NCBI GenBank assembly: GCA_030648035.1
Contig: JAUSII010000116.1
Span: forward strand, 1 to 60,985
From: Deltaproteobacteria bacterium
GTDB lineage: Bacteria > UBA10199 > SPLOWO2-01-44-7
DNA length: 60,985 nucleotides
Direction of reading: 5' to 3'
Part shown: one piece after another, positions 1 to 60,985 of the stretch
Layout of the letters: the number at the start of each line of letters is the position of its first letter
How positions within the stretch are numbered: position 1 is the stretch's first letter
Made by a program: the position numbers and the translations under genes
Notes under the pieces: generated by a model
Database searches by the model: none
What the model was told of the DNA's origin: nothing
Seen by the model: only the letters and a program-made list of their open reading frames with translations

Positions 1-19
1 CTGGCTGGCTGGCTGGCTG
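1..19. repeat. (CTGG)n tetranucleotide simple repeat inside the RT gene, cut by the window edge
   Basis: ctggctggctggctggctg at positions 1-19. Confidence 0.8.
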
Positions 20-558
20 TGCAAATTATGGGCCATCATGTGATGTGAATCGAGCACTTTCTGAATTAGCCACAAAGTATCCACGCACGCAACTTTTCTT
101 TTGATGAGACGCATTAAAATCTGGCAGTCAATACTCGGAAAATATTTTCGGATGTCGCACTTCAAAACGTAGGCATTTCTTCGGGCAAATTTTTGAAACC
201 GGTCCAATGCCGCATGGGTCCCCTTTTCTTTTCGAGTGGCATAAGAGTCAGAAATAAACGTCGGCTCAAAGATCGGCTCCAAAATATTGTGAATGGCATG
301 GTGCACAACTCTGTCGCGATAAGGGGCGGCACTGATGATTCTCTGTTTGGGTTCGTAAATGGTAAAGTGGTGATATTGGCCAGGTTCATAGCGTTTTAAC
401 GACAAATCTTTATGCAACTGCCACAACTCTTTTTCGAGATAAAAATTAAAACGAGCGACCGGCTTTTTGAACCGCTTGCCTCTTTGAGATAAACGAGAGG
501 CCTTTAGCAAATTTTGAAAAGCAATAATCTGTTCGTAGAGATGGTCGAAGGTTCTCAT
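1..558 (-). CDS. DGR-type reverse transcriptase, N-terminal 186 codons (truncated by window edge; absent from the ORF track)
   Basis: Manual translation from ATG 558, which overlaps the avd stop as ATGA: [20 protein letters not shown]...[54 protein letters not shown]...[15 protein letters not shown]. These are typical N-terminal motifs of DGR/group II-like RTs. The frame is open to position 1, and the YxDD motif lies outside the window. Confidence 0.93.
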   Translation of the reverse strand, partial: [186 protein letters not shown]

Positions 559-899
559 GTTTTGGATTTTTGCTGTTTGAGCCAACCGCCCAACTGCACG
601 CCGATCTCGTTGATCATTTTTGAAATGACTTCGTAACGATGCAGGGGAATGATCTTCAGATCTTTGCACAACCGAACATAATAGCGGGCCTTCTCCAATT
701 TGACATTGGCCTTTTGTAACAAGATTGATTTCTCTTTTGTGAAGCAGGCCTCCAAAAGCAGTTCCAGAATATCAAAACTGATTGATTCAAGCCGTTCGCC
801 CAACTGATACCGTTCGGACCTTGGAAATTTGGCGACTTGAGGAATGAGATAGAGCAGAAAATCGTAGACTCTCGTTATAATTTGTGGAGTTTCTCGCAT
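555..899 (-). CDS. avd: DGR accessory variability determinant (Avd-like four-helix bundle)
   Basis: YDFLLYLIPQVAKFPRSERYQLGERLE...LEKARYYVRLCKDLKII...EIGVQLGGWLK. It lies between the target gene and the RT. ATG 899 is preferred over GTG 929, which falls inside the hairpin. Confidence 0.9.
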   Translation of the reverse strand: MRETPQIITRVYDFLLYLIPQVAKFPRSERYQLGERLESISFDILELLLEACFTKEKSILLQKANVKLEKARYYVRLCKDLKIIPLHRYEVISKMINEIGVQLGGWLKQQKSKT

Positions 900-907
900 A
901 AAAATAT

Positions 908-942
908 CTCGGCCCCATTTGTTTGCCACAAATGGGGCCGAG
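908..942 (-). promoter_or_regulatory. DGR target-recognition hairpin/cruciform downstream of the VR/IMH
   Basis: Perfect 15-bp inverted repeat CTCGGCCCCATTTGT / ACAAATGGGGCCGAG with a GGCAA loop (minus strand), about 25 nt past the target stop codon and after a pyrimidine-rich CTTTTACC repeat tract. Confidence 0.8.
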
Positions 943-967
943 GGTAAAAGGGTAAAAGCAAAAAGGG

Positions 968-1873
968 TTAACTTATAGAGTCCTGGGGCGCAGCCAGCCG
1001 AAAACCCCTATAGTTGCTACGAGACACGGGCTGAAGGAGGTCGCGGCACGACGCGCGCAGGTACCCCGGATTATTGCTGCCCCAGGAGCCGCCGCGCAGA
1101 ACTTTAAAATCACCACTCACAAGGCCTATTGGATCGGTTACGGCTCCTCTTGGATAATCTCCATACCAACTTCTTGTCCATTCCCAAACATTGCCTGTCA
1201 TGTGGCGCAGACCATTAGGCAAAGTCGGATATTTGGAATCATTCACATCGATAGTAGAGCCCGCATTAAAATGAGCCTCGGTTTTGACCAACTTTCCGCT
1301 CGGTGTGGCATATTCGCGCGGTTTTCTCTCTCCACGAACCACACGCGCGGCATATTCCCATTCAGCCTCTTCCGGAAGACGAACGGCATGCAATGCACTA
1401 AAAACAAATGCATCATACCAATTCACATTTATAGCAGGCTGACCGGAACCATCAAAATTTGCGGGGGGAGTGTGATCGGCAATATGAACAAGATTCAATG
1501 CGCCGATTAATCTGGCCGCTCCACCTTTTGCAATTTCTCCCGCATCGGGAATCAACCGATCTAACGAAGATCTGATTTCAGCGGAAGAACTTCCCAAAGC
1601 CAACAATTTTTCCACACCGGTTTGGCCATCGGCTCCAATCAGCGCAAAACGATTGGCTCCCAATGACGCGGCAAATTTGCCGTAGGTTTCGTTGGTAATT
1701 GGATTGCGACCCATTCTGAAATTGGAAACGGTGACCGGATGTTCCGGAGCATCCTCGAAACGACTGGAACCCATTGTAAAAGTTCCTCCTTCGATGGCCA
1801 CCAAACTCGGTGCAATGGTTGCAAAATTTGCGGCGGCCATACCTGCCAAATCGGAACCCATAATCAGTGACAT
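968..1873 (-). CDS. DGR target protein, FGE-sulfatase (CLec-fold) domain
   Basis: GGTFTMGS, P..NVNWYDA, RLPEEAEWEYAAR, NGLRHMTGNVWEW and VLRGGSW...GFRLA motifs; directly upstream of avd and the RT. Confidence 0.92.
   Translation of the reverse strand: MSLIMGSDLAGMAAANFATIAPSLVAIEGGTFTMGSSRFEDAPEHPVTVSNFRMGRNPITNETYGKFAASLGANRFALIGADGQTGVEKLLALGSSSAEIRSSLDRLIPDAGEIAKGGAARLIGALNLVHIADHTPPANFDGSGQPAINVNWYDAFVFSALHAVRLPEEAEWEYAARVVRGERKPREYATPSGKLVKTEAHFNAGSTIDVNDSKYPTLPNGLRHMTGNVWEWTRSWYGDYPRGAVTDPIGLVSGDFKVLRGGSWGSNNPGYLRASCRDLLQPVSRSNYRGFRLAAPQDSIS
975..1102 (-). repeat. DGR variable region (VR), approximate bounds
   Basis: Encodes RGGSWGSNNPGYLRASCRDLLQPVSRSNYRGFRLA. Positions that are usually Asn in such TRs carry NNY codons (GGC AGC AAT AAT, TAC, TGC, GAC CTC CTT, TCT, AGC AAC TAT), as expected from A-mutagenesis of AAY. 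Confidence 0.75.
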
Positions 1874-1888
1874 TGTATCCTCCTTGAT

Positions 1889-1958
1889 TTGTCATTCTGA
1901 GCCGCAGGCGAAGAATCCAGTGGATCAACGGGATCCTTCGCTTCGCTCAGGAGGACAA
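1889..1958. repeat. REP-like imperfect palindrome
   Basis: TTGTCATTCTGAGC...GCGAAGAATCC / GGATCCTTCGC...GCTCAGGAGGACAA arms; resembles a widespread intergenic palindrome family (recalled, not searched). Confidence 0.7.
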
Positions 1959-1983
1959 CATGTTATCATCGTTCACATATTAC

Positions 1984-2010
1984 TTATCGTCACAATGCAG
2001 AAAAAGTTGC
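1984..2010 (-). promoter_or_regulatory. Putative alternative-sigma promoter (GCAAC-N16-CGATAA) for the DGR target gene
   Basis: GCAAC TTTTTCTGCATTGTGA CGATAA; the same 27-bp pattern recurs at 8430, 24064 and 51635. Confidence 0.65.
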
Positions 2011-2121
2011 TTCATCAAACATAAAAATTTTTATGACTTTTTTATAGTGGAGTGTAAAAAGGACTGAAGTGCAAAAATTTCAAATAATTCCGGCTAGTTA
2101 TCTGATGACCGCTTTGTGTTT

Positions 2122-2715
2122 CTAACTCATCTCGCGTCTCTGCTCCAGCGCTTTGGCCAGAGTGGAGGCGTCCAGGTATTCGAGTTCGCCGCCGACGGGG
2201 ATGCCGGAGGCGAGGCGGGTGATGCGCACTCCCAGGGGTTTAAAGAGGCGGGAGAGATAAAATGCGGTGGCGTCACCTTCCACATTGGAGTTGGTCGCCA
2301 GAATCAACTCTTTGGGGCCGCCGTCTTTCAGGCGCTCCAACAATTCCTTCACCTTTAAATCATCGGGGCCGATGCCATCCAACGGGGAGAGAGCGCCGTG
2401 CAAGACATGATAGCGGCCGCGAAAGCTCGATGTCTTTTCGACCGCGGTCACATCGGAGGGCTCTTCCACCACGCAAATCAGATGGGCCTCGCGTCTTGTA
2501 TCAGAGCAGATACGGCACGGGTTTTCCTGCGTGATGTTGCAACAGACCTGGCAGAGTTTTATTTTTTCGTGCAGATCTTTCAGCGCCTCGCTCAAATCCC
2601 TTGAAATTTGTTTGGACGATTTGAGCAGAAAAAAAGCAAGCCGCGTGGCGGTCCGCTCTCCCACTCCGGGCAATTTGCCCAGGGCATAAATCAGTTTGTC
2701 GATGGGGCTGGTCAT
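2122..2715 (-). CDS. recR: Recombination mediator RecR
   Basis: LPGVGERTATRLAF HhH, CQVC..CRIC Zn finger, Toprim domain (VVEE, YHVLHGALSPLDG, GGELEYLD). Confidence 0.97.
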   Translation of the reverse strand: MTSPIDKLIYALGKLPGVGERTATRLAFFLLKSSKQISRDLSEALKDLHEKIKLCQVCCNITQENPCRICSDTRREAHLICVVEEPSDVTAVEKTSSFRGRYHVLHGALSPLDGIGPDDLKVKELLERLKDGGPKELILATNSNVEGDATAFYLSRLFKPLGVRITRLASGIPVGGELEYLDASTLAKALEQRREMS

Positions 2716-4301
2716 TCCTTGTTCTCCACACGCACCTCTTCGACGACCGCGCCGAGAATATTGGCGGCTTCACGGACTGAATCGTGCTTCAAGGCCGCCT
2801 CCTGCAATATTTTTCTGCGCGACTGCGTTTCATCCGGCAGGGGCACGCTGGAAGAAGTGGAATAGACCAGTTTCAATACATAGGGTTTTCCAAAAAATTT
2901 GAGAAAGATCGCCTCGACCTGTTTTTTGCGATCTTCTTCCATAAGCATTTCACCATAAATCGAACCGGTTTCAAAACCGATCTCAATGGCCATGGCCCCC
3001 ATCGAAACCAGACGCCCATGATTGAGAATGGAAATAAGACGCGGATTTTCTTTCTGGAGCCAGACGAGGAACGGGTCCCAAGTTTTGCCTTCGCTCTTTT
3101 CTTCTTTTATTACGGAGGACGTTGGAACAACGGATGGAGAGCTGACGCCCACCCCACCCGATTTGGCGACCCTTTCCAACTTGGCCAGAATCTCTTTGAG
3201 AGGGACCACCTCTGCAATCAGCGTCATCCGCACCAGCAACACATCAAAAAGCATTTTGGGAAACGAGGAACGGGCAATCTCTTCTGCACCCGCATAGGCG
3301 AGCGAAAAAAGCTGGTCGATCTCTTCGGGAGCGGCAAGCGCACTCATCTCTTTTAATGCGCGCACCTCTTCTTTGGCAAGCTCCGCCCAGTCGGGAACGT
3401 CACCCAACGTTTTTACCAGCAGCAAATTTCTAAAACCGGAAACCATATCAAAAGCGAGCCGATTCAAATCGGCCCCGGCCTGATAAAAAAGATGCAACTG
3501 CTCCAGCGCACTTTTCCGGTCTCTATTCAAAACCGCTTTCAACAATCCCCAAAACTGCGTGCGATCAAGAAAGCCGAGCATCGTTTTCAAATTTTCATAA
3601 CCGACGGTTTCACCCGAATAGGCAATCGCCTGATCAAACAGACTCTGCGCATCACGCAGGCTCCCGCCCGCCTCTTGCGCGACAAGGTGCAGAGCGTCGT
3701 CATCTATCGTCACCTTCTCCGACTCGGCGATTTTTTTGAGATCGATGACCAGTTCTCCCACCGGAATTCGTTTGAAGTCATAACGCTGACAGCGCGACAA
3801 AATAGTGGCGGGAATTTTATGGACCTCGGTGGTGGCAAAAATAAAAATCACATGCGGCGGCGGTTCTTCGAGCGTCTTGAGCAGGGCATTGAAGGCGGGA
3901 GCTGAAAGCATGTGGACTTCATCGATGATATAAATTTTGTAGCGGCCTTTGGCGGAAAGATATTTCACCTTTTCGCGAATTCCACGAATATCCTCAACGC
4001 CGTTATTGGAAGCGCCGTCGATCTCCTGCACATCCATCGACCGACCTTCCAGAATATCGACGCACATCGCACACACATTACAAGGTTCTCGGCTTCCAAT
4101 TCCCTTTTCGCAATTGAGCGCCTTTGCCAGAATGCGCGCGACGGTTGTTTTGCCGATGCCGCGTGCGCCGGTAAAAAGATAGGCATGATGAATGCGCCCG
4201 GTGGCCAGTGCGTTCTGCAAGGTCTGCGTGACATGAATCTGCCCGATGACCTCTGCAAAAAGTTGGGGGCGATATTTGCGGGCTAAGACCTGATAAGACA
4301 T
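2712..4301 (-). CDS. dnaX: DNA polymerase III subunit gamma/tau
   Basis: MSYQVLARKYRPQ, GARGIGKTT, IIDEVHML, LLKTLEEPP, SRC motif. Confidence 0.98.
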   Translation of the reverse strand: MSYQVLARKYRPQLFAEVIGQIHVTQTLQNALATGRIHHAYLFTGARGIGKTTVARILAKALNCEKGIGSREPCNVCAMCVDILEGRSMDVQEIDGASNNGVEDIRGIREKVKYLSAKGRYKIYIIDEVHMLSAPAFNALLKTLEEPPPHVIFIFATTEVHKIPATILSRCQRYDFKRIPVGELVIDLKKIAESEKVTIDDDALHLVAQEAGGSLRDAQSLFDQAIAYSGETVGYENLKTMLGFLDRTQFWGLLKAVLNRDRKSALEQLHLFYQAGADLNRLAFDMVSGFRNLLLVKTLGDVPDWAELAKEEVRALKEMSALAAPEEIDQLFSLAYAGAEEIARSSFPKMLFDVLLVRMTLIAEVVPLKEILAKLERVAKSGGVGVSSPSVVPTSSVIKEEKSEGKTWDPFLVWLQKENPRLISILNHGRLVSMGAMAIEIGFETGSIYGEMLMEEDRKKQVEAIFLKFFGKPYVLKLVYSTSSSVPLPDETQSRRKILQEAALKHDSVREAANILGAVVEEVRVENKE

Positions 4302-4330
4302 GCTTGACTGGTAACTTAGTTAAAAGTTAG

Positions 4331-4768
4331 ATGCAAGAGATGAAAAGGATTATCTGTCTGGATATCGGCGACAAAAGAATCGGTATCGCCATGAGCGACC
4401 CGTTTGGCATGACCGCGCAGGCGCTGGCCACCCTTCAACGCACCACCTTTCGCGCCGATGCCGCCAAAATTCTGGAAATTCTGAAAGAATATCAGGTCGG
4501 TCTGGTTCTGATCGGCCTCCCCCTCAATTCCGAAAGCCAAGAGGGTCCGCAGGCCAAAAAAGTGCGGCATTTTGAGGGGGGCCTGGCAAAATTCTTGAAA
4601 GAGAAGAATCATGCCGCCACCATCGAATGGGTCGATGAAAGTTTTTCCTCCAGAGAAGCGGAGGTTTTTCTTCTGGAAGCCGATTTGAGCCGAAAAAAAA
4701 GAAAAAAGGTGATCGACAAAATGGCGGCCGCCGTCGTTTTGCAGAATTATCTGGATGAACATGGTTAA
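4331..4768 (+). CDS. ruvX: RuvX/YqgF pre-16S rRNA nuclease
   Basis: LDIGDKRIGIAMSD, GLPL, DESFSS, DKMAAAVVLQNYLD. Confidence 0.95.
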   Translation: MQEMKRIICLDIGDKRIGIAMSDPFGMTAQALATLQRTTFRADAAKILEILKEYQVGLVLIGLPLNSESQEGPQAKKVRHFEGGLAKFLKEKNHAATIEWVDESFSSREAEVFLLEADLSRKKRKKVIDKMAAAVVLQNYLDEHG

Positions 4769-5777
4769 AAGATTGTTCACCATTTTTGCAGTGTTGATTG
4801 TTCCATGCATCGCGCTGGCAATCTGGTTTTTTGTCTGGCTCACCACTCCCATTCTGCCAAAGACTCCGGAGATCACGATTGAAAAAGGAATGTCTCTGCA
4901 TGCAATCGCCGCAAAACTCTCGGAGCAGAAAATTATTTCGCACCCGAGAGCCTTTGTTCTCTATGCACAGGCCACCGGCAGAGGGCAGGAACTCAAGGCG
5001 GGAGTCTATCTTTTTGACAAAGCGGTCACGCCGCAAACGGTGCTCGACTATCTGGCAAAGGGTGTGGTCTATGCCTTGAAAATTCGTCTGATCGAAGGAT
5101 GGACCAATCTGCAAATGGTCAATCATCTGACCACTCTCCCTTTTATAAAAATTCCAAATTTCAAAGAAGAATTTCTGGCGCTGACCAAAAATGCGGCTTT
5201 CATAAAATCTCTGGAACTATACACACCGACACTGGAGGGTTATCTCTCTCCACAAACCTATTATCTCGCCCCCGGTTCACAAACGGCCGACTTTCTCACC
5301 GCCTTTGTGATGGAATTTAAAAAAGTCTATCAAGAGGCTCTGAAAGATCTCACCGTTTTGCCCAGCCTCTCGGAACATCAGATCGTCACACTCGCTTCGA
5401 TCATTGAAAAAGAGACCGGCGCCGAAGAAGAGCGAACGATCATCGCCTCTGTTTTTTATAACCGCCTCGACAAGGGAATGCTGTTGCAGAGCGATCCAAC
5501 CATTATTTATGGATTGAAACATTTCGATGGCGACATTCGCAAAGGGGACATCACGCACCAGAACATCTACAACACCTATGTCCACAAGGGTCTCCCGCCG
5601 GGCCCCATTTGCAATCCGGGCAGGGCTTCGATCTATGCCGCACTCCATCCGGCAAAAACCGATTATCTCTTTTTTGTTTCAAAGGGAAACGGCACGCACT
5701 ATTTTTCGAAGACAGCGAAGGAACATTTGGAAGCGGTCAGAAAATATCAGATCGAGAGAACTCAAATAGTCCAGTGA
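4755..5777 (+). CDS. mltG: Endolytic murein transglycosylase MltG
   Basis: N-terminal TM, LEGYL.P.TY, LASIIEKE, LQSDPT, YNTY..KGLPPGPICNPG. Confidence 0.96.
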   Translation: MNMVKRLFTIFAVLIVPCIALAIWFFVWLTTPILPKTPEITIEKGMSLHAIAAKLSEQKIISHPRAFVLYAQATGRGQELKAGVYLFDKAVTPQTVLDYLAKGVVYALKIRLIEGWTNLQMVNHLTTLPFIKIPNFKEEFLALTKNAAFIKSLELYTPTLEGYLSPQTYYLAPGSQTADFLTAFVMEFKKVYQEALKDLTVLPSLSEHQIVTLASIIEKETGAEEERTIIASVFYNRLDKGMLLQSDPTIIYGLKHFDGDIRKGDITHQNIYNTYVHKGLPPGPICNPGRASIYAALHPAKTDYLFFVSKGNGTHYFSKTAKEHLEAVRKYQIERTQIVQ

Positions 5778-6352
5778 TAGATATCCAAGCCCTGCAAATA
5801 CCAGCGGCCGGAACTTTTTTGAAAAAAGAGACGGACACTTTGCCAGTCCATATTGCCATTCTGCTCCGACCCGGACCAGGCAAGATCAATAAAGGGAAGT
5901 TTGCCGATCATTTTATCGACGGCATTGCCACTGTTGACAAAAATATTAACGCCGCGGATATCGTGACTTTTGGCTATTTTGGAGAGTTTGTCATACCAGA
6001 CAGCTCCAAAATTGCCGGTGATCGGTTTGCCCGTTCCATCCTGCCGCCCCCACCAGCGACTGTTGTTTTCTTTAAAGAGACGGCCCAATGCGGGGCAAGT
6101 TAGCCGGACATTATATTGGCCCAGATAGCGAAAAACAAAACCGGCCCCCGGATCACACATGTTTTCCCACTTTGTTCCATCCTGATCGAGAAGCCCCTGA
6201 ACAAATTGATTCACCAGCGGCTCCACCTGTTTGTAAAATTTTTTGTCTCTCCCTTCCGATTTGGAATATTTGATCTGCGGTGCCTCTTGCGCCTGCAAGT
6301 TAAAAGAGGCAAAAGAAAAAACGAGAAACAAAAAAAGCATTCCATATTTCAT
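5762..6352 (-). CDS. Secreted hypothetical protein
   Basis: Signal peptide MKYGMLFLFLVFSFASFNLQA; ATGA coupling to the upstream ATPase stop. Confidence 0.75.
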   Translation of the reverse strand: MKYGMLFLFLVFSFASFNLQAQEAPQIKYSKSEGRDKKFYKQVEPLVNQFVQGLLDQDGTKWENMCDPGAGFVFRYLGQYNVRLTCPALGRLFKENNSRWWGRQDGTGKPITGNFGAVWYDKLSKIAKSHDIRGVNIFVNSGNAVDKMIGKLPFIDLAWSGSEQNGNMDWQSVRLFFQKSSGRWYLQGLDIYHWTI

Positions 6353-8409
6353 GAGGCCCTCCACTGACGTCCCATGATGCGCTCAAATTCTTGTGGCGAA
6401 GTGATTCCCTTCATCACCAGTCGTCTGGCCGACTCACGAAGCAGGACAACGCCGGCCTCGGTCAGAGATCTCTCTGCGTCATCGCGTAATTTTATATCCT
6501 CGGCTCCACTGAACACATAGGCCAGCACTTCGTTTGTCGGCGGAACAACTTCATAAATGCCGATGCGCCCATTGTATCCGGTATTCTTGCACTGCCTGCA
6601 TTTTCCACTACTGAAAATTTCGGCGCGAGCCAGACTCTCCCGTGTCATCCCCAGAAGATCGGCAACAGTGGATGGATCGGATATTTTTTGTCGACAGTGC
6701 GGCTCTGTGCAGAGTCGTCGCACGAGTCTTTGCGCCACAATCCCCCTCAACACGTCGGCCAACATATGACCCGGAACTCCCATCTTCACCAAACGTTGCA
6801 CCGTGGAAAGAGCATCGTTGGTATGCAACGTGGAAAAAACAAGATGGCCTGTATCGGCCGCCTCCACTGCAATCTGCGCTGTTTCAGGATTCCGAATTTC
6901 ACCAAGCATGATGATGTTGGGATCGGAGCGCAAAAAAGAATGCAACGCCTTTTCATAAGTCAGCCCTCTCTCAATTTGCATCTGTTCTACACCACCCGGC
7001 AGTCTATATTCCACCGGATGTTCCGCGGTGAGGATATGTATGTCGGGCCGGGCCAATTCTGTTATCAAGGATGCAAGCAGAGAGGTCTTGCCGGAACCGG
7101 TGGGTCCGGTCACCAGAACCAGACCGTTGGGCTGTGAAGCAAAAGCTCTCAACATTCCCAGTTGCACTCCATCCATTCCCAAACCATCCAAGTCAAAAAT
7201 TTTCTGCGATCTTAAAAGTCTCATGGAAATGGCAGGGCCGTAAATGGTGGGACGGACCTCCGCGCGCACATCCATTGTTTCATCCCCGACCGTCCATTGA
7301 AAAACGCCACCCTGTGGAACCAGATGTATTTTGTCTGTCTCCATGTGGGCATCCGTTGCCAATTTTCTTACAACTCCTTGGGCATATGGAAGCAATCGGG
7401 CTTCATAATCTGCAAGATAAAGCGGTTCCAAAAGACCGTCTCTGCGAATGCGAACGGAGAGTCGTCCTTTTTGGGGGGCAATATGAATATCGCTGGTCCC
7501 TCTTCTATAAGCCTCATCCAAAATATTTTTAACAAGCTGAAGCACAAAAGGACTTTGCTCCGTAATCTGCTGGCTGGTATCGGCCCCAGCGGCGCGAACT
7601 GGAGCAGTACCAATATTTTCTATCGGCACAGGAGCGGCCGGCTTCGTCGCTCCGTCCTGACCATAAACGCGTTCGATCCCCACTTTGATTTCATGTTCAA
7701 AAGCAAAGACTGCTTGAATGGTATAACCGGTTGCAAAACGAATTTTGCCCAACAGTTCCAAATCCTCCGGCGAGGAAACAACAACATACAGAATACTTCC
7801 ACTCCGCATATAGGGTAGAACACCCAGCTCCAGCGCCTTTGCCTTTGGAAAGTTTGAAAAAATATCTCCCATATCTGCAGGCATGCCATCCGTTAAAACT
7901 TCCGCCACATTGATAATGGGAATTCCGGTATCGGTCGTATGCTCGCTCAAAATAATTCTCAAACGATGAAGTTTTTCCTCTTCTCTAGCGGCATTCCAAT
8001 GGCGCCCAATCACCGTCCAGAGAAAAGCGCCTCCCCTCGATGCGCTGATCCAACCCCGTATTTGAAGCGGAGTGGCCAAATTTTCGCTCAAGAGCTTTGC
8101 TACAATTTTCTGTTGTGCCGGGAGTGAAGAGGGAGGTTGTGTCACTGGCGCAATTTCACCGCCGGATGAAGGGCCGCCATTTCCCATTGCATATATTCGG
8201 TCGGGGATCGCCGCGAAGAGAGACGCGCGATCTGGTTTGGAAGGAACTCGGGATTGAAGCCAGGCAATAGCGGCAGGCTCCAGAACATCGGCCGGTGCCT
8301 CTGAATGGGGAACCGTCACGGGTATCACAAGGGAATCCAAAGCAGACGCAAGATTGGCCGTGGTGCAAAAAATTTCTGCAGAAAGGGCAACGTCACCGAT
8401 GACTCTCAT
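6349..8409 (-). CDS. GspE/PilB-family secretion/pilus ATPase with atypical N-terminal extension
   Basis: SDIHI.P, GPTGSGKT, EHPVEY, LRSDPNIIMLGEIR, TGHLVFSTLHTN, Zn-binding CxxC and GRIGIYEV; start at 8409 follows GGAGG. Confidence 0.9.
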   Translation of the reverse strand: MRVIGDVALSAEIFCTTANLASALDSLVIPVTVPHSEAPADVLEPAAIAWLQSRVPSKPDRASLFAAIPDRIYAMGNGGPSSGGEIAPVTQPPSSLPAQQKIVAKLLSENLATPLQIRGWISASRGGAFLWTVIGRHWNAAREEEKLHRLRIILSEHTTDTGIPIINVAEVLTDGMPADMGDIFSNFPKAKALELGVLPYMRSGSILYVVVSSPEDLELLGKIRFATGYTIQAVFAFEHEIKVGIERVYGQDGATKPAAPVPIENIGTAPVRAAGADTSQQITEQSPFVLQLVKNILDEAYRRGTSDIHIAPQKGRLSVRIRRDGLLEPLYLADYEARLLPYAQGVVRKLATDAHMETDKIHLVPQGGVFQWTVGDETMDVRAEVRPTIYGPAISMRLLRSQKIFDLDGLGMDGVQLGMLRAFASQPNGLVLVTGPTGSGKTSLLASLITELARPDIHILTAEHPVEYRLPGGVEQMQIERGLTYEKALHSFLRSDPNIIMLGEIRNPETAQIAVEAADTGHLVFSTLHTNDALSTVQRLVKMGVPGHMLADVLRGIVAQRLVRRLCTEPHCRQKISDPSTVADLLGMTRESLARAEIFSSGKCRQCKNTGYNGRIGIYEVVPPTNEVLAYVFSGAEDIKLRDDAERSLTEAGVVLLRESARRLVMKGITSPQEFERIMGRQWRAS

Positions 8410-8429
8410 AAAATCAACCTCCACCATCC

Positions 8430-8456
8430 TCTTCGGCTACGCTAAAAAAAAGTTGC
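8430..8456 (-). promoter_or_regulatory. Putative alternative-sigma promoter (GCAAC-N16-CGAAGA)
   Basis: GCAAC TTTTTTTTAGCGTAGC CGAAGA, 20 nt upstream of ATG 8409. Confidence 0.65.
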
Positions 8457-8470
8457 CTACAATAAATCCA

Positions 8471-8839
8471 CTACAATAAATCCGCCTTTAAGCGGGTGGC
8501 CACAGCACTTGTGATGCGGTAGCCGACAGAAATAATCATGTCGAGGTTGTAGTATTCGATACTGCGCTGGACATTGCGATTGCCTTCCTGTCGAACTGTT
8601 AAGAAATCCTTAATAGTTGCCTCAGGCATAAGCTCTGATTCTTCAAAAATATTCTTGATGTGCATGCTGATATTGGGGACTGTTGTCTGGAACAATTCGG
8701 CGATTTGCTGTTGGGGGAGCCAAACTGTTTCATTGTCGAGCCGCACATCGATTTTGATCTCTCCATCCTCGGTGGAATAGACAAGGAATTGGCCCTTGCC
8801 GCTGGTGGTTGTTAAGCTGTTTGTTTTCTTTTGGTTCAT
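8471..8839 (-). pseudogene. RhuM-family gene, C-terminally truncated
   Basis: ETVWLPQQQIAELFQ...YYNLDMIISVGYRITS matches the N-terminal third of the full paralogue at 39514-40554, then stops abruptly. Confidence 0.8.
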
Positions 8840-8871
8840 GGTTGTTCAACTTTCATTTTAATCTCCACGGC

Positions 8872-9669
8872 TCATATGCCCAAAGCATCATCGAGTTTGT
8901 GCATTAAAAGACTGGCAAGAACGATAAAATGTTTCGCTCGTTTATCATCGATACTTATATTGGAATGCGCCTTTGGATTTCTTATTCCGGTCATTGAGCC
9001 AGAAAAAATTTGCATAAATCCCACTTGGATATTTTTTCCGTTTTCAGTGGAGAGATCATCAAGACTAATCACGGGATTATTAACCGAAAAAGCACGATTC
9101 ATCAGAGTACTGCCATCAAGGTCATCACCAATTCTCTTTTTTACAATTTTTTTCACACAATCATTGATCTCCTTAAAAGCAGCCTCTACCGAATCAGCAT
9201 AATGTCCGCTTTCAAAGCGAGAGCGGGAAATTCCAATAATGCGTGGATGTACAAGATTCCAAAAATCATATGATTGAATAAGTTGGGATGCATTTGGAAG
9301 ATCCAGCTTCTTCTCTTCCAATCGCTGAATCAAACCTTCCAACATGCTTACCGTTTTGGGAATGCCTGCTGAAAAATTATGCTGATATTCATGATCAGAC
9401 ATTCCGACCGCATGTCCACCAGACCAAATATTGTGATATCGGTGTTCATGAAATTCTGGTGAGTTTTGTCCGAAAACTTCCCTGATTGTTTCTCTGACAT
9501 TCGATTTAACGTTATTTATTTTCTGGTCATCAAAACGAATTTGTTGGGAATTGAGTTCTTGCACTTCTTCAATTCGGCGTTTCAGCTTGGCAATACCGGT
9601 TTCAATTTCACCTACACTTAAAAATGTTTTTGGCTCAATCACTGGTTCCACAATTTTATGTCTTGCCAT
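8872..9669 (-). CDS. TIGR02391-family protein (RM-associated)
   Basis: LVHPRI...RFESGHYADSVEAAFK...DGSTLMNRAFS...GIRNPKAH. Confidence 0.8.
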   Translation of the reverse strand: MARHKIVEPVIEPKTFLSVGEIETGIAKLKRRIEEVQELNSQQIRFDDQKINNVKSNVRETIREVFGQNSPEFHEHRYHNIWSGGHAVGMSDHEYQHNFSAGIPKTVSMLEGLIQRLEEKKLDLPNASQLIQSYDFWNLVHPRIIGISRSRFESGHYADSVEAAFKEINDCVKKIVKKRIGDDLDGSTLMNRAFSVNNPVISLDDLSTENGKNIQVGFMQIFSGSMTGIRNPKAHSNISIDDKRAKHFIVLASLLMHKLDDALGI

Positions 9670-9678
9670 AGTGTTTCC

Positions 9679-10395
9679 TCATTCCTTCCACGCCTCTGCC
9701 CCAAGAGGCAGCTCGTTAAGTTCTGCACGGGCTTCGCGCCATGTTGGATAGTGATGAGCCAGTAGTTCCAAGAATCGCTCACTATGCGTGGGCTCAATAA
9801 GATGTAGCATTTCGTGAACAATAACATATTCAACAAGGTCCTTTGGCTTCTTCACTAACTCTGTGTTGAGTCGAATGTGTCTCATCTTTGGGTTGCAGCC
9901 ACCCCATTTGGTTTTCATGCGTTGCAAAAAGTACGTTTTGACTTTCACTCCGAGCTTTGGCTCCCATTTGGCGATCACAGATGGAACAAACTCATGAAGC
10001 AATTTTTTGTGCCATTCGTGCATGATCTGTGATTTTTTCACCTGATGGCTGGCAGGTCGTACACAAAGCGTGATCCGCTTGTGATCGATAATTACAGATG
10101 GTTTGGCATTTTTCTCAACCACGTTCAGCAAATGTCTGCGGCCCCACAAAAAGTGGCTTTCTCTTTCAATAAACTTCCTCGGGGATTCTCTTTCCTGACC
10201 AAGAAGTATCTCTTGTTGCCGCCGAATCCATTCAAGTTTGGAAATCGCATAGGCCCGTGCCACTTCAGTCCGGATGTTGTTGGGTACTGCGAGCGTGACT
10301 CGGCCATCAGGCGGATGGACCGACAAGTGAACATTCTTGATGGCCTTGCGGGTTACCTGAATGGCAATATCTCCAAGTTCGATGGTTTCAATCAT
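9679..10395 (-). CDS. M48/YgjP-family metallopeptidase commonly following hsdR
   Basis: [20 protein letters not shown] (HExxH), HSERF. Confidence 0.9.
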
Positions 10396-13300
10396 GTGTA
10401 CCTCGGCTGATTCTTGATAATTTCAAAAATGGCCCGCGTTGCCTTGCGATCCCTGTTCAAAAGTGGAAACAAGGCATTCAAAACCTGCTTTTCTCGAGTG
10501 TCGTCTCCCTTCCAGCCTGCCGGTGCCTTTTCTCTCATGGCAAGGTCGATCTGAAGTGCCAATGCAGACCGCTCATCATTGTCAGCAGGACATTGGAATG
10601 TATCGGTCTCAATATGTTGGAGATTGTTATACAGCACGATGGCGCTTGGATGCCCGTTGAGCCCAGACGGATGATCTGCTTTGTTATCCTTTTTTGCCAT
10701 GCGATGAACAAGCGCCTCTGCCTTCTTAAGCCATTCTTCATACGCCTCGGTGCTGTCCCTTTTTTGATCAATGAGATCGCCTAGCAACTTGGATATTTCT
10801 TCGTAAAATCTTGGGTCGGTAAGCTGATCCCGGATGATTGTCTTGCGGACGTTGTTGATAATTCCTTCAGCAATGGCGTTTTTTGAAAGTTTTCCTTTTT
10901 CGTTGAGTTTTCTTGCAATGGCATCGTGAATGCCGGTCTCAATAATCATTTCAACAAGTGTGTAATTATCCAGGGTGCCCAAGGGATCCACAGGGTCAGC
11001 CTGAATGTAAGAATTGAGGAGATGACGCATGTCTGCTTCGTAGGGCTTGATATCAAGCTCTTCGCCGGAATGTCGTTTGATGGCCGCTCGTATGTCGCTA
11101 AAGAAAATTACTTCATTGTTGAGAGTTGCAATTTCAGCAGAGGAGTAGCCCGCTTCTGACAAATCCTGGGAAATCTCCGCAAATGCGCGCACAAAACCGG
11201 CCACCGTTTTGTAAAAAGCAATCCTCAATGCTTCCGTGTTGTTTAATGCATTCGGATCATTAGCTTCTCCACAAAAATAATGCAGGTACTGCTCGACTTC
11301 ACGTGGATGCGGAACAGGGTCACAAAGATATTTCAGGCTCTCGCGGGCAACATCTAGTTTTTTTCGGCCTTCTTCGAGCCAGTTCTTGATTTTGACATTA
11401 TTGTCGCCTTTGCCATCTTCGTCGATATCCAGCTCGTCGGAGTTGTAAATCGCGATGACTTCCTGCACGTCACCTAATAATTCTTTATAGTCCACAATGT
11501 AACCGTAATCTTTATCCTCACCATCCAGCCGATTTGTCCGACAGATGGCCTGAAACAGGTTGTGATCATGCAGTTCATTATCGAGGTAAATATAGGTACA
11601 GGATGGCGCATCAAAACCAGTCAGGAGCTTACTGACAACCACCAATAATTTGCAATTTGCAGGTTCTTCGATAAATCGTCGTTTGATTTCATCTTCGTAT
11701 TGTTTCGTTGTCTGGTTATTTTCCAGCACAAATTGGGTGTAGGTATCAAACTTGTATCGCTCGTCACTATTGGCAGGCTCACGGGAAATCGCATTGTGAT
11801 TGGGTTCATACGACGTGACAATGCCGCAGTATTGGCCAAATGCCGTATTTTTGAACAGGCGGTAATAGTGACACGCATCGTAGATTGATGCCGCCACAAG
11901 GATGGCTGTGCCACGGTCATTGTTGAGACGCGGCTTTAGGGTGAAGTCTTCAATGATGTTGGCCACAATGCGTTGTTTGCGTTCTCCGGCACTCATTAGC
12001 TTTTCCAGAGTCGCCCATGTCTTGCGCACAATGGCTTTCTGAAAATTATTCAGATTTTTTGTTTTCTGTTCAAACCACGCATCAATGGCCGCCTGAGAAG
12101 TCAGGCGTTGCGGCACATTGCGGGCTTCGTATTTTAGGTCTAATATCACCTTGTCCGCAACCGCTTCATGGAATTTGTAGGTGTGTATGTAGGTACCAAA
12201 AATATTCCGTGTGGTCTGTCTGTCCTTGAGCAAGAGCGGTGTACCGGTGAAACCTATGAAAATGGAATTCTCTAGCCAGCGTTTCATTTGTTTGTTCATG
12301 TCACCACCCTGGGTACGATGACATTCATCAACGAAGACATAGAAGCGTCCGAAAAGAGAGGGTGGTGGGCCTTGCAAATCTGCCGGATCGAATTTGTGAA
12401 CAAGGGCACACAGCAAGCGGGGCATGGTGGCGCCAATTTTGGAAACAAATTCAGCCCGTGTCGTGATGCGCGGTGACGGCGAATTGGTGCCAATCACACC
12501 GGCATTCTTCATCACGCCCTCGATTTGTTTGTCGAGTTCGTCGCGATCAGTGACCACGAGCACGCGCGCCTCGGGATCAAACTCCATCAACCATTTGGCG
12601 ATGAGCACCATCAAAATGCTCTTGCCGCTTCCTTGGGTGTGCCAGATCACGCCACCTTCTTTAAGACGAATTCTTTCTTGAGCGGCCTTGAAACCAAAAT
12701 ATTGATGGGGGCGGGGCACTTTCTTTTGGCCCCCATCATAAATAATGCAGTTCCTGAGAAGATCGAGCAGACGTTCTTTGTTACACATCTGAGCAATGGG
12801 TTTATCTAAATACTCACCTCTCCCAATGGCATTCTTGCCAAGAGTACCGGTCTCATCTTTCCATTCCACAAAAAATTGTTCCGGCGTGCCCGTGGTGCCA
12901 TAGCGCAGACCTTGGGAGTCACTGCCAGCAAAAACAAATTGCACTGTTGAGAAAAAACCCTTGTTGAAGATTTCTTCCTGATTGGTGATGAGCTGACGAA
13001 CACCATCGCCAATTTCTACGGAGCTACGTTTGAGTTCGATCACACCGATAGCAATGCCATTGAGATACAGTACCAAATCGGGCCTGCGCTCATACCCACC
13101 CTTGAGCGTCACTTCTTCGGCCACACCAAAATCGTTTTTGTCTGGATTGTCCCAATCAATCAAATGAACGGTTTCGTGGGCTTGACCTGCAGCAATTTGC
13201 ACCGGCACGCCATAGCGCAATAATTGATAAGTGCGAAGATTGGCCTGATAAAGCTCAACGCCCGTACTGTCGGCAGCGGTTTCCAGCTTTTGCAGGGCTA

Positions 13301-13496
13301 CCGAAATATGGGTATCGGAATATTCGCGTTTTTTCAGGTTAGCTTTAAGGAGTTCTGTTTCGATATTCCGGTTTTTTTCACGCTTCTGCCAATCGCCAAG
13401 GTAGTCATAGCCGAGATAATCCGGATGAGTTTTATCCGTAAACAGTGAGATAACACGATTTTGAGTCAAACGCTCTGAGCGTGGTTTAGTGGACAT
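10392..13496 (-). CDS. hsdR: Type I restriction endonuclease subunit R
   Basis: [15 protein letters not shown] nuclease, [35 protein letters not shown]. Confidence 0.97.
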
Positions 13497-14775
13497 GATT
13501 AACCTCCGGCGTGACAAGGCGTGTTTTACCCGTGAGCAGTTCCTGCATCATGGCCTGCTTGAGGGCGCGGGTCTTCTCCCGCCGCTGTTCCAACACTACC
13601 AGCTCCGCGTCCATCTCCGTCAGCACCTCGGCGATGGCGGTTTGTTCGGGGAGTGCGGGCAATCGAAGCGGTGACTTGAGAAGCGCAACCTTGGACAAGT
13701 TGTAGCGGGTCGAGCCTTGAGCGAGTGACTTCATCAACTCGCGGCCTTCTTTACTCCTGAGGTAGTAAGCCAAGAACAATTCATCGGCCTCAGTGCCATC
13801 GTGAAACCGAAAGCCAAAGCAAAAGCTGTTCAAGTAAACGTCTCGAACTTCATCAAGCAGCACCGAACACATGGCGACTTCTTCGGGGGTCTCTGATGAG
13901 CCATTGAAGAACAGGTCGCCCTTTTTTGCGCGATTCTGAGACTCCGTCGGCGAGAGCTGCACATGCTCGAACGTTCCGCAATCAATCACGACGTTCGACA
14001 TGACGTTCATGAAAGTGATGTAACGCGCAGAACCTTCGCCAAAGTCGGCTTTGGTTTTGCCGGTCAACCCGCCATAAGTTGACCCCACATCCCCCAGCCG
14101 CTTCACCTCCCACTCGCCGTGGAAGCCGGGGAGGCGGGTTTGGCCCGTGAGGAGTTGCTGCATGGCGGCCTGTTTGAGGTCGCGCTTCTTGGTGATGAGC
14201 TTGTCGAGGCTTTCGAGAAGGACATCGACATCAGAGAGGGCGGTGGCGATGGCGTGTTGTTCGGGAAGGGATGGAACGATAATCTGAAATTTTAATAAGT
14301 CTCGCGTGTAAATAGCAGCAACACTTGTAGTTCCAGTCGCGAGACCACGTAGGCGAGAAATCGCACCCTCTGTATTCATCGAGTAGTTTGCATATTCATT
14401 TGAGCAAACTTTCTTTTGATCGAACTCTAACCGCATGAGGTTGGAGTTGTAGTAAGCGCGTGGAAGCTCAGCTCGCCAAATGGCAACTTTACCGACCAAG
14501 TCCAATGTGTTTCGCGTATTAAACAAAACATCGCCATAAACGAGCCGGTGTGTTGGTTCTGGCATCACACCTGGGGTGATGAACTGCACTTTCGACAGGT
14601 CGAAATTTCCACGAGCAAGATTTCCCATCTTCATTAGTGGCAGTTCACCCTCCACGTCTTGATTCGCGTAATTTCCTCCAAGTCGTCCTTTTAACAGGAC
14701 CGTACCGAGTGGTTTTAGATCCCAATCCTCCGGAATAACACCCACCTCGGTATGCTTATAACCGGGCTTCACCAT
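13486..14775 (-). CDS. hsdS: Type I RM specificity subunit S
   Basis: EVGVIPEDW, two TRDs with repeated EQ.AIA..L...LKQA.MQ.LLTG.TRL helices. Confidence 0.96.
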
Positions 14776-17264
14776 ACCGCTCCCATTCTCTTCAAATGCC
14801 CCTCAACAAGGGTGGAGAATTCGGCGACTGATTCTTCCAGTTTGGGCAGAGGTGTTTCATAGCGTTCCGCGAGCTGGCGAATTCTTCCGGTGAGCGTTTG
14901 TGAAACACGATCGAGTTCGCCTTGTACAGCAGTAGCAATTGTGGCCAACCATTTGTCATCCACGACAAGTGTTTTGATTTCGCTCTCGGTGAGTTTTGGG
15001 TATTTCTCGGCAATTTTATTTTCTAAATCTTCCTGTGCCGCTTTAAGACTGGTTTTAATGGTGGCTTGCCGCTCCAAAATCACAGCATAGTCTTGAAGTG
15101 CCTGCCGCTCATCATCGTAATCAGGATCTTTACCGATTTCCTTGAGTCGAGCCTTCACTCCCTTGACGGTGATCTTTTGTTTGTCGCCTTCACCTTCAAT
15201 CACTTCCGCAAGCAGTCCATCCTCGCCACTTTGTTCCTCGCGCTTTTCGTCAAGCTCTTGTTCAATGGTGGCAAGTTCGGATTCAAAGCCTGATATGACA
15301 TCGCGCTCGCCGCTGAAGTAGCGGGCAATCAGAATTTCAGCAGGAACAAGATCCGATTTGAAACGGCGATTGCCGCGCTTGAAATCTTCTTTTTCTGGCC
15401 AGACAAGTTTATTATCTTTGTTTTTGATCTGACAAATTTCTCGAGGCGGGGCGCCTTGCTGCCAGCCAACTGCAGAAATCAGGTAAGCGTCGTCCTGCAT
15501 GGTTTCTGCCCAATAATCCATCATGTGTTGATAGATATCGTAGGCATCCAGCAGAGGTGCAGACTTGAAAGTGGCGAGGAGACTTTCGGCAATGTTTTCA
15601 ATAAGCGCCTTGGGATGACCGTTTTGATCAAAGCCATTCAATTGCAGCGCATTGGTTTTTTTCCAACCGGCAAAAAGCAAGGTGGCCGATTTGTGGAATG
15701 CAGTAAATTCGGGGTGACTAAAAATGGCAGGCTTCACTTCAGTGATGGGAAGCGGCAGCTGATAATAACCGGAGCGGAGTACCTTGAACAGTGCTATGCG
15801 CAAGCCGGGCATGATCTTCCAGTATTTAGCCAGCGCATCAATATCGTATTCAGGGATGCCGCCACGCAAGTGCCCGTCTATATCCTGCAAATCTTCAGGT
15901 TCTGTACTGTCGATGTAACGCGGGAGATTGAGGTTGTAGTCATTCTTTGGATTCGCAATCTCTTCAACAGGTACCATCCGAGCATAACGCGGATTACTTT
16001 CATCCTGCCGTCTAAATATGTCCACGATCTTGTGGATGTCCTGTTCACGCAGTCGATTTTTTGGACCATCCTTGCGAAACCCCTTTGAAGCATCAATCAT
16101 GAAAATACCTTTGCGTGCCGTGGCATTTTCTTTGTCGAGCACAAGAATGCAGGCAGGAATACCGGTTCCAAAAAAAAGATTGGCCGGCAAACCAATGATG
16201 CCCTTGAGAATGCCAGAGCGCACAAGTTGCTGGCGGATGCTGGCCTCGGCATTCCCTCTAAAAAGCACACCATGTGGAAGAATGCAGGCCGCTTTACCGG
16301 TGCTCTTCATGGAGCGAATGATGTGCAAGAGGTAAGCGTAATCGCCTTTTTTTTTGGGCGGCACTCCCCATGTAAAGCGCTGGTAGTCATCGCCTTTGCC
16401 GCTTTCACCAAGCGTGAGGCCTGTGGACCAAGTTTTGTCTGAAAAGGGTGGATTCGCGACAACATAATCATAGGTGCGGAGTTGCACGCCATCGAGAAAT
16501 TTGGGCTTCACCAATGTGCCTTCACCACCGGATTGAATGTTCGCGGTGGGAAAATCATGCAGGATCATGTTCATTCGGGCAAGACCAGCGGTCGTGCTGT
16601 CCTTCTCTTGCCCTTCAAGTGTAATTCGCTTTCCTGATTCAGCTGCGACTTTTAACAACAATGAACCAGAACCACAGGTCGGGTCGTAGGCGGTTGTACC
16701 CGCAACTGTGTTTGCGGGTGATACGCCCAGCACCTTGGCAATGATGCGACTGACTTCCGAAGGAGTATAAAACTGTCCCTTGCTTTTACCGCTCTGCGTG
16801 GCGAAGTGCCGCATCAAATATTCGTAAGCATCACCAAGAATGTCATCATTTTCAGCACGGTTTTGAGAGAAATCTAGTGCAGGGTTTTCAAAGATACTGA
16901 TAAGGTTTCCAATTCTTTCAACCTTTGCTGGACCATCACCAAGTTTGTTTGGGTCATCAAAATCCGGAAAATCACTGCGAGCAAGATTGGTATTGGAGTC
17001 AACCAGAGGCTTGATTACCTGAGTATTAATGAGCTCGCCGATATTCGATTTGCCTTTGAGTGCAGCCATGTCTTTGAAAGTCGCACCCTTTGGTATAACA
17101 ATCGGTGGCTCAAAGCCGTCATAGTCTGCATATTTGTCGGAAACATATTTGATGAACAACATGAACAAAACGTAATCTTTGTATTGGCTAGCATCCATGC
17201 CGCCCCGCAATTCATCACAGGATGCCCAAATGGAGGAGTAGAGATCTGATTTCTTAAGTGCCAT
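14769..17264 (-). CDS. hsdM: Type I RM methyltransferase subunit M (long form)
   Basis: GQFYTP, DPTCGSG, NPPF, PHGVLFRG. Confidence 0.97.
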   Translation of the reverse strand: MALKKSDLYSSIWASCDELRGGMDASQYKDYVLFMLFIKYVSDKYADYDGFEPPIVIPKGATFKDMAALKGKSNIGELINTQVIKPLVDSNTNLARSDFPDFDDPNKLGDGPAKVERIGNLISIFENPALDFSQNRAENDDILGDAYEYLMRHFATQSGKSKGQFYTPSEVSRIIAKVLGVSPANTVAGTTAYDPTCGSGSLLLKVAAESGKRITLEGQEKDSTTAGLARMNMILHDFPTANIQSGGEGTLVKPKFLDGVQLRTYDYVVANPPFSDKTWSTGLTLGESGKGDDYQRFTWGVPPKKKGDYAYLLHIIRSMKSTGKAACILPHGVLFRGNAEASIRQQLVRSGILKGIIGLPANLFFGTGIPACILVLDKENATARKGIFMIDASKGFRKDGPKNRLREQDIHKIVDIFRRQDESNPRYARMVPVEEIANPKNDYNLNLPRYIDSTEPEDLQDIDGHLRGGIPEYDIDALAKYWKIMPGLRIALFKVLRSGYYQLPLPITEVKPAIFSHPEFTAFHKSATLLFAGWKKTNALQLNGFDQNGHPKALIENIAESLLATFKSAPLLDAYDIYQHMMDYWAETMQDDAYLISAVGWQQGAPPREICQIKNKDNKLVWPEKEDFKRGNRRFKSDLVPAEILIARYFSGERDVISGFESELATIEQELDEKREEQSGEDGLLAEVIEGEGDKQKITVKGVKARLKEIGKDPDYDDERQALQDYAVILERQATIKTSLKAAQEDLENKIAEKYPKLTESEIKTLVVDDKWLATIATAVQGELDRVSQTLTGRIRQLAERYETPLPKLEESVAEFSTLVEGHLKRMGAVW

Positions 17265-17412
17265 GAGTTAATAGCCTTTCTTTTTTCCAACTGTAGCTTT
17301 CTTTTTTTTGTTGCGACTCACTGTCAGACCGCACCCAATCATCCACCTCGGACAATTTAAAACGCAGCAGGCGACCTGCTTTGTGTGCTGGGAAATTTTT
17401 GGTTTCGATCCA
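17254..17412 (-). pseudogene. 5'-truncated excisionase-like HTH gene
   Basis: WIETKNFPAHKAGRLLRFKLSEVDDWVR is the C-terminal half of HTH_17-type proteins; the N-terminal half is missing. Confidence 0.7.
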
Positions 17413-17433
17413 AATTGACGCCATCCATTCCAC

Positions 17434-17525
<92 letters not shown>

Positions 17526-17570
17526 AAAAATCCAAAATCTCTCTTAGAATGGACTTCTCGGCAAAGCAAT

Positions 17571-17602
17571 AAACAAAAAGCCCCTCCCAATATGGGAAGG
17601 GC
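17571..17602 (-). terminator. Intrinsic terminator after the ice-binding gene
   Basis: GCCCTTCCCA-TAT-TGGGAGGGGC followed by TTTTTGTTT. Confidence 0.7.
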
Positions 17603-17627
17603 CAATCTTTTAAGATAAATGCACGTC

Positions 17628-18380
17628 TTACGGTCTTGTAACCGTACTATGATCCAGAGTGACTGCAGTCTGTGCCAGCGCTCTGCCGTGGATCACGGCG
17701 CCGGTGTTCAAAACAATCGCTGTCTTGGACAATATGGTTCCCTTGAAATCAGCTGTTGTTCCAAGAGTGGCCTGACCGGCGACCTGCCAGAAAACGTTCT
17801 TGGCCTGTGCTCCGCCTCTCAAATGCACCTTTCTGGCGCTGGCCTGGGTAAGGTTTCCCGCGATCTGAAAAATCCAGACATCGTTTGCGCTACCCGAAAG
17901 TGTGACATCGGTGGACATTAAAACATTGCTACTCCACTTGTAGAGACCCGGGAAGAGGGTCAGTCCGCCAATCTGTCCGGCACCCAGTTCCGTAAAATCG
18001 GGTAATGTCCGACCGGCCGCATCGGCGTAGGCAATTTGCATGTCACTGATGGCCGCAGTTAGTAATGTGGCGTTATTCACCCTGCATGGAAGAGGACCTG
18101 CCGCATCGACGGAATATATTGTCCCTGTCACTTCATCACACGTTACAAGAGTAGCTGTGCCGCTGATGGGACTGGATCCAATGTCTCCAGTGATAACAGA
18201 CAAAGGAACGTCCGTGACTCCTGATTTTGTCAGAACCGCAAACGCACCCGCTGTTCTAAGGGCTACCGGTGCCGGGCCTGCCACTTTAACGATCGAGTAG
18301 CTCCAGGACTTGTTGATAAACAAATTATCTGCAGTCACCAGCCCGACGAGCATCAACACAACATAGGTGATCGGCTTCAT
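17628..18380 (-). CDS. Secreted ice-binding family protein (DUF3494)
   Basis: Signal peptide; FAVL.KSGVT, ITGDIGSSP, TL.PGLYKW, VWIFQIAG, GAQAKNVFWQVAG, GRALAQTAVTLD. Confidence 0.93.
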   Translation of the reverse strand: MKPITYVVLMLVGLVTADNLFINKSWSYSIVKVAGPAPVALRTAGAFAVLTKSGVTDVPLSVITGDIGSSPISGTATLVTCDEVTGTIYSVDAAGPLPCRVNNATLLTAAISDMQIAYADAAGRTLPDFTELGAGQIGGLTLFPGLYKWSSNVLMSTDVTLSGSANDVWIFQIAGNLTQASARKVHLRGGAQAKNVFWQVAGQATLGTTADFKGTILSKTAIVLNTGAVIHGRALAQTAVTLDHSTVTRP

Positions 18381-18517
18381 ATAAATCTCCTTCTTTGATG
18401 ATGGTTAGACTTCTTTCCTGCCCCTTTGATTCATGCGACAGAATTATAAGAGAAACAGAGGGAGGACAATCGGGGCAAACAGGATTATGGACTGGGGGAT
18501 TTCACTACGGCAAACGA

Positions 18518-19750
18518 CTAACGAACACGCCTGCCAGCGCGACCTGCGGGGCGAACCTTGATTTCAACGTAGGGCTCCACACCCGGCACCGTGCAACGGG
18601 GGAGCGGTTTATCCAGTGCTTTTTCAATCGATTGGATCATCGGCTTGTCCATCCAGGTGGCAATGGTCGACACAAGCCCCAGAGCTCCGGCGCGTGCGGT
18701 TCTTCCGGCGCGATGGATATATTCTTCCACCGCTTCGGGAATGTTGAAGTTCACAATATGCTGAATGCCCGGCACATCGATCCCGCGTGAGGCGATATCG
18801 GTCGCCACCAGAATGCGATGTTCCCCCTCACGGAAACCTTGCAGGGCATCGGTACGCTCTTTTTGCGACCGGTCGGAATGAATTTTGTCGACCGGGTGTC
18901 CCTCTTTTTCAAGCACCTGGCAAATCCAGTCGGCATCGCGTTTCATGCGTGTGAAGACCAGCGTTGTTCCCAATTCCTGATTAAGAAGGCCCAGCAGACA
19001 TTTATTTTTGTCTTTTTGTTCCACCAGATAAAGACGGTGGGTGATCCCCTCCGCCGCCTTTCCCTTGGGAAGAATGTCGATGCGAATCGGTTCCTGCAAA
19101 AATTGTCGTGCGAGTTTTTCAATCGCAAAAGGCATGGTGGCGGAGAACATCATCGTGTGTCTCTCCCGCGGCACCGCTTTGAGAATGCCCAGCATCTGCG
19201 GCAAAAACCCGAGATCGAGCATGTGATCGGCCTCATCCAAAACCAGTTCTTCGATATGGTCGAGCTTCACATTCCCCCGCTCCATATGATCGACCAGACG
19301 ACCCGGTGTGGCGACAATAATGTCGGGATTGTTTTGCAAATCGCGGATCTGGGGCCCCATGCTGACGCCGCCAATCACGCAAACCGTGTGAAGATTGTGA
19401 TGCTTGCCGAAAAGATCGAGAAACGCCTTTGTCTGCAGGGCGATTTCGCGGGTGGGGCAAAGAATGAGCCCCCGCAAACCCTTGCCATGCAAAAGTCTCT
19501 CGGCAATGGGCAGAACAAACGCGGCGGTTTTGCCGGAGCCGGTCTGCGCCAGACCGATGATGTCTTTCCCTTCCAGCGCCGGAGGAATCACCTCCAGCTG
19601 GATGGGTGTGGGGTGTTCAAAACCGACGCGGGTGATCGACTGAAGCACCGGCTCCGAGAGTTTGAGCGAGGCAAACGTCTGCTCGGTCGTCTCCACCGGA
19701 TGCTGTCCGAGCAAAACAATTTCTGGATCTTTTGGATCTTTTTCCAACAT
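18518..19750 (-). CDS. DEAD-box RNA helicase (RhlE-like)
   Basis: Q motif PTPIQ, AQTGSGKT, PTREIA, DEAD, SAT, HRAGRTAR. Confidence 0.96.
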   Translation of the reverse strand: MLEKDPKDPEIVLLGQHPVETTEQTFASLKLSEPVLQSITRVGFEHPTPIQLEVIPPALEGKDIIGLAQTGSGKTAAFVLPIAERLLHGKGLRGLILCPTREIALQTKAFLDLFGKHHNLHTVCVIGGVSMGPQIRDLQNNPDIIVATPGRLVDHMERGNVKLDHIEELVLDEADHMLDLGFLPQMLGILKAVPRERHTMMFSATMPFAIEKLARQFLQEPIRIDILPKGKAAEGITHRLYLVEQKDKNKCLLGLLNQELGTTLVFTRMKRDADWICQVLEKEGHPVDKIHSDRSQKERTDALQGFREGEHRILVATDIASRGIDVPGIQHIVNFNIPEAVEEYIHRAGRTARAGALGLVSTIATWMDKPMIQSIEKALDKPLPRCTVPGVEPYVEIKVRPAGRAGRRVR

Positions 19751-19830
19751 GGCGGGTCTTTTAGCCGAACCGATCCGGATCCACAAGACGAATTTGCATT
19801 ATAAGTGAATCGCATTTATGATGCGCTCCG

Positions 19831-20580
19831 ATGAGTGAAACACTCCTGATTGCTTTTGGGTTGTCGGTGCTGTTGATGGCCCTCAATTTTTTTGCGCCAC
19901 GATTGCGCCGCATCCCCTTCATCCCGGAACATGCCACCACCTCTTTCATCGGAGGTTTCTCCGTCGCCTTTGTCTTTCTGGAACTTCTTCCCGGTCTGGC
20001 AGAACATGGCAAAACGATTGGCACACTCCTCTCCGAAACGGGCACCATCACCCCGATCAAAGATCTTCTTATCTATATCGTTGGACTCGCCGGCTTTCTC
20101 ACTTTTTTTGGTCTTGAAAAACTGGCCCAGCGTAAAAAAGAGATGCGGGTCGCCCCCAAAAAAATGGACTTTCTGCTCCACCTTTTGGCTATGGGAGTGG
20201 CCAACACCCTCATGACCTATACCCTTCCGATCAACGTGGAGGCCGAGGGATTTTCGTTTGCTCTTTTGTTCACCCTCGTGATGGGACTCCATTTCATCGT
20301 CGTCGATCGGACCATGGAGCGGCATTTTCCAAACCAGTTTCATTCCTTTGGCCGTTTTTTTCTGATGGCCAGTATTTTGCTGGGATGGATACTCGCTTAT
20401 ATCACTGAACCCGACGATGTTTATATTGTGGCCATGCTGACCGCTTTTATCGGCGGCTCGGTTTTGTTGAACGCCTTCAAGGAAGAGATCTCTCTCTCAC
20501 ACAAAACCAGTTTTCACTGGTTTCTGGCCGGCAGTGTTTTTGGCACACTGCTTCTGGTACTGATTACAAAATCCATTTGA
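19831..20580 (+). CDS. Multi-pass membrane protein
   Basis: About 7-8 hydrophobic segments; GGFSVAFVFLELLP and AFIGGSVLLNAFKEE suggest a ZIP-like fold. Confidence 0.75.
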   Translation: MSETLLIAFGLSVLLMALNFFAPRLRRIPFIPEHATTSFIGGFSVAFVFLELLPGLAEHGKTIGTLLSETGTITPIKDLLIYIVGLAGFLTFFGLEKLAQRKKEMRVAPKKMDFLLHLLAMGVANTLMTYTLPINVEAEGFSFALLFTLVMGLHFIVVDRTMERHFPNQFHSFGRFFLMASILLGWILAYITEPDDVYIVAMLTAFIGGSVLLNAFKEEISLSHKTSFHWFLAGSVFGTLLLVLITKSI

Positions 20581-20610
20581 TTTTTCTGTGGGGAACACCT
20601 AAAGAGCCCC

Positions 20611-22308
20611 ATGGCTAATACAAATGAAGAACCGGTAAAAATCATTTTTTCGATGGGCAAGGTCAGCCGGATTTATCCCCCCAAAAAACAGGTCTTGAAA
20701 GATATTTCGCTCGGGTTTTATTACGGCGCCAAGATTGGCGTGCTCGGGTTGAACGGCTCCGGCAAAAGTTCTCTTTTGAAAATCATCGCCGGTGTCGACA
20801 CCGAATATCAGGGGACTTTGAGCTGGGCCAAGGGTTACACCGTCGGCTTTCTGGAACAGGAGCCTGCACTCGACCCGAATAAAACCGTCAAAGAGATTGT
20901 TCAAGAGGGGGCCGAAGAGACGGTCAACCTTCTCAAGGAATTTGAAGAGATCAACAACGCCTTCGCCAATCCGATGAGCGACGACGAGATGAACAAACTT
21001 CTCGACCGCCAGGCCAAGGTGCAGGAAAAACTCGATCAGACCAACGCATGGGAACTCGACTCCAAACTGGAACTCGCGATGGATGCCCTGCGTTGCCCGC
21101 CGCCTGATGCAAAAATTTCAGAAATTTCCGGTGGAGAAAAAAGGCGCGTGGCGCTTTGCCGTTTGCTTCTCAAAGAGCCTGATGTGCTTTTGCTCGATGA
21201 ACCGACCAATCATCTCGACGCCGAATCGGTCTGGTGGCTGGAGCGTCATCTTCAGCAATACAAGGGAACCGTCATCGCCGTCACCCACGACCGCTATTTT
21301 CTGGACAATGTGGCCCAATGGATTCTGGAACTCGACCGCGGCCACGGCATTCCATGGAAAGGCAATTACTCCTCGTGGCTTCAGCAAAAAGAGGAGCGCC
21401 TCGCGCACGAAGAGAAAAGCGATCAGAAACGTCTCAAAACATTGGAGCGCGAACTGGAATGGATTCGCCAATCGCCTTCGGCCCGCAGAGCCAAGAGCAA
21501 AGCCCGCATCACCAACTATGAAAATCTGTTGAGTCAGGAGCGCGAAAAACTCGACGAAGAGATGGAAATTTATATTCCACCCGGTCCCAGATTGGGCGCC
21601 AGTGTCATCGAGGCGCAAAATGTTTCTAAGGCCTTTGGCGACAATCTTCTTTTTGAAAATTTGAATTTTTCACTTCCGCAGGGCGGCATCGTCGGCGTCA
21701 TCGGACCCAACGGCGCCGGCAAAACCACACTCTTCAAGATGATCATGGGGATGGAGAAACCCGACGGCGGCACTTTTAAAGTGGGAGAGACGGTGAAGCT
21801 GGGCTACGTCGACCAGAATCGTTTTGCTCCGGATGACAAACGGAATGTGTGGGAATGTATTTCCGGCGGCGCAGAGACGATCAAACTGGGCCATCGTGAA
21901 ATCAATTCGCGCGCGTATGTCGCCCGCTTTAATTTTTCCGGCACTGATCAGCAAAAACCGATCGCCGTTTTGTCGGGAGGCGAGAGAAACCGCGTTCATC
22001 TCTCGATGACACTCAAAGACCCGGGCAACGTGTTGCTTCTTGATGAACCGACCAACGATCTCGACATCAACACCTTGCGCGCGCTCGAAGTGGCGCTGGA
22101 AAATTTTGGCGGATGTGCCGTCATCATCAGCCACGATCGCTGGTTTCTGGATCGCATCGCCACGCACATTCTGGCGTTTGAAGGAGATTCGCAGGTCGTC
22201 TGGTTCGACGGCAACTTCGCCGAATACGAGGCCGACCGCCACAAACGCCTCGGCGCCGAAGCCGATCAGGTGCATCGCATCCACTACAAAAAATTGAAGA
22301 GAAACTAG
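20611..22308 (+). CDS. ettA: ABC-F energy-dependent translational throttle EttA
   Basis: GAKIGVLGLNGSGKS, two ABC domains, ELEWIRQSP linker, YIPPGPRLG. Confidence 0.95.
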   Translation: MANTNEEPVKIIFSMGKVSRIYPPKKQVLKDISLGFYYGAKIGVLGLNGSGKSSLLKIIAGVDTEYQGTLSWAKGYTVGFLEQEPALDPNKTVKEIVQEGAEETVNLLKEFEEINNAFANPMSDDEMNKLLDRQAKVQEKLDQTNAWELDSKLELAMDALRCPPPDAKISEISGGEKRRVALCRLLLKEPDVLLLDEPTNHLDAESVWWLERHLQQYKGTVIAVTHDRYFLDNVAQWILELDRGHGIPWKGNYSSWLQQKEERLAHEEKSDQKRLKTLERELEWIRQSPSARRAKSKARITNYENLLSQEREKLDEEMEIYIPPGPRLGASVIEAQNVSKAFGDNLLFENLNFSLPQGGIVGVIGPNGAGKTTLFKMIMGMEKPDGGTFKVGETVKLGYVDQNRFAPDDKRNVWECISGGAETIKLGHREINSRAYVARFNFSGTDQQKPIAVLSGGERNRVHLSMTLKDPGNVLLLDEPTNDLDINTLRALEVALENFGGCAVIISHDRWFLDRIATHILAFEGDSQVVWFDGNFAEYEADRHKRLGAEADQVHRIHYKKLKRN

Positions 22309-22332
22309 GCATGTTTGTGTTATAAAGCGTGC

Positions 22333-22749
22333 ATGCCCAACTTTCCGGTCTCCCCGGCCAAACAACTGGCGTTGTCGGAATCGATGAAGCAATATAATGT
22401 TCACGAGGCCGACCTCGAGGAGAATTTTATTCGCGGTTCCGGCTCCGGTGGACAAAAAATCAACAAAACCTCGTCTTGCGTTCAGCTTCTGCACCTTCCC
22501 AGCGGCATCGAGGTGCGATGCCAGGCCACGCGCTCGCAGGCGATGAACCGTTTTTTCGCGCGCAGACTTCTGGTCGAAAAAATTGCCAACATTGTGGAGG
22601 GCAAAAAGAGCGCCGAGCAACAGCGCTTTGAAAAAATCCGCAGACAAAAACGCCGCCGCTCCAAACGGGCCAAAGAAAAAATGTTGGGAGAAAAAAAACA
22701 TGTCTCCAAAAAAATTCAGCGCAGGCGTGTTTCAGAAAATGATTTTTAA
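22333..22749 (+). CDS. RF-1 domain peptidyl-tRNA hydrolase (ArfB/C12orf65-like rescue factor)
   Basis: GSGSGGQKINKT GGQ motif, RSQ..NR, long basic C-terminal tail. Confidence 0.88.
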   Translation: MPNFPVSPAKQLALSESMKQYNVHEADLEENFIRGSGSGGQKINKTSSCVQLLHLPSGIEVRCQATRSQAMNRFFARRLLVEKIANIVEGKKSAEQQRFEKIRRQKRRRSKRAKEKMLGEKKHVSKKIQRRRVSENDF

Positions 22750-24053
22750 GAAGTGACAGACCCCGTCTTTGCCCGAACACTCTCCGCCCCCTGTGTATCC
22801 CCAAGTTCTGTAAAAATCGCCAAGGCCTCTCCCAAAAGGATGGCGCAGGTTAATTGGATATTTGCAAATGTCGCGGCAGAAAAAGTTTGCGTCGACAAGT
22901 GGCGTTCCCGATACAAGACAGCGGCAAGTAATTTCGTTTCAGCCTGCATGCGCCTCACTTCTTGCGAGAAATAATGCATTTCCAAAGAGTCGATTTTTGC
23001 CGCCATCTCTTCAGCCTTTTGAAAATAACCACAGGCCAACTTCAAAAAACTGGGCGGAAGATGGGGAAGATCGGACACCAGACGATAAAGAACTCTCCCC
23101 GCTTCATAATTTAAAATCGCAACATCTTGTGCGTCCTTTTTGCGTTCCCGAATGGTCATCCATTCCATAAATATGGAGAAGGCATTCAACATGACAAGAA
23201 GAGTCCCCTTTTCTGCGGCGGCTTTGGACAATTGTTGCATCTGTATAAAATCCGATTTGAAAATCAATTCTGAAGCACGGACATATTGTCTGCGCTCCAT
23301 ATAGGCCCTGGCAAGCATCCGATACATCATGACAATATTTTGCAGATGTTGCGACGGATTGAGAAATCCAAGCACTTCAGTCATATTTTTTTCAGCCTCA
23401 TCGTAATTATCAAGCAGAACTTCCACATGGGCAAGCGAAGTCAAAAAACTAAGCAGTTTGACTGGTTGCACTCCCTCACGCGCTTCACGAATGACATTCA
23501 TGGCCAGCGTTCTGGCAAATTGGAGAGACTCCAAAGCCCTCTCCCGATTTTCCCCAAAAGACTCCAGATATTTTGCCCGAAAAATCAAAAAATGAAGGGC
23601 CGCGTCTTTCTCATCTTTATGCAATGCAATGGCTATCAACTTCCGGCAGATTTCCGGAATATATTCTCCCGCCACTTGTTTAAGATTGGCGTTTGGATCA
23701 TTCGATGCAATTTCGCTGTAGCGTTCGAATGCCTCCACACCTTTTTTTAAAACAGCTTCGTCTTCCGATGCCGCTGCATCTTTGATCATCTTTTCAAACG
23801 AAGGAATGATAGCGGCCGCCAATGCAGAGGCGTTAACCGCAGGAGAGAAAGAAACAGGAGAGGACAAAAAAAGAGGGGCATATACCGGCTGTGTGCGGGG
23901 CTGCTGAAGCTCGCGCAAACGGCGGAGGTCATCAATCATCCAAGCTTCAGGAATAGTGTCATCGGGAGCCACCATTAAAAGGGAATCAAGAACACCCGTG
24001 CAAATGGAGGCAAAAGGAACAACCGATAAAGCAACATCATTAAAAAGGGCCAT
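22746..24053 (-). CDS. Helical/TPR-like hypothetical protein
   Basis: Long ORF with amphipathic helical repeats; start set at MALFNDVALS, downstream of the promoter motif. Confidence 0.7.
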   Translation of the reverse strand: MALFNDVALSVVPFASICTGVLDSLLMVAPDDTIPEAWMIDDLRRLRELQQPRTQPVYAPLFLSSPVSFSPAVNASALAAAIIPSFEKMIKDAAASEDEAVLKKGVEAFERYSEIASNDPNANLKQVAGEYIPEICRKLIAIALHKDEKDAALHFLIFRAKYLESFGENRERALESLQFARTLAMNVIREAREGVQPVKLLSFLTSLAHVEVLLDNYDEAEKNMTEVLGFLNPSQHLQNIVMMYRMLARAYMERRQYVRASELIFKSDFIQMQQLSKAAAEKGTLLVMLNAFSIFMEWMTIRERKKDAQDVAILNYEAGRVLYRLVSDLPHLPPSFLKLACGYFQKAEEMAAKIDSLEMHYFSQEVRRMQAETKLLAAVLYRERHLSTQTFSAATFANIQLTCAILLGEALAIFTELGDTQGAESVRAKTGSVTS

Positions 24054-24063
24054 AACCCTATTC

Positions 24064-24090
24064 TCTTCGGCAAGTAACAAAAAAAGTTGC
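24064..24090 (-). promoter_or_regulatory. Putative alternative-sigma promoter (GCAAC-N16-CGAAGA)
   Basis: GCAAC TTTTTTTGTTACTTGC CGAAGA, 10 nt before ATG 24053. Confidence 0.65.
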
Positions 24091-24378
24091 TTAGCCAAGA
24101 CCCAGTTTCATTCCAGATGCCAACTGGCCGAATTTTTTGGCGGCCTGTTCCAAGGCATCGTTGGAAGCGTTGCGAATCGCCTCCACCAGCACATCGGTGC
24201 TGACGTCGGTCTTTAAAATACGAATCTGGCCGATCTTGTTTTTTTTCATATCCATCGTCACTTCGGCAATCTGTTTGGAATCGGTGGCAACCACCGGATC
24301 TTTGGACAACTCCTCCATCATCTTCATCAGCTCTTTGCGCTGTTTGAACATCTCTTTTCCCTGTTTGAATAAATTCAT
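24091..24378 (-). CDS. YbaB/EbfC-family nucleoid-associated protein (divergent)
   Basis: MNLFKQGKEMFKQ..ELM...EVTMD....I.I...LVEAIRNASNDALEQA; AAGGAGG RBS. Confidence 0.7.
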   Translation of the reverse strand: MNLFKQGKEMFKQRKELMKMMEELSKDPVVATDSKQIAEVTMDMKKNKIGQIRILKTDVSTDVLVEAIRNASNDALEQAAKKFGQLASGMKLGLG

Positions 24379-24627
24379 CTGAAGCCTCCTTTTCAAAGCC
24401 TTATGACTGATCGCAGACAAACCTGTCAACAATTCTCTCATAACATACTGACACCGACAAAATCTTCCGCGTGCTGGCCAAAAAAGGGTATTCGGGTACG
24501 CTATTAAATTTGGGTCGGACCCAAATTTATAGCTCGCCTCTCAGACATTTTATTTTTTTATCCCGGCCGATAAAATGTCTTCCGAGACGCCCCTCATACC
24601 TCTTTTTTCGCCAGCACGCGAAAGATT

Positions 24628-24655
24628 TTGACCGTATATTTATACAAACTATAAA
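24628..24655 (+). promoter_or_regulatory. Sigma70-like promoter
   Basis: TTGACC-N16-TATAAA, placing +1 near 24662. Confidence 0.5.
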
Positions 24656-24661
24656 TTTTGT

Positions 24662-24871
24662 CAGTTCGAAGTGCTTCTGTGAAGGAAAGCGAGAGAAAGT
24701 GATTGGGAGGGCAAGCTGTCGGTTGTCAAGACCCAGCTTTGCTGGGTCGCGAAGCAAACTCGCAGAGTGTGCGGAGTTTCAATCAACCGACCCAAACCGA
24801 ACAGCGGCCTCCCAAAGACCTTCTCTCGCTTTCCGTTACGGTTGTCGGAGAAAAATGCTGTGGACGAACTT
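24662..24871 (+). ncRNA. Unidentified long structured RNA (6S-like rod or leader)
   Basis: Nested pairings AGTTCG/CGAACT, GGAAAGCGAGAGAA/TTCTCTCGCTTTCC (14 bp perfect), TTGGGAGG/CCTCCCAA, GTCGGTTG/CAACCGAC, plus apical hairpins GACCCAGC/GCTGGGTC and AAACTC/GAGTTT. Confidence 0.5.
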
Positions 24872-24919
24872 CAATTTACGCGATATGTGCGCTTCACATT
24901 CTAAAAAGGAGAAAAATTT

Positions 24920-25978
24920 ATGAAACTTTTAAAAGAGCTGACCGAAGCGTTTGGACCTCCCGGATTTGAAGATGAAATTCGCACCGTTGTTTTGCGCGAG
25001 CTTAAAGGTCTGGCTGATGATGTTCAGATCGACAAGATGGGAAGCGTTATTGCCCTCAAAAAAGCGACCGCCGGATCCAAAAAGAAACCTCTTAAAATCA
25101 TGCTGGCCGGCCACATGGATGAAATCGGTTTTGTCGTCAAACATATCGACAGCAACGGCTTTCTGCGCCTCAATCCGCTCGGTGGCTTTGACCCCAAGAC
25201 ACTCATCGCCAAACGGGTGATGGTGAAGGCCAAAAACGGCAAAAAAATGCACGGCGTGATCGGCACAAAACCGATTCATATCATGAGCAACGAAGAAAAA
25301 ACAAAAATGCCGCAACTCAAAGATCTCTTTGTCGATCTGGGATTGCCCGGAAACGAAGTGAAAAAAAATATTGAAATTGGAGCACCCGTGACACTATCCC
25401 AGGAATTTGTCGAATATGGCAATTTTGTCTCGTGCAAATCGCTCGACAACCGCATTGCCGTCTGGACGCTGGTGCGCGCCCTGCAAAAGATCAACGGAAA
25501 AAAATTGAATAGCGATGTCTATGCCGTCTTCACCACGCAGGAAGAAGTGGGGATACGGGGTGCCACGGCATCGGCCTATGGCATCGATCCCGATGTCGGG
25601 GTTGCCATCGACATCACCATCGCCTGCGACATGCCCGACATTTCTGATCACGAGCATGTGACAAAACTGGGCAGCGGAACGGCCATCAAAATCTGCGACG
25701 GATACACCATCAGCAATCCCAAAATGGTTTCGTTTTTGAAAAAGTTGGCGGAGAAAAAGAAAATCAAATACCAGTATGAAATTTTGCCGCAAGGCGGGAC
25801 CGATGCGGGCGGAATACAGAAAGCCAAAGCGGGAGTGCCGGTCGTCACCCTCTCGCTCCCCACGCGCTATGTGCACAGCGTGGTGGAATCGGCCGACAAA
25901 AAAGATTTGCAAGCCACCGTCGATCTTCTGGCCGCATTTCTATTGGAAGCCCACGAAGGCGATTTTTCGTATAGTTGA
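24920..25978 (+). CDS. M42-family aminopeptidase
   Basis: AGHMDEIG, SLDNR, QEEVGIRGA, GGTDAG, PTRYVHS. Confidence 0.95.
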   Translation: MKLLKELTEAFGPPGFEDEIRTVVLRELKGLADDVQIDKMGSVIALKKATAGSKKKPLKIMLAGHMDEIGFVVKHIDSNGFLRLNPLGGFDPKTLIAKRVMVKAKNGKKMHGVIGTKPIHIMSNEEKTKMPQLKDLFVDLGLPGNEVKKNIEIGAPVTLSQEFVEYGNFVSCKSLDNRIAVWTLVRALQKINGKKLNSDVYAVFTTQEEVGIRGATASAYGIDPDVGVAIDITIACDMPDISDHEHVTKLGSGTAIKICDGYTISNPKMVSFLKKLAEKKKIKYQYEILPQGGTDAGGIQKAKAGVPVVTLSLPTRYVHSVVESADKKDLQATVDLLAAFLLEAHEGDFSYS

Positions 25979-25986
25979 GAGATAAA

Positions 25987-26427
25987 ATGAAAAAAATATT
26001 TTGGCTCATATTGGGAATTTTAGTGATTACTTCGCCCGCATTCGCCGAACCATCCACCCAATGCACATTGAAGTTCGACATGACAACGCGGCCCATGTTT
26101 TTCACGCGTGGCAAGGGGACGGGCACCATCACCTGCGACAGTGGAGAGACGGCTAATATAATCGTGCGAGCCTATGGCGGATGGGTGACGTTGTTCCAAA
26201 AGAAAGGCATCGACGGCAACGGAACCTTTTCAAAGGTGGAGGATATCTCCAAATTATACGGGAGCTATACCGATTCTCAAACGACCGCGGGCCACTCGGG
26301 AGCTCTGGTCAAAACACCCATCGTCTGGAAGCGCAACATCTCGCTTCAATTTTCAGGGACTCCCAAAGGCTGGAACCCCGGCGCATCGATGGGCGAGTTC
26401 CGCATTCTTCCTGCCGAGAAAAAATAA
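25987..26427 (+). CDS. Secreted hypothetical protein
   Basis: Signal peptide ending SPAFA; CTL.F...GKGTGTITC. Confidence 0.75.
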   Translation: MKKIFWLILGILVITSPAFAEPSTQCTLKFDMTTRPMFFTRGKGTGTITCDSGETANIIVRAYGGWVTLFQKKGIDGNGTFSKVEDISKLYGSYTDSQTTAGHSGALVKTPIVWKRNISLQFSGTPKGWNPGASMGEFRILPAEKK

Positions 26428-26428
26428 T

Positions 26429-27091
26429 TTATAATTTTTGAATCAGCTCGAGAGTGATTTTATCCAACCGGGTGACAACCGCATCCGCCATGGAGAGATC
26501 CTGAAAGGCCGGCATCATCGAGTTTTCAACGCCGATGGCTTTCATCCCTGCCCTCTTTGCCGCAGTGATGCCGTGGGTCGAATCTTCCAGCACAAGGCAC
26601 TCCCGGGGTTCCAATCCCAACTTTTTGGCGGCGGAAAGAAAAACATCGGGAGCGGGTTTGGGATTTTTTACATCACTGCCGGTAACGATGGTGTCAAAAT
26701 AATTTTCAAGCTGAAACTGTTTCAAAATAACATCGGCATATTCCTTAAGACCGGAAGTTGCCAATGCCGTTTTCATCTTCCAACGTTTCGCATTTTTCAA
26801 AATGGCATCCATCCCCGGCATCGGGCCGACGCCTTTGGCAACCAGCCCCATGAAATGCCGGTTGCGCGCCGCCGTAAATTCGTTGAGCCCCACTTTCAAT
26901 TGAAAATGGTGAATCAGAAGTTCCATGATCTCGCGGATGCGCATGCCGTAAAATTTTTGGGTCAGGTGGGGCGAAACCTCGGCGCTGGTTTTTCCGAAAG
27001 CCGCCAGGGCCATGTCATTCGCGGCAAAATGGATTGCGGCACTGTTGATGAGTAGATCATCCATATCGAAGAGAATGGCGGCAATCGTCAT
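26429..27091 (-). CDS. HAD-family phosphatase
   Basis: FDMDDLLINS, KPAPDVF, LEDS..G. Confidence 0.93.
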   Translation of the reverse strand: MTIAAILFDMDDLLINSAAIHFAANDMALAAFGKTSAEVSPHLTQKFYGMRIREIMELLIHHFQLKVGLNEFTAARNRHFMGLVAKGVGPMPGMDAILKNAKRWKMKTALATSGLKEYADVILKQFQLENYFDTIVTGSDVKNPKPAPDVFLSAAKKLGLEPRECLVLEDSTHGITAAKRAGMKAIGVENSMMPAFQDLSMADAVVTRLDKITLELIQKL

Positions 27092-27648
27092 TGCAGGGCC
27101 TCATAGCGAACCTCGACAATCTCGATCTCGCGCGGGCCCTTGGGTGAGCGAAATGAAACGACATCCCCCTCCCCCTTTTTGAGAATGGCTTTGGCGAGCG
27201 GCGACACCCAGCTGATGTGGTTTTTTTCAAAATCGATTTCATCCACGCCGACAATCGAATAGGTTTTTAAACTTCCCTCTTCGTCTTTGAGAACCACCGT
27301 GGCCCCGAAAAAAATCTGGTCTGATTTTCTTTTGGAAGGGTCGACCACCTCGGCCGCATCGAGCCGTTTGGTCAAAAAGCGGATGCGCCGGTCGATTTCA
27401 CGAAGCCGACGCTTGCCATAAATATAATCGGCATTTTCGGAGCGATCTCCATTGCCCGCGGCCCACGCCACTGTGGCCGTCATCTCCGGTCGCTTCTTAT
27501 AAAGAAGCTCGTGCAACTCTTCTTTAAGGCGTTTGAATCCGCCGGGCGTAATATAATTTTTGGATCCGGCGGGAATCGCAGGTTCTTCAATCTCCGGCTC
27601 TTCCTCTTCATGCGATCCGTCGCCCTCTTTGATGAATGCTTTACTCAT
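27088..27648 (-). CDS. greB: Transcription elongation factor GreB
   Basis: NYITPGG, WAAGNGDRSENADYIYGKRRLREIDRRIRFL, ISWVSPLAKA. Confidence 0.96.
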   Translation of the reverse strand: MSKAFIKEGDGSHEEEEPEIEEPAIPAGSKNYITPGGFKRLKEELHELLYKKRPEMTATVAWAAGNGDRSENADYIYGKRRLREIDRRIRFLTKRLDAAEVVDPSKRKSDQIFFGATVVLKDEEGSLKTYSIVGVDEIDFEKNHISWVSPLAKAILKKGEGDVVSFRSPKGPREIEIVEVRYEALQ

Positions 27649-27676
27649 AATTATTTCCCTGACATTCTTTGGCCCG

Positions 27677-27961
27677 ATGAAAAAACAAAAATGGTTCGTC
27701 TATATTCTTAAGTGCGGCGACAAATCATTATACACTGGCATCACCAATGATCTCAAACGCCGTCTTTTGCAACACAACAACGGCAGTGGAGCGCGTTACA
27801 CCCGAAGTCGCCTTCCTGTGAAACTTGTCTATTCCGAAACGGCAAAGAGCCGTGGGGCGGCACTCACACGCGAGTGGGAGATCAAGAAGCTGACGCGGAG
27901 CCAAAAGAAAAAACTGGCCGTTTGCAACCGACCGCGTCGAGCCTCTGTTCGGCCCGGGTGA
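27677..27961 (+). CDS. GIY-YIG nuclease (UPF0213/YhbQ-like)
   Basis: FVYILKCGDKSLYTGITNDL.RRL.QHN.G.GARYT. Confidence 0.92.
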   Translation: MKKQKWFVYILKCGDKSLYTGITNDLKRRLLQHNNGSGARYTRSRLPVKLVYSETAKSRGAALTREWEIKKLTRSQKKKLAVCNRPRRASVRPG

Positions 27962-29831
27962 CCGCAACATAAAGCAGATTGCGCTCTTCTTCGCTGGTCA
28001 GTTTATAATTTTCTTCGGAGGGTTCCACGATCAGCACATTTCTGAATTCCAGACCCTTCACCTGATGCACATTGGTGACGGTGACTCCGGGAGAAAAATC
28101 AAACTGGTCGCGATGCCCCAATCGAACGGATGGATATCCCAACTTTCGCAGTTCCTCCACCAGCTTCTGCGCCTCTTTGGGCCAACGGCAGATGACCGAT
28201 GAGAGCGCGTGCGGATTTTCCTTGAGCCGCGCCCCAATCCATTGACCAACGAGGTTGGGCAAAACCTGCGGCCCTTCGGCGCGGATGAACGTGGGCGATG
28301 GGCCACTGCGCTGTGTGCGCGGCGCTTCCATCGTCCCCGCACCATCACTGCGAAGACGACTCGCCACTTCCATGATCTCTTGCGTGGAACGGTGCGACAC
28401 CGTCAGCGTGATTGGCGTCGTCTCTTCAAAACCGGCATCTTTCAGCATGATCTCCCAGCTGTCGAAGTTGCGCCCCATCACAATTTTTTGCGCGGTGTCG
28501 CCAACCAGCGTCACCGTTCTTTTCTGATCGAGCGCATTAAGCAGAGCCCGAATCTCCATCAGGCCAAAATCCTGAACCTCATCAATCACAATATGATCGC
28601 AAACTCCCAGACTCTTCGAATCCTTCACCGGATAATAGCCGTGCTCAATATAAACCAGGTTGAGCAGAATCGAATCGTCCTGAAAATCAAAGGCCATCTC
28701 TTTGATCTGCTCTTTTAATTGGGAACAAATCGCATCCCATTTTGGAAAAAAGAGATCGAGCGTTGTGAGGTAGTTAAAAAAAACAAAAAGATCGACCAGC
28801 TTGTTTTTTGTTTTTCGGTCTGGAAATTTCTCGACAAATTTAAAAAGATGTTCGAAGCAGACGGCGGAAGATTTGAACATCTCCAGCTCGCGACTCTTTT
28901 TAAAATTACCCGCAGTTCTCACTCCAAAAAGTTCCGTCACAATCTGGTTGGCCCATTGGTGAAACGTGCGAATGGGAACGGCCTTAACGTTGAGTTCGGG
29001 GAGAGTCGTTTGAATATATGTTTTGAGCGAGCGATTGAACATCACCACCAGACATTTCTCCGGCCGCAATCCCCCATTGTCTTTATGTAGAAGCCACGCC
29101 AGCCGATGCAGAGCCACCGTGGTTTTGCCGCTCCCGGCCACGCCCTGTATCACAATCGGCTTGCCCGGATCCCGGGTGATCCACTGAAACTGTTCCGGCG
29201 TGATGAGAGAGAGAATCGGGGGGAGATGACCGTCGTGACGAAAACTTCTGGAGGCCGGTTGCTCTTTGCCCTCTCCCGCTTTCCAACCCTCCTTCTCGCG
29301 GTAGACATTTCCCTGTGCCGTCTCCACCACATGCAGATTTTCCCTTTTTCCCTGATAGGAGCGGCGAAGACCGATGACGCCCTCGCGCTCGCGCCCCTGT
29401 ATCGTTTCAAAAAATTCGTCGCCCTCGCGATAATCATAATAAAGTTTGCTGATGGGGGCCTTGCGCCAGTCGATGATTCGCTGATCGGGAAAACTCTCCG
29501 TCCCCAGACGAAACTCGACCGACTTGTCCCCTTCTTCCGTCACCACGCGCGCGAAGTAGGGTTGTTCTTCCAGACTCTCCAACCCCTCGGTCTTGTTTTT
29601 GCGCAATTTCGAAAGACCGTGCGCCACCGCCTCATCGCTCGCCAATGCGGCTTTGTCCTCATCGCGCCGGCTGGCAACAATCTCCGCAGTCAACTCGCGC
29701 GCGAGCTTGCTGTCCTGATTAAAATCGGAAATGGCGCGGCGAATCTCTTTCACCACTGCGGCGTGCGTCTCCCGCCAGCGTTTGTCTTCTTCCGCGCCTA
29801 TTTCGAGCGCCTCTTTTTCAGTCAGTGCCAT
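27882..29831 (-). CDS. HelD/UvrD-like SF1 ATPase
   Basis: PYFARV, IIDWRKAPIS, QGVAGSGKTTVALHRLAWL, IDEVQD, VKGLEF, LYVAVTRA. Confidence 0.88.
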   Translation of the reverse strand: MALTEKEALEIGAEEDKRWRETHAAVVKEIRRAISDFNQDSKLARELTAEIVASRRDEDKAALASDEAVAHGLSKLRKNKTEGLESLEEQPYFARVVTEEGDKSVEFRLGTESFPDQRIIDWRKAPISKLYYDYREGDEFFETIQGREREGVIGLRRSYQGKRENLHVVETAQGNVYREKEGWKAGEGKEQPASRSFRHDGHLPPILSLITPEQFQWITRDPGKPIVIQGVAGSGKTTVALHRLAWLLHKDNGGLRPEKCLVVMFNRSLKTYIQTTLPELNVKAVPIRTFHQWANQIVTELFGVRTAGNFKKSRELEMFKSSAVCFEHLFKFVEKFPDRKTKNKLVDLFVFFNYLTTLDLFFPKWDAICSQLKEQIKEMAFDFQDDSILLNLVYIEHGYYPVKDSKSLGVCDHIVIDEVQDFGLMEIRALLNALDQKRTVTLVGDTAQKIVMGRNFDSWEIMLKDAGFEETTPITLTVSHRSTQEIMEVASRLRSDGAGTMEAPRTQRSGPSPTFIRAEGPQVLPNLVGQWIGARLKENPHALSSVICRWPKEAQKLVEELRKLGYPSVRLGHRDQFDFSPGVTVTNVHQVKGLEFRNVLIVEPSEENYKLTSEEERNLLYVAVTRAEQRLDAVGCKRPVFSFGSASAS

Positions 29832-31437
29832 GGAGTTCCTCTTCATAATTGAGCAGGCTGGAATAAAATTTGATCTCGGGATTTTTTTCCTCGATATATT
29901 GTTTTTCCCAGTCGCTCTTGAATAGCATCATCGGATATTCGCGCACATCATAGACGATGTGGGAGTGGTAATAACTTTTAAAATCGTCCATCTTATTTTT
30001 GTTTTTGGAATGATACCAGCACGAAACAGTGTAACCCATCGGCGGGAAAACTGCATCGGCCCCATATTCGTTGAGCAGTCGAAACTTAACGACTTCCAGT
30101 TGCAACGGCCCCACCACGCCAATGATCGTCTCCGAATTGTGCATGCGATGAAAAATCTGCGAGGTCCCCTCTTCGGCCAACTGCTCCAGACCTTTGCGCA
30201 GTTGTTTTATCTTGATCGGATTTTTGAGTTCCACGCGACAGAAAAGATCGGGAGAAAATTGCGGGATGCCGGCAAACTTCAATTCTTCCCCCATCGTTAG
30301 CGTGTCACCAATCATCAGCGTGCCACGGTCGTGAATGCCGATGATGTCGCCGGCATAGGCGCGGTCGATATTTTTTCTCTCCTGCGACATAAACTGCAGG
30401 GCATTGTTGATCTTGAAATCACGCGCATGCCGGACATGATAAACTGTCATCCCCTGAATAAATTCTCCCGAACAGATGCGCAAAAAAGCACAGCGATCGC
30501 GGTGCCGGGGATCCATGTTGGCCTGGATTTTAAAAATGAGCCCGGTGAAAGGGGCCTCTTCAGGGTCGACCAGACGACTCGCGGCCGGACGCGGTCTGGG
30601 GCTGGGAGCATAACGGATGAACGCCTCCAGCAATTCCTGCACACCAAAATTATTGACGGCCGATCCAAAAAAAACGGGACTCAACTCCCCTTTTAAAAAA
30701 CGTTCCTGGTCAAAATCATGTCCCGCCCCCTGCAACAACTCGAGATCGCTTTTCAATTTGTCGATCCATTCCTGTCCCACTTTTTCGCAGAGGATCGGAT
30801 CTTCCAGATCGGTAAAAACTTCCTGCGTAAATTTGAGCGTCTTCTGCCCCGCCGCGAAGAGACGCATTTTTTTCTCCATCAGATCATAGACGCCCTTAAA
30901 ACGTCCGCCACTCCCCACCGGCCACGTCATGGTGAAACAGGGAAGCTGCAAAACCTTTTCCACTTCATCAATCAGCTCAAAGGGATCGCGCCCTTCACGA
31001 TCGAGCTTGTTCATAAAGGTGATGATGGGAAGATGACGATCGCGGCACACCTGAAACAATTTTTTGGTCTGTGTCTCGATCCCCTTGGCGGAGTCGATCA
31101 CCATCAACGCGCTGTCGACCGCCGTCAAAACACGATAGGTGTCTTCGCTGAAATCCTGATGGCCCGGGGTGTCGAGCAGATTGAACTCGTGATCGGCGTA
31201 GGAAAATTGCATGACGCTGGAGGCGACAGAAATGCCGCGCTGTTTTTCAATCTCCATCCAGTCGGAGGTGGCAAAGTGTCCCCGCTTGGCCTTGACCACT
31301 CCCGCCATGTGTATGGCGTTGCCGAAAAGAAGCAGTTTTTCGGTGATGGTGGTTTTGCCGGCGTCCGGGTGCGAAATAATCGCAAATGTTTTGCGGCGTC
31401 TTATTTCGCGCTCTGTTTCGGGGGATACTTTGTTCAT
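29818..31437 (-). CDS. prfC: Peptide chain release factor 3
   Basis: TFAIISHPDAGKTT, SDWMEIEKQRGISV, DTPGHQDFSEDTYR, FKIQANMDPRHRDR. Confidence 0.98.
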   Translation of the reverse strand: MNKVSPETEREIRRRKTFAIISHPDAGKTTITEKLLLFGNAIHMAGVVKAKRGHFATSDWMEIEKQRGISVASSVMQFSYADHEFNLLDTPGHQDFSEDTYRVLTAVDSALMVIDSAKGIETQTKKLFQVCRDRHLPIITFMNKLDREGRDPFELIDEVEKVLQLPCFTMTWPVGSGGRFKGVYDLMEKKMRLFAAGQKTLKFTQEVFTDLEDPILCEKVGQEWIDKLKSDLELLQGAGHDFDQERFLKGELSPVFFGSAVNNFGVQELLEAFIRYAPSPRPRPAASRLVDPEEAPFTGLIFKIQANMDPRHRDRCAFLRICSGEFIQGMTVYHVRHARDFKINNALQFMSQERKNIDRAYAGDIIGIHDRGTLMIGDTLTMGEELKFAGIPQFSPDLFCRVELKNPIKIKQLRKGLEQLAEEGTSQIFHRMHNSETIIGVVGPLQLEVVKFRLLNEYGADAVFPPMGYTVSCWYHSKNKNKMDDFKSYYHSHIVYDVREYPMMLFKSDWEKQYIEEKNPEIKFYSSLLNYEEELHGTD

Positions 31438-31503
31438 AAATTGGGAAAGTCAAAAGCCGCACCGGTTTCCCGGAGCGGCTCTGATCATGAGATTATAGGC
31501 CGA

Positions 31504-31716
31504 TTAAAGTTTTGTGACTTCAGCGGCAAAATCCCCCTTGGGGCCCTGGCTGACGGTGAACTCAACCTGCTGGCCTTCAGCGAGAGATTTGAAACCGTCT
31601 CCCAGAATATTGGTGTGATGGACGAAAAGATCCTTTCCACCATTTTCGGGGGTGATAAAACCGAACCCCTTGGCGTCGTTGAACCACTTGACTGTACCTT
31701 TTTGCTTGTCTGACAT
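31504..31716 (-). CDS. Cold-shock protein
   Basis: [22 protein letters not shown]. Confidence 0.97.
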
Positions 31717-31775
31717 GATGCCCTCCTTGATTTTTTGGGACCCTATGCGAATTAAAAAACCTTGGCAACAGTATT

Positions 31776-32114
31776 TTACAACCCCTTCACATAATCATCA
31801 ATTCGCCTTCGATCCTCGTTTACCTTGTCGCCTTTGAAATATATTTCGATGAATTCCACATTCCCTTTTTTCTGATACCATGCATAAACGATTCGCAATG
31901 AGGAACCTTTCAAATACCGGCAAAACAACCGTGCTTTAAGAATGGAAACATCCTCATGTTTGATGATAACGTTGAAATGTTTGCTATTGCCCAATGGTTG
32001 AATGAGGAGCAACCGCTTGAATTCTTCAAGATCGTCCGACAGAGAACGGTATTTTTTTGCCAATCGTTTAAATTCTTTTGTAAATTCCGGACCCGCATCA
32101 AAGGTCATCGCCAT
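31776..32114 (-). CDS. RelE/HigB-like putative toxin
   Basis: [32 protein letters not shown]; coupled to the upstream antitoxin. Confidence 0.72.
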
Positions 32115-32877
32115 AATTTCTCACAGAATATTTTTCATCGCGATAAAACACGCTTTCATAGGAAAGTGGCTCGCCAAAATTGCGCGTCAACCATGGAACA
32201 TCTCCGTGGGAATAGTCGCTTAACTCTTTGGCATTTTTATCCGACAATCTGGCCAACACTTCGTCGATATGCTCCTTCTCCCGCGCGGAAAACAGGGAAA
32301 GGTCGGGAGAACGGTGGGGAAGGTACTTTTTCTGTTCGTGCTGAAAATATTTGCTTTTAACGGTCTCCAATTCTCCCTGCGATTCCATCTGTTCAATAAT
32401 TTTTTTAAATTCAACGGGGGTGGGACCATAATGGTTTTTGATATAGGTGGCACCAATCAACTGCTCCTCAAATTTTTCATAATAATCAAAGTCAATAAAG
32501 TAGAGCAATTTATACAACACCGTTTCACCCACATTCGGCTTGCCCCCGACTTTTGACAAAATGTAGAGCAAAACCTCTTTGAACTTTTTAAGATTTTTCT
32601 GTGGAATACTGACGCGGATTCCCTCTTTTTGCGACCGCACCACTTTCTCATCCCTCTCAATTTGGACGACAGGAGCCAACCCTTCTTCCCCGCGCAAAAA
32701 CTTTTCAAACGGGATGCTGAAAATATCCGCCAACTTCTTTGCCTCGGTAATCGTCAAATCACGATCGCCCTGCTCAATCTGCACATACGTTGGGCGAGAG
32801 ATGCCCAATTCTGATGCCAAAAATTCCTGTGTCAGATTGTGTTTTTTGCGCTGTTCCTGAATGAATTTTGAAAGCAT
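32098..32877 (-). CDS. XRE HTH + SocA/Panacea (DUF4065) antitoxin
   Basis: LTQEFLA.ELGISRPTY..IE.G HTH; LYKLLYFIDF, YGPTP, ELSDYSH.DVPW. Confidence 0.88.
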   Translation of the reverse strand: MLSKFIQEQRKKHNLTQEFLASELGISRPTYVQIEQGDRDLTITEAKKLADIFSIPFEKFLRGEEGLAPVVQIERDEKVVRSQKEGIRVSIPQKNLKKFKEVLLYILSKVGGKPNVGETVLYKLLYFIDFDYYEKFEEQLIGATYIKNHYGPTPVEFKKIIEQMESQGELETVKSKYFQHEQKKYLPHRSPDLSLFSAREKEHIDEVLARLSDKNAKELSDYSHGDVPWLTRNFGEPLSYESVFYRDEKYSVRNYGDDL

Positions 32878-32883
32878 GGACTC

Positions 32884-32912
32884 ATGCTAGTGGATGTAAA
32901 AATTATTGTCAA
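32884..32912 (-). promoter_or_regulatory. Sigma70 promoter of the TA operon (probably leaderless)
   Basis: TTGACA-N17-TAGCAT, 6 nt before ATG; ATGTAAA repeats nearby could be operators. Confidence 0.6.
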
Positions 32913-32937
32913 TTTAAATGTAAATATTTTTAACATT

Positions 32938-33996
32938 TTAAAGCGTCAGAGACAAAGAAGAGACGACAAAGCCGTCGGGTTTGACCAGAGTGCCGGTGTT
33001 GTTTGTGTAGATCGGATTTTGGGCGTGAAAACCCCGCATTTCGGTTCGCCATAAGAACCCTTTCCAAAGCTGGACATCGACATTGACAGAACCGCCCCAT
33101 GTTTTGAAGCCATCGGAGGTGTTGGTCGCCACAATCACCTGATCGGCGTCCCAATAAAATTCCATGCGACCTGTCATCGAAATCACTTTTGAAAAAGCAT
33201 GACGAAGTTGCACATGTCCTCCATGCCAAAAACTGAACCCATCAACATTCGGCTTGGCTTGCTGGCCAAAGTCGTATTGGGCGGCCACTTGCCAGGTGGA
33301 GGTCAGATTATATTTTGCATAAACATCGTTAAAAAATCGCATCTCCCCCGATTCCTTCCCGATAAAATTATTATAGTTCAGCGAAAAAACATCACTCGGA
33401 GTATACGCGACACTCATTCCGACCGATTTACTGTGATCGAGTGGTGTAATCCTCTGCCAACCATTCATCACGTTCAACTGCACCAGCCAGGGATCGGATA
33501 TTTTGTAACTCATCCGAACACCGAGCTGATAATAGGGTGAAAAATCGCAGGGCATGGAACGGGTGTAAGTCCAGTCATTGCGGGAAATAAAACTTTCCAT
33601 GCCATAGGGTGAAAAATAGATTCCGGTATCGATCCAGAAATCTTTTAACGGCTGAAAGCCGACATAGGATTCCTGCAGAAAACGGACATTTGTATTTTCT
33701 TCTGCGGAATAGTTTCTGTTGACGGCCCTGCCCCCCTGCACCGCCAGACGACCCCTCACAAAATCACTCTCCAGATTCAAATCGGCGTAGGCCAGATTGA
33801 CATTAAAACCATCACGCGCCGGAGTCGTGAGATAAGGGACACTGCCGCCCGGGGGGTTGTCAAAATCGTAGGCATAATATCCATCCACAAAAGCACCCGC
33901 TTTGAGATGTTTGGTAATAGCATGACCTCCCTGATAATACTGCGCCCATGCAGAGTTCTGCGCGCAGAGCAGAAAAAACAAAATCCATTTTTTCAT
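32938..33996 (-). CDS. Outer-membrane beta-barrel porin of the type found with kdp operons
   Basis: Signal peptide; FVDGYYAYDF, G.ESFIS..DWTYTRS...DFSPYYQ.G, NGWQ; follows the kdpE remnant. Confidence 0.8.
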   Translation of the reverse strand: MKKWILFFLLCAQNSAWAQYYQGGHAITKHLKAGAFVDGYYAYDFDNPPGGSVPYLTTPARDGFNVNLAYADLNLESDFVRGRLAVQGGRAVNRNYSAEENTNVRFLQESYVGFQPLKDFWIDTGIYFSPYGMESFISRNDWTYTRSMPCDFSPYYQLGVRMSYKISDPWLVQLNVMNGWQRITPLDHSKSVGMSVAYTPSDVFSLNYNNFIGKESGEMRFFNDVYAKYNLTSTWQVAAQYDFGQQAKPNVDGFSFWHGGHVQLRHAFSKVISMTGRMEFYWDADQVIVATNTSDGFKTWGGSVNVDVQLWKGFLWRTEMRGFHAQNPIYTNNTGTLVKPDGFVVSSLSLTL

Positions 33997-34139
33997 TTTT
34001 TTTCTTCCTTGATGAGAAGCCGGTATCCGACACCCGGCTCTGTCACGATTAATTTTGTCGATTCTTCATCCGGTTCTATTTTTCGGCGCAGGTGTCCCAT
34101 ATAAACTCTCAAATATTGGGTATGCTCCACCGAATTGGG
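33993..34139 (-). pseudogene. kdpE: 3' remnant of the response regulator kdpE
   Basis: PNSVEHTQYLRVYMGHLRRKIEPD....KLIVTEPGVGYRL is the characteristic KdpE winged-helix end. Confidence 0.85.
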
Positions 34140-34210
34140 GGGTGAAGTATGGCGTAGAGCAGATAACCCGCCAAAACAATTGCGATGATTCCGGCCAGAT
34201 AGCAATCCAT
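34137..34210 (-). pseudogene. kdpF: kdpF lacking its last codons
   Basis: AAGGAG RBS; MDCYLAGIIAIVLAGYLLYAILHP matches the KdpF YL.YALL.P pattern. Confidence 0.75.
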
Positions 34211-34267
34211 GGGAAGCTCCTTTACAGAGGAACTTGGAGATGAGGAAGTAAAAATAATGTAAAAATT

Positions 34268-34348
34268 TGGCGGGCCACCGTGGACGACGTTAGAACCAAG
34301 ATTCAACAAACACCAGGGCTGATTTTCATCCCCAAGCTGGCAGCTTAA
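34268..34348 (+). other. Detached C-terminal coding tail of the serine integrase (left att junction)
   Basis: TGG CGG GCC ACC GTG GAC GAC GTT AGA ACC... = WRATVDDVRTKIQQTPGLIFIPKLAA*; shares the W-R codons with integrase ...STWR. Confidence 0.75.
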
Positions 34349-34675
34349 GACTTGGTTACTTTGTTAAGACGGGGCCGCGTAGCGGTCACGTCCGCCGAAG
34401 GCGGCTCTTATTGGCCCGTAGGCCAGTTCGCTGGGATATCGCCACACAGGCCAAATTTTACCCCACCGTGGGGCTCACTATATATTTTTACCGGTGCTTC
34501 TACCGGCGTTTTCAGACACTCGTTATACTTTCTTGCGAACTGTTAAGGATTCCTTGACAGTTGCCTCTGCGAAAATTGACGAGCTCATTTCTGCATTTCT
34601 CTCTATTTCAACATTTTGAACTACCGAGAAATCCTCGGTGGTTGCCTCTACTTTAGCCCCTAGGCAAAATGGCTA

Positions 34676-37096
34676 TCATGATTCTTGGAGCTTCTTTTTT
34701 TGCGTTTCAACGAGCTCATCTTTTATGGGACTATTGGCAAAGATAGTCCCCCAAACTTCATAAATGAATCTATGGATATCACCAATGTTTACCATCGATA
34801 AAATCATGTCATCAGAATCCTGCTTGATTGGTAAGCGATTCAGTTTTTCCCTCACAAAATCGCTCTCCCATTTGATCACCTCCTCATGCAGTTGATCATT
34901 TGATGGCAAGCCCTTGATGTCTTCTACTTTTATACCTTTTGGAAGTTGATCGGGAGTAGGAGGCGGATACTTCTTGCGGTACATTTCCTCAAAAGTGCGA
35001 ATCATGCCAACAATCTTGTTAAATAAAGTCAGCTTATTCTTTTTGAACGCCAATACACCTAGGTAGCAGACACATAACATTATTCTTGGTTCGTCGTAGC
35101 CATACCCTTTACCAGACTTTTCGAGAAAGTCTTTTGCGATAGAAAAGGCTGCATCAATACATTTGTCTGCAAGATCATCCTGAATATCCTGATGCAGAAG
35201 TATCAGTCCCGTCTTTGCTGGCGTTTCAATAATTTCCTCAAAATAAATTGAATGTCTTGCTTGCAATGCATTGTGAATAAACCAGCCAGGAAGATGAATA
35301 TTCCAACTCATACGATTTTTTAATGCATCACTATCGGAGAAATTACCCTTGTTTAATACATCTATGATCATCCTGTTCCAATTGAAAATTAGGATCGATA
35401 CAGCTTGCGCGATGACATTATCGCAATTCTTTATTTGCTCTGTCATTGAACGGAGCACACGATATATCTCCTCAAAAGCTTCAATGATATTTCCTTCATA
35501 GTTTATTTTTTCATCATTGGTCTTCTTTTGATGGATTTGAAACATTAAACCGATAATATTGGTTAGACGACCAAACGTTATATTAACACCGTAATCAATA
35601 TTGAAGTCATCCCCCAATAAACCAGCGAGTTTAGCAACATGCGAACCAACAATAATTGATTGTATCTTTTCCAATATGCCTTTGATTTCCAGATCCCTCA
35701 TTTCGTGTTGAACAACCCTGGTCAAAATATTCAACAGAGAGTCATTGCACTGATTAATGATGAAGGACTTTTGTGCCTGAATGCCATACGCCGCTATATT
35801 GACTAGCTTTTGCTCGATTTGGTGGTATGGCGTTGTTTCCATTTCTTTCGCAATCGACTGGCCCAATTCGTCCAAAATGAAAATCGACTGATAAACCACT
35901 TCCACATCACCATGTCGAATGGCCGAATCGACATACATGCATAAATATCCGATGACTTGGCTGAAAACAGGATTTTGGCAGCTTGTATTTAAAAATTTCG
36001 TGTCTTTTGCAGCGTTTGAGATTGCTTTATACACATGTAGAATTTTTACAGCATTTTGCGTTAGCTGATTTTTCATGAAGTCATCACCAGCTTTATTTAG
36101 TCGGTCCATTATTGAGCCAGTAAAGTTTTGCGTATCATGTTCGAGCGCCAGAGGGGCAAGAGCAGATGGGAGGGCAACGGAATAATTTTTTTTGAGTCCC
36201 ATGAATTTAATCAGTATATTCCCGACGGCCATCATGCCGCTATCAACCGCACCTAATTCATGCCTAGCGGACAATTTCATGGATATTTCTAAAATATTTT
36301 CAACCTGTCGGTTCAGGTCAGCCCATTTTCTTAAAAGAATCTCATTGGAGATTGAAAGACGGACAAGATCTTCATTTTTTTCTTTGCTCATTAACGAAGC
36401 AAATTCAGTGAATCGCATAATCTCAACATTAGTATCTTTAAGGAATGAGGTCGCCTGTTTTTCTAGGAAAGCAAGGGTATGCAAGGGGTTTATCTTTTCT
36501 CTGACCCTTTTAAATTGAACCGCCACCAGAATGAAAAGAAGCATCATTACCACCAAGATTGCACAGATGCTTCCGATCTTTAGGACCCGGAGAGAAGCTT
36601 GGTCATTCCCACTCCAAAGAATCGCGAATGCGAAAAAGGCAACCGTAATAAATACTATACCTACATAAATAAGCCGCTCTTTTATACCATGCGTATATAC
36701 TTCAAAAAATCTTGAGGAATATAGATCTGCAGAATTTTGAAGGGCAAATAGAGACAGAGAAAATATGATAGCTAAAACGCTACCACTCATTGCACCAGCA
36801 CCAATGAACAGATTGGCCATTGCATCATTGGAAATGGCATCAATACCGAAATAGTGGAGCATTAAAGCAGAAAATGCAATTGCGAGAACAATACCTAAAA
36901 TACCTGCGAGCAACTCAAAATATTTGGATAGCCACTGGCCAAATCGTTTATATCTCCCGATATAGGTCAACTTGGTTAAGAGCCAGTCACGGTAAAGAAA
37001 TAAATAAAGAGCAGACTTGAATGAGCGAAGCCGTTGTGCCAATTTAGATAGGCAGATTTTTATTTTTGAAAATATTTTTAACGCCTTTATTCGCAA
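34676..37096 (-). CDS. Large hypothetical membrane protein (about 4 N-terminal TMs, DUF2254-like, plus helical C-terminal region)
   Basis: 806-codon AT-rich ORF; SVLAIIFSLSLFALQ.SADLYSSR pattern; start uncertain. Confidence 0.75.
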   Translation of the reverse strand: MRIKALKIFSKIKICLSKLAQRLRSFKSALYLFLYRDWLLTKLTYIGRYKRFGQWLSKYFELLAGILGIVLAIAFSALMLHYFGIDAISNDAMANLFIGAGAMSGSVLAIIFSLSLFALQNSADLYSSRFFEVYTHGIKERLIYVGIVFITVAFFAFAILWSGNDQASLRVLKIGSICAILVVMMLLFILVAVQFKRVREKINPLHTLAFLEKQATSFLKDTNVEIMRFTEFASLMSKEKNEDLVRLSISNEILLRKWADLNRQVENILEISMKLSARHELGAVDSGMMAVGNILIKFMGLKKNYSVALPSALAPLALEHDTQNFTGSIMDRLNKAGDDFMKNQLTQNAVKILHVYKAISNAAKDTKFLNTSCQNPVFSQVIGYLCMYVDSAIRHGDVEVVYQSIFILDELGQSIAKEMETTPYHQIEQKLVNIAAYGIQAQKSFIINQCNDSLLNILTRVVQHEMRDLEIKGILEKIQSIIVGSHVAKLAGLLGDDFNIDYGVNITFGRLTNIIGLMFQIHQKKTNDEKINYEGNIIEAFEEIYRVLRSMTEQIKNCDNVIAQAVSILIFNWNRMIIDVLNKGNFSDSDALKNRMSWNIHLPGWFIHNALQARHSIYFEEIIETPAKTGLILLHQDIQDDLADKCIDAAFSIAKDFLEKSGKGYGYDEPRIMLCVCYLGVLAFKKNKLTLFNKIVGMIRTFEEMYRKKYPPPTPDQLPKGIKVEDIKGLPSNDQLHEEVIKWESDFVREKLNRLPIKQDSDDMILSMVNIGDIHRFIYEVWGTIFANSPIKDELVETQKKKLQES

Positions 37097-37117
37097 GTAG
37101 TAGTTCCTTCCACGATT

Positions 37118-39517
37118 TCAACTGTTCGTATCCTGTGCCCTCTCATACAAATACCTCTGAAACCCACTAAACACCTGTGCAATCTGTTCGGGCCGACCAA
37201 GATCAGTGATCGCATCAGCAATCGAATCATGATACTTGAGTCGCAACAAGGGAGTGAGTTTGGACTGGTCTAGTTCTTCAACGCCAATTGTCACGTAGTG
37301 GGCGAGAACAAAATTCAGAAAATCTTGTTTTTTATTGTCGAAATTATTCGCAATGGCGACCTTGGCGCGGGTGGCACGTTCTTCACGGGTAAGCGGCTCA
37401 AGGGCAAAAGCCACGTGACTTAAGACATCAAACAAGTCGCTATTTTCGGCATTAATGATCTTTTGCATTTCGGTAAGTTGCTCGGTGCCAAAACCCTTTT
37501 CGGCCAATCCCTCAAGGAGTCGTTTGCGGGTTTCTGGCAGGCTCCACAGTTTTCGAAGTTCCTCTTCGTCTTTGAAAAAATCCGGTAATTTTCCAAAGAG
37601 CATTTCCATGAATTGAGCCGCAGACATGGGAGTACCATCAGGGTGCCAAAAGCTGGTGCACATCATGTGTTGAATGGTACGCGCTTTACCGTCGGCCAGT
37701 TTAATTTTCGCTTTCTTTTTGCAAATACAAGGCCGCATACCACACTTTGGGCAAGGCTCTTTTGGGCATTCACACGGACTTTGAGCACAGATGGCACAAG
37801 GTTGCGGTGGTCTAACTTCGCAAGCGCATGGCTTTTGGCCGCATTTTTTGCATGATCCTTCAGGCTCTGGTTCAATGGGCTCGCCATCCCACTCAGGATC
37901 ACTAAAATGATGATGGGCTTTCACAAAATCATAGATCGTGAAGTAATCTTTGCCATCATAAAGCCTAGTGCCACGACCAATGATTTGCTTAAACTCAATC
38001 ATCGAGTTTATTGGTCGCATCAAAACGATGTTGCGTATATTCCGTGCATCCACACCGGTAGAAAGTTTTTGTGATGTGGTGAGAATGGTGGGGATAGATT
38101 TTTCATTGTCCTGAAAGTCACGCAGGTGTTGCTCGCCAAGCGAACCATCGTGGGCGGTCACACGCTGGCAATAATTTGGATCTTTGCTGGTTTTGATTTG
38201 ATTAATCAGATCGCGAACAGCAAGGGCATGGGCCTGCGTGGCGCAAAAGACGATGGTCTTTTCTTTCTGGTTGATTTGGGACATGAAGATTTCAACCCGT
38301 TTCTTTTCGCGCTCCTTGATTTCGATGATCTTGTTAAAATCTTTTTCTTCGTAGCGTTTGCCCGCTTCAATCTCGCCTTCAATGAGTTGGTCATCGGACG
38401 TGTACACATACTCATCAAGAGTTGTCGCAATTTGCCTCACGCGAAATGGAGTGAGGAACCCGTCATTGATGCCGTCTTTGAGAGAATACACATAAACAGG
38501 CTCACCAAAATAGGCGTAGGTATCCACGTTGTCTTTTCGTTTGGGTGTTGCAGTGAGTCCCAGTTGCACGGCGGGTGCAAAATAATCGAGGATGCTGCGC
38601 CAATTACTTTCATCGTTCGCACCACCTCGATGACATTCGTCAATGACGATGAAATCAAAAAAATCTGGCGGGTACTCACCAAAATATGGTGAAGGATGAC
38701 CATCTTTGGGTGGCCCACTCATGAAGGTCTGAAAAATAGTGAAAAAGATATTGCCGTTTTTTGGAACTTTCCCTTTTTTCTTGATGTCATCAGGGGCAAT
38801 GCGCACCAAAGCATCTTCTGGAAAAGCCGAAAAGGCATTGTAGGCTTGGTCGGCCAGAATATTGCGATCTGCTAAAAATAAAATACGGGGTCTGCGCGTC
38901 GGTTCACCACTCAAATTCCATCGGCTATGAAAAAGCTTCCAGGCAATTTGAAACGCTATAAAGGTTTTACCCGTGCCGGTGGCCAGTGTGAGCAAAACTC
39001 TCGTTTTGTTATCAGCAACGACCTCAAGAACTCGATCAATGGCAGTATCTTGATAATAACGACCTTGAAAAGCACCGCCTTTATCTTCAAAAGGGACTAC
39101 CGCAAAGCGATCACGCCACGCATTCTGCTCGGCAAAAGTTTGGTCCCACAGTTCTTGAGGGGTAGGAAATGTACTGACTTCATCTTCACCGCCTAACTTC
39201 ATGTCGATCGCATAAATACCTTGGCCGTTGGTGGCATAAGTGAAGCGGATGGCAAGTTTTGCTGCGTAGTCCTTGGCTTGGCCAACACCTTCGGTCAATT
39301 CTTGATCCCAAGCCTTGGCCTCCACAACAGCCAGTTTGGTATTACGATAAATCAAAACATAATCGGCAGTGAGCGCTTTGCCACGTTTGCCTTGGCCTTC
39401 AAGCCGCCCAAGTGTGATTGGGTATTCGCGACGAATGCGACTACCTTCCACAACACCCCAACCAGCGGCGGCAAGAGCAGGGTCAATATGTTCAGCTCTG
39501 GTTTCGGCTTCGTTCAT
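37118..39517 (-). CDS. hsdR: Type I restriction subunit R, EcoEI/EcoAI-like
   Basis: MNEAETRAEHIDP, ADYVL..VVEAK, ATGTGKT, DECHRG, TATP, QIIGRGTR. Confidence 0.96.
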   Translation of the reverse strand: MNEAETRAEHIDPALAAAGWGVVEGSRIRREYPITLGRLEGQGKRGKALTADYVLIYRNTKLAVVEAKAWDQELTEGVGQAKDYAAKLAIRFTYATNGQGIYAIDMKLGGEDEVSTFPTPQELWDQTFAEQNAWRDRFAVVPFEDKGGAFQGRYYQDTAIDRVLEVVADNKTRVLLTLATGTGKTFIAFQIAWKLFHSRWNLSGEPTRRPRILFLADRNILADQAYNAFSAFPEDALVRIAPDDIKKKGKVPKNGNIFFTIFQTFMSGPPKDGHPSPYFGEYPPDFFDFIVIDECHRGGANDESNWRSILDYFAPAVQLGLTATPKRKDNVDTYAYFGEPVYVYSLKDGINDGFLTPFRVRQIATTLDEYVYTSDDQLIEGEIEAGKRYEEKDFNKIIEIKEREKKRVEIFMSQINQKEKTIVFCATQAHALAVRDLINQIKTSKDPNYCQRVTAHDGSLGEQHLRDFQDNEKSIPTILTTSQKLSTGVDARNIRNIVLMRPINSMIEFKQIIGRGTRLYDGKDYFTIYDFVKAHHHFSDPEWDGEPIEPEPEGSCKKCGQKPCACEVRPPQPCAICAQSPCECPKEPCPKCGMRPCICKKKAKIKLADGKARTIQHMMCTSFWHPDGTPMSAAQFMEMLFGKLPDFFKDEEELRKLWSLPETRKRLLEGLAEKGFGTEQLTEMQKIINAENSDLFDVLSHVAFALEPLTREERATRAKVAIANNFDNKKQDFLNFVLAHYVTIGVEELDQSKLTPLLRLKYHDSIADAITDLGRPEQIAQVFSGFQRYLYERAQDTNS

Positions 39518-40554
39518 GATTTATCCTTTTTAATAGGGGCAATCTCTGGGAGTTCCTTGATGTGGCGATCAAAGTCGGACTCAAAAAGTTGATCCTGCAC
39601 GATGCGATATTTTTCAAACTCACTATCCGCATGTTCTTTAGCGATATCAGCACTGATACGCCCCTTGTCGTGCAAGATGGCCTGTTCATCAAATTCCAGA
39701 AACTGGTCGAGGCGCTTCGCCCAATCTTCCATGCTCATGGGAATTTTTCTTCTGGCACGATTTTCTGCCAAATCGAGATAAGCGTTCACAATTCTGCCGA
39801 GAGATTCCAGCTCATCTTTGGTGAGGTAATTTTTGGCAATGCTCACATCCGGTTTGATGATTTTTCCATCGGGAGCCGCCTCCCACGTGGTTAAACCCAT
39901 GTTGGGCTTGGCGCTGTCTGCGCGATTTTTGATGAGCTCTGCGGCAGTGCGACCATGAATCGCGTAGTGCAGTTTGTTTTGCACTTTGGCAAAAAAATCC
40001 CGAGTGGTGGGAGCGTCTTTGTTGTAATCAATGCTGGTAGCGTAGATGTCAGTAACTTTTTGATAAAACCGTCGCTCGCTAAGGCGGATCTCGCGAATCT
40101 CGGCCAGCAGCCGCTCATAATATTCCTCGCCAAGAAAAGTACCGTTTTCGAGTCGCTTGTTATCGAGTACATAACCCTTGATGGCAAACTCCCGCAAAAC
40201 CCGCGTGGCCCATTGGCGAAACTGCGTGGCTCGTACAGAATTCACTCGGTACCCAACCGAGATGATGGCATCGAGGTTGTAAAAATTGGTATTGTAATTT
40301 TTACCATCGGCAGCAGTTGTTAGGAATTTCCGAATAACTGACTTTTCATCTAACTCTTTGGATTCAAATGTGTTTTTAAGATGTTCGTTGATGGTTGGAA
40401 TGGTCACATCAAATAGCTCCGCCATGAGTTTTTGGGTGAGCCAGATGGTCTCGTTTTCATAGCGGACTTCAATGCCGTTCTCACCAGCTTGGCTTGTAAA
40501 AATCAAAAACTCAGCGGTGCTGTTGCGAATTTGAAGTTTGGTTTCTTTTTTCAT
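39514..40554 (-). CDS. RhuM-family protein
   Basis: ETIWLTQKLMAELF, YNLDAIISVGYRVNS, IREIRLSERRFYQK, VQNKLHYA. Confidence 0.93.
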   Translation of the reverse strand: MKKETKLQIRNSTAEFLIFTSQAGENGIEVRYENETIWLTQKLMAELFDVTIPTINEHLKNTFESKELDEKSVIRKFLTTAADGKNYNTNFYNLDAIISVGYRVNSVRATQFRQWATRVLREFAIKGYVLDNKRLENGTFLGEEYYERLLAEIREIRLSERRFYQKVTDIYATSIDYNKDAPTTRDFFAKVQNKLHYAIHGRTAAELIKNRADSAKPNMGLTTWEAAPDGKIIKPDVSIAKNYLTKDELESLGRIVNAYLDLAENRARRKIPMSMEDWAKRLDQFLEFDEQAILHDKGRISADIAKEHADSEFEKYRIVQDQLFESDFDRHIKELPEIAPIKKDKS

Positions 40555-40556
40555 GG

Positions 40557-41750
40557 TTAAAGCTCCCCGCTAAAAGCTTGGTGCAGGATGGATTTTTTGA
40601 GTTCATCGAGGGCTGCGAGTTTTTGTTGGTAGAGGGATGAGAGGCGTTGGGTTTCCGGTTCGAAAGCACGAAGCTTCTTAACCAATGCGGCTTGCTCCTC
40701 AAGATTCACAGGCACTGGAATCGTGAAGTTGACCAGTGTTTTGATTGGTAACTGTGGTTGCGCTGCCCCAGTTGTTTGCTTTCTTATCTGGTCCTTCACA
40801 ATTTTCGACCTGAACATCTCAAAAAGAAACGAGGGCAATAAGACACGCTTGTTCGGGCGAAAAATTAACATCCCTGAATTGATGCGAATATTGTCGAATG
40901 GAACATCCTCAGAGTAGATACCGATATTCCCAATTGTTCCCCTTGTTGTAAGAACAACATCATCTCGCTTCAGTTTCCCCTTCCGAAGCATGCGGTCTTT
41001 TTCTTCCGAGATGAACATTTTGGACTCAAATTCGAATCCGTCAGGTCGCACGTTCTTTGTATTCATGAAGAGGCAGTAACCCTCCTCTTGGAAATCTGAG
41101 CCATTCGGATAATTCACGCCCCGGTCGCCATCAATAATTTCTAGCAGGGTTTCGTCGCCAAGCTGCCGATCCACCCACCCCGGGCCGCGTTGGCTGAAGA
41201 CGGACCGGAGATGGCTTTCGAAGAGGGCGCGTGCGTTTTGGAGATTCTTTTCCGCATTGGCTTTGGCGGTGGCGATGGCTTCAAAGGCTTTGTCGAGAAC
41301 GGCAACGATGCGGTGTTGTTCGGGGAGGGGTGGGAGGGAGATTTTTATATTCTCAATTTGAGTTTTGTTTATTGAAGAAAAAACAGCTCCTTCATTTCCA
41401 ACAATTTCAGATTCGTTATAAACAAGAAATTGAAAAAGATATTCTGAACTAACGCCACTTGATGGTCTGATGGCAGCTAATCCACGACCAATACAGATTT
41501 TTTGAGTTGAAAAATTAACAGGCCCTACAGGTGCACGTACCGACATCAGAACGTCACCAGCCTCTGCTTCTTTGGTTACATCAGTCGTCCATGTCGTTGG
41601 TTGTCCAATAAACTTCTCAGTAAATTCTTTTTTACCCTGATAAAAAGGCAAGCCTTTAGCCTCGTTGTTATAAAATTTACCTTCAGGAGATTGGCCCGCA
41701 ATAACAGTGCATACATCTCCAAGTTTTTCGGTTTGCCAATTCTTGTTCAT
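40557..41750 (-). CDS. hsdS: Type I RM specificity subunit S
   Basis: PPLPEQHRIVAVLD, two TRDs, LKKSILHQAFSGEL. Confidence 0.95.
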   Translation of the reverse strand: MNKNWQTEKLGDVCTVIAGQSPEGKFYNNEAKGLPFYQGKKEFTEKFIGQPTTWTTDVTKEAEAGDVLMSVRAPVGPVNFSTQKICIGRGLAAIRPSSGVSSEYLFQFLVYNESEIVGNEGAVFSSINKTQIENIKISLPPLPEQHRIVAVLDKAFEAIATAKANAEKNLQNARALFESHLRSVFSQRGPGWVDRQLGDETLLEIIDGDRGVNYPNGSDFQEEGYCLFMNTKNVRPDGFEFESKMFISEEKDRMLRKGKLKRDDVVLTTRGTIGNIGIYSEDVPFDNIRINSGMLIFRPNKRVLLPSFLFEMFRSKIVKDQIRKQTTGAAQPQLPIKTLVNFTIPVPVNLEEQAALVKKLRAFEPETQRLSSLYQQKLAALDELKKSILHQAFSGEL

Positions 41751-42439
41751 GCGCCACCACTCTGGTTTTGATGAGCAATAATACTGGCCTCAACGTCTGA
41801 AACCACTTTAATAATTTTTTCAAAACATTCCTTTAAAAATGGCAAGACAACTAAATTGCTCGGCAATCCAGGTACGTTGTGATTATCAAAACAGAAACTT
41901 ACCCAGGTGATTTTTTCAGTTTTTAAGATGTTATTTGGTACGGGCAATTGAGTCCTTGGATTAATCGGGACACCCATCACACTCACATTGCCATGAAATG
42001 TGACACCACTGGTCCAGCTAACACCTCCCCCTTGGGGATGACTTACTCGTGTTTCAACTGACTCTGTTCGCTTTTGCGGAATCGGGGTTACATGTTTTAG
42101 CTCATTATTTAATTTGTTAAACCACTCCATCCATTTTTGATCGTTGAATGGTTGCCATTTTTTGATCGAGTTTTTTACTAGGGCAGGCAAATCAGTCGAA
42201 CGCTTTTCAAAATCTGCCTCTTGATCGCAAATTGGAAAGTTGTGATTTGAGATTTTCTTTCTCAAATAATCCAATGCTGATCTTAAGTTGCCAAGATAGT
42301 CCTTAATTTCAACAAGAAGATCTGCTCCAATTTTTGTTTCCCTCAGCGATTTTTTATAGCCATCTTCGATGACTATCAATGAAGATTCAGCCTTTTTTAG
42401 AACTGCATTCACGTCGTCAAATTGCGAGATTCTAGTCAC
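41747..42439 (-). CDS. Hypothetical protein inserted between hsdM and hsdS
   Basis: 230-codon AT-rich ORF overlapping both neighbours by 4 nt; NLRSALDY and LNN..KH motifs. Confidence 0.75.
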   Translation of the reverse strand: MTRISQFDDVNAVLKKAESSLIVIEDGYKKSLRETKIGADLLVEIKDYLGNLRSALDYLRKKISNHNFPICDQEADFEKRSTDLPALVKNSIKKWQPFNDQKWMEWFNKLNNELKHVTPIPQKRTESVETRVSHPQGGGVSWTSGVTFHGNVSVMGVPINPRTQLPVPNNILKTEKITWVSFCFDNHNVPGLPSNLVVLPFLKECFEKIIKVVSDVEASIIAHQNQSGGA

Positions 42440-43884
42440 AACAACCCCCCAATGACTTGCAGAACTTCCGCACTCTCCACATCCAACCCCGCAATCTCCT
42501 CCATAATCTCCTGTGGCGTCCGATGCTTTACCTCTTCTCCCCTATTTGGATTTTTTACCGACAAATCAAAAGTCGTTGGATCGACATTGGCAATATCCAC
42601 ACTCCAACTCTTGGGCGAATCGGCAAATGGCTTTTGCAGCTCAATAAACTCTTTGAGGTCGTCATCATTCAGCGGATTGGTCTTGCCCATGTTGCGACCG
42701 GGATCGAGCTGATAAAACCAAGTTTTTCGTGTGGGCGAACCTTTTTCAAAAAACAACACAACAGTTTTAACTCCCGCACCCAAAAACGTGCCGCCCGGGC
42801 AATCAAGCACCGTATGCAGGTTGCAACTTTCCAAAAGTAGTTTACGTAAGCTCACCGAGGCGTTGTCGGTATTGGATAAAAATGTATTTTTGATGACCAC
42901 ACCACCACGACCACCGGCTTTGAGCATTTTGATAAAGTGCTGCAAAAATAAAAAAGCCGTTTCACCGGTGCGGATGGGAAAGTTTTGCTGCACCTCTTTG
43001 CGTTCTTTGCCACCAAATGGGGGATTAGCCAGCACCACGTCATAACGGTCCTTCTCTTGAATGTCGGTAAGGTTTTCGGTGAGCGTATTGGTGTGGATGA
43101 TGTTTGGCGCCTCAATACCGTGCAGAATCATGTTCATGATGGCGATCACGTAGGCTAGTTTATCTTTTTCTTTGCCGTAGAGAGTTTTTTCTTGCAGTTT
43201 CTTGGCTTCGCCGGTGGTGAGGTTTGGTTTTGATTTTAAAAACTCAAAGGCCTCGCAAAGAAAACCTGCTGAACCAACTGCACCGTCGTAAATACGTTCG
43301 CCGATTTGAGGTTGAACAACCTGCACAATCGCACGGATGAGCGCACGCGGCGTGTAATAGGAACCGCCATCACGTCCGGCATTACCCATGTTGCCGATTT
43401 TTTCTTCAAAGAGATAACTCAGCTCGTGTTTTTCTTTTTGCGTACCGAAGCGAAGCCCGTCGATAGTTTCGACAATCTCACGCAAGTTGTAACCACTGTT
43501 GATCTCATTTTTTGTCTCTGTGAAAATTTCACCAATCTTGTATTCGATGGTGTTTGGTCCGGTTGCCCGCTGTTTAAAACCGTGAAGATACGGAAAGAGC
43601 TTTTGATTAACAAAGTCACGCAGGTCATCGCCCGTGAGCGCCACGTTGTGGTCAAAATTACCGTTTTTGTCCTTGGGTGCCGCCCAGCTTGCCCAGCGAT
43701 AGGGTTTGTCGAGAATGTAGGTGTATTTTTTCCCTTCAAGAGCAGCTTCTGTGGCCTTGTCTTGCTCCAGACCATCGAGATACTTTAAAAAGAGCAGCCA
43801 CGCGGTTTGCTCGGTGTATTTAAGAACGCCTCCACCTTCTCTACGAAGGACGTCATCGATATTTTTAAAAGCTTGTTCAAACAT
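42436..43884 (-). CDS. hsdM: Type I RM methyltransferase subunit M
   Basis: YYTPR, DGAVGSAGF, NPPF. Confidence 0.96.
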   Translation of the reverse strand: MFEQAFKNIDDVLRREGGGVLKYTEQTAWLLFLKYLDGLEQDKATEAALEGKKYTYILDKPYRWASWAAPKDKNGNFDHNVALTGDDLRDFVNQKLFPYLHGFKQRATGPNTIEYKIGEIFTETKNEINSGYNLREIVETIDGLRFGTQKEKHELSYLFEEKIGNMGNAGRDGGSYYTPRALIRAIVQVVQPQIGERIYDGAVGSAGFLCEAFEFLKSKPNLTTGEAKKLQEKTLYGKEKDKLAYVIAIMNMILHGIEAPNIIHTNTLTENLTDIQEKDRYDVVLANPPFGGKERKEVQQNFPIRTGETAFLFLQHFIKMLKAGGRGGVVIKNTFLSNTDNASVSLRKLLLESCNLHTVLDCPGGTFLGAGVKTVVLFFEKGSPTRKTWFYQLDPGRNMGKTNPLNDDDLKEFIELQKPFADSPKSWSVDIANVDPTTFDLSVKNPNRGEEVKHRTPQEIMEEIAGLDVESAEVLQVIGGLL

Positions 43885-43906
43885 TATTTTGTTTCCTCAA
43901 AAATTC

Positions 43907-44101
43907 TTACTTCTTTGACGACTGCACCACCTGCTTGAGCAACGCTTCCAAATCTTTTTTCTTGTAAAGCCGATACCCGTTCACAGGGTTGCGGTGGGTT
44001 TTGATCTTGCCGGATTTTTCCCAGTTGCGAAGCGTGCCGGTGGAGACACCCAAAAATTTAGCGGCTTCTCGGACCATGATGTAGTTTTGTAGGTTTTCCA
44101 T
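43907..44101 (-). CDS. MerR-like HTH regulator/excisionase
   Basis: VREAAKFLGVSTGTLRNWEKSG...NGYRLY. Confidence 0.88.
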   Translation of the reverse strand: MENLQNYIMVREAAKFLGVSTGTLRNWEKSGKIKTHRNPVNGYRLYKKKDLEALLKQVVQSSKK

Positions 44102-44260
44102 AAATATTTTAAGTAGATAGAATAAAAAGAGCCCGTAGTCAAAGATTAATAAAGATTACAATTTTGCGTTTTCAGATCTGAAAACGCTCTCACTTTTCAT
44201 CCATCCCGTAATCCCTGTCACAAAGGCGATGCATGCCCCCCGACAAATGGGAAAAACGTG

Positions 44261-44575
44261 ATGAAAATTTCTGAAATAAACATTCAACTCATCAAACCTG
44301 CAAACGGGCTCGTGGCCTTTGCGAGTGTCGTACTCGATAACCAAATTTATTTGGGCTCAATTGGCGTGCACGAAAAACTCGATGGTAACGGTTATCGCCT
44401 CACCTATCCCACAAAGAAAACCGGTAATCGTGATTTTCACATTTTTCATCCCATTGAACGCAACCTTGGTCAGCAAATTGAACAGGCGATTCTGAGCAAG
44501 GTCACAACACTTTTGGAAAAGCAGAATGCTGGCGACTCAGCGGTTTTCAGAAAGGATGGCGATGCCATCGACTGA
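44261..44575 (+). CDS. SpoVG-family protein
   Basis: MKISEINI...GLVAFASVVLD...I.V......L.YPT...FHPI. Confidence 0.8.
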   Translation: MKISEINIQLIKPANGLVAFASVVLDNQIYLGSIGVHEKLDGNGYRLTYPTKKTGNRDFHIFHPIERNLGQQIEQAILSKVTTLLEKQNAGDSAVFRKDGDAID

Positions 44576-44765
44576 ACAGATCAAACAGTTTCAGGGTTTG
44601 TATGAACGGCGCTTTGGGCGGCAGATCAGCGAGCAACAGGCCTATGACATGGGGATGAAGCTTGTGACCTTGGTCCAACTCACTTGCGCCACGCAGGTGA
44701 AGACCCAACAAAAACGTAATGAAGGGAACCAACATGACAAAGAAACAAATCCAGACGGACTTTAA
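44562..44765 (+). CDS. Small hypothetical protein
   Basis: EQIKQFQGLYERRFGRQISEQQA...KLV.LV; overlaps both neighbours. Confidence 0.6.
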   Translation: MPSTEQIKQFQGLYERRFGRQISEQQAYDMGMKLVTLVQLTCATQVKTQQKRNEGNQHDKETNPDGL

Positions 44766-45972
44766 ACACATTGGCGTGAAAGATCTCAGCGACGTCTTGG
44801 GCATTACCATCAAGAAAGACGAAGCGAACAAGGTGGTGACGTTTTTATGCCAGCTCTCCGCGTACACCGAAAATGCTCAATTTAACGTCAGCTATAATGC
44901 GCCGTCCTCCACCGGTAAAAGTTACATACCCACCGAAATTGCGAGCCTGTTCCCCAAAGAAGATGTGATGGAACTTGCCTACTGCAGCCCCACGGCGTTC
45001 TTTCACGATGTGGGCAAATACGACAAGGCGTTCAACGGTTATAAAATCGATCTCTCTCGAAAGATTCTCATTTTCTTGGATCAGCCGCACAACGATTTGC
45101 TCGCTCGTCTACGGCCTTTGCTTTCTCATGATCGCAAGGAGATCAATCTCAAGATCACCGACAAGTCGCAGAAAATGGGATTGCGAACAAAAAATATTTT
45201 GATTCGCGGATATCCCTCTGTGATTTTTTGCACAGCGGGCCTTCACATTGATGAGCAGGAAGCTACGCGCTTTTTACTGTTAAGCCCCGAAGTCAATCAG
45301 GAGAAAATTCGTGCCAGCATCATGGCCTCGATTCAAAAAGAATCCGACCGCGATTTGTACAATGAATCGTTGGAAAACAATCTTCCGCGCATGCAGTTTG
45401 CCGAACGCATTCGCGCCATCAGGGATGAAAATATTCAGGAGATCAAGATTGGTTTTCAGGCGGAAGTGGAACACCGTTTTTTTGAAAGACGTACCGTTCT
45501 CAAGCCACGTCATCAGCGCGACATAAAACGTATCACCTCACTCATCAAATGCTTTGCTCTGCTGAACCTCTGGTGGCGTGATCGTAATGGTTCAACGATC
45601 ACAGCCAATCAAGAAGACATCGCCGAAGCCTTTTGCATTTGGGAACGCATTGGCGTGAGTCAGGAATTGAATCTGCCACCCTACATTTACAATCTTTACA
45701 CCGAAGTCATTCTGGCGTCCTGGCAAGATAAGGCGAACGCTGGTCGCAAAAGTGGGCTCACCCGTAATGACATCGCAAAGAAATATTACGAGGTCTTTGA
45801 ACAAATGTTGGACGTGACCAAGTTCCGCCAGCAGATCTTGCCCATGCTGGAAACGGCGGGGCTGGTTTATCAGGAAGCGGATCTGAACGACAAACGCAAG
45901 GTTCTGGTTTTCCCAAACCCTACACATGCTGGCACCGTTCAAAATAATATAGTGAGCGTAGGGGTGGGGTAA
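44734..45972 (+). CDS. P-loop/AAA+ ATPase, putative replication helicase of the element
   Basis: APSSTGKS Walker A, ILIFLDQ Walker B, TRF, PRHQRD, winged-helix-like end. Confidence 0.7.
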   Translation: MTKKQIQTDFKHIGVKDLSDVLGITIKKDEANKVVTFLCQLSAYTENAQFNVSYNAPSSTGKSYIPTEIASLFPKEDVMELAYCSPTAFFHDVGKYDKAFNGYKIDLSRKILIFLDQPHNDLLARLRPLLSHDRKEINLKITDKSQKMGLRTKNILIRGYPSVIFCTAGLHIDEQEATRFLLLSPEVNQEKIRASIMASIQKESDRDLYNESLENNLPRMQFAERIRAIRDENIQEIKIGFQAEVEHRFFERRTVLKPRHQRDIKRITSLIKCFALLNLWWRDRNGSTITANQEDIAEAFCIWERIGVSQELNLPPYIYNLYTEVILASWQDKANAGRKSGLTRNDIAKKYYEVFEQMLDVTKFRQQILPMLETAGLVYQEADLNDKRKVLVFPNPTHAGTVQNNIVSVGVG

Positions 45973-46054
45973 AAATCATTAAGGACAAATTGGCGTGATA
46001 TTTTAAGCCCAAGTTTGACAGTAAATCACTGACAATGGCTGAAATAACTCTCTA

Positions 46055-46672
46055 ATGATTTCGGCAAAGGTGGAAAAGTCAATGTTTGCAAATGAACCAA
46101 AAACCGAGACAGATCATGTGACGCGGCTCTCAATTACCGATCTCACCAAGCGTGGAATTTTGGATGGAATGTTGCCGTGCACACTGCGCTGGCAAAATAA
46201 TATCCTTGGCACCGAACAGAAAGTGGATGTTGCGGTCTGCCGAAAAGGGGGAAAGCAAGTTTGCGAACTGAGCTATGAGTTGGGTGCCCCCACGAAAGGA
46301 AAAAATTTCCACCAGTGCAAAGTATCAATCACCACAACCCCATGTCATTATGGCGGAACGCGCCGTTGGTTTCTTTGCCCGATGAAGAAAGAAGGTGTTT
46401 TGTGCAAAAAGCGCGTTGCCATCCTCTACTTGAAAGATGCCTTGTTTGGTTGCCGCCATTGCCATGAATTGACCTACAGCTCGCAGAATAAAAATCATCG
46501 AAAGCCTGCCAATATTTTGATGGAGAATTTAGAAGATCTACTGGAGATGCAAGCGCTGCAACGCGAAATCAAAATCCGCTTGTACAAGGGAAAAACAACA
46601 AAAAAATACCGACAATTCGAAGCGTTAGCGAAGCGATATCTGGACAGAACCTGCTTTACTAGTGAGGGATAG
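46055..46672 (+). CDS. Hypothetical Zn-finger protein
   Basis: TPCHYGGTRRWFLCP...C..RVAILY....FGCRHCHELTYSSQ. Confidence 0.78.
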   Translation: MISAKVEKSMFANEPKTETDHVTRLSITDLTKRGILDGMLPCTLRWQNNILGTEQKVDVAVCRKGGKQVCELSYELGAPTKGKNFHQCKVSITTTPCHYGGTRRWFLCPMKKEGVLCKKRVAILYLKDALFGCRHCHELTYSSQNKNHRKPANILMENLEDLLEMQALQREIKIRLYKGKTTKKYRQFEALAKRYLDRTCFTSEG

Positions 46673-46692
46673 AATTTTAATGTGGAGGTGAC

Positions 46693-48417
46693 ATGCAAAG
46701 ACCCGAGAAACTGCGTTATATCCTGTATGCCCGTAAATCTTCCGAGAGCGAGGATCGTCAGGTTCAATCCATTGATGATCAAATCAATCGCCTTCAAAAA
46801 CTCGCCAGTGATTTGAAGCTGAATGTTGTCGATATTCTCATCGAAGCAAAATCCGCCAAAAAACCGTATAGCCGCCCGATCTTTATGAAGATGATTCAAC
46901 GGATCGAAGCTGGCGAAGCCGATGGCATCCTCGCCTGGCAGTTGAATCGTCTGTCGCGAAATCCAGTCGACAGCGGAACCTTGGGTTGGTTCTTACAGCA
47001 GGGAACTCTTCAATCGATCCAAACAACTGAACGCGAATACCTTCCCGATGATAACGTGCTCTTGTTTAGTGTCGAAAGCGGCATGGCCAATCAATACATT
47101 TTGGAACTGCGAAAAAACGTCAAACGTGGCGTGGATAGCAAGCTGGCCAAGGGCTGGAAGCCGAACGTGGCTTCGCTGGGATATCTCAATGAAAAAGAAG
47201 ACAAGACGATCATCGAGGATCCAGAACGTTTTCCTTTGGTTCGCAAAATGTGGGACTTGATGCTGACAGGGGCAAAGTCACCTCCACAAATCCTGGAGGT
47301 TGCCAATAACGAGTGGGGTTTCAGGACCAGAAAAACCAAAAGACTTGGCGGTAAAGAATTATCACGTAGTGGGATCTATCGAATTTTCACCAACCCATTT
47401 TATGCTGGTATCATCAGCTACGGTGGCAAGGAGTACGACGGCAAACACAAAGCCATGATCACGCTTTCAGAATTTGATCGCGTGCAATACCTGTTAGGCC
47501 GCAAGGGGAAAGCACGTCCTAAAACACATACCTTTGCTTTTACAGGTTTGATTCGCTGTGGGGAATGCGGCTGCGTGTACACAGCGGAAACCAAACGAAA
47601 GCTGATTAAATGTAATGGCGAAGTCAAAGAATACACCTATTACCACTGCACGCGAAAACGAACGGATTACGATTGCTCACAAAAGAAGGTGATGCGCGAT
47701 GATGTTTTGAACCAGCTCATCGCCGATGAAATCGAAAAGTTTACCATCCTCCCTGAATTTAGAGATTGGGCCTTGGATGTTTTGAAGGAGCAAAATTCAA
47801 AAGAAGTGACTGATAGAAATCAGATTTTTGAATCGCAAACGAGGGCATTGGCACAGGCCCATGATAAACTGGATCGTCTGGTTGATATGCGCCTGAATGA
47901 TCTACTGTCGAATGCGGAATATGTTCAAAAAAAGTCGCAACTGGAAAAAGAAATTCAAGAGTTAAGAAACCAAGCAAAAGAAACTGAGGAGCGTATCGAC
48001 AACTGGCTGGAACTGACCGAAAAGGTCTTCGACTTCGCCACACACGCCCACACGGCCTTCCTGAATGGCGATCTCGAAACCAAGAAGCAAATCTTGATGG
48101 CACTGGGTTCGAACCCAACCCTCAAAGACGGTAAACTCGCTATAGAAGCGAGTCCTTGGCTGGTCCCCATCGAAAAGGCCTATCCTTCCCTCGAAGCCGC
48201 CTACCAAGGGTTAGAACCAGCACAAGTGCCCGAAAATAAAGAACGGATGGCTCAATTACAAGCCATCCGTTCCACTTGGCGGAGAGGGTGGGATTCGAAC
48301 CCACGAGACCTTTCGGTCTACACGCTTTCCAAGCGTGCCGGTTCAGCCGCTTTCGTACCTCTCCAAACTTCATTTATTAAATTTTCAATGTTCTTTCCTG
48401 CAAACGAATTGTTTTAA
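46693..48417 (+). CDS. Large serine recombinase; reads through tRNA-Ser antisense in the integrated state
   Basis: YARKSSE catalytic Ser, NRLSRN, recombinase domain, CGECG..YYHC Zn ribbon, coiled coil; WRRGWDSNPR is antisense tRNA. Confidence 0.95.
   Translation: MQRPEKLRYILYARKSSESEDRQVQSIDDQINRLQKLASDLKLNVVDILIEAKSAKKPYSRPIFMKMIQRIEAGEADGILAWQLNRLSRNPVDSGTLGWFLQQGTLQSIQTTEREYLPDDNVLLFSVESGMANQYILELRKNVKRGVDSKLAKGWKPNVASLGYLNEKEDKTIIEDPERFPLVRKMWDLMLTGAKSPPQILEVANNEWGFRTRKTKRLGGKELSRSGIYRIFTNPFYAGIISYGGKEYDGKHKAMITLSEFDRVQYLLGRKGKARPKTHTFAFTGLIRCGECGCVYTAETKRKLIKCNGEVKEYTYYHCTRKRTDYDCSQKKVMRDDVLNQLIADEIEKFTILPEFRDWALDVLKEQNSKEVTDRNQIFESQTRALAQAHDKLDRLVDMRLNDLLSNAEYVQKKSQLEKEIQELRNQAKETEERIDNWLELTEKVFDFATHAHTAFLNGDLETKKQILMALGSNPTLKDGKLAIEASPWLVPIEKAYPSLEAAYQGLEPAQVPENKERMAQLQAIRSTWRRGWDSNPRDLSVYTLSKRAGSAAFVPLQTSFIKFSMFFPANELF
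48233..48272 (-). terminator. Terminator for tRNA-Ser(GGA) embedded in the integrase CDS
   Basis: Perfect 12-bp stem GAACGGATGGCT/AGCCATCCGTTC followed by TTTATTTT on the minus strand, 4 nt past CCA. Confidence 0.75.
48277..48364 (-). tRNA. tRNA-Ser(GGA)
   Basis: GGAGAGG acceptor, CACGC-TT-GGA-AA-GCGTG anticodon arm, long variable arm, GGTTCGAATCC, CCA. Confidence 0.97.
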
Positions 48418-48865
48418 AAAACTCCCGCATCTGCGAAGAACAGGTGTCGTGCAGAATGCCCGGCACCACTTCGATGCGATGATTCAACCGCTCATCGCGC
48501 GAAAAATCGTAGAGGGAACCGCAGGCGCCGAACTTCGGTTCGAAACAGCCGAACACCAGACGCGGCACTCTCGATTGCATGAGCGCCCCCATGCACATGA
48601 TGCACGGCTCGCAGGTGACATAGATCGTGACATCATTCAAACGCCAACTGCCGTGCTCACGGCTCAATTGTTTGATCAGCAATAATTCGGCATGACCCAG
48701 CGGATCCTGGTTTGCCTCGCGGATATTGTGCGCCTTGGCGATAATCTCGTTTTCGGCCACGGCCACCGCCCCAACCGGGACTTCGCCCTGAATGGCGCCA
48801 AAGCTCGCCTCTTCCAGCGCCTCGCCCATCCAGAATTCATGCATGGCTTGTGTCTCTTTTTGCAT
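48377..48865 (-). CDS. tadA: tRNA adenosine deaminase TadA
   Basis: GEVPVGAV, HAE, TCEPCIMC, RLNH. Confidence 0.95.
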   Translation of the reverse strand: MQKETQAMHEFWMGEALEEASFGAIQGEVPVGAVAVAENEIIAKAHNIREANQDPLGHAELLLIKQLSREHGSWRLNDVTIYVTCEPCIMCMGALMQSRVPRLVFGCFEPKFGACGSLYDFSRDERLNHRIEVVPGILHDTCSSQMREFFKTIRLQERTLKI

Positions 48866-48927
48866 GGGGCCTCTTCTGTCACGACTCCCTTGCCAAGACA
48901 ACAGAAAATTTGCTACAGGCTCAAGGC

Positions 48928-49989
48928 GTGACCGCTCCTTTTACCCCTACCCACATTTATATCGACCAGGCGGTTGTTAACTTGCCGCTGACGAACAAAA
49001 TTCTGGGATATTTTCCAAATATCGTTCCGCAGATTGTCGATGATCCCAAAAAATTCAAAGAGCCGGCGGAAATGACTTGGGCAAAAAAAGGACTCATGCT
49101 TGCACGACACAAAGCCGACACTGTTTTAAAATCGTTTGATGCGGTGGGGGAGAGTTGCGGGCGTCCGGTCTATTCTCTCGATATTATTTCCAACTGTCAT
49201 CTGGAATGCACCTATTGCATTTTGCAAAGTTATTTGGCCAACAATCCGATGATCACGATCTTCACCAACATCGAAGAAATTCTCGAAAAACTGGACCACC
49301 AAATCAAAGATATCCCCGACAACGCTATCATCGGCACCGGCAGAATCGCAGACAGCCTCGCTTTGGATCCGATAACAAATTTAAGCTCGCACCTTGTCCC
49401 CTTCTTTGCCGGGCTTCAAAAAAATGTTCTGCTGGAATTTAAAACCAAAAGCGACTCCGTTGAAAATTTGCTGACACTCGAACACAACCAGAAAACCATT
49501 GTCTCTTTCTCACTCAACCCCGAAGAGATTCAAGAGAGGGAAGAATTTAAAACGGCCACCATCGAAGAGAGGTTAAAAGCGGCCGGTCGATGCGCAAAGG
49601 CCGGATACAAAATCGGTTTTCACCTCGACCCGATGATCTTTCATGAAAACTGGAATAAAAATTATCGGAGACTTGTCGAAAATATTTTTGAGACGGTCTC
49701 ACCGGAACAGATCGCGTGGATGAGTCTGGGACTTCTCCGTTTTCCCGCGCGCCAACAGACGATCATGAAAAAACGTTTTCCAAAAAACGCCGCCATCCAC
49801 GAAGGATTGGAACACACCCATCTCCCCTATCGAACCTATTCCAAAAATTTGCGTGAAGAGATGTTGACGACCGTCGCCTCTTTTATAAAGAGCAGGGCCC
49901 CAAAAGTGGAACTCTATTTCTGTATGGAGTCTGAAATGAACTTGAGATCGACCACCGCCAACCCCTTGTCTGTCGCGATAAACCAGTAG
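48928..49989 (+). CDS. Spore photoproduct lyase-family radical SAM protein
   Basis: NCHLECTYCILQ (CxxxCxxC), DSLALD, LEFKTKS, GFHLDP; start codon uncertain. Confidence 0.85.
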   Translation: MTAPFTPTHIYIDQAVVNLPLTNKILGYFPNIVPQIVDDPKKFKEPAEMTWAKKGLMLARHKADTVLKSFDAVGESCGRPVYSLDIISNCHLECTYCILQSYLANNPMITIFTNIEEILEKLDHQIKDIPDNAIIGTGRIADSLALDPITNLSSHLVPFFAGLQKNVLLEFKTKSDSVENLLTLEHNQKTIVSFSLNPEEIQEREEFKTATIEERLKAAGRCAKAGYKIGFHLDPMIFHENWNKNYRRLVENIFETVSPEQIAWMSLGLLRFPARQQTIMKKRFPKNAAIHEGLEHTHLPYRTYSKNLREEMLTTVASFIKSRAPKVELYFCMESEMNLRSTTANPLSVAINQ

Positions 49990-51623
49990 TTGCCGTCGGT
50001 ACTGACCGCAGTGGGTCCCAGAATTTTTGGAGAGGACTCCTCTTCACTTTTTTTGAAGAGTGGAATTGCGGAACCGATTTCCAGTTTATCCGAAGAGATG
50101 GAATAGATTTGAGCATCGGCCGTCAGCGCAAAAATGGTTCTGGAGTCGGGCGAGAAAACACCGGCCACAAATTGCGGCGTTATTTTTCCTTCTGCCACCT
50201 GCAAATCGCCCAGAACATTGAGCTGATGAGTCAACAGCTGGTTGCCGGAGAAAAAATAACCCATCTTGGCGTCAAAGCAGGCGGCATCCGAAACTTTAAG
50301 ATCACTTTGCGGCGTCATCGGCTCAAAACCTTTTGCACCATATTCCCAAACCTGCGCCAGATTTATCGAAGTGCTGATCGCCAGAATACGATCATGCATG
50401 GGCGAGCGGACGAGTTTTTCAAAGGGGACCTCCATGCTCTCTTGCGAAGAGAGTGCACCGTTTTTTGCATCGACAAAAACAAGGCGGCGTTTTTTATCCT
50501 GTGTCTCGACCAATGCCATCAGATGATCTTCACTGCCAAACGCCGCAGAGAGACAGCGCACCGACGGAGGCAGGGCGATTTGCATCGCCACAGGGCTGTT
50601 GTCGATCTCGCCGACCAGATTAAAAAGACCAATCTGGCTTAACGTCTGGTGGCAAACGGCAACCCGCGAGCCTTGTTGGCTGACATCAACCGTCGTGGCA
50701 AAATCTTCCACCTCTATTTTTTTGAGCGTTCCATCGGAGAGAAAAAAACCGATATTCTTGTCATCCGCAAATCCGATCATCAGACTTTGAATCAACGGAT
50801 TAAAAACAAGAGAGCTCACCCTGTTTTCCATGGGAACCAGATTGACGAAGGAAATGTTGTGTTCAAGCGGCACCAGACTTTGTGCCACAATATCCTCCCC
50901 TTTTTTAATTACGATCAAAGCATCTTCATCGATGGGCTGATCGATATGAAACTGTGCTTCAAACGGAGAGACCGGTTCCAGCGGAAAAGAGGCCGAGCCC
51001 AGAGAGACCTTCAAACCGGTGTCGGGTGTTATCGGAAAATTAAGTCCCTTCAAAACAATTTTATCTTTCCACGCCGCCTTGTCGGGAGAAAAAGAGAGGA
51101 TCAGCGGCTTATCGGTGCCGGAGTCATCCATCGTGGCAATGATGTCGCCATTCAATTCGATGCCTTCCACCATCGCTTTTTTCACATGAATAATAATGGA
51201 AGAGCCGGGGACGATGCCTGTTTTTTCAAAAGTGATATCGCCCTGACTGGCAACGAGCGTTGCCTTTTGCGGAATGGAATAGTGGACTTGGAGTTCTGCG
51301 TGGGACGCCAATGTGACATCCTGTGGAAAAAAATCAAATAACGAAACGGTGAGATTTAAATATCTTTCCCCCTTGGGATCACCAACATCAATCGTCACCT
51401 TTTTATTTTCAAGATCGAGATGTGCCGTCTGGGGTTGTGCTTTGAAGAGATCAAGATTATCAGCTTCCTCTTTTTTTCCCTCTGCCACCGCTTCCTGACG
51501 CAAAACTTCGTCCGATCCAAGAGTGGTTTGCGCCACCGGCAGGCTTCCGTCTTTGCAACCGGCGCCCAAAATCAGCCCCGCCCCACAAACCGCCAAAAAC
51601 AGGTGATAAGTCCATTTTTTCAT
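49914..51623 (-). CDS. Lipoprotein with IPT-like and beta-propeller-like regions
   Basis: Lipobox-like GAGC after a hydrophobic stretch; ILSFSP...I.L.G.NF; repeated FSPD/VSTDG blades. Confidence 0.75.
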   Translation of the reverse strand: MKKWTYHLFLAVCGAGLILGAGCKDGSLPVAQTTLGSDEVLRQEAVAEGKKEEADNLDLFKAQPQTAHLDLENKKVTIDVGDPKGERYLNLTVSLFDFFPQDVTLASHAELQVHYSIPQKATLVASQGDITFEKTGIVPGSSIIIHVKKAMVEGIELNGDIIATMDDSGTDKPLILSFSPDKAAWKDKIVLKGLNFPITPDTGLKVSLGSASFPLEPVSPFEAQFHIDQPIDEDALIVIKKGEDIVAQSLVPLEHNISFVNLVPMENRVSSLVFNPLIQSLMIGFADDKNIGFFLSDGTLKKIEVEDFATTVDVSQQGSRVAVCHQTLSQIGLFNLVGEIDNSPVAMQIALPPSVRCLSAAFGSEDHLMALVETQDKKRRLVFVDAKNGALSSQESMEVPFEKLVRSPMHDRILAISTSINLAQVWEYGAKGFEPMTPQSDLKVSDAACFDAKMGYFFSGNQLLTHQLNVLGDLQVAEGKITPQFVAGVFSPDSRTIFALTADAQIYSISSDKLEIGSAIPLFKKSEEESSPKILGPTAVSTDGNYWFIATDKGLAVVDLKFISDSIQK

Positions 51624-51634
51624 GTTCACAGGGA

Positions 51635-51661
51635 GTATCGGCAATTCCAGAAAAAAGTTGC
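51635..51661 (-). promoter_or_regulatory. Putative alternative-sigma promoter (GCAAC-N16-CGATAC)
   Basis: GCAAC TTTTTTCTGGAATTGC CGATAC, 11 nt before ATG 51623. Confidence 0.62.
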
Positions 51662-51692
51662 TTGTTAAAATGAATTATTCTAAACAACCCCA

Positions 51693-53093
51693 ATGGGACG
51701 TCTTCCCTTTATAGTCACCCTCCGCTACGACAATCCTACCGACGACTTTGCCCCCTATGCCCCCCTCCACGACAGCTTCTTTCTCGACTCTTCCATGTCC
51801 ACTCCCGGACAGGGCCGGTTTTCGTTCTGGGGTTACAATCCCAAAATAAAATTTTCATCGCGAGGGGGGTTCGTCACGTTGCAGGGCCACACCACCATCG
51901 GGTCGCCTTATCTCGCACTCAAAGATCTCTATCAAAAAATTGTGAATCTCCCGATGGATCCCTATCTCCCCTTCTCCGGCGGGTTGGTCGGTTTTTTGGG
52001 ATATGAATGGGGCGCCGCACTCGAAAATATTCCGGCGGTCACAAACGGCGACAGCATCTCCACCCCCGATTGCCGCTTTGGTCTCTACGACACGATTGTC
52101 AGCTACGATTATCTGGAGGGGACCTGTTGGGTCTCCTCGTGGGGGCTGGATGAAAATCTGGAATGTGATGAAGATCTCGCCAAAGAGAGAGCGGAAAAAT
52201 TGGCGGAGCATTTGGAGGCAATGAGGAGAATTAAAAGCTATTCATCGGACATCGGACATCGGACATCGAACAATCCGGAATTCCGCTCCTCGTTCAACAA
52301 GGAGAGTTACATACGCGCGGTCGGGCGCGTGATGGATTATCTGCGCGCGGGAGATTGTTATCAGGTGAATCTTTCCCAGCGCTTCATGGCCGCGGCACCC
52401 TTTTCTCCTTGGGAACAATATCTTCGTCTGCGCAAAAATTCTCCGGCACCCTATTCCTCTTTTCTGCAATGCGAATCGTTTCAGATTCTCTCCACATCGC
52501 CCGAATGTTTTCTGCACGCCAAGGCCGATGGCGAAATGGTCACGCGACCGATCAAGGGGACAAGAAAACGGGGAGAAAATCCGATCGAAGATTTGAAATT
52601 GCGCAACGAACTTTTAAACAGTCCCAAAGACAATGCAGAATTGCTGATGATCACCGATCTGGAGCGAAACGATTTCGGGAAAATCTGCGTCCCCGGTTCA
52701 GTCGAGGTGCCGCAACTGCAGGGGATTGAAACATTTGCGCAGGTCCATCATCTCCTCTCGACTGTGAAAGGAAAAAGAAGATCCGACCTCGACGTGATCG
52801 ATTGCCTCGCGGCCCTCTCGCCCGGCGGCTCCATCACCGGCGCCCCAAAAATCCGCTCGATGCAAATTATCCAGGAGCTGGAAACCTGCCCGCGCGGCGT
52901 CTACACCGGCGCCATCGGATGGATCGGCCCCAACAACACCGCCCACTTCAACATCGCCATCCGCACCATGATTCTGCAAGACGCCACCGCCTTCTTCCAC
53001 GCCGGCGGCGGCATCGTCATCGACTCCGACCCAGAAGCCGAATACGAAGAGACCCTCACCAAAGCAAAAGGGATGTTTGAAGCGTTGATTTAA
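51693..53093 (+). CDS. pabB: Aminodeoxychorismate synthase component I
   Basis: GDCYQVNLSQRF, SPECF, RPIKGT, AELLMITDLERND, PGGSITGAPKIR; pabC lies downstream. Confidence 0.9.
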   Translation: MGRLPFIVTLRYDNPTDDFAPYAPLHDSFFLDSSMSTPGQGRFSFWGYNPKIKFSSRGGFVTLQGHTTIGSPYLALKDLYQKIVNLPMDPYLPFSGGLVGFLGYEWGAALENIPAVTNGDSISTPDCRFGLYDTIVSYDYLEGTCWVSSWGLDENLECDEDLAKERAEKLAEHLEAMRRIKSYSSDIGHRTSNNPEFRSSFNKESYIRAVGRVMDYLRAGDCYQVNLSQRFMAAAPFSPWEQYLRLRKNSPAPYSSFLQCESFQILSTSPECFLHAKADGEMVTRPIKGTRKRGENPIEDLKLRNELLNSPKDNAELLMITDLERNDFGKICVPGSVEVPQLQGIETFAQVHHLLSTVKGKRRSDLDVIDCLAALSPGGSITGAPKIRSMQIIQELETCPRGVYTGAIGWIGPNNTAHFNIAIRTMILQDATAFFHAGGGIVIDSDPEAEYEETLTKAKGMFEALI

Positions 53094-53139
53094 ATTTCTT
53101 TCCCTTGACTTGCATCATCCAATCCACATAGAAGCCCAC

Positions 53140-53250
53140 GCATAGGTTTGGTGCCTTCTTTATGAAGGAGAATATGGGAAGCCGGTGTAAATCCGGCGCG
53201 GACCCGCCACTGTGAAGGGCAAATGCCCAAGCCAGGAGACCTGCCAAACT
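53140..53250 (+). promoter_or_regulatory. Cobalamin riboswitch
   Basis: GGTGC...GGGAA-GCCGG-TGTAAAT-CCGGC-GCGG-ACCCGCCACTGT...AAGCCAGGAGACCTGCC (B12 box). Confidence 0.93.
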
Positions 53251-53286
53251 TGAAAAATAATTCCCCTTCGTGGAGCGAGGGCGATA

Positions 53287-54108
53287 ATGACAAAACACTT
53301 CCCAATTTTTTTCTTTTTATTTTCTCTGGCCGCGTGCGGGCATTCTTCCACACTTCTGCAAGGCGCTGACAATACGCCCGTCGTCGACAATTCGATTTCC
53401 TCCTCCAAAACAGATTGGCAGAAATTGAGAAACCTTGCGGCCGCCAATGCCAACACCAATCCACAAACACAACCGACATTGACACCGGTGAATACGTTTC
53501 AGGCTTTTCCGGAAAGCGACCCTGATAATTTGCTCGATGCCTTTATCCAGACCTTTGTTTTATTTGCGCCGGGACCCGGCTCCCGTTTTGGACAGGATTC
53601 GATGGAGACCTGGCTGTTGGGCCCCCCTTACGGCGGTGGATTTTATATTCAATCGGGCGATGTCGTTTCTCTGGGCAACGGCGGAGAAATTATTCTTGGC
53701 TTCCCCCGATATTTTCCGGTCAACGGTAGCGGTCCCGACTTTATTATTTTTGAAAATGCGTTTCAGCCGAGGGGAAGCACTTCTCTTTTTGCTGAACCGG
53801 CCATCGTCAGCGTCAGCCAGGATGGCATTAATTTTATTTCTTTCCCGTGCAATTTGAATCCGCCTTATGACGGATGCGCGGGAACGCACGCGGTCTATGC
53901 CAATCCCGATTTGAACGACTTGAACCCCAGAGACCCGGCCACCGCCGGTGGAGACGCTTTTGATCTGGCAGAAGTGGGGCTCCGCTATATTCAATTCATA
54001 AAAATAAAAGATTCGAATTTAAAACTGGCCGGCGATGGCGCTGTGCAAACGGGCCAAGCCGGATTTGATTTGGACGCGATTGCAATTGTGCATGGAGCGA
54101 AACCTTAA
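53287..54108 (+). CDS. Cell-surface lipoprotein, probable B12-binding
   Basis: Lipobox LAAC; VVSLGNGGEIILGF, GPDFIIFENAF, FAEP..VSVS.DG, GGDAFDL, GFDLDAI; first gene after the riboswitch. Confidence 0.8.
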   Translation: MTKHFPIFFFLFSLAACGHSSTLLQGADNTPVVDNSISSSKTDWQKLRNLAAANANTNPQTQPTLTPVNTFQAFPESDPDNLLDAFIQTFVLFAPGPGSRFGQDSMETWLLGPPYGGGFYIQSGDVVSLGNGGEIILGFPRYFPVNGSGPDFIIFENAFQPRGSTSLFAEPAIVSVSQDGINFISFPCNLNPPYDGCAGTHAVYANPDLNDLNPRDPATAGGDAFDLAEVGLRYIQFIKIKDSNLKLAGDGAVQTGQAGFDLDAIAIVHGAKP

Positions 54109-54133
54109 CGAAAAAAATAAAAAAGGAGAAATC

Positions 54134-55633
54134 ATGTTACAGATACTCGCAGCAGCAGCCGTAGCCATCTATGCTTACAGCTGTCAAAGTCCCGAAGAAA
54201 AAGAAGAATCACAGTCCACCAAACCGGGCCCCGACACGGATAACGGAACACCCGTAGCAACAGAGGAAGATGCTGGTACTCCCGTTGCACGCGATGCGAG
54301 CATCTCCACACCCGATGCCGGAGCCGCCGACGCCAGCATGATGGATGCGGGAGAAGAAGATGCCGGCACAAAATTGCCGACGCCTGTTTCAAAATATGTT
54401 CCCCCCGCGAATCCCGTTTTTCCCGCACTGACGACAGAAGGCATTTATCACCACTCCTTTCTGGAAGAGGGACAACTTTTTTCCGGCGTATTCCCTCTCT
54501 CATTCAAATGCAATGAAGCCAATACCAGCTGTTACTTTGGAGTGACCAACAAGGCCTATTCTTTTCCGGCAAACAATCTGCAAAATAACGATGCCATTCC
54601 CGTCACAGTGGCGGCCGATTTCTCGGCAGATATTGACGGACAAAATGCATTTGTTGCGGCCGTGCTCCAATCGGGAAATTATTATTACGGCCTCTATGAC
54701 AGCTTTGATCCCAATGCGGCGCCGGGCATTTCCATTCGCGACAATACCGGCAACAGCCTTGCCACCTATCATTTCCCCCTGGTGGGAGAGGTGCGCATGA
54801 CCACGCCCAATAGCATGATCGAGCTTTCAGACCAGATGTGGGTCAGCATCTCCAACTATGTCGGAGGGGATGATATCTATGGCCCGGGCAAAGTTTTTGT
54901 TCTGGATAAAAATGTGAATGGTACGCTGATGGAGGATCCCTCGAGAATTCCGTTAACCACCACGCAGTTGGATCCGCAGGCGATAGTTTCATGGAATAAC
55001 GGCACAAAAGATTACGTTTTGCTGACGAACACCGGCAAGGCGGAATATCAGGGCGCCATTCTCACCGAATCGGGCGTTGATGTTATCGACCCGGCGTCCA
55101 ACAAAATCGTGGCCAACATTCCACTCGGATTGGGAACGGCAAACAGTCTTGCCGTCACACCCGATGGAGCCGCCGCTTTTGTATCGAGCCAGACTCTTTC
55201 GAATATTTATGTGATCGACATGGAGCGGCTCAAAACAAAACTGGAGGCTCTCGATGCCTCTTCAGAAACGCCCGCCCGACTGGAAGATGTGGTTGTGGCA
55301 GATGCCACCAACGCCGTTGCCATCAATGGCTCTGGTGAGGCATTCACCACGTCCCTGTTTTATGACGATAGAACAAAGTCTCTTGTTCTTTCTTCCAACA
55401 ATGATGGAATGCTCATTCAACTGAACGCCGATTACAGCACCATCCCGGGAGTGGGCATTCTCCTCGGAGAAAATTTTGGTCAGGTGATGGGAGAATATGC
55501 CTGCGCCACAGATCAGGCGATGTATTGTTCTTCTGCCAGTTTGTTACAGGGTGGTGTTGGTGCCTTGACCAGTCTGCCGGTAACAGTTACTTATGTGCCG
55601 AATGAAAGCCTGGCTGAACAACCGACTCATTGA
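54134..55633 (+). CDS. Lipoprotein with YncE/BtuG-like beta-propeller
   Basis: AAGGAG RBS, AYSC lipobox-like site, DAG-rich linker, VDVIDPASNKIVANIPLG, LAVTPDG, IYVIDM. Confidence 0.78.
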   Translation: MLQILAAAAVAIYAYSCQSPEEKEESQSTKPGPDTDNGTPVATEEDAGTPVARDASISTPDAGAADASMMDAGEEDAGTKLPTPVSKYVPPANPVFPALTTEGIYHHSFLEEGQLFSGVFPLSFKCNEANTSCYFGVTNKAYSFPANNLQNNDAIPVTVAADFSADIDGQNAFVAAVLQSGNYYYGLYDSFDPNAAPGISIRDNTGNSLATYHFPLVGEVRMTTPNSMIELSDQMWVSISNYVGGDDIYGPGKVFVLDKNVNGTLMEDPSRIPLTTTQLDPQAIVSWNNGTKDYVLLTNTGKAEYQGAILTESGVDVIDPASNKIVANIPLGLGTANSLAVTPDGAAAFVSSQTLSNIYVIDMERLKTKLEALDASSETPARLEDVVVADATNAVAINGSGEAFTTSLFYDDRTKSLVLSSNNDGMLIQLNADYSTIPGVGILLGENFGQVMGEYACATDQAMYCSSASLLQGGVGALTSLPVTVTYVPNESLAEQPTH

Positions 55634-56414
55634 CGAAGAAGAAGCAACGGTCTCCATTTTTGACCGGAGCTATCTCTACGGCGAAGGGGTTTTTGAAACA
55701 CTGCGGGTCTACGAAAGTAGGCCCGCTTTTTTTTCGCTTCATTATAAGAGGCTTAAAAAAAACTGCCGCAGGTTGGGCATCCCTCTCCCACTTTCGGAAA
55801 AAAAATTGGAGACAACAGTGCTTCGCCTTTTGAAAGCAAACCATCTCAAAGAAACAGTGGTGCGCATCACCTTGAGCACCACAAACATCTCCATTTTCTG
55901 CCGTCCCATCCATATCGATCCCAAATTATTTCAAAGGGGAGTCAAAGTTTTACCGCTGAAATCCCTTTGCAACGACTCCCCCGCTGTTGCCGGTATCAAA
56001 TCGACCAGCTACCTGACCAAAATGCTCGCGCGTGCAGAGGGCGATCACGCGGGGGCGCACGATGCCCTGCTCAAAAACAGCAGAGGCCATTGGGTGGAAG
56101 GGAGTCGCACCAATTTTTTTATCATTGTAAAAGGGGTGGTGATCACACCGCCGCAAAGCGACGGCCTTTTGAAAGGGATCACGCGTGAAGTCGTTTTAAA
56201 AATACTGAAGCAGAAAAAAATAAAACATCGTGAAGCCCATATTACCGATTCACTTCTTAAAAAAGCCGACGAAATTTTTCTGACCGGCTCCACCAGCGAA
56301 GTTCTACCCGTTCGTGAAATCATTGGACTCTGGAAAAAACAAATCCAAAAAAAAACCCTCACCTTCCAGATCAGAAAATATTATCTGACTCTTTTTCAAC
56401 AACAGGTAAAATAA
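55602..56414 (+). CDS. pabC: Class IV aminotransferase / aminodeoxychorismate lyase
   Basis: DRSYLYGEGVFETLR, KSTSYL, EGSRTNFF, LKGITR, EIFLTGS; near pabB. Confidence 0.78.
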   Translation: MKAWLNNRLIDEEEATVSIFDRSYLYGEGVFETLRVYESRPAFFSLHYKRLKKNCRRLGIPLPLSEKKLETTVLRLLKANHLKETVVRITLSTTNISIFCRPIHIDPKLFQRGVKVLPLKSLCNDSPAVAGIKSTSYLTKMLARAEGDHAGAHDALLKNSRGHWVEGSRTNFFIIVKGVVITPPQSDGLLKGITREVVLKILKQKKIKHREAHITDSLLKKADEIFLTGSTSEVLPVREIIGLWKKQIQKKTLTFQIRKYYLTLFQQQVK

Positions 56415-56456
56415 ACCTCATTTCAATTTGATGGCTAAATGGATACAATCGCGGAA

Positions 56457-58625
56457 ATGAAAAGATATTTTTCTTTTATTGCTCTCTTCTGCCTCATGCA
56501 GGGATGCGGAGGTTCAACCACTGCAGATGGGGTCGCCAGCTCGGGGGCCGCGGCCACCGTTTCCATAGTCGTTGACAACCCCAACATCAGCGATTCTTCC
56601 ACGGGGAAATCTGTCGGCAAGTCAGTCGATGTCGCGGTGAACTACTCTCCCGTGGAGGACTACTCCAACATGTCTGTTTCAAAAGCAGTGTTGAGCTCGC
56701 TGGCTCCGAGCACTTGCACCCTGACTTTTTCCGGCGCCGATTTTACCACATTTACCGCGTCATTCTCTCTTCCCTCGGGGGCCTCCAGCGTAACAGCTAC
56801 ACTCCCATTAACAGCGGGTTCCAGCAGAACAATCTGCGTCAGTTGTCCCGATTCCAGCGGCACTACCAATGGCATTGAAGTCGGCTACAATGCCTGCACC
56901 ACAACTGATCTGGCCGCCGGAGCCAATTCCGTTTCGATGAGCACCAAATTTCTCAACATGATCACCGACGATACTTCTGTTTTGAACTTCGCCCGCATCA
57001 ACCAGGAAAGTTCATCGCAAACCAAAATCCAGCTCGCCTTCGGCTCGGTTCTGACGGACGCCCAAAAGACCGCCATGAAATGCATTGTTGAACTCGACCG
57101 GAGCGGAAGCGGAACCAGTTTCGGTTCGATTGATCCGGATCAAAGCAACGGATTTACATCAGCCACAACCGGTAGCAGACCCAATCCCTATTTTTTAATC
57201 ACCGGAGGGGTATCCAGACCTGTGGCTCTTTTTTATGATCAATACGACTATCTCTATATGAGACCGACGGCGGCATGGAGCACCACCGACAGCGGCAACA
57301 CCATGGCGGTCATTACCTACGGCATCACACAGAATAAAACTTCGGTAGACACCGACCAGAAAGGTCAGTGGGCGGTGCTCTGCTCACTCACGGGCGTCAC
57401 TCCATGGGACCGCGCACCGAACAGCGGTTATGCAAAATTTGATTTGAGTCCAAACACGAATATTTCCACCGACACCATCGCCTCCGACGGCGGCTCCTGC
57501 ACAGAGGCTCGCTCGGGGGAAACCTGTCTCTCTGGAATTTGCGGTTCGACCAGCAAATGCGTAGCGATCCGCCCGGGAACACAGGGGCATGGTCGTCTTC
57601 TGGCCGGGCCTGATTTTGGAACTACAACGGCCGATAGTACCGACGGAACGGGAACAGCGGCCCGGTTTTCAAGCCCAAGACAAGCTTGTGCCTCACCCGA
57701 TGGCGTCAACGTTTTTGTAACCGATGGAATCAATCATACCATCCGCCAGATTGTTTATTCCACAGGTGTGGTCACTACCTTGGCCGGAACTGCAGGAATC
57801 AACGGATCAACGAATGCCACCGGAGCCGCGGCCCGCTTTAGTACGCCGGTTGGGTGCGTGGTCGACTCGACCGGCGCCAATATTTACGTGGCTGAATTTG
57901 GCAACAATATGGTGCGCAAAGTGGTTGTCTCAACAGGCGTCGTCACTCTGGTGGCCGGATCGGGAACTGGCACAAGAACAGACGGCACCGGCGCGGGCGC
58001 CTCCTTCAACCAACCCTACGGCATCGCCATTGATAATGCCGGAAACAATCTCTACGTCACGGAACACAGTTCAAATTCGGTCCGCCAAATCGTGATCAGT
58101 TCGGGAGTAGTTACAACTCTGGCCGTATTTTCGGAATCTGTAGATCTGAACTGCCCACACGGCATCGATATCGATTCAACCGACACTTATTTGTATGTAG
58201 CCAATAATGCTTGCGGATCAGTCTCCGGAAATACCATCGCCCGTATCAACACGAGCACCGGAGCTACCAGCACTATTGCGGGAGCCGGAGGACTCGGAAA
58301 TGCCAACGCAACCGGTAGCCTCTTAAGCATGACCTTCCGCGGTGCCGAAGGCATCGCGGTCCATCCCGGTGATCAAGGGATTTATGTGTCAGAAGCTCAA
58401 GGAGACCGCATCCGAATGCTGAATTTGGAAACTGGAATCAGTTACACAATATCAGGCTCCGAAGATGGAAGTGCGGGGGACGAGTGGTCGGGATCGGGAA
58501 CCGGTTCCCTCTACAGCAACCCGGCACTGATATCGATCGACGCCACCGGCTCTATTCTTTACGTGGCCGATCAGAGCAATAACAAAATCCGCAAAATCAC
58601 ACAAAATTCGTCGGATCCCAGTTAA
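56457..58625 (+). CDS. Ser/Thr-rich lipoprotein with C-terminal NHL-repeat propeller
   Basis: MQGC lipobox-like site; repeated DGTG.AARF..P.G and V.TLAG units. Confidence 0.88.
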   Translation: MKRYFSFIALFCLMQGCGGSTTADGVASSGAAATVSIVVDNPNISDSSTGKSVGKSVDVAVNYSPVEDYSNMSVSKAVLSSLAPSTCTLTFSGADFTTFTASFSLPSGASSVTATLPLTAGSSRTICVSCPDSSGTTNGIEVGYNACTTTDLAAGANSVSMSTKFLNMITDDTSVLNFARINQESSSQTKIQLAFGSVLTDAQKTAMKCIVELDRSGSGTSFGSIDPDQSNGFTSATTGSRPNPYFLITGGVSRPVALFYDQYDYLYMRPTAAWSTTDSGNTMAVITYGITQNKTSVDTDQKGQWAVLCSLTGVTPWDRAPNSGYAKFDLSPNTNISTDTIASDGGSCTEARSGETCLSGICGSTSKCVAIRPGTQGHGRLLAGPDFGTTTADSTDGTGTAARFSSPRQACASPDGVNVFVTDGINHTIRQIVYSTGVVTTLAGTAGINGSTNATGAAARFSTPVGCVVDSTGANIYVAEFGNNMVRKVVVSTGVVTLVAGSGTGTRTDGTGAGASFNQPYGIAIDNAGNNLYVTEHSSNSVRQIVISSGVVTTLAVFSESVDLNCPHGIDIDSTDTYLYVANNACGSVSGNTIARINTSTGATSTIAGAGGLGNANATGSLLSMTFRGAEGIAVHPGDQGIYVSEAQGDRIRMLNLETGISYTISGSEDGSAGDEWSGSGTGSLYSNPALISIDATGSILYVADQSNNKIRKITQNSSDPS

Positions 58626-58748
58626 ACTGGTGACCTTCAATGCGTCAAAATTTTATGACAAGTTTTTGACAAGGAAGTAAAAAGTGACCTGTTTTATGCC
58701 AGATAATAAAATCATATTTAATACAATGCATCTAACCTCAAAATATTT

Positions 58749-58764
58749 TGGCACAGCGATTGCT
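58749..58764 (+). promoter_or_regulatory. Sigma54 (-24/-12) promoter
   Basis: TGGCAC-AGCGA-TTGCT, an exact consensus, in AT-rich intergenic DNA about 30 nt before ATG 58796. Confidence 0.8.
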
Positions 58765-58795
58765 TCTATCGTCTCGTGGGAAAAGGGGGATGTTA

Positions 58796-60970
58796 ATGAA
58801 AACGACGCCATACTTACATCACATCATTAAGCTGGGAGCCTTACTGTTAATCCCGTGGGTATTCATTTCTTGCGGGGGAGCTGATACTGGATCTTCGGCG
58901 ACAACGGGGACCACGACCGTGACGGGTACCGGTGGATCGGTATCACTCACCGGATCGGTGGAAGAACCCTCCACGGTATCTGCCAGCGTGAGCGTCGGAG
59001 CAAGCGCCTCCAAATCAGTTAATTCCGGATCCTCCGATGAAGGGGCATCGGGTTTCAGCGTCAGCAAGGCTTCGTCAAGTGAACAAGATGCACCCAAACC
59101 CCTTCTCATCGTCAGCAAAGCGACAGTCGAACTCCCCGCCAGCGGTGGCAGTTGCACAGCAAAAACCCCTGGAGGGACGTCTCTGGATACGGGAAGTATT
59201 TCTGCCACTGGAGCCTTCTCCGGTTTGTCCATCGATCCGACCGCCCTCGATACAACAAAACAGGTTCTGATTGATTGCACGACCGCCAATAACAAACGCT
59301 TCACAACCATGTGCGACGCCACTACCACAGACGGCGTGACCAGCATTAATTGCGGCACGATGAATTCCGATTCAACCCTCTCCGTCCAACAGATCTATTT
59401 TCAGGGAGATGCCAATTGTACCCCCGCCGACCCGTCAGCTTGTGCGGCTCAATTTGCCAGCGGTGCTATCAAACCGTTGGCCCTTTTTCAGACATTCCAA
59501 AAAACATATGATGTGAGCTCCACAGCGGGTTCCGACACGGCGGCCAGCGCCATGCAGTCGATGCGCAAGGCCTGGAGAGCGGCCATGGCCAACGGAACGC
59601 CCTCTTTTGGTGATATCAATTCCGCACTCGGAGGGGGAGGCATCATCAACACATGGAAAGCATTCGATCCAGACTTGAGCGCCATAGATATGAGTGCCGC
59701 CATGACCCAGATCCAGAGTTATATGCCAGCCTGTGCCAAAACATTTGCCGACAGCACGACCTTCACGAAATATTCCAGTGCGGGTAGTGCGGGCTGGGGC
59801 GCTGCCGCTCAATACTTTAGCAAACAGACCTCCACAGAACTGGCCAATGGCATTGCCAGGCCGGAAATTTTTCAGGGTGTTATGAACCAATATGCAACCG
59901 ACTATTCGAACGGGAATACCGCCGCTTTCAACACCATGTCCAACGGGGGAGCGGCCAGAATGATGGGACAGATGGCTGGAAAATGCTCTGTGTCTGATCT
60001 CTCTGGAAAATACGATGAGATGCAGAAGATGGTCGATGCCCAAGCTTCCAGTTTCGGCGCACTGACCTCTGCCCAGATGGCCTCCATGGGAGAAGCCTTT
60101 TGCAATACCCTCAAAGGAGCCGACAGCGCGGCCAAACTGTTACTGATCAACAACGATCCGGGATCCTATGCGGGGAGAATGTTTGCCAACCCGGATGCAT
60201 ATACCGGAGCTTCCGGGGGCGACACGGTTGGCAACATATTCACATTAGGCCAGCAGGGTTTCACTTTGACCAACATGGTCCCCTGCCAGACTTCTGATCA
60301 ATGCCCTTCCGGACAGTCTTGCGGCGGATTCAATAATTGCGTCTCTTCAGTCACCTGTAGTTCTTCATGCGGGTTTGGTTCTCTCTGTGCGAGTAATGGC
60401 GCCTGCACTACAGGGTGTTGTGGAAGCGGATGTAGCGGTAATGGCAGTTGCATTTTTCCGGCGGGCGTTTCGGGTGGCGGCGCGGTTTTGAAAGGACTAG
60501 GAGTCGCCTGCACTGCCAACAGCGAATGTTATTCCAGCAATTGTCTCAATAGCACTTGCTCCTACTACGGGGACGCCAGCCTTCTGGCCAATGGAGTGGC
60601 CTGCACCACCAATGGCCAGTGTTCTTCTGGCAATTGTGAAAGTTCCCTTTGTGCCGCGGTTGTGGGCTATCCGCGCACACTTATATGGACCACAAAAGTG
60701 ACTGGCACCACTCCCGATCCATGCGATGGAGGAACTGTCAAATTTAAACTCATTCAAAGCAGTGCTACGGCCGGAATAATGTATCAACATAACGGCGCTG
60801 ATGATTTCAACGGTGGAGATTCGGCCACAGAGAGTGTCATTACCAGTTCAACGGCCAGTGGTGGAAACATCACGGTGGGTTCTGGAGGAGCGGCGGGCAT
60901 AGGAACCTTTGCAACCGCCCAACTCAACCTCAATTACAGCGACATCTGCCTTAGACGCTATACTCCGTGA
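58796..60970 (+). CDS. Large lipoprotein with Cys-rich repeats
   Basis: FISC lipobox-like site; G..C..N..C.S.NC....C repeats near the C-terminus. Confidence 0.85.
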   Translation: MKTTPYLHHIIKLGALLLIPWVFISCGGADTGSSATTGTTTVTGTGGSVSLTGSVEEPSTVSASVSVGASASKSVNSGSSDEGASGFSVSKASSSEQDAPKPLLIVSKATVELPASGGSCTAKTPGGTSLDTGSISATGAFSGLSIDPTALDTTKQVLIDCTTANNKRFTTMCDATTTDGVTSINCGTMNSDSTLSVQQIYFQGDANCTPADPSACAAQFASGAIKPLALFQTFQKTYDVSSTAGSDTAASAMQSMRKAWRAAMANGTPSFGDINSALGGGGIINTWKAFDPDLSAIDMSAAMTQIQSYMPACAKTFADSTTFTKYSSAGSAGWGAAAQYFSKQTSTELANGIARPEIFQGVMNQYATDYSNGNTAAFNTMSNGGAARMMGQMAGKCSVSDLSGKYDEMQKMVDAQASSFGALTSAQMASMGEAFCNTLKGADSAAKLLLINNDPGSYAGRMFANPDAYTGASGGDTVGNIFTLGQQGFTLTNMVPCQTSDQCPSGQSCGGFNNCVSSVTCSSSCGFGSLCASNGACTTGCCGSGCSGNGSCIFPAGVSGGGAVLKGLGVACTANSECYSSNCLNSTCSYYGDASLLANGVACTTNGQCSSGNCESSLCAAVVGYPRTLIWTTKVTGTTPDPCDGGTVKFKLIQSSATAGIMYQHNGADDFNGGDSATESVITSSTASGGNITVGSGGAAGIGTFATAQLNLNYSDICLRRYTP

Positions 60971-60985
60971 GGCTAGAGTCAATGG

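Follow-up and report, generated by a model that had tools for sequence, protein, structure and literature searches.

The prototype DGR, that of BPP-1, is arranged as mtd-avd-TR-brt, and work on it has made known a hairpin or cruciform past the VR, together with an IMH-type boundary, as DGR features. TvpA of Treponema denticola (variable protein 1, 2y3c) is a DGR variable protein with an FGE-type C-type-lectin fold and is a surface lipoprotein. To our knowledge, the regulation of DGRs is largely unknown. The order avd-RT-TR appears as architecture B2 in Figure 5 of Wu et al. 2018 (PMC5758913), whose main text uses the word 'frameshift' once, concerning VR indels. In the DiGReF survey (PMC3521204), an (I/V/L)GxxxSQ motif in RT domain 4 is a criterion for a DGR RT, and frameshifted RTs were written off. 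Outside the DGRs, the tetranucleotide contingency loci of Haemophilus influenzae (PMC2651432) are repeats with a non-multiple-of-3 unit inside an ORF, polymorphic in length, with both in-frame and out-of-frame alleles.

The locus described here lies at the start of the window, by which we mean the whole stretch of 60,985 nt that was analysed (contig C53), and continues on contig C78 of the same genome. It is a complete chromosomal DGR, divided by the assembly over these two abutting contigs, and has a known layout, architecture B2, with the cassette order target(VR)-hairpin-avd-RT-TR-structured RNA. The features are as follows.

1 to 19, minus strand: that part of the RT gene's (CAGC)n tract which falls in the window (remainder at C78:10106-10125)
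1 to 558, minus strand: 5' part of RT (codons 1-186), RVT_1 E 4.4e-8, running off the contig start
C78:10125 to 9616: 3' part of RT, with IGNLTSQ, YMDD and the stop codon
555 to 899, minus strand: avd, 114 aa, Pfam bAvd E 1.1e-19
908 to 942, minus strand: perfect hairpin, 15-nt arms at 908-922 and 928-942, 5-nt loop, T-rich tail
943 to 967, minus strand: spacer separating the target stop from the hairpin, rich in pyrimidines, with several CTTTTACCC-like motifs
968 to 1873, minus strand: DGR target gene, 301 aa, stand-alone FGE-type C-type-lectin-fold protein, Pfam FGE-sulfatase E 1.4e-38
978 to 1102, minus strand: VR, with adenine-derived differences at about 1012-1081
1874 to 2121, no strand: intergenic region between recR and the target, with one REP-like palindromic element at 1891-1917
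2122 to 2715: recR, adjoining the cassette
2712 to 4301: dnaX, adjoining the cassette

The cassette shares with the BPP-1 DGR an RT with IGxxxSQ and YxDD motifs, an Avd partner, adenine-only TR/VR changes, a lectin-fold gene whose 3' end holds the VR, and a hairpin past the VR. It differs in its avd-RT-TR order, its chromosomal position between housekeeping genes, its FGE-type target and its RT, in which the tetranucleotide tract encodes residues without a counterpart in 8ub7_A. The initial annotation had called the layout unusual, with no TR between avd and RT. The TR is absent from that place because the avd and RT genes overlap, and since avd-RT-TR is the published B2 order (PMC5758913, Figure 5), with which the cassette shares the order of the core parts, the layout is not unusual; it was also found in 7/7 clade relatives with both TR and VR identified. 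Nor had the RT been missed by the ORF track, as was claimed: the gene runs off the contig end. The remaining readings of the cassette stood, namely the CLec/FGE target (1873..968), the NNY-rich VR, the pyrimidine stretch at 943-967, the perfect 15-bp hairpin at 908-942, and avd (899..555) coupled through ATGA to RT (ATG 558..556).

The product of avd matched NCBIfam NF033474 DivGenRetAVD with 106.7 bits (cut-off 80); no solved relative of Avd was found by sequence. The RT start codon at 558..556 overlaps the avd stop codon at 557..555. The 5' half of RT aligned with residues 7-173 of 8ub7_A (E 6.8e-32) and the C-terminal half, on C78, with residues 177-315 (E 8.3e-20); 8ub7_A is labelled 'Reverse transcriptase' in the database, and we take it to be the Bordetella phage DGR RT. 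The genome holds two RVT_1 matches only, covering the complementary profile parts 8-93 and 118-205. The catalytic motif is YMDD, and IGNLTSQ is an (I/V/L)GxxxSQ-type motif. An assignment to the group II intron RTs was rejected, as the best PDB group II matches (E 2.5e-10 and 1.1e-9) were 10-20 orders of magnitude weaker than 8ub7_A and the two RT halves scored 94 and 60 bits against TIGR04416, a group II intron RT/maturase model with a cut-off of 300. No NCBIfam model was passed by the RT, the top one being a group II RT model under its cut-off. With these motifs, an RT not closest to group II introns and an adenine-biased TR, the proposed identity as a DGR is borne out. In the closest relative, L109, the target, avd, both RT halves and the TR lie on a single contig in unchanged order.

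By sequence, the solved relatives of the target include formylglycine-generating enzymes and TvpA (2y3c, E 4.1e-11 over residues 148-295). The target shares with TvpA the FGE-type fold of a DGR variable protein; TvpA is a lipoprotein of the surface, whereas no signal sequence was visible at the N-terminus of the target when read by eye. The target stop codon lies 8 nt past the VR end. A search of the genome for an adenine-biased copy of the VR, which the initial annotation had placed downstream of the RT or at another locus, found the TR at C78:9602..9478, 13 nt 3' of the RT stop (9616-9618). VR 978-1102 and C78:9478-9602 aligned over 125 nt without gaps and with 17 mismatches (E 1e-36), and the similarity ends immediately past CCCCAG. 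In 16 of the 17 mismatches a TR adenine faces another VR base (7 G, 6 T, 3 C), and the remaining one is C/G at the 3' edge. Counted per TR base, the differences are A 16/31, C 1/40, G 0/33 and T 0/21. All 31 TR adenines fall at codon position 1 (13) or 2 (18), with none at position 3. In Logan contigs, the VR was covered by a single contig with 0 differences, such contigs being ones that drop rare variants. As for other genes with the same VR 3' end, an FGE paralog on C118 does share the VR end and flank; it was rejected as a current target, since its differences from the TR fall on every base (A 20/31, C 11/40, G 12/33, T 11/21). An FGE paralog on C42 was likewise rejected as a second target, being without a VR-like match.

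The hairpin begins 26 nt past the target stop, and its arms are 100% complementary. By eye, a hairpin or partial hairpin was seen at the same place in 5/8 VR flanks of clade relatives (L109, L006, L007, L017 and the C118 remnant), with stem sequences that differ among the relatives, and not in the flanks of L015 (two flanks), L018 and L111. All 8 of the related VR flanks compared, as well as the C118 remnant, carry the CTTTTACCC-like motif. Promoter scanning of the intergenic region between recR and the target gave no convincing promoter, its matches being no commoner than in shuffled sequence; the same held for the promoter and terminator scans at large, save for the hairpin itself. Rfam at the gathering threshold returned 0 matches on C78 and on window positions 1-2058. 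The recR-dnaX neighbourhood without phage genes, as first annotated, was upheld over about 8 kb on either side of the cassette, where the flanks consist of housekeeping genes. The best named relatives of DnaX share no more than 35-53% identity with it and bear mixed taxonomic labels, and the host is taken here simply as an uncultured groundwater bacterium.

The contig break falls within the (CAGC)n tract just before IGNLTSQ, a point absent from the initial annotation. The tract is placed between RT codon 180 and motif 4. Apart from those at these two contig ends, the 2.39-Mb genome has no tetranucleotide repeat of at least 16 nt, and no other repeat in it touches a contig end. With a 4-nt unit, the RT halves are joined in frame at one tract length in three, and here in-frame joining requires that n be a multiple of 3 (3, 6, 9 and so on). 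Both contigs end inside the tract; a plain overlap of the C53 and C78 ends would put n at 5, an out-of-frame length. The window stretch was found in one sequencing run only (X1, possibly that of the source sample), as Logan contigs, while X2 and X3 hold next to none of it. A 195-nt Logan contig extends 66 nt beyond the window start, at a depth of 4.19 versus 9.05 for its neighbour. Among viral contigs, the (CAGC)n pattern gave 0 matches.

To compare relatives, we surveyed 93 non-redundant related RT loci, defining a repeat as a 4- or 8-nt unit spanning at least 16 nt and ending at most 40 nt before the motif. A repeat occurred at the tract site in 25/93 loci; the loci are related, so the survey counts are not independent, and those found by DNA pattern were ascertained by the repeat itself. 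Among the 19 repeat loci with both halves long and intact, the halves were in frame in 3, shifted by 1 in 6 and shifted by 2 in 10, while repeat-free loci were in frame in 66 of 68 cases. Close relatives found by protein homology had the RT halves in different frames at exactly the tract site in 5/5 cases. Three loci were handled separately: L194, a broken copy whose frame was misassigned by the 'longest open frame' rule, is outside the counted set; L106 (tract of 21 nt, shift 2) matched the DNA pattern, was missed by the protein regex and is not among the 19; and L052, a second copy on the L036 contig whose frame is broken although it has no repeat, was removed as a duplicate. Alleles with a tract in frame were L014, L093 and L108, and in-frame tract alleles made up 7 of the best 21 full-length matches in the protein collection, which contains both in-frame and truncated RT products. 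One of its entries, P0001, is in frame and 81% identical to the RT of this genome, with the peptide HSQPALAG, read as 3 units. Within one RT clade, the repeat unit varies among CAGC, CATC, CACT, CAAT, CAGA and CATCACTC at a fixed site, and the tract abuts TTGCA in 14/15 relatives and in the window. As the unit varies while the site is fixed, it is the repeat that is kept, not the peptide. Polymorphism of tract length was seen in relatives only, in two pairs. Over 1437 nt, L094 and L105 share 99.5% identity, and their tracts, of 31 and 35 nt, leave them in different frames. Identity between L095 and L099 reaches 99.7% over 5178 nt, and their tracts have changed by +8 and +4 nt. All four of these loci are out of frame, and no near-identical pair was seen that combined an in-frame allele with an out-of-frame one.

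Judged from these comparisons of sequence, the RT tract is probably a slipped-strand on/off switch on hypermutation. As would follow from established DGR biology, a TR transcript with a conserved 3' scaffold would be reverse-transcribed by RT-Avd with misincorporation opposite adenines, and the cDNA would take the place of the VR in the 3'-terminal part of the lectin-fold gene. Slipped-strand mispairing during replication would alter n of the tract, and a changed n would turn RT synthesis on or off, heritably and reversibly, with most cells off at any time. If RT synthesis is switched in this way, target hypermutation is switched with it, and with hypermutation as a stochastic heritable switch, only a subpopulation would pay the cost of rewriting a ligand-binding protein. 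The tract resembles the tetranucleotide contingency loci of H. influenzae (PMC2651432) in having a non-multiple-of-3 unit inside an ORF, a polymorphic length, and alleles both in and out of frame. It differs in that the gene under the proposed control encodes a mutator enzyme and has no surface or restriction-modification role, so that one hypervariability device would gate another, and in that the hosts are uncultured environmental bacteria whose length variation is known from between-genome comparison.

In 78 further genome stretches, (GA)n repeats occupy the same site, at most 30 nt upstream of GIPIGNL; 13 of the 66 usable stretches are in frame. These tracts share the site in the RT with the one described here; they differ in having a dinucleotide unit and in belonging to other RT clades, whereas the tetra- and octanucleotides here can be written as (CANN)n and belong to the avd-RT-TR clade. 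On balance, we lean towards regarding the loop before motif 4 of DGR RTs as an old, selectively maintained contingency site, occupied by (CANN)n here and by (GA)n elsewhere, at which targeted hypermutation itself may be phase-variable.

It seems unlikely, by comparison, that the repeat is a mere mutational hazard and that the out-of-frame copies are inactivated and decaying, in which case the cassette here may be dead. In-frame alleles are indeed a minority, and their share (3/19) is below the one third expected from random phase; the clade members L194, L195, L199, L208 and L107 are plainly decayed by deletions or truncations, so part of the out-of-frame excess may be decay. In PMC3521204, frameshifts in DGR RTs whose VR/TR are intact were put down to inactivation or sequencing error. 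Against such decay, RTs that now share only about 57-80% identity have all kept the repeat site despite turnover of the unit, and repeat-free relatives are almost never frameshifted. The halves downstream of the tract remain open and under purifying selection, with a median pN/pS of 0.32 over 78 pairs, at which synonymous sites are saturated, and with dN 0.12 and dS 2.35 between this genome and L004. Non-adenine VR/TR differences number 0-2 in most out-of-frame loci, adenines accounting for 16/17 mismatches in L109, 16/17 in L017, 19/19 in L095 and 29/29 in L110, although L007 is an outlier with 19/24.

Recoding appears improbable. RNA polymerase or the ribosome would slip by one unit, so that out-of-frame alleles would yield a low, tuned amount of full-length RT. 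Whichever of the three frames is read, the tetranucleotide repeat encodes one peptide, so slippage within the tract would be silent wherever it occurred, except for the exit frame, and a one-unit shift would restore perfect pairing. Moreover, out-of-frame alleles predominate in nature (16 of 19), even though the downstream half is conserved and the VRs look recently rewritten. However, the required shift is not constant, being in one direction at 6 loci and in the other at 10, and it differs even between the near-identical L094 and L105; in addition, the tract is without a classical slippery heptamer, and its lengths demonstrably change at the DNA level. Finally, it is scarcely credible that C53 and C78 are not neighbours or that the repeat is an assembler product: while no read or contig across the junction was read letter by letter, the tetranucleotide repeats at the two ends have no counterpart elsewhere in the genome, the only RT of the genome is represented there by two complementary halves, and in relatives, which were assembled independently, the tract lies in the interior of contigs.

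Returning to the slipped-strand switch, surveys tend to discard frameshifted RTs or to call them dead; if the switch is real, many DGRs now scored as broken would merely be off, and hypermutation would be deployed as bet-hedging. Tract length modulo 3 would then be a simple metagenomic marker of DGR activity state, and the DGR would offer a rare case in which one hypervariability mechanism gates another. A literature search found no paper describing a repeat switch in a DGR RT. The DGR layout is already catalogued. For the window alone, the practical result is smaller, a real and complete DGR over two contigs with a known layout.

The DGR may, as the initial annotation proposed, be host-domesticated. 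The RT clade is patchy, occurring in 14/93 genomes of the host class, and the 8-kb locus of the closest relative, L109, is without recR or dnaX. In the RT alignment, the peptide encoded by the tract falls at a gap in 8ub7_A. The structural model of the RT has a mean pLDDT of 89, and its only segment below 50, residues 177-184, lies inside the tract-encoded stretch of about 173-190.

The reverse transcriptase (RT) gene of the diversity-generating retroelement (DGR) was divided between two contigs of the host genome, which comprises 135 contigs and 2.39 Mb. Its 5' part overlaps the avd stop with its ATG (ATGA, 558-555) and runs for 186 codons until the start of contig C53 is reached. The RT is incomplete there because the window is the whole of C53 and ends inside the gene; it had not been missed by the ORF track, as the initial annotation supposed. 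The 3' part and the template repeat (TR) lie on another contig, C78, and the features are as follows.

1873..968, minus strand: target ORF, 301 aa, FGE-sulfatase (C-type-lectin fold), E 1.4e-38
943-967, minus strand: pyrimidine-rich spacer 3' of the target stop, with CTTTTACCC-like repeats, from reading of the sequence
908-922/928-942, minus strand: perfect inverted repeat, 15 bp, loop of 5 nt, then a T-rich tail
899..555, minus strand: avd, bAvd E 1.1e-19, NF033474 106.7 bits (cut-off 80)
C78:10125..9616, same strand as the TR and directly upstream of it: RT 3' part, a 5'-open ORF with IGNLTSQ, YMDD and the RT C-terminus

When the variable repeat (VR) region was compared with the whole genome by BLAST, a near-copy was found at C78:9478-9602 (125 nt, 17 mismatches, 0 gaps, E 1e-36), and the TR, predicted to lie downstream of the RT or at another locus, starts 13 nt past the RT stop. 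At sixteen of the 17 mismatches the TR has adenine and the VR a different base, and the remaining one is at the 3' boundary. Sorted by TR base, the differing positions were A 16/31, C 1/40, G 0/33 and T 0/21, and the TR adenines all fall at codon position 1 or 2. The only two RVT_1 matches in the genome, the window half and the C78 half, cover complementary parts of the profile and align to residues 7-173 (E 6.8e-32) and 177-315 (E 8.3e-20) of 8ub7_A, a solved RT chain, respectively. Group II intron RTs were weaker by 10 to 20 orders of magnitude for both halves. As such, the assignment to a DGR stood, with an A-biased TR, an RT carrying YMDD and group II RTs as far weaker matches. By sequence, the solved relatives of the target included formylglycine-generating enzymes and, at E 4.1e-11, TvpA (2y3c), a variable protein of a DGR.

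In the closest relative, L109, the target, avd, RT and TR are on one contig in the same order. The layout was initially regarded as unusual, but avd-RT-TR is architecture B2 in the Figure 5 legend of Wu et al. (PMC5758913). The setting beside recR-dnaX is one of housekeeping genes on both flanks, with recR, dnaX, ruvX, yceG and a T2SSE ATPase on C53, and a DUF6036 nucleotidyltransferase, a small GTPase, transaldolase, dap genes and rho on C78. A stretch of ~195 nt after the TR (C78:9482..9288) is conserved in eight clade members, and its consensus fold has 51 pairs, of which 27 show compensatory changes. It belongs to no Rfam family, and by analogy we read it as the putative RNA scaffold that follows the TR in known DGRs.

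The break in the RT coincides with a repeat. The last 20 nt of C78 and the first 19 nt of C53 are (GCTG)n, whose coding strand, (CAGC)n, is translated as SQPA repeats just before IGNLTSQ. These two ends hold the only tetranucleotide repeats of at least 16 nt in the genome and the only contig-end repeats. Counted from the start and from the stop, the RT halves are in frame only when the number of units, n, is a multiple of 3, and simply overlapping the contig ends would yield n = 5, out of frame. RT fragments P0122, P0123, P0125, P0131, P0132, P0163 and P0166 from a public protein collection end within the repeat peptide, and other assemblies were probably broken at the tract as this one was.

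In all five close relatives from the protein search, the RT halves are in different frames at this site, where three carry (CAGC)n, one (CATCACTC)n and one a degenerate remnant. The named genomes gave 80 homologous loci, of which only the closest bear such tracts. A further 10 metagenome and 10 genome stretches, their tracts 16 to 162 nt long, came from DNA pattern scans, and the scan of viral contigs gave no tract matches. In the host class, the RT clade occurred in 14 of 93 genomes, with CATC, CACT, CAAT and CAGA as further units. All tract units can be written CANN, and TTGCA directly adjoins the tract in the window and in all but one of 15 relatives. A 4- or 8-nt repeat was present at the site in 25 of 93 non-redundant loci, a count that is not independent since the loci are related, and that includes pattern-found loci ascertained by the repeat itself. 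Where a repeat-bearing locus has both halves long (n = 19), three are in frame, six are shifted by 1 and ten by 2, while 66 of 68 repeat-free loci are in frame; the exceptions are L005 (degenerate tract) and L199 (deletion remnant). In the RT tree, repeat-bearing loci are placed in two clades. That of the window's element (support 99) has a repeat in 11 of its 13 rows, and the other, of Saccharibacteria type, was sampled through the DNA pattern alone. At the same RT site, (GA)n tracts were found in 78 further genome stretches, 13 of the 66 usable ones being in frame.

Judged from these sequences, the best-fitting reading, which we favour to a moderate degree, is that the tract would turn the RT on and off by slipped-strand mispairing. 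Plain decay of the out-of-frame copies accounts for some of them, but leaves unexplained the persistence of the tract site, the turnover of the repeat unit and the constraint on the downstream RT half. This half is open, with a median pN/pS of 0.32 (78 pairs, synonymous sites saturated), and between this genome and L004 its dN is 0.12 and dS 2.35. Out-of-frame loci retain adenine-specific VR/TR differences, near-identical elements differ in tract length, and in-frame tract-bearing alleles are present in assemblies and in a large protein collection. In that collection, at least 21 of the best 49 short matches are N-terminal fragments whose tails carry 4-residue periodic peptides. The tract peptide aligns to a gap of 8ub7_A, and in a confident structure model of the in-frame L014 the only segment with pLDDT <50, residues 177-184, lies inside the tract-encoded stretch. 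Considering the constrained downstream half, the VR/TR differences, the varying tract lengths, the in-frame alleles and the placement of the tract peptide, the results suggest that an out-of-frame copy is not just a dead one. Recoding by unit slippage is unlikely, as the needed shift direction is inconsistent even between 99.5%-identical elements. A literature search at title and abstract level found no description of a repeat that switches a DGR RT, the reading favoured here.

Decayed copies of the same cassette (L194, L195, L199 and L208, in genomes G025, G092 and G030) have internal deletions joining the avd start to mid-RT or have lost the RT 5' part, and long CATC tracts persist in two of them. 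One repeat-free clade member has two RT/cassette copies ~5.9 kb apart on one contig (L015/L016, also L202/L207); L015 has one TR with two VRs, for which 16 of 18 and 19 of 21 mismatches are at adenines. One family of heptanucleotide repeats (CGATGTC / CATCGGA, 3-4 units) recurs at many genome loci, among them window 52243-52268, in the ORF 51693-53093, and sites on at least eight other contigs; these could be further frame-shifting tracts because 7 is not a multiple of 3.

From the target stop to the hairpin, the CTTTTACCC-like motifs are kept across the RT clade (VR flanks of L109, L006, L007, L015, L017, L018 and L111), unlike the hairpin sequence itself, which varies, and they may serve homing as a recognition element specific to the clade. 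Window 1891-1917, between recR and the target, is one of nine genome copies of a REP-like palindromic element (GTCATTCTGAGC...GAAGAATC), for which the reversed control pattern had none. A second FGE-sulfatase gene, on contig C118 (L002:1930-3108, minus strand), retains the VR 3' end (CCCCAGGAC) together with the CTTTTACCC spacer and only the left hairpin half (L002:1879-2058), the hairpin being interrupted where the next gene begins. Its differences from the TR fall on all four bases, and the gene appears to be a former or orphan target of a DGR. In sequencing run X1, which contains the stretch, two 151-nt low-depth Logan contigs match the RT 5' half at window 135-321, one with 18 differences and the other with 10, and the sample therefore contains a second RT related to this one.

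Follow-up and report, generated by a model that had tools for sequence, protein, structure and literature searches.

The locus raises the question of how the gene of an integrase can end inside the genes of its host. In the window, by which the whole analyzed stretch of 60,985 nucleotides is meant, a 574-aa integrase ORF at 46693-48417 (+) runs through the antisense strand of a tRNA gene into the end of tadA. It was asked which part of this frame belongs to the element, where the C-terminus of the element's own enzyme is found, and what the exchange of C-termini may mean.

Integrase gene and extent of the island

The large serine integrase ORF was identified in its integrated state from the ORF list, Pfam, and PDB and fold matches. 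The element encodes its first 530 codons (46693-48282), and a host-encoded junk tail follows (48283-48414); codon 530 ends at 48282, and the protein reads ...AIRSTWR and then RGWDSNPR.... On the host side lie an intact tRNA-Ser(GGA) gene (48277-48364, −; tRNA call, Rfam 47 bits), which constitutes the B' arm of the former attB, and tadA in the host flank (48377-48901, −; Pfam MafB19-deam 5.2e-35 and dCMP_cyt_deam_1 1.1e-25), whose 3' end is overlapped by the last 41 nt of the integrase ORF. The 574-aa frame, its junction, the antisense tRNA-Ser and the overlap with tadA, all named in the initial annotation, were confirmed on the sequence. The gene tadA adjoins tRNA-Ser(GGA) also in the family relatives G001 and G002.

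By domains and fold, the island enzyme is a large serine integrase with predicted recombination activity. Pfam assigned the domains Resolvase (5e-17, residues 10-154), Recombinase (7.5e-09) and Zn_ribbon_recom (3.9e-11). Residues R14, K15 and S16 were invariant across 33 sequences, and the R14-x-S16 motif has its counterparts in the nucleophile motifs R8/S10 of Bxb1 and R10/S12 of phiC31 (PMC12884075). The integrase sequence matched the PDB entries 4kis (1.4e-12) and 9dxh (2.3e-06), and the model of homologue P0051 matched in Foldseek SPbeta 9y66 (3.8e-21), phiC31 9tep (2.1e-13), Bxb1 9iu2 (5.5e-13) and LI 4kis (3.1e-12). In this model, long helices 355-402 and 408-459 follow the zinc-ribbon strands as an inserted coiled coil, and the catalytic domain with Arg-x-Ser and the Recombinase and zinc-ribbon domains with a coiled coil that define a large serine integrase were all found.

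The element is a 14-kb integrative island (34274-48282) with type I restriction-modification cargo, located at the CCA end of tRNA-Ser(GGA). The common core TTGGCGG stands at both ends, as the initial annotation had noticed. At attL (34267-34273, +) the predicted crossover GG is at 34272-34273, and TGG at 34268-34270 represents the host CCA in antisense; at attR (48276-48282, +) the Trp529 codon TGG (48277-48279) is complementary to the tRNA CCA, and the predicted crossover GG is at 48281-48282. Excision had been expected to restore the tRNA, which turned out to be unnecessary: the tRNA was never broken, because the crossover falls within its final bases, which the element replaces with the same letters. 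The defence island of this genome is now precisely delimited.

An exact empty site was not found among the 41 genomes compared, none of them of the same genus. The left flank was matched in 4 of the 41, G000 itself included, and in the other three by short pieces. The family relative G002 carries tadA, tRNA-Ser(GGA) with the same 3' end, and a cold-shock gene 1.2 kb downstream, and in the window the cold-shock gene is placed 2.6 kb left of attL; the arrangement in G002 is loose synteny and no empty site. A search for structured RNA at the left end gave no Rfam match in 33900-34800 with E up to 1.

The island joins variable defence cargo, a type I restriction-modification system with RhuM, to a conserved module of orf79, orf417, orf205 and the integrase. 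The cargo begins with an 806-aa protein (34676-37096, −) that had no match in Pfam, PADLOC, PHROGs or NCBIfam and no relatives in 80 related loci. The restriction-modification operon (37118-43884, −; Pfam, PADLOC) comprises hsdM (42436-43884, −; MTase_I 2.1e-154), a 230-aa protein of no assigned family (41747-42439, −), hsdS (40557-41750, −; Specificity_I 2.3e-98), a RhuM-family gene (39514-40554, −; Pfam) and hsdR (37118-39517, −; REase_I 6.6e-140), and a PADLOC match to PDC-S05 (1e-157) falls within it. The next gene encodes a 64-aa excisionase-like MerR/HTH_17 protein (43907-44101, −; Pfam MerR 4.8e-12, HTH_17 1.1e-10), which matched PHROG excisionase families (best 6e-08), had weak relatives in 8 of 80 loci and is a candidate directionality factor or regulator. 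The conserved core module upstream of the integrase (44258-46672, +) consists of a SpoVG-like gene (44258-44575), orf79 (44526-44765), orf417 (44719-45972) and orf205 (46055-46672), all on the plus strand. In tblastn against the 80 related loci, orf79 was found in 33, orf417 in 24 and orf205 in 33. The relatives of orf417 share 64-84% identity in the 8 best matches, and a structure-atlas lead to PF27228 and primase-fused proteins (TM 0.93-0.94) suggests that orf417 is possibly a replication protein.

The stored C-terminus

Directly behind the attL core, translation and a tail HMM identified the native integrase C-terminus in stored form, ATVDDVRTKIQQTPGLIFIPKLAA in 24 codons followed by TAA (34274-34348, +; 34274-34345 without the stop), which is also the P' arm of attP. 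Translation of 34268-34348 gives WRATVDDVRTKIQQTPGLIFIPKLAA and a stop, which confirmed the 24-codon frame said to open at the far core. Since 530 codons run to 48282 and 24 are stored, joining at the core gives 554 aa. The 554-aa integrase with native tail, proposed earlier as the product of circularization, agrees with homologues and with the circular contig L187, which carry such tails contiguously. Comparison of homologues for the VDDVRT tail, suggested at the outset as a check, showed that 11 of the best 120 carry it contiguously; so do L050 and, at a minimum, 7 of the 80 metagenome loci. Contig L187 has an 88-nt terminal overlap and a unit of 10,383 bp from which the tRNA is absent; its 563-aa integrase spans the contig origin, with the native tail at the end. 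A terminal overlap was seen in none of nine tested contigs with a contiguous native tail, and L187 was alone in this respect, 1 of the 80 metagenome loci.

The tail HMM, seeded with 13 tails including the window's own, gave one match in the window (E 4.2e-12) and one in the 2.39-Mb genome (E 6.5e-12). In total it gave 23 matches at E<1e-5, all on the integrase strand, and the best minus-strand E was 0.02. Distal, displaced tails in the same layout were present in 18 related loci. A tail-only query (P0051 residues 500-565) against 5.8 billion proteins returned itself only, the region being too short for the database.

The repeated 7-mer and the 24 open codons could in principle be coincidental, with the island ending elsewhere, and TTGGCGG does occur 24 times in the window against 12.2 expected, so that the 7-mer alone is uninformative. 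The left end is specific because the stored tail stands there. Coincidence is refuted, its probability being practically nil, by the single HMM match on the correct strand, by the exact register of TGG with CCA, and by the near-invariant P' motif GTTAGAAC (34289-34296, +; +22 to +29 from the T of TGG) at its family position.

Attachment sites, the tRNA target and related systems

Of 17 attL/attR pairs from related loci, 15 agreed at positions +5/+6, and the crossover dinucleotide is most likely the GG at 48281-48282. A dyad GTGNACG lies 8-14 bp from the predicted centre on both P arms. Farther out, GTTAGAAC is a candidate binding motif of the zinc-ribbon domain; in 15 tails it reached up to 2.0 bits even at third codon positions (AGA), with AGA and GTT in 14 of the 15. 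Its portion TTAGAAC is 18-24 bp from the centre in P', and the tRNA T-arm TTCGAAC is 13-19 bp from it in B', so that the antisense of the T-arm, ATTCGAAC at 48293-48300, stands 5 bp closer to the centre than GTTAGAAC does in P'. In the sites of the Listeria LI integrase, the zinc-ribbon motif is placed 5 bp further inward in attB than in attP (Rutherford et al. 2013, PMC3783163). The imperfect dyad, the shared central dinucleotide and the 5-bp shift of the outer motif, as read from the sequence, are those of large serine integrase sites. These positions suggest that the T-arm serves as the attB motif of the zinc-ribbon domain; TTAGAAC matches the T-arm in 6 of 7 positions, a likeness that could be chance (roughly estimated at ~3% over some 20 offsets).

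An intrinsic-terminator-like hairpin lies on the tRNA strand within the integrase's last codons (48230-48273, −; 15 pairs, loop of 4, then TTATTTTCGG). It begins 3 nt beyond the tRNA CCA and was called a terminator by the scan. The pairing is kept by compensatory substitutions: across 77 family members, 78.4% of cells were paired compared to 66.9% in shuffled alignments, a value reached by none of 500 shuffles, and double changes occupied 89 cells against 34.4 when shuffled; the sequences behind these statistics are related and their columns codon-constrained. On the other strand, a terminator-like hairpin 44 nt past the tail stop (34392-34404, +; 5 G-C pairs, tail CTCTTATTGG) might end integrase transcription in the circular form, and 2 such sites were found against 1.9 expected.

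Besides the window, 62 of 80 related genome loci had TGG and CCA in this register, with nine kinds of tRNA among them, and the same junction was seen in 49 of 80 metagenome loci. An attP inside the integrase ORF, an attR with a hybrid gene and an attL with the displaced 3' end, as deduced from these loci, make up a layout common to a very large, barely described family. No paper on this integrase family, on the TGG = CCA register or on the T-arm motif was found in the literature searched, and supplementary tables on tycheposons, TIGER and Islander may list serine integrases at tRNA genes. Free forms in viral_contigs were at best 41% identical to the integrase, and matches in phage and plasmid record collections had 26% identity or less to that of the window.

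One of the closest descriptions concerns the ssrA islands of Dehalococcoides, with the ~540-aa serine recombinase DsiB (McMurdie et al. 2011, PMC3146451). As described there, DsiB is a CcrB-like large serine recombinase at the edge of its island and at the 3' end of a tRNA-like gene, and the stop codon of dsiB lies outside the island, in ssrA or a neighbouring island; whether full function is confined to the circular form is a question already raised in that paper (PMC3146451). The gene in the window likewise encodes a large serine recombinase, and its 3' end overlaps attL/attP. The systems differ in that the dsiB islands are reported to target ssrA with a longer direct repeat, whereas tRNA-Ser and a 7-bp core are used here. 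The portions of the DsiB paper drawn on here mention no conserved native tail, no TGG = CCA register and no att half-site motifs, and the likeness is one of description. Companions given for the DsiB module are the small serine recombinase DsiA, ParB, Mom and a RecF-like protein; no DsiA-, ParB-, Mom- or RecF-like domains were found in the SpoVG-like gene, orf79, orf417 or orf205 (Pfam, PHROGs, NCBIfam).

The integrases of Listeria A118/LI, SPbeta (SprA), phiC31 and Bxb1 resemble the island enzyme in domain order, fold and short att sites with a central dinucleotide. To our knowledge, none of them has its attP inside the coding end of its own gene. They insert into protein-coding genes or between genes and not at tRNA tips.

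The target of phage Mx8 is tDNA. In its IntP/IntX system, according to the accounts consulted, attP lies within the int coding sequence, integration supplies a new 3' end (PMC4383910, PMC6070905), and this end alters the enzyme rather than destroying it (the same, citing Tojo 1996 and Magrini 1999). The island integrase is like Mx8 Int in layout and, being a serine recombinase, no member of that group. Mx8 Int is a tyrosine recombinase, and chemistry, att-site size and control of directionality differ; Mx8 is a phage, not a cargo island, and the functional consequence is reported as measured in Mx8, whereas here one is proposed. In the SSV-type archaeal tyrosine integrases, too, the recombination site is described as part of the ORF, and the integrase gene is partitioned when the element enters a tRNA gene (PMC7253208). 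There the products are two substantial inactive parts, in contrast to the last 24 of 554 codons displaced here.

Integration of serine recombinases into tRNA genes has been called 'rare' (PMC3218068) and 'not known' (Islander, 2015) in the statements located. Examples described are phiRSM1, with a small resolvase-like Int, and Mycobacterium AICEs at tRNA-Leu (PMC3816273, PMC3218068). The 13-nt core given for phiRSM1, TGGCGGAGAGGGT, starts with TGGCGG, as contained in the island core. The phiRSM Int differs, per the same descriptions, as a small resolvase/invertase without the recombinase and zinc-ribbon domains, with attP between two ORFs.

A wider reading is tentative and on present grounds rather doubtful: large serine integrases of this very numerous and all but undescribed family may use the tRNA gene as a universal landing pad, with the CCA as the enzyme's own Trp codon, the invariant T-arm as the attB zinc-ribbon motif and the tail as a reversible covalent activity switch. 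If so, a few base changes beside TGG would suffice to send the enzyme to another of at least nine kinds of tRNA, the switch would be the serine-recombinase counterpart of Mx8 IntP/IntX, and the integrase's last codons would carry three readings, those of protein, att arm and antisense terminator.

The two forms of the integrase

The observations as a whole are probably best explained by an integrase that spans its own attP, loses its tail on insertion and exists in an altered form when integrated. The enzyme inserted the island at the 3' tip of tRNA-Ser(GGA), with attP inside its last codons, the coding sequence to Trp529 forming the P arm and the codons of the last 24 residues the P' arm. Crossover, most likely at the GG two bases past the Trp529 TGG, sent the 24 tail codons 14 kb off to attL, and the integrated gene reads on into the antisense tRNA and tadA, gaining 44 unselected residues; excision as a circle would rejoin the gene and yield the 554-aa enzyme with its native tail. 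The enzyme may take the tRNA gene itself as attB half-site, the T-arm standing where the zinc-ribbon motif is expected, and recognition of T-arm and CCA would therefore enable the family to use at least nine tRNA kinds. Insertion at the same time equips the tRNA with a terminator hairpin of the element, encoded opposite the final integrase codons. If the comparison with Mx8 IntP/IntX holds, the free form may depend on the native tail for its full activity or for proper control of it, and the integrated isoform may be an altered enzyme, probably one that is less active or regulated in another way. Unidirectional insertion of DNA is done mainly with serine integrases, and control of their directionality is an active structural question. 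A C-terminus rewritten by the enzyme's own reaction would offer a natural test of what the protein does with the part past its coiled coil. Recognition of the CCA tip and the T-arm, which the family appears to use, would account for switches of target among tRNAs and imply that nearly every bacterium already offers sites to land on. The ...DSNPR... endings found on many 'recombinase family proteins' in databases would be artefacts of the junction, and stored integrase tails would account for short orphan ORFs beside islands.

The overlap may also be a structural by-product without regulatory meaning, in which targeting of the CCA and T-arm geometry demands a fixed P' arm after TGG, the ORF runs through it and both isoforms are alike; this is possible, if not the expected outcome. 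It is consistent with GTTAGAAC being fixed even at synonymous positions, because of which the VRT residues appear dictated by DNA: the conservation of this part of the tail (GTT AGA AC) is, as judged from codon positions, a constraint on DNA and not on protein. Integrated-state tails in related loci are from 2 to more than 90 residues long and without conservation, as expected of unselected sequence, and intact 529-codon bodies persist in many integrated copies; were the native tail essential for excision, elements with such tails would be trapped. A 'trivial explanation' for dsiB is also raised in the paper of McMurdie et al. 2011 (PMC3146451). Against the by-product stands the ..YIYIPDL block, 49-69 nt from TGG and thus outside the stretch of some 24 bp that LI integrase touches in an attP half-site (PMC3783163). 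Its ..YIYIP.. codons carry ~0.6-1.4 bits at positions 1-2 versus 0.17-0.76 bits at position 3, and the tail Pro is encoded by 4 different codons. Since the block is kept as protein while third positions vary, the native tail is probably under protein-level selection and hence functional. The junction, moreover, falls inside a confidently modelled long helix (517-547, pLDDT 81-84 in the AlphaFold model of P0051).

The initial annotation had proposed that the two isoforms differ in activity or stability, the excised tail ending in LAA like an ssrA-type degron, and that they act as a directionality switch. In a specific form of this idea, ClpXP would remove the free enzyme and the integrated one would be stable. 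As a proteolytic directionality switch this is unlikely, even if the degron is plausible for this element. The tail does end in KLAA, clpX is present in the genome (649.9 bits), and the tmRNA, found in the genome by Rfam and not by ARAGORN, has a reading frame tentatively ending in ..QMAA (read by eye from the translation). In the modelled homologue, which ends in LIAA, the last 4 residues have pLDDT <50. Broussard and colleagues reportedly described, in 2013, C-terminal degrons on mycobacteriophage integrases and repressors. An AA end occurs in 4 of 34 listed tails (one counted twice, two identical) against an estimated 0.2 or so expected, and also in L198. The other 30 listed tails lack it, however, the exact LAA is confined to this element, and what the family keeps is the internal VDDVRT..YIYIPDL, not the terminus, which argues against the degron as a principle of the family.

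The preferred reading of an altered but working enzyme was further weighed against a dead end, in which the tailless enzyme is inactive ('suicidal', SSV-like) and the island is fixed barring a second copy in trans. The concept is known for SSV-family tyrosine integrases from the source cited for them (PMC7253208), and the family has a single member in this 2.39-Mb genome. The joints 48282 to 34274 (circle) and 34273 to 48283 (empty site) were not present in four contig sets (X1, probably the source, X2, X3 and X5) for 33000-49500; assembled contigs lose rare forms, so that this absence is no evidence either way. Separately, short-sided joints 34637 to 40334 and 43884 to 48280, with sides of 24-26 nt, were seen in the contig sets. 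The dead end is distinctly improbable: just 24 of 554 codons are displaced, the catalytic and DNA-binding domains all remain, the tail, both cores and the excisionase-like gene are intact, and the altered Mx8 integrase is not inactivated according to the review passage. Close relatives of the integrase, 94% and 89% identical, are found in other assemblies, which indicates that the lineage moves.

Integrase reading frame and stored tail in the window

The integrase ORF at 46693-48417 (+) encodes 574 aa and contains Resolvase, Recombinase and Zn_ribbon_recom domains. Its sequence passes from ...AIRSTWR into RGWDSNPRDLSVY..., running through a tRNA-Ser(gga) gene on the opposite strand (48277-48364 by ARAGORN, with which Rfam concurs at 47 bits) and overlapping at its end tadA (48377-48901, -). 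The common core TTGGCGG is repeated at both island ends, at 34267-34273 and 48276-48282, and translation of 34268-34348 gives WRATVDDVRTKIQQTPGLIFIPKLAA and a stop codon. Codon 530 of the integrase is the last before 48283, ending at 48282; with the translated far-end tail of 24 codons, the 554 aa calculated in the initial annotation for the rejoined integrase are therefore correct (530 + 24). The ORF reading, antisense tRNA-Ser, tadA overlap, both cores and the far-end tail described there were all found again, and their structural interpretation held and was generalised to related loci.

The 7-mer alone carries no weight as evidence, since the window has 24 copies of it. A profile of the tail, searched against the whole 2.39-Mb source genome, had the window's tail as its sole match (E 6.5e-12), and the genome encodes one member of the integrase family, that of the window. 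A second tRNA-Ser gene (cga) at 17435-17525 (-) has neither a family integrase nor a stored tail alongside.

tRNA register, stored tails and free forms of the integrase family

With the element-encoded 530-aa part as the query, 6294 relatives at E<=0.001 were obtained among 8000 scored candidates, the best 120 of them at 58-94% identity. Of these 120, 70 have an antisense-tRNA-like C-terminus (W-x3-4-DSN...), 30 stop within 4 residues after the Trp, 11 carry a non-tRNA tail resembling the window's far-end tail, and 9 end otherwise. Relatives were present in 398 stretches of GTDB genomes, of which the best 80 were examined. In 62 of the 80 loci, ARAGORN placed the 3' end of a tRNA on the opposite strand exactly at the first base of the conserved Trp codon, with an identical offset in 62/62; TGG is therefore the antisense of the encoded CCA. 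The window shares this register, and the same junction was found in 49 of 80 metagenome loci, from a total of more than 560. The tRNAs beside the integrase end in 66 loci (the 62 in exact register and 4 with a nearby tRNA where the alignment stopped before the Trp) were Gln (15), Asn (15), His (11), Trp (10), Ser (8), Asp (3), Met (2), Lys (1) and Glu (1). No tRNA was called at 14 of the 80 loci under ARAGORN default settings, and three of these (L036, L038 and L045) gained calls in the same register with the intron option. Under that option, tRNAs with 199-276-nt introns at the junction lie beside the integrase end in L036, L038, L045 and L075, and an antisense-encoded peptide, ..GYTYP.VS.RGGLYH.., is common to many integrase homologues. 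The intron-option calls and the common peptide suggest that CPR tRNA genes share a conserved insert.

Among the 64 loci with at least 1.5 kb upstream of the integrase, a regular-expression search detected far-end tails there, in the orientation of the integrase, in 11. A profile built from 13 tails and run on six-frame translations of the 80 loci and the window gave 23 matches at E<1e-5, all in the orientation of the integrase; no match on the minus strand was better than E 0.02. The matches were spread over 18 loci with distal tails, locus L050 with a contiguous tail, and the window (34268, E 4.2e-12). Two or more stored tails upstream of one integrase were present in L024 (434, 1215), L079 (500, 3092) and L086 (2339, 2420), which probably reflects stacking or decay of elements at a single tRNA. 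Tails lacking a preceding TGG at attL were observed at L018:5678, L024:437, L058:902, L089:2580 and L088:3226. Host tRNA genes without an encoded CCA are possible at these sites; if so, insertion would give such a gene an encoded CCA via the integrase Trp codon.

Integrase body and native tail also occur in one piece, in natural proteins, in locus L050 and in at least 7 of the 80 metagenome loci. The ends of contig L187 overlap by 88 nt, giving a unit of 10,383 bp, and the contig has no tRNA; its 563-aa integrase spans the contig origin, and the tail is that of contig L144. A tandem array could mimic such a circle, and L187 is most readily interpreted as an element in circular form, excised or episomal. 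Assembled contigs, which drop rare forms, showed neither a circle junction nor an empty-site junction for the window element. The L050 integrase (10001-11680), whose native tail is contiguous with the body and ends ..TLQAA, lies inside a 636-kb chromosomal contig with no tRNA within 10 kb, and the contiguous native tail of the L198 integrase ends ..SKAA. Either may be an attP-form copy within the chromosome or part of a tandem array.

Attachment-site motifs and an antisense terminator-like hairpin

The block common to attL and attR extends from TGG to +6 or +7, counted from the T of TGG. The +5/+6 dinucleotide is identical in 15 of 17 attL/attR pairs, the two exceptions of which may be orphan tails, and GTGNACG lies 8-14 bp from a centre set between these two bases, in the P arm of 77 integrase genes as well as in the P' arm of 15 tails. 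Because this dinucleotide is common to the pairs and GTGNACG is symmetric about that centre, the predicted crossover was placed at the GG at 48281-48282 and 34272-34273. This GG corresponds to tRNA positions 71-72, and the discriminator base and CCA come from the element; the tRNA is never interrupted by insertion.

The motif GTTAGAAC at +22..+29 is almost invariant in the 15 tails, third codon positions included, with AGA for Arg in 14/15 and GTT for Val in 14/15 tails as listed, and this invariance points to a constraint at the DNA level. Codons of the segment ..(G)YIYIPDL.., beyond the ~24 bp contacted by LI integrase (contact length from PMC3783163), hold ~0.6-1.4 bits at positions 1-2 versus 0.17-0.76 bits at position 3, with four different codons for Pro across tails, a pattern indicative of a constraint at the protein level. 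At 63 tRNA junctions the B' arm shows ATTCGAAC, the antisense of the T-arm, and its distance from the centre is exactly 5 bp less than that of GTTAGAAC in P'. In the window, the corresponding TTCGAAC of attB is at 48294-48300 and TTAGAAC of attP at 34290-34296. The same inward displacement is described for LI integrase, where the attB copy of the zinc-ribbon motif is "shifted by 5 bp toward the center" (bp 16-24 versus 11-19; Rutherford et al. 2013, PMC3783163). From the sequence pattern, integrases of this family would read the universal T-arm as the attB zinc-ribbon motif, which would explain the many tRNA targets.

On the tRNA strand, a hairpin of 15 pairs followed by TTATTTTCGG runs from 48273 down to 48230, 3 nt past the CCA and within the last codons of the integrase. 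With 15 pairs, its stem far exceeds the 5-6 pairs of the other four terminator-like sites called in 46000-49000, and family members have a hairpin in the same register. Covariation of a 10-pair stem was analyzed in 77 sequences with 500 shuffles and slid controls. Among sequences related by descent, in columns that double as codons, 78.4% of cells held a standard pair (66.9% in shuffles) and 89 were changed on both sides (34.4 in shuffles), each value being reached in 0/500 shuffles, with compensatory changes in 8 of 10 pairs and slid controls pairing at 33-53%. Several attL host flanks have hairpins of their own by eye, which look like displaced native terminators.

In PMC3218068, integration of serine recombinases into tRNA genes is called rare, phiRSM1 and Mycobacterium AICEs being named; the phiRSM1 core (PMC3816273) begins with TGGCGG, which the core repeated at the island ends also contains. 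Among tycheposons, a large serine recombinase is present in 27 of 937 elements. The layout of an integrase overlapping its att site is already known from dsiB, the 3' end of which always overlaps attL, as noted by authors who wondered about a function (McMurdie et al. 2011, PMC3146451), and from the Mx8 integrase IntP/IntX. No published description of this family, its register, conserved tail, T-arm reading or embedded terminator was found in the literature searched.

C-terminal exchange, island content and left flank

The AlphaFold2 model of the homologue P0051 (41-row alignment, mean pLDDT 78.8) has a helix at 517-547 that passes through Trp530 with pLDDT 81-84, followed by a less confident segment; since the modelled helix spans Trp530, integration would halve it. 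Best Foldseek matches were the SPbeta, phiC31, Bxb1 and LI integrases, and phmmer matched 4kis at 1.4e-12. Tails end in AA in 4 of the 34 listed (window, L050, P0013 and P0051; one of the 34 is counted twice and two are identical), as does the L198 tail outside this set, and LAA terminates only the window's tail among those listed. AA endings are above chance (~0.2 expected by rough estimate) yet a minority. The source genome encodes clpX and a tmRNA (G000:C124:14022-14375, Rfam 130.4 bits, missed by ARAGORN), one frame of which, by eye, ends ..GNENLQMAA before a stop. The ssrA-type degron proposed in the initial annotation is unlikely as a general rule of the family, and the tail swap may have a regulatory role.

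Between the cores lie a type I restriction-modification operon (hsdM, a 230-aa unknown, hsdS, a RhuM-family gene and hsdR), genes for an 806-aa protein of no known family and a 64-aa MerR/HTH_17 excisionase-like protein (43907-44101), and, upstream of the integrase, a plus-strand block of a SpoVG-like gene, orf79, orf417 and orf205. By tblastn against the 80 related loci, orf79 was found in 33, orf417 in 24 (64-84% identity in the 8 best matches) and orf205 in 33, and cargo genes were almost never common to them. The island thus consists of a conserved integrase-proximal module and variable cargo, since the module genes recur and the cargo rarely does. For orf417, Atlas points to PF27228 and primase-fused proteins, as a lead only. 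Contigs from three other runs (X2, X3 and X5) cover 34279-34397, the tail and the 50 nt downstream, at >=90% identity, one piece with 5 differences in 119 nt, and leave the adjacent cargo (34653-37407) without coverage. The tail segment goes along with the integrase module rather than with the cargo.

A 70-aa ORF (33993-34205, -) abuts attL, and its C-terminal 41 residues match positions 37-77 of the 77 of Trans_reg_C (E 4.5e-9), the match being restricted to the end of the profile. Its hydrophobic N-terminus resembles KdpF and its ..YLRVYMGHLRRKIE.. the end of KdpE; the ORF looks like what a deletion left of a kdp operon, with kdpF fused to the kdpE end. Farther left, a cold-shock gene (31504-31716) is separated from attL by the minus-strand stretch 31776-33996, with a gene for a 112-aa unknown, an HTH_3 and SocA/Panacea antitoxin-type gene (32098-32877, -) and a BBP2 porin gene (32938-33996, -). 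In the relative G002, the cold-shock gene is just 1.2 kb from the tRNA, and 31776-33996 may be older DNA accreted at the same tRNA hotspot.
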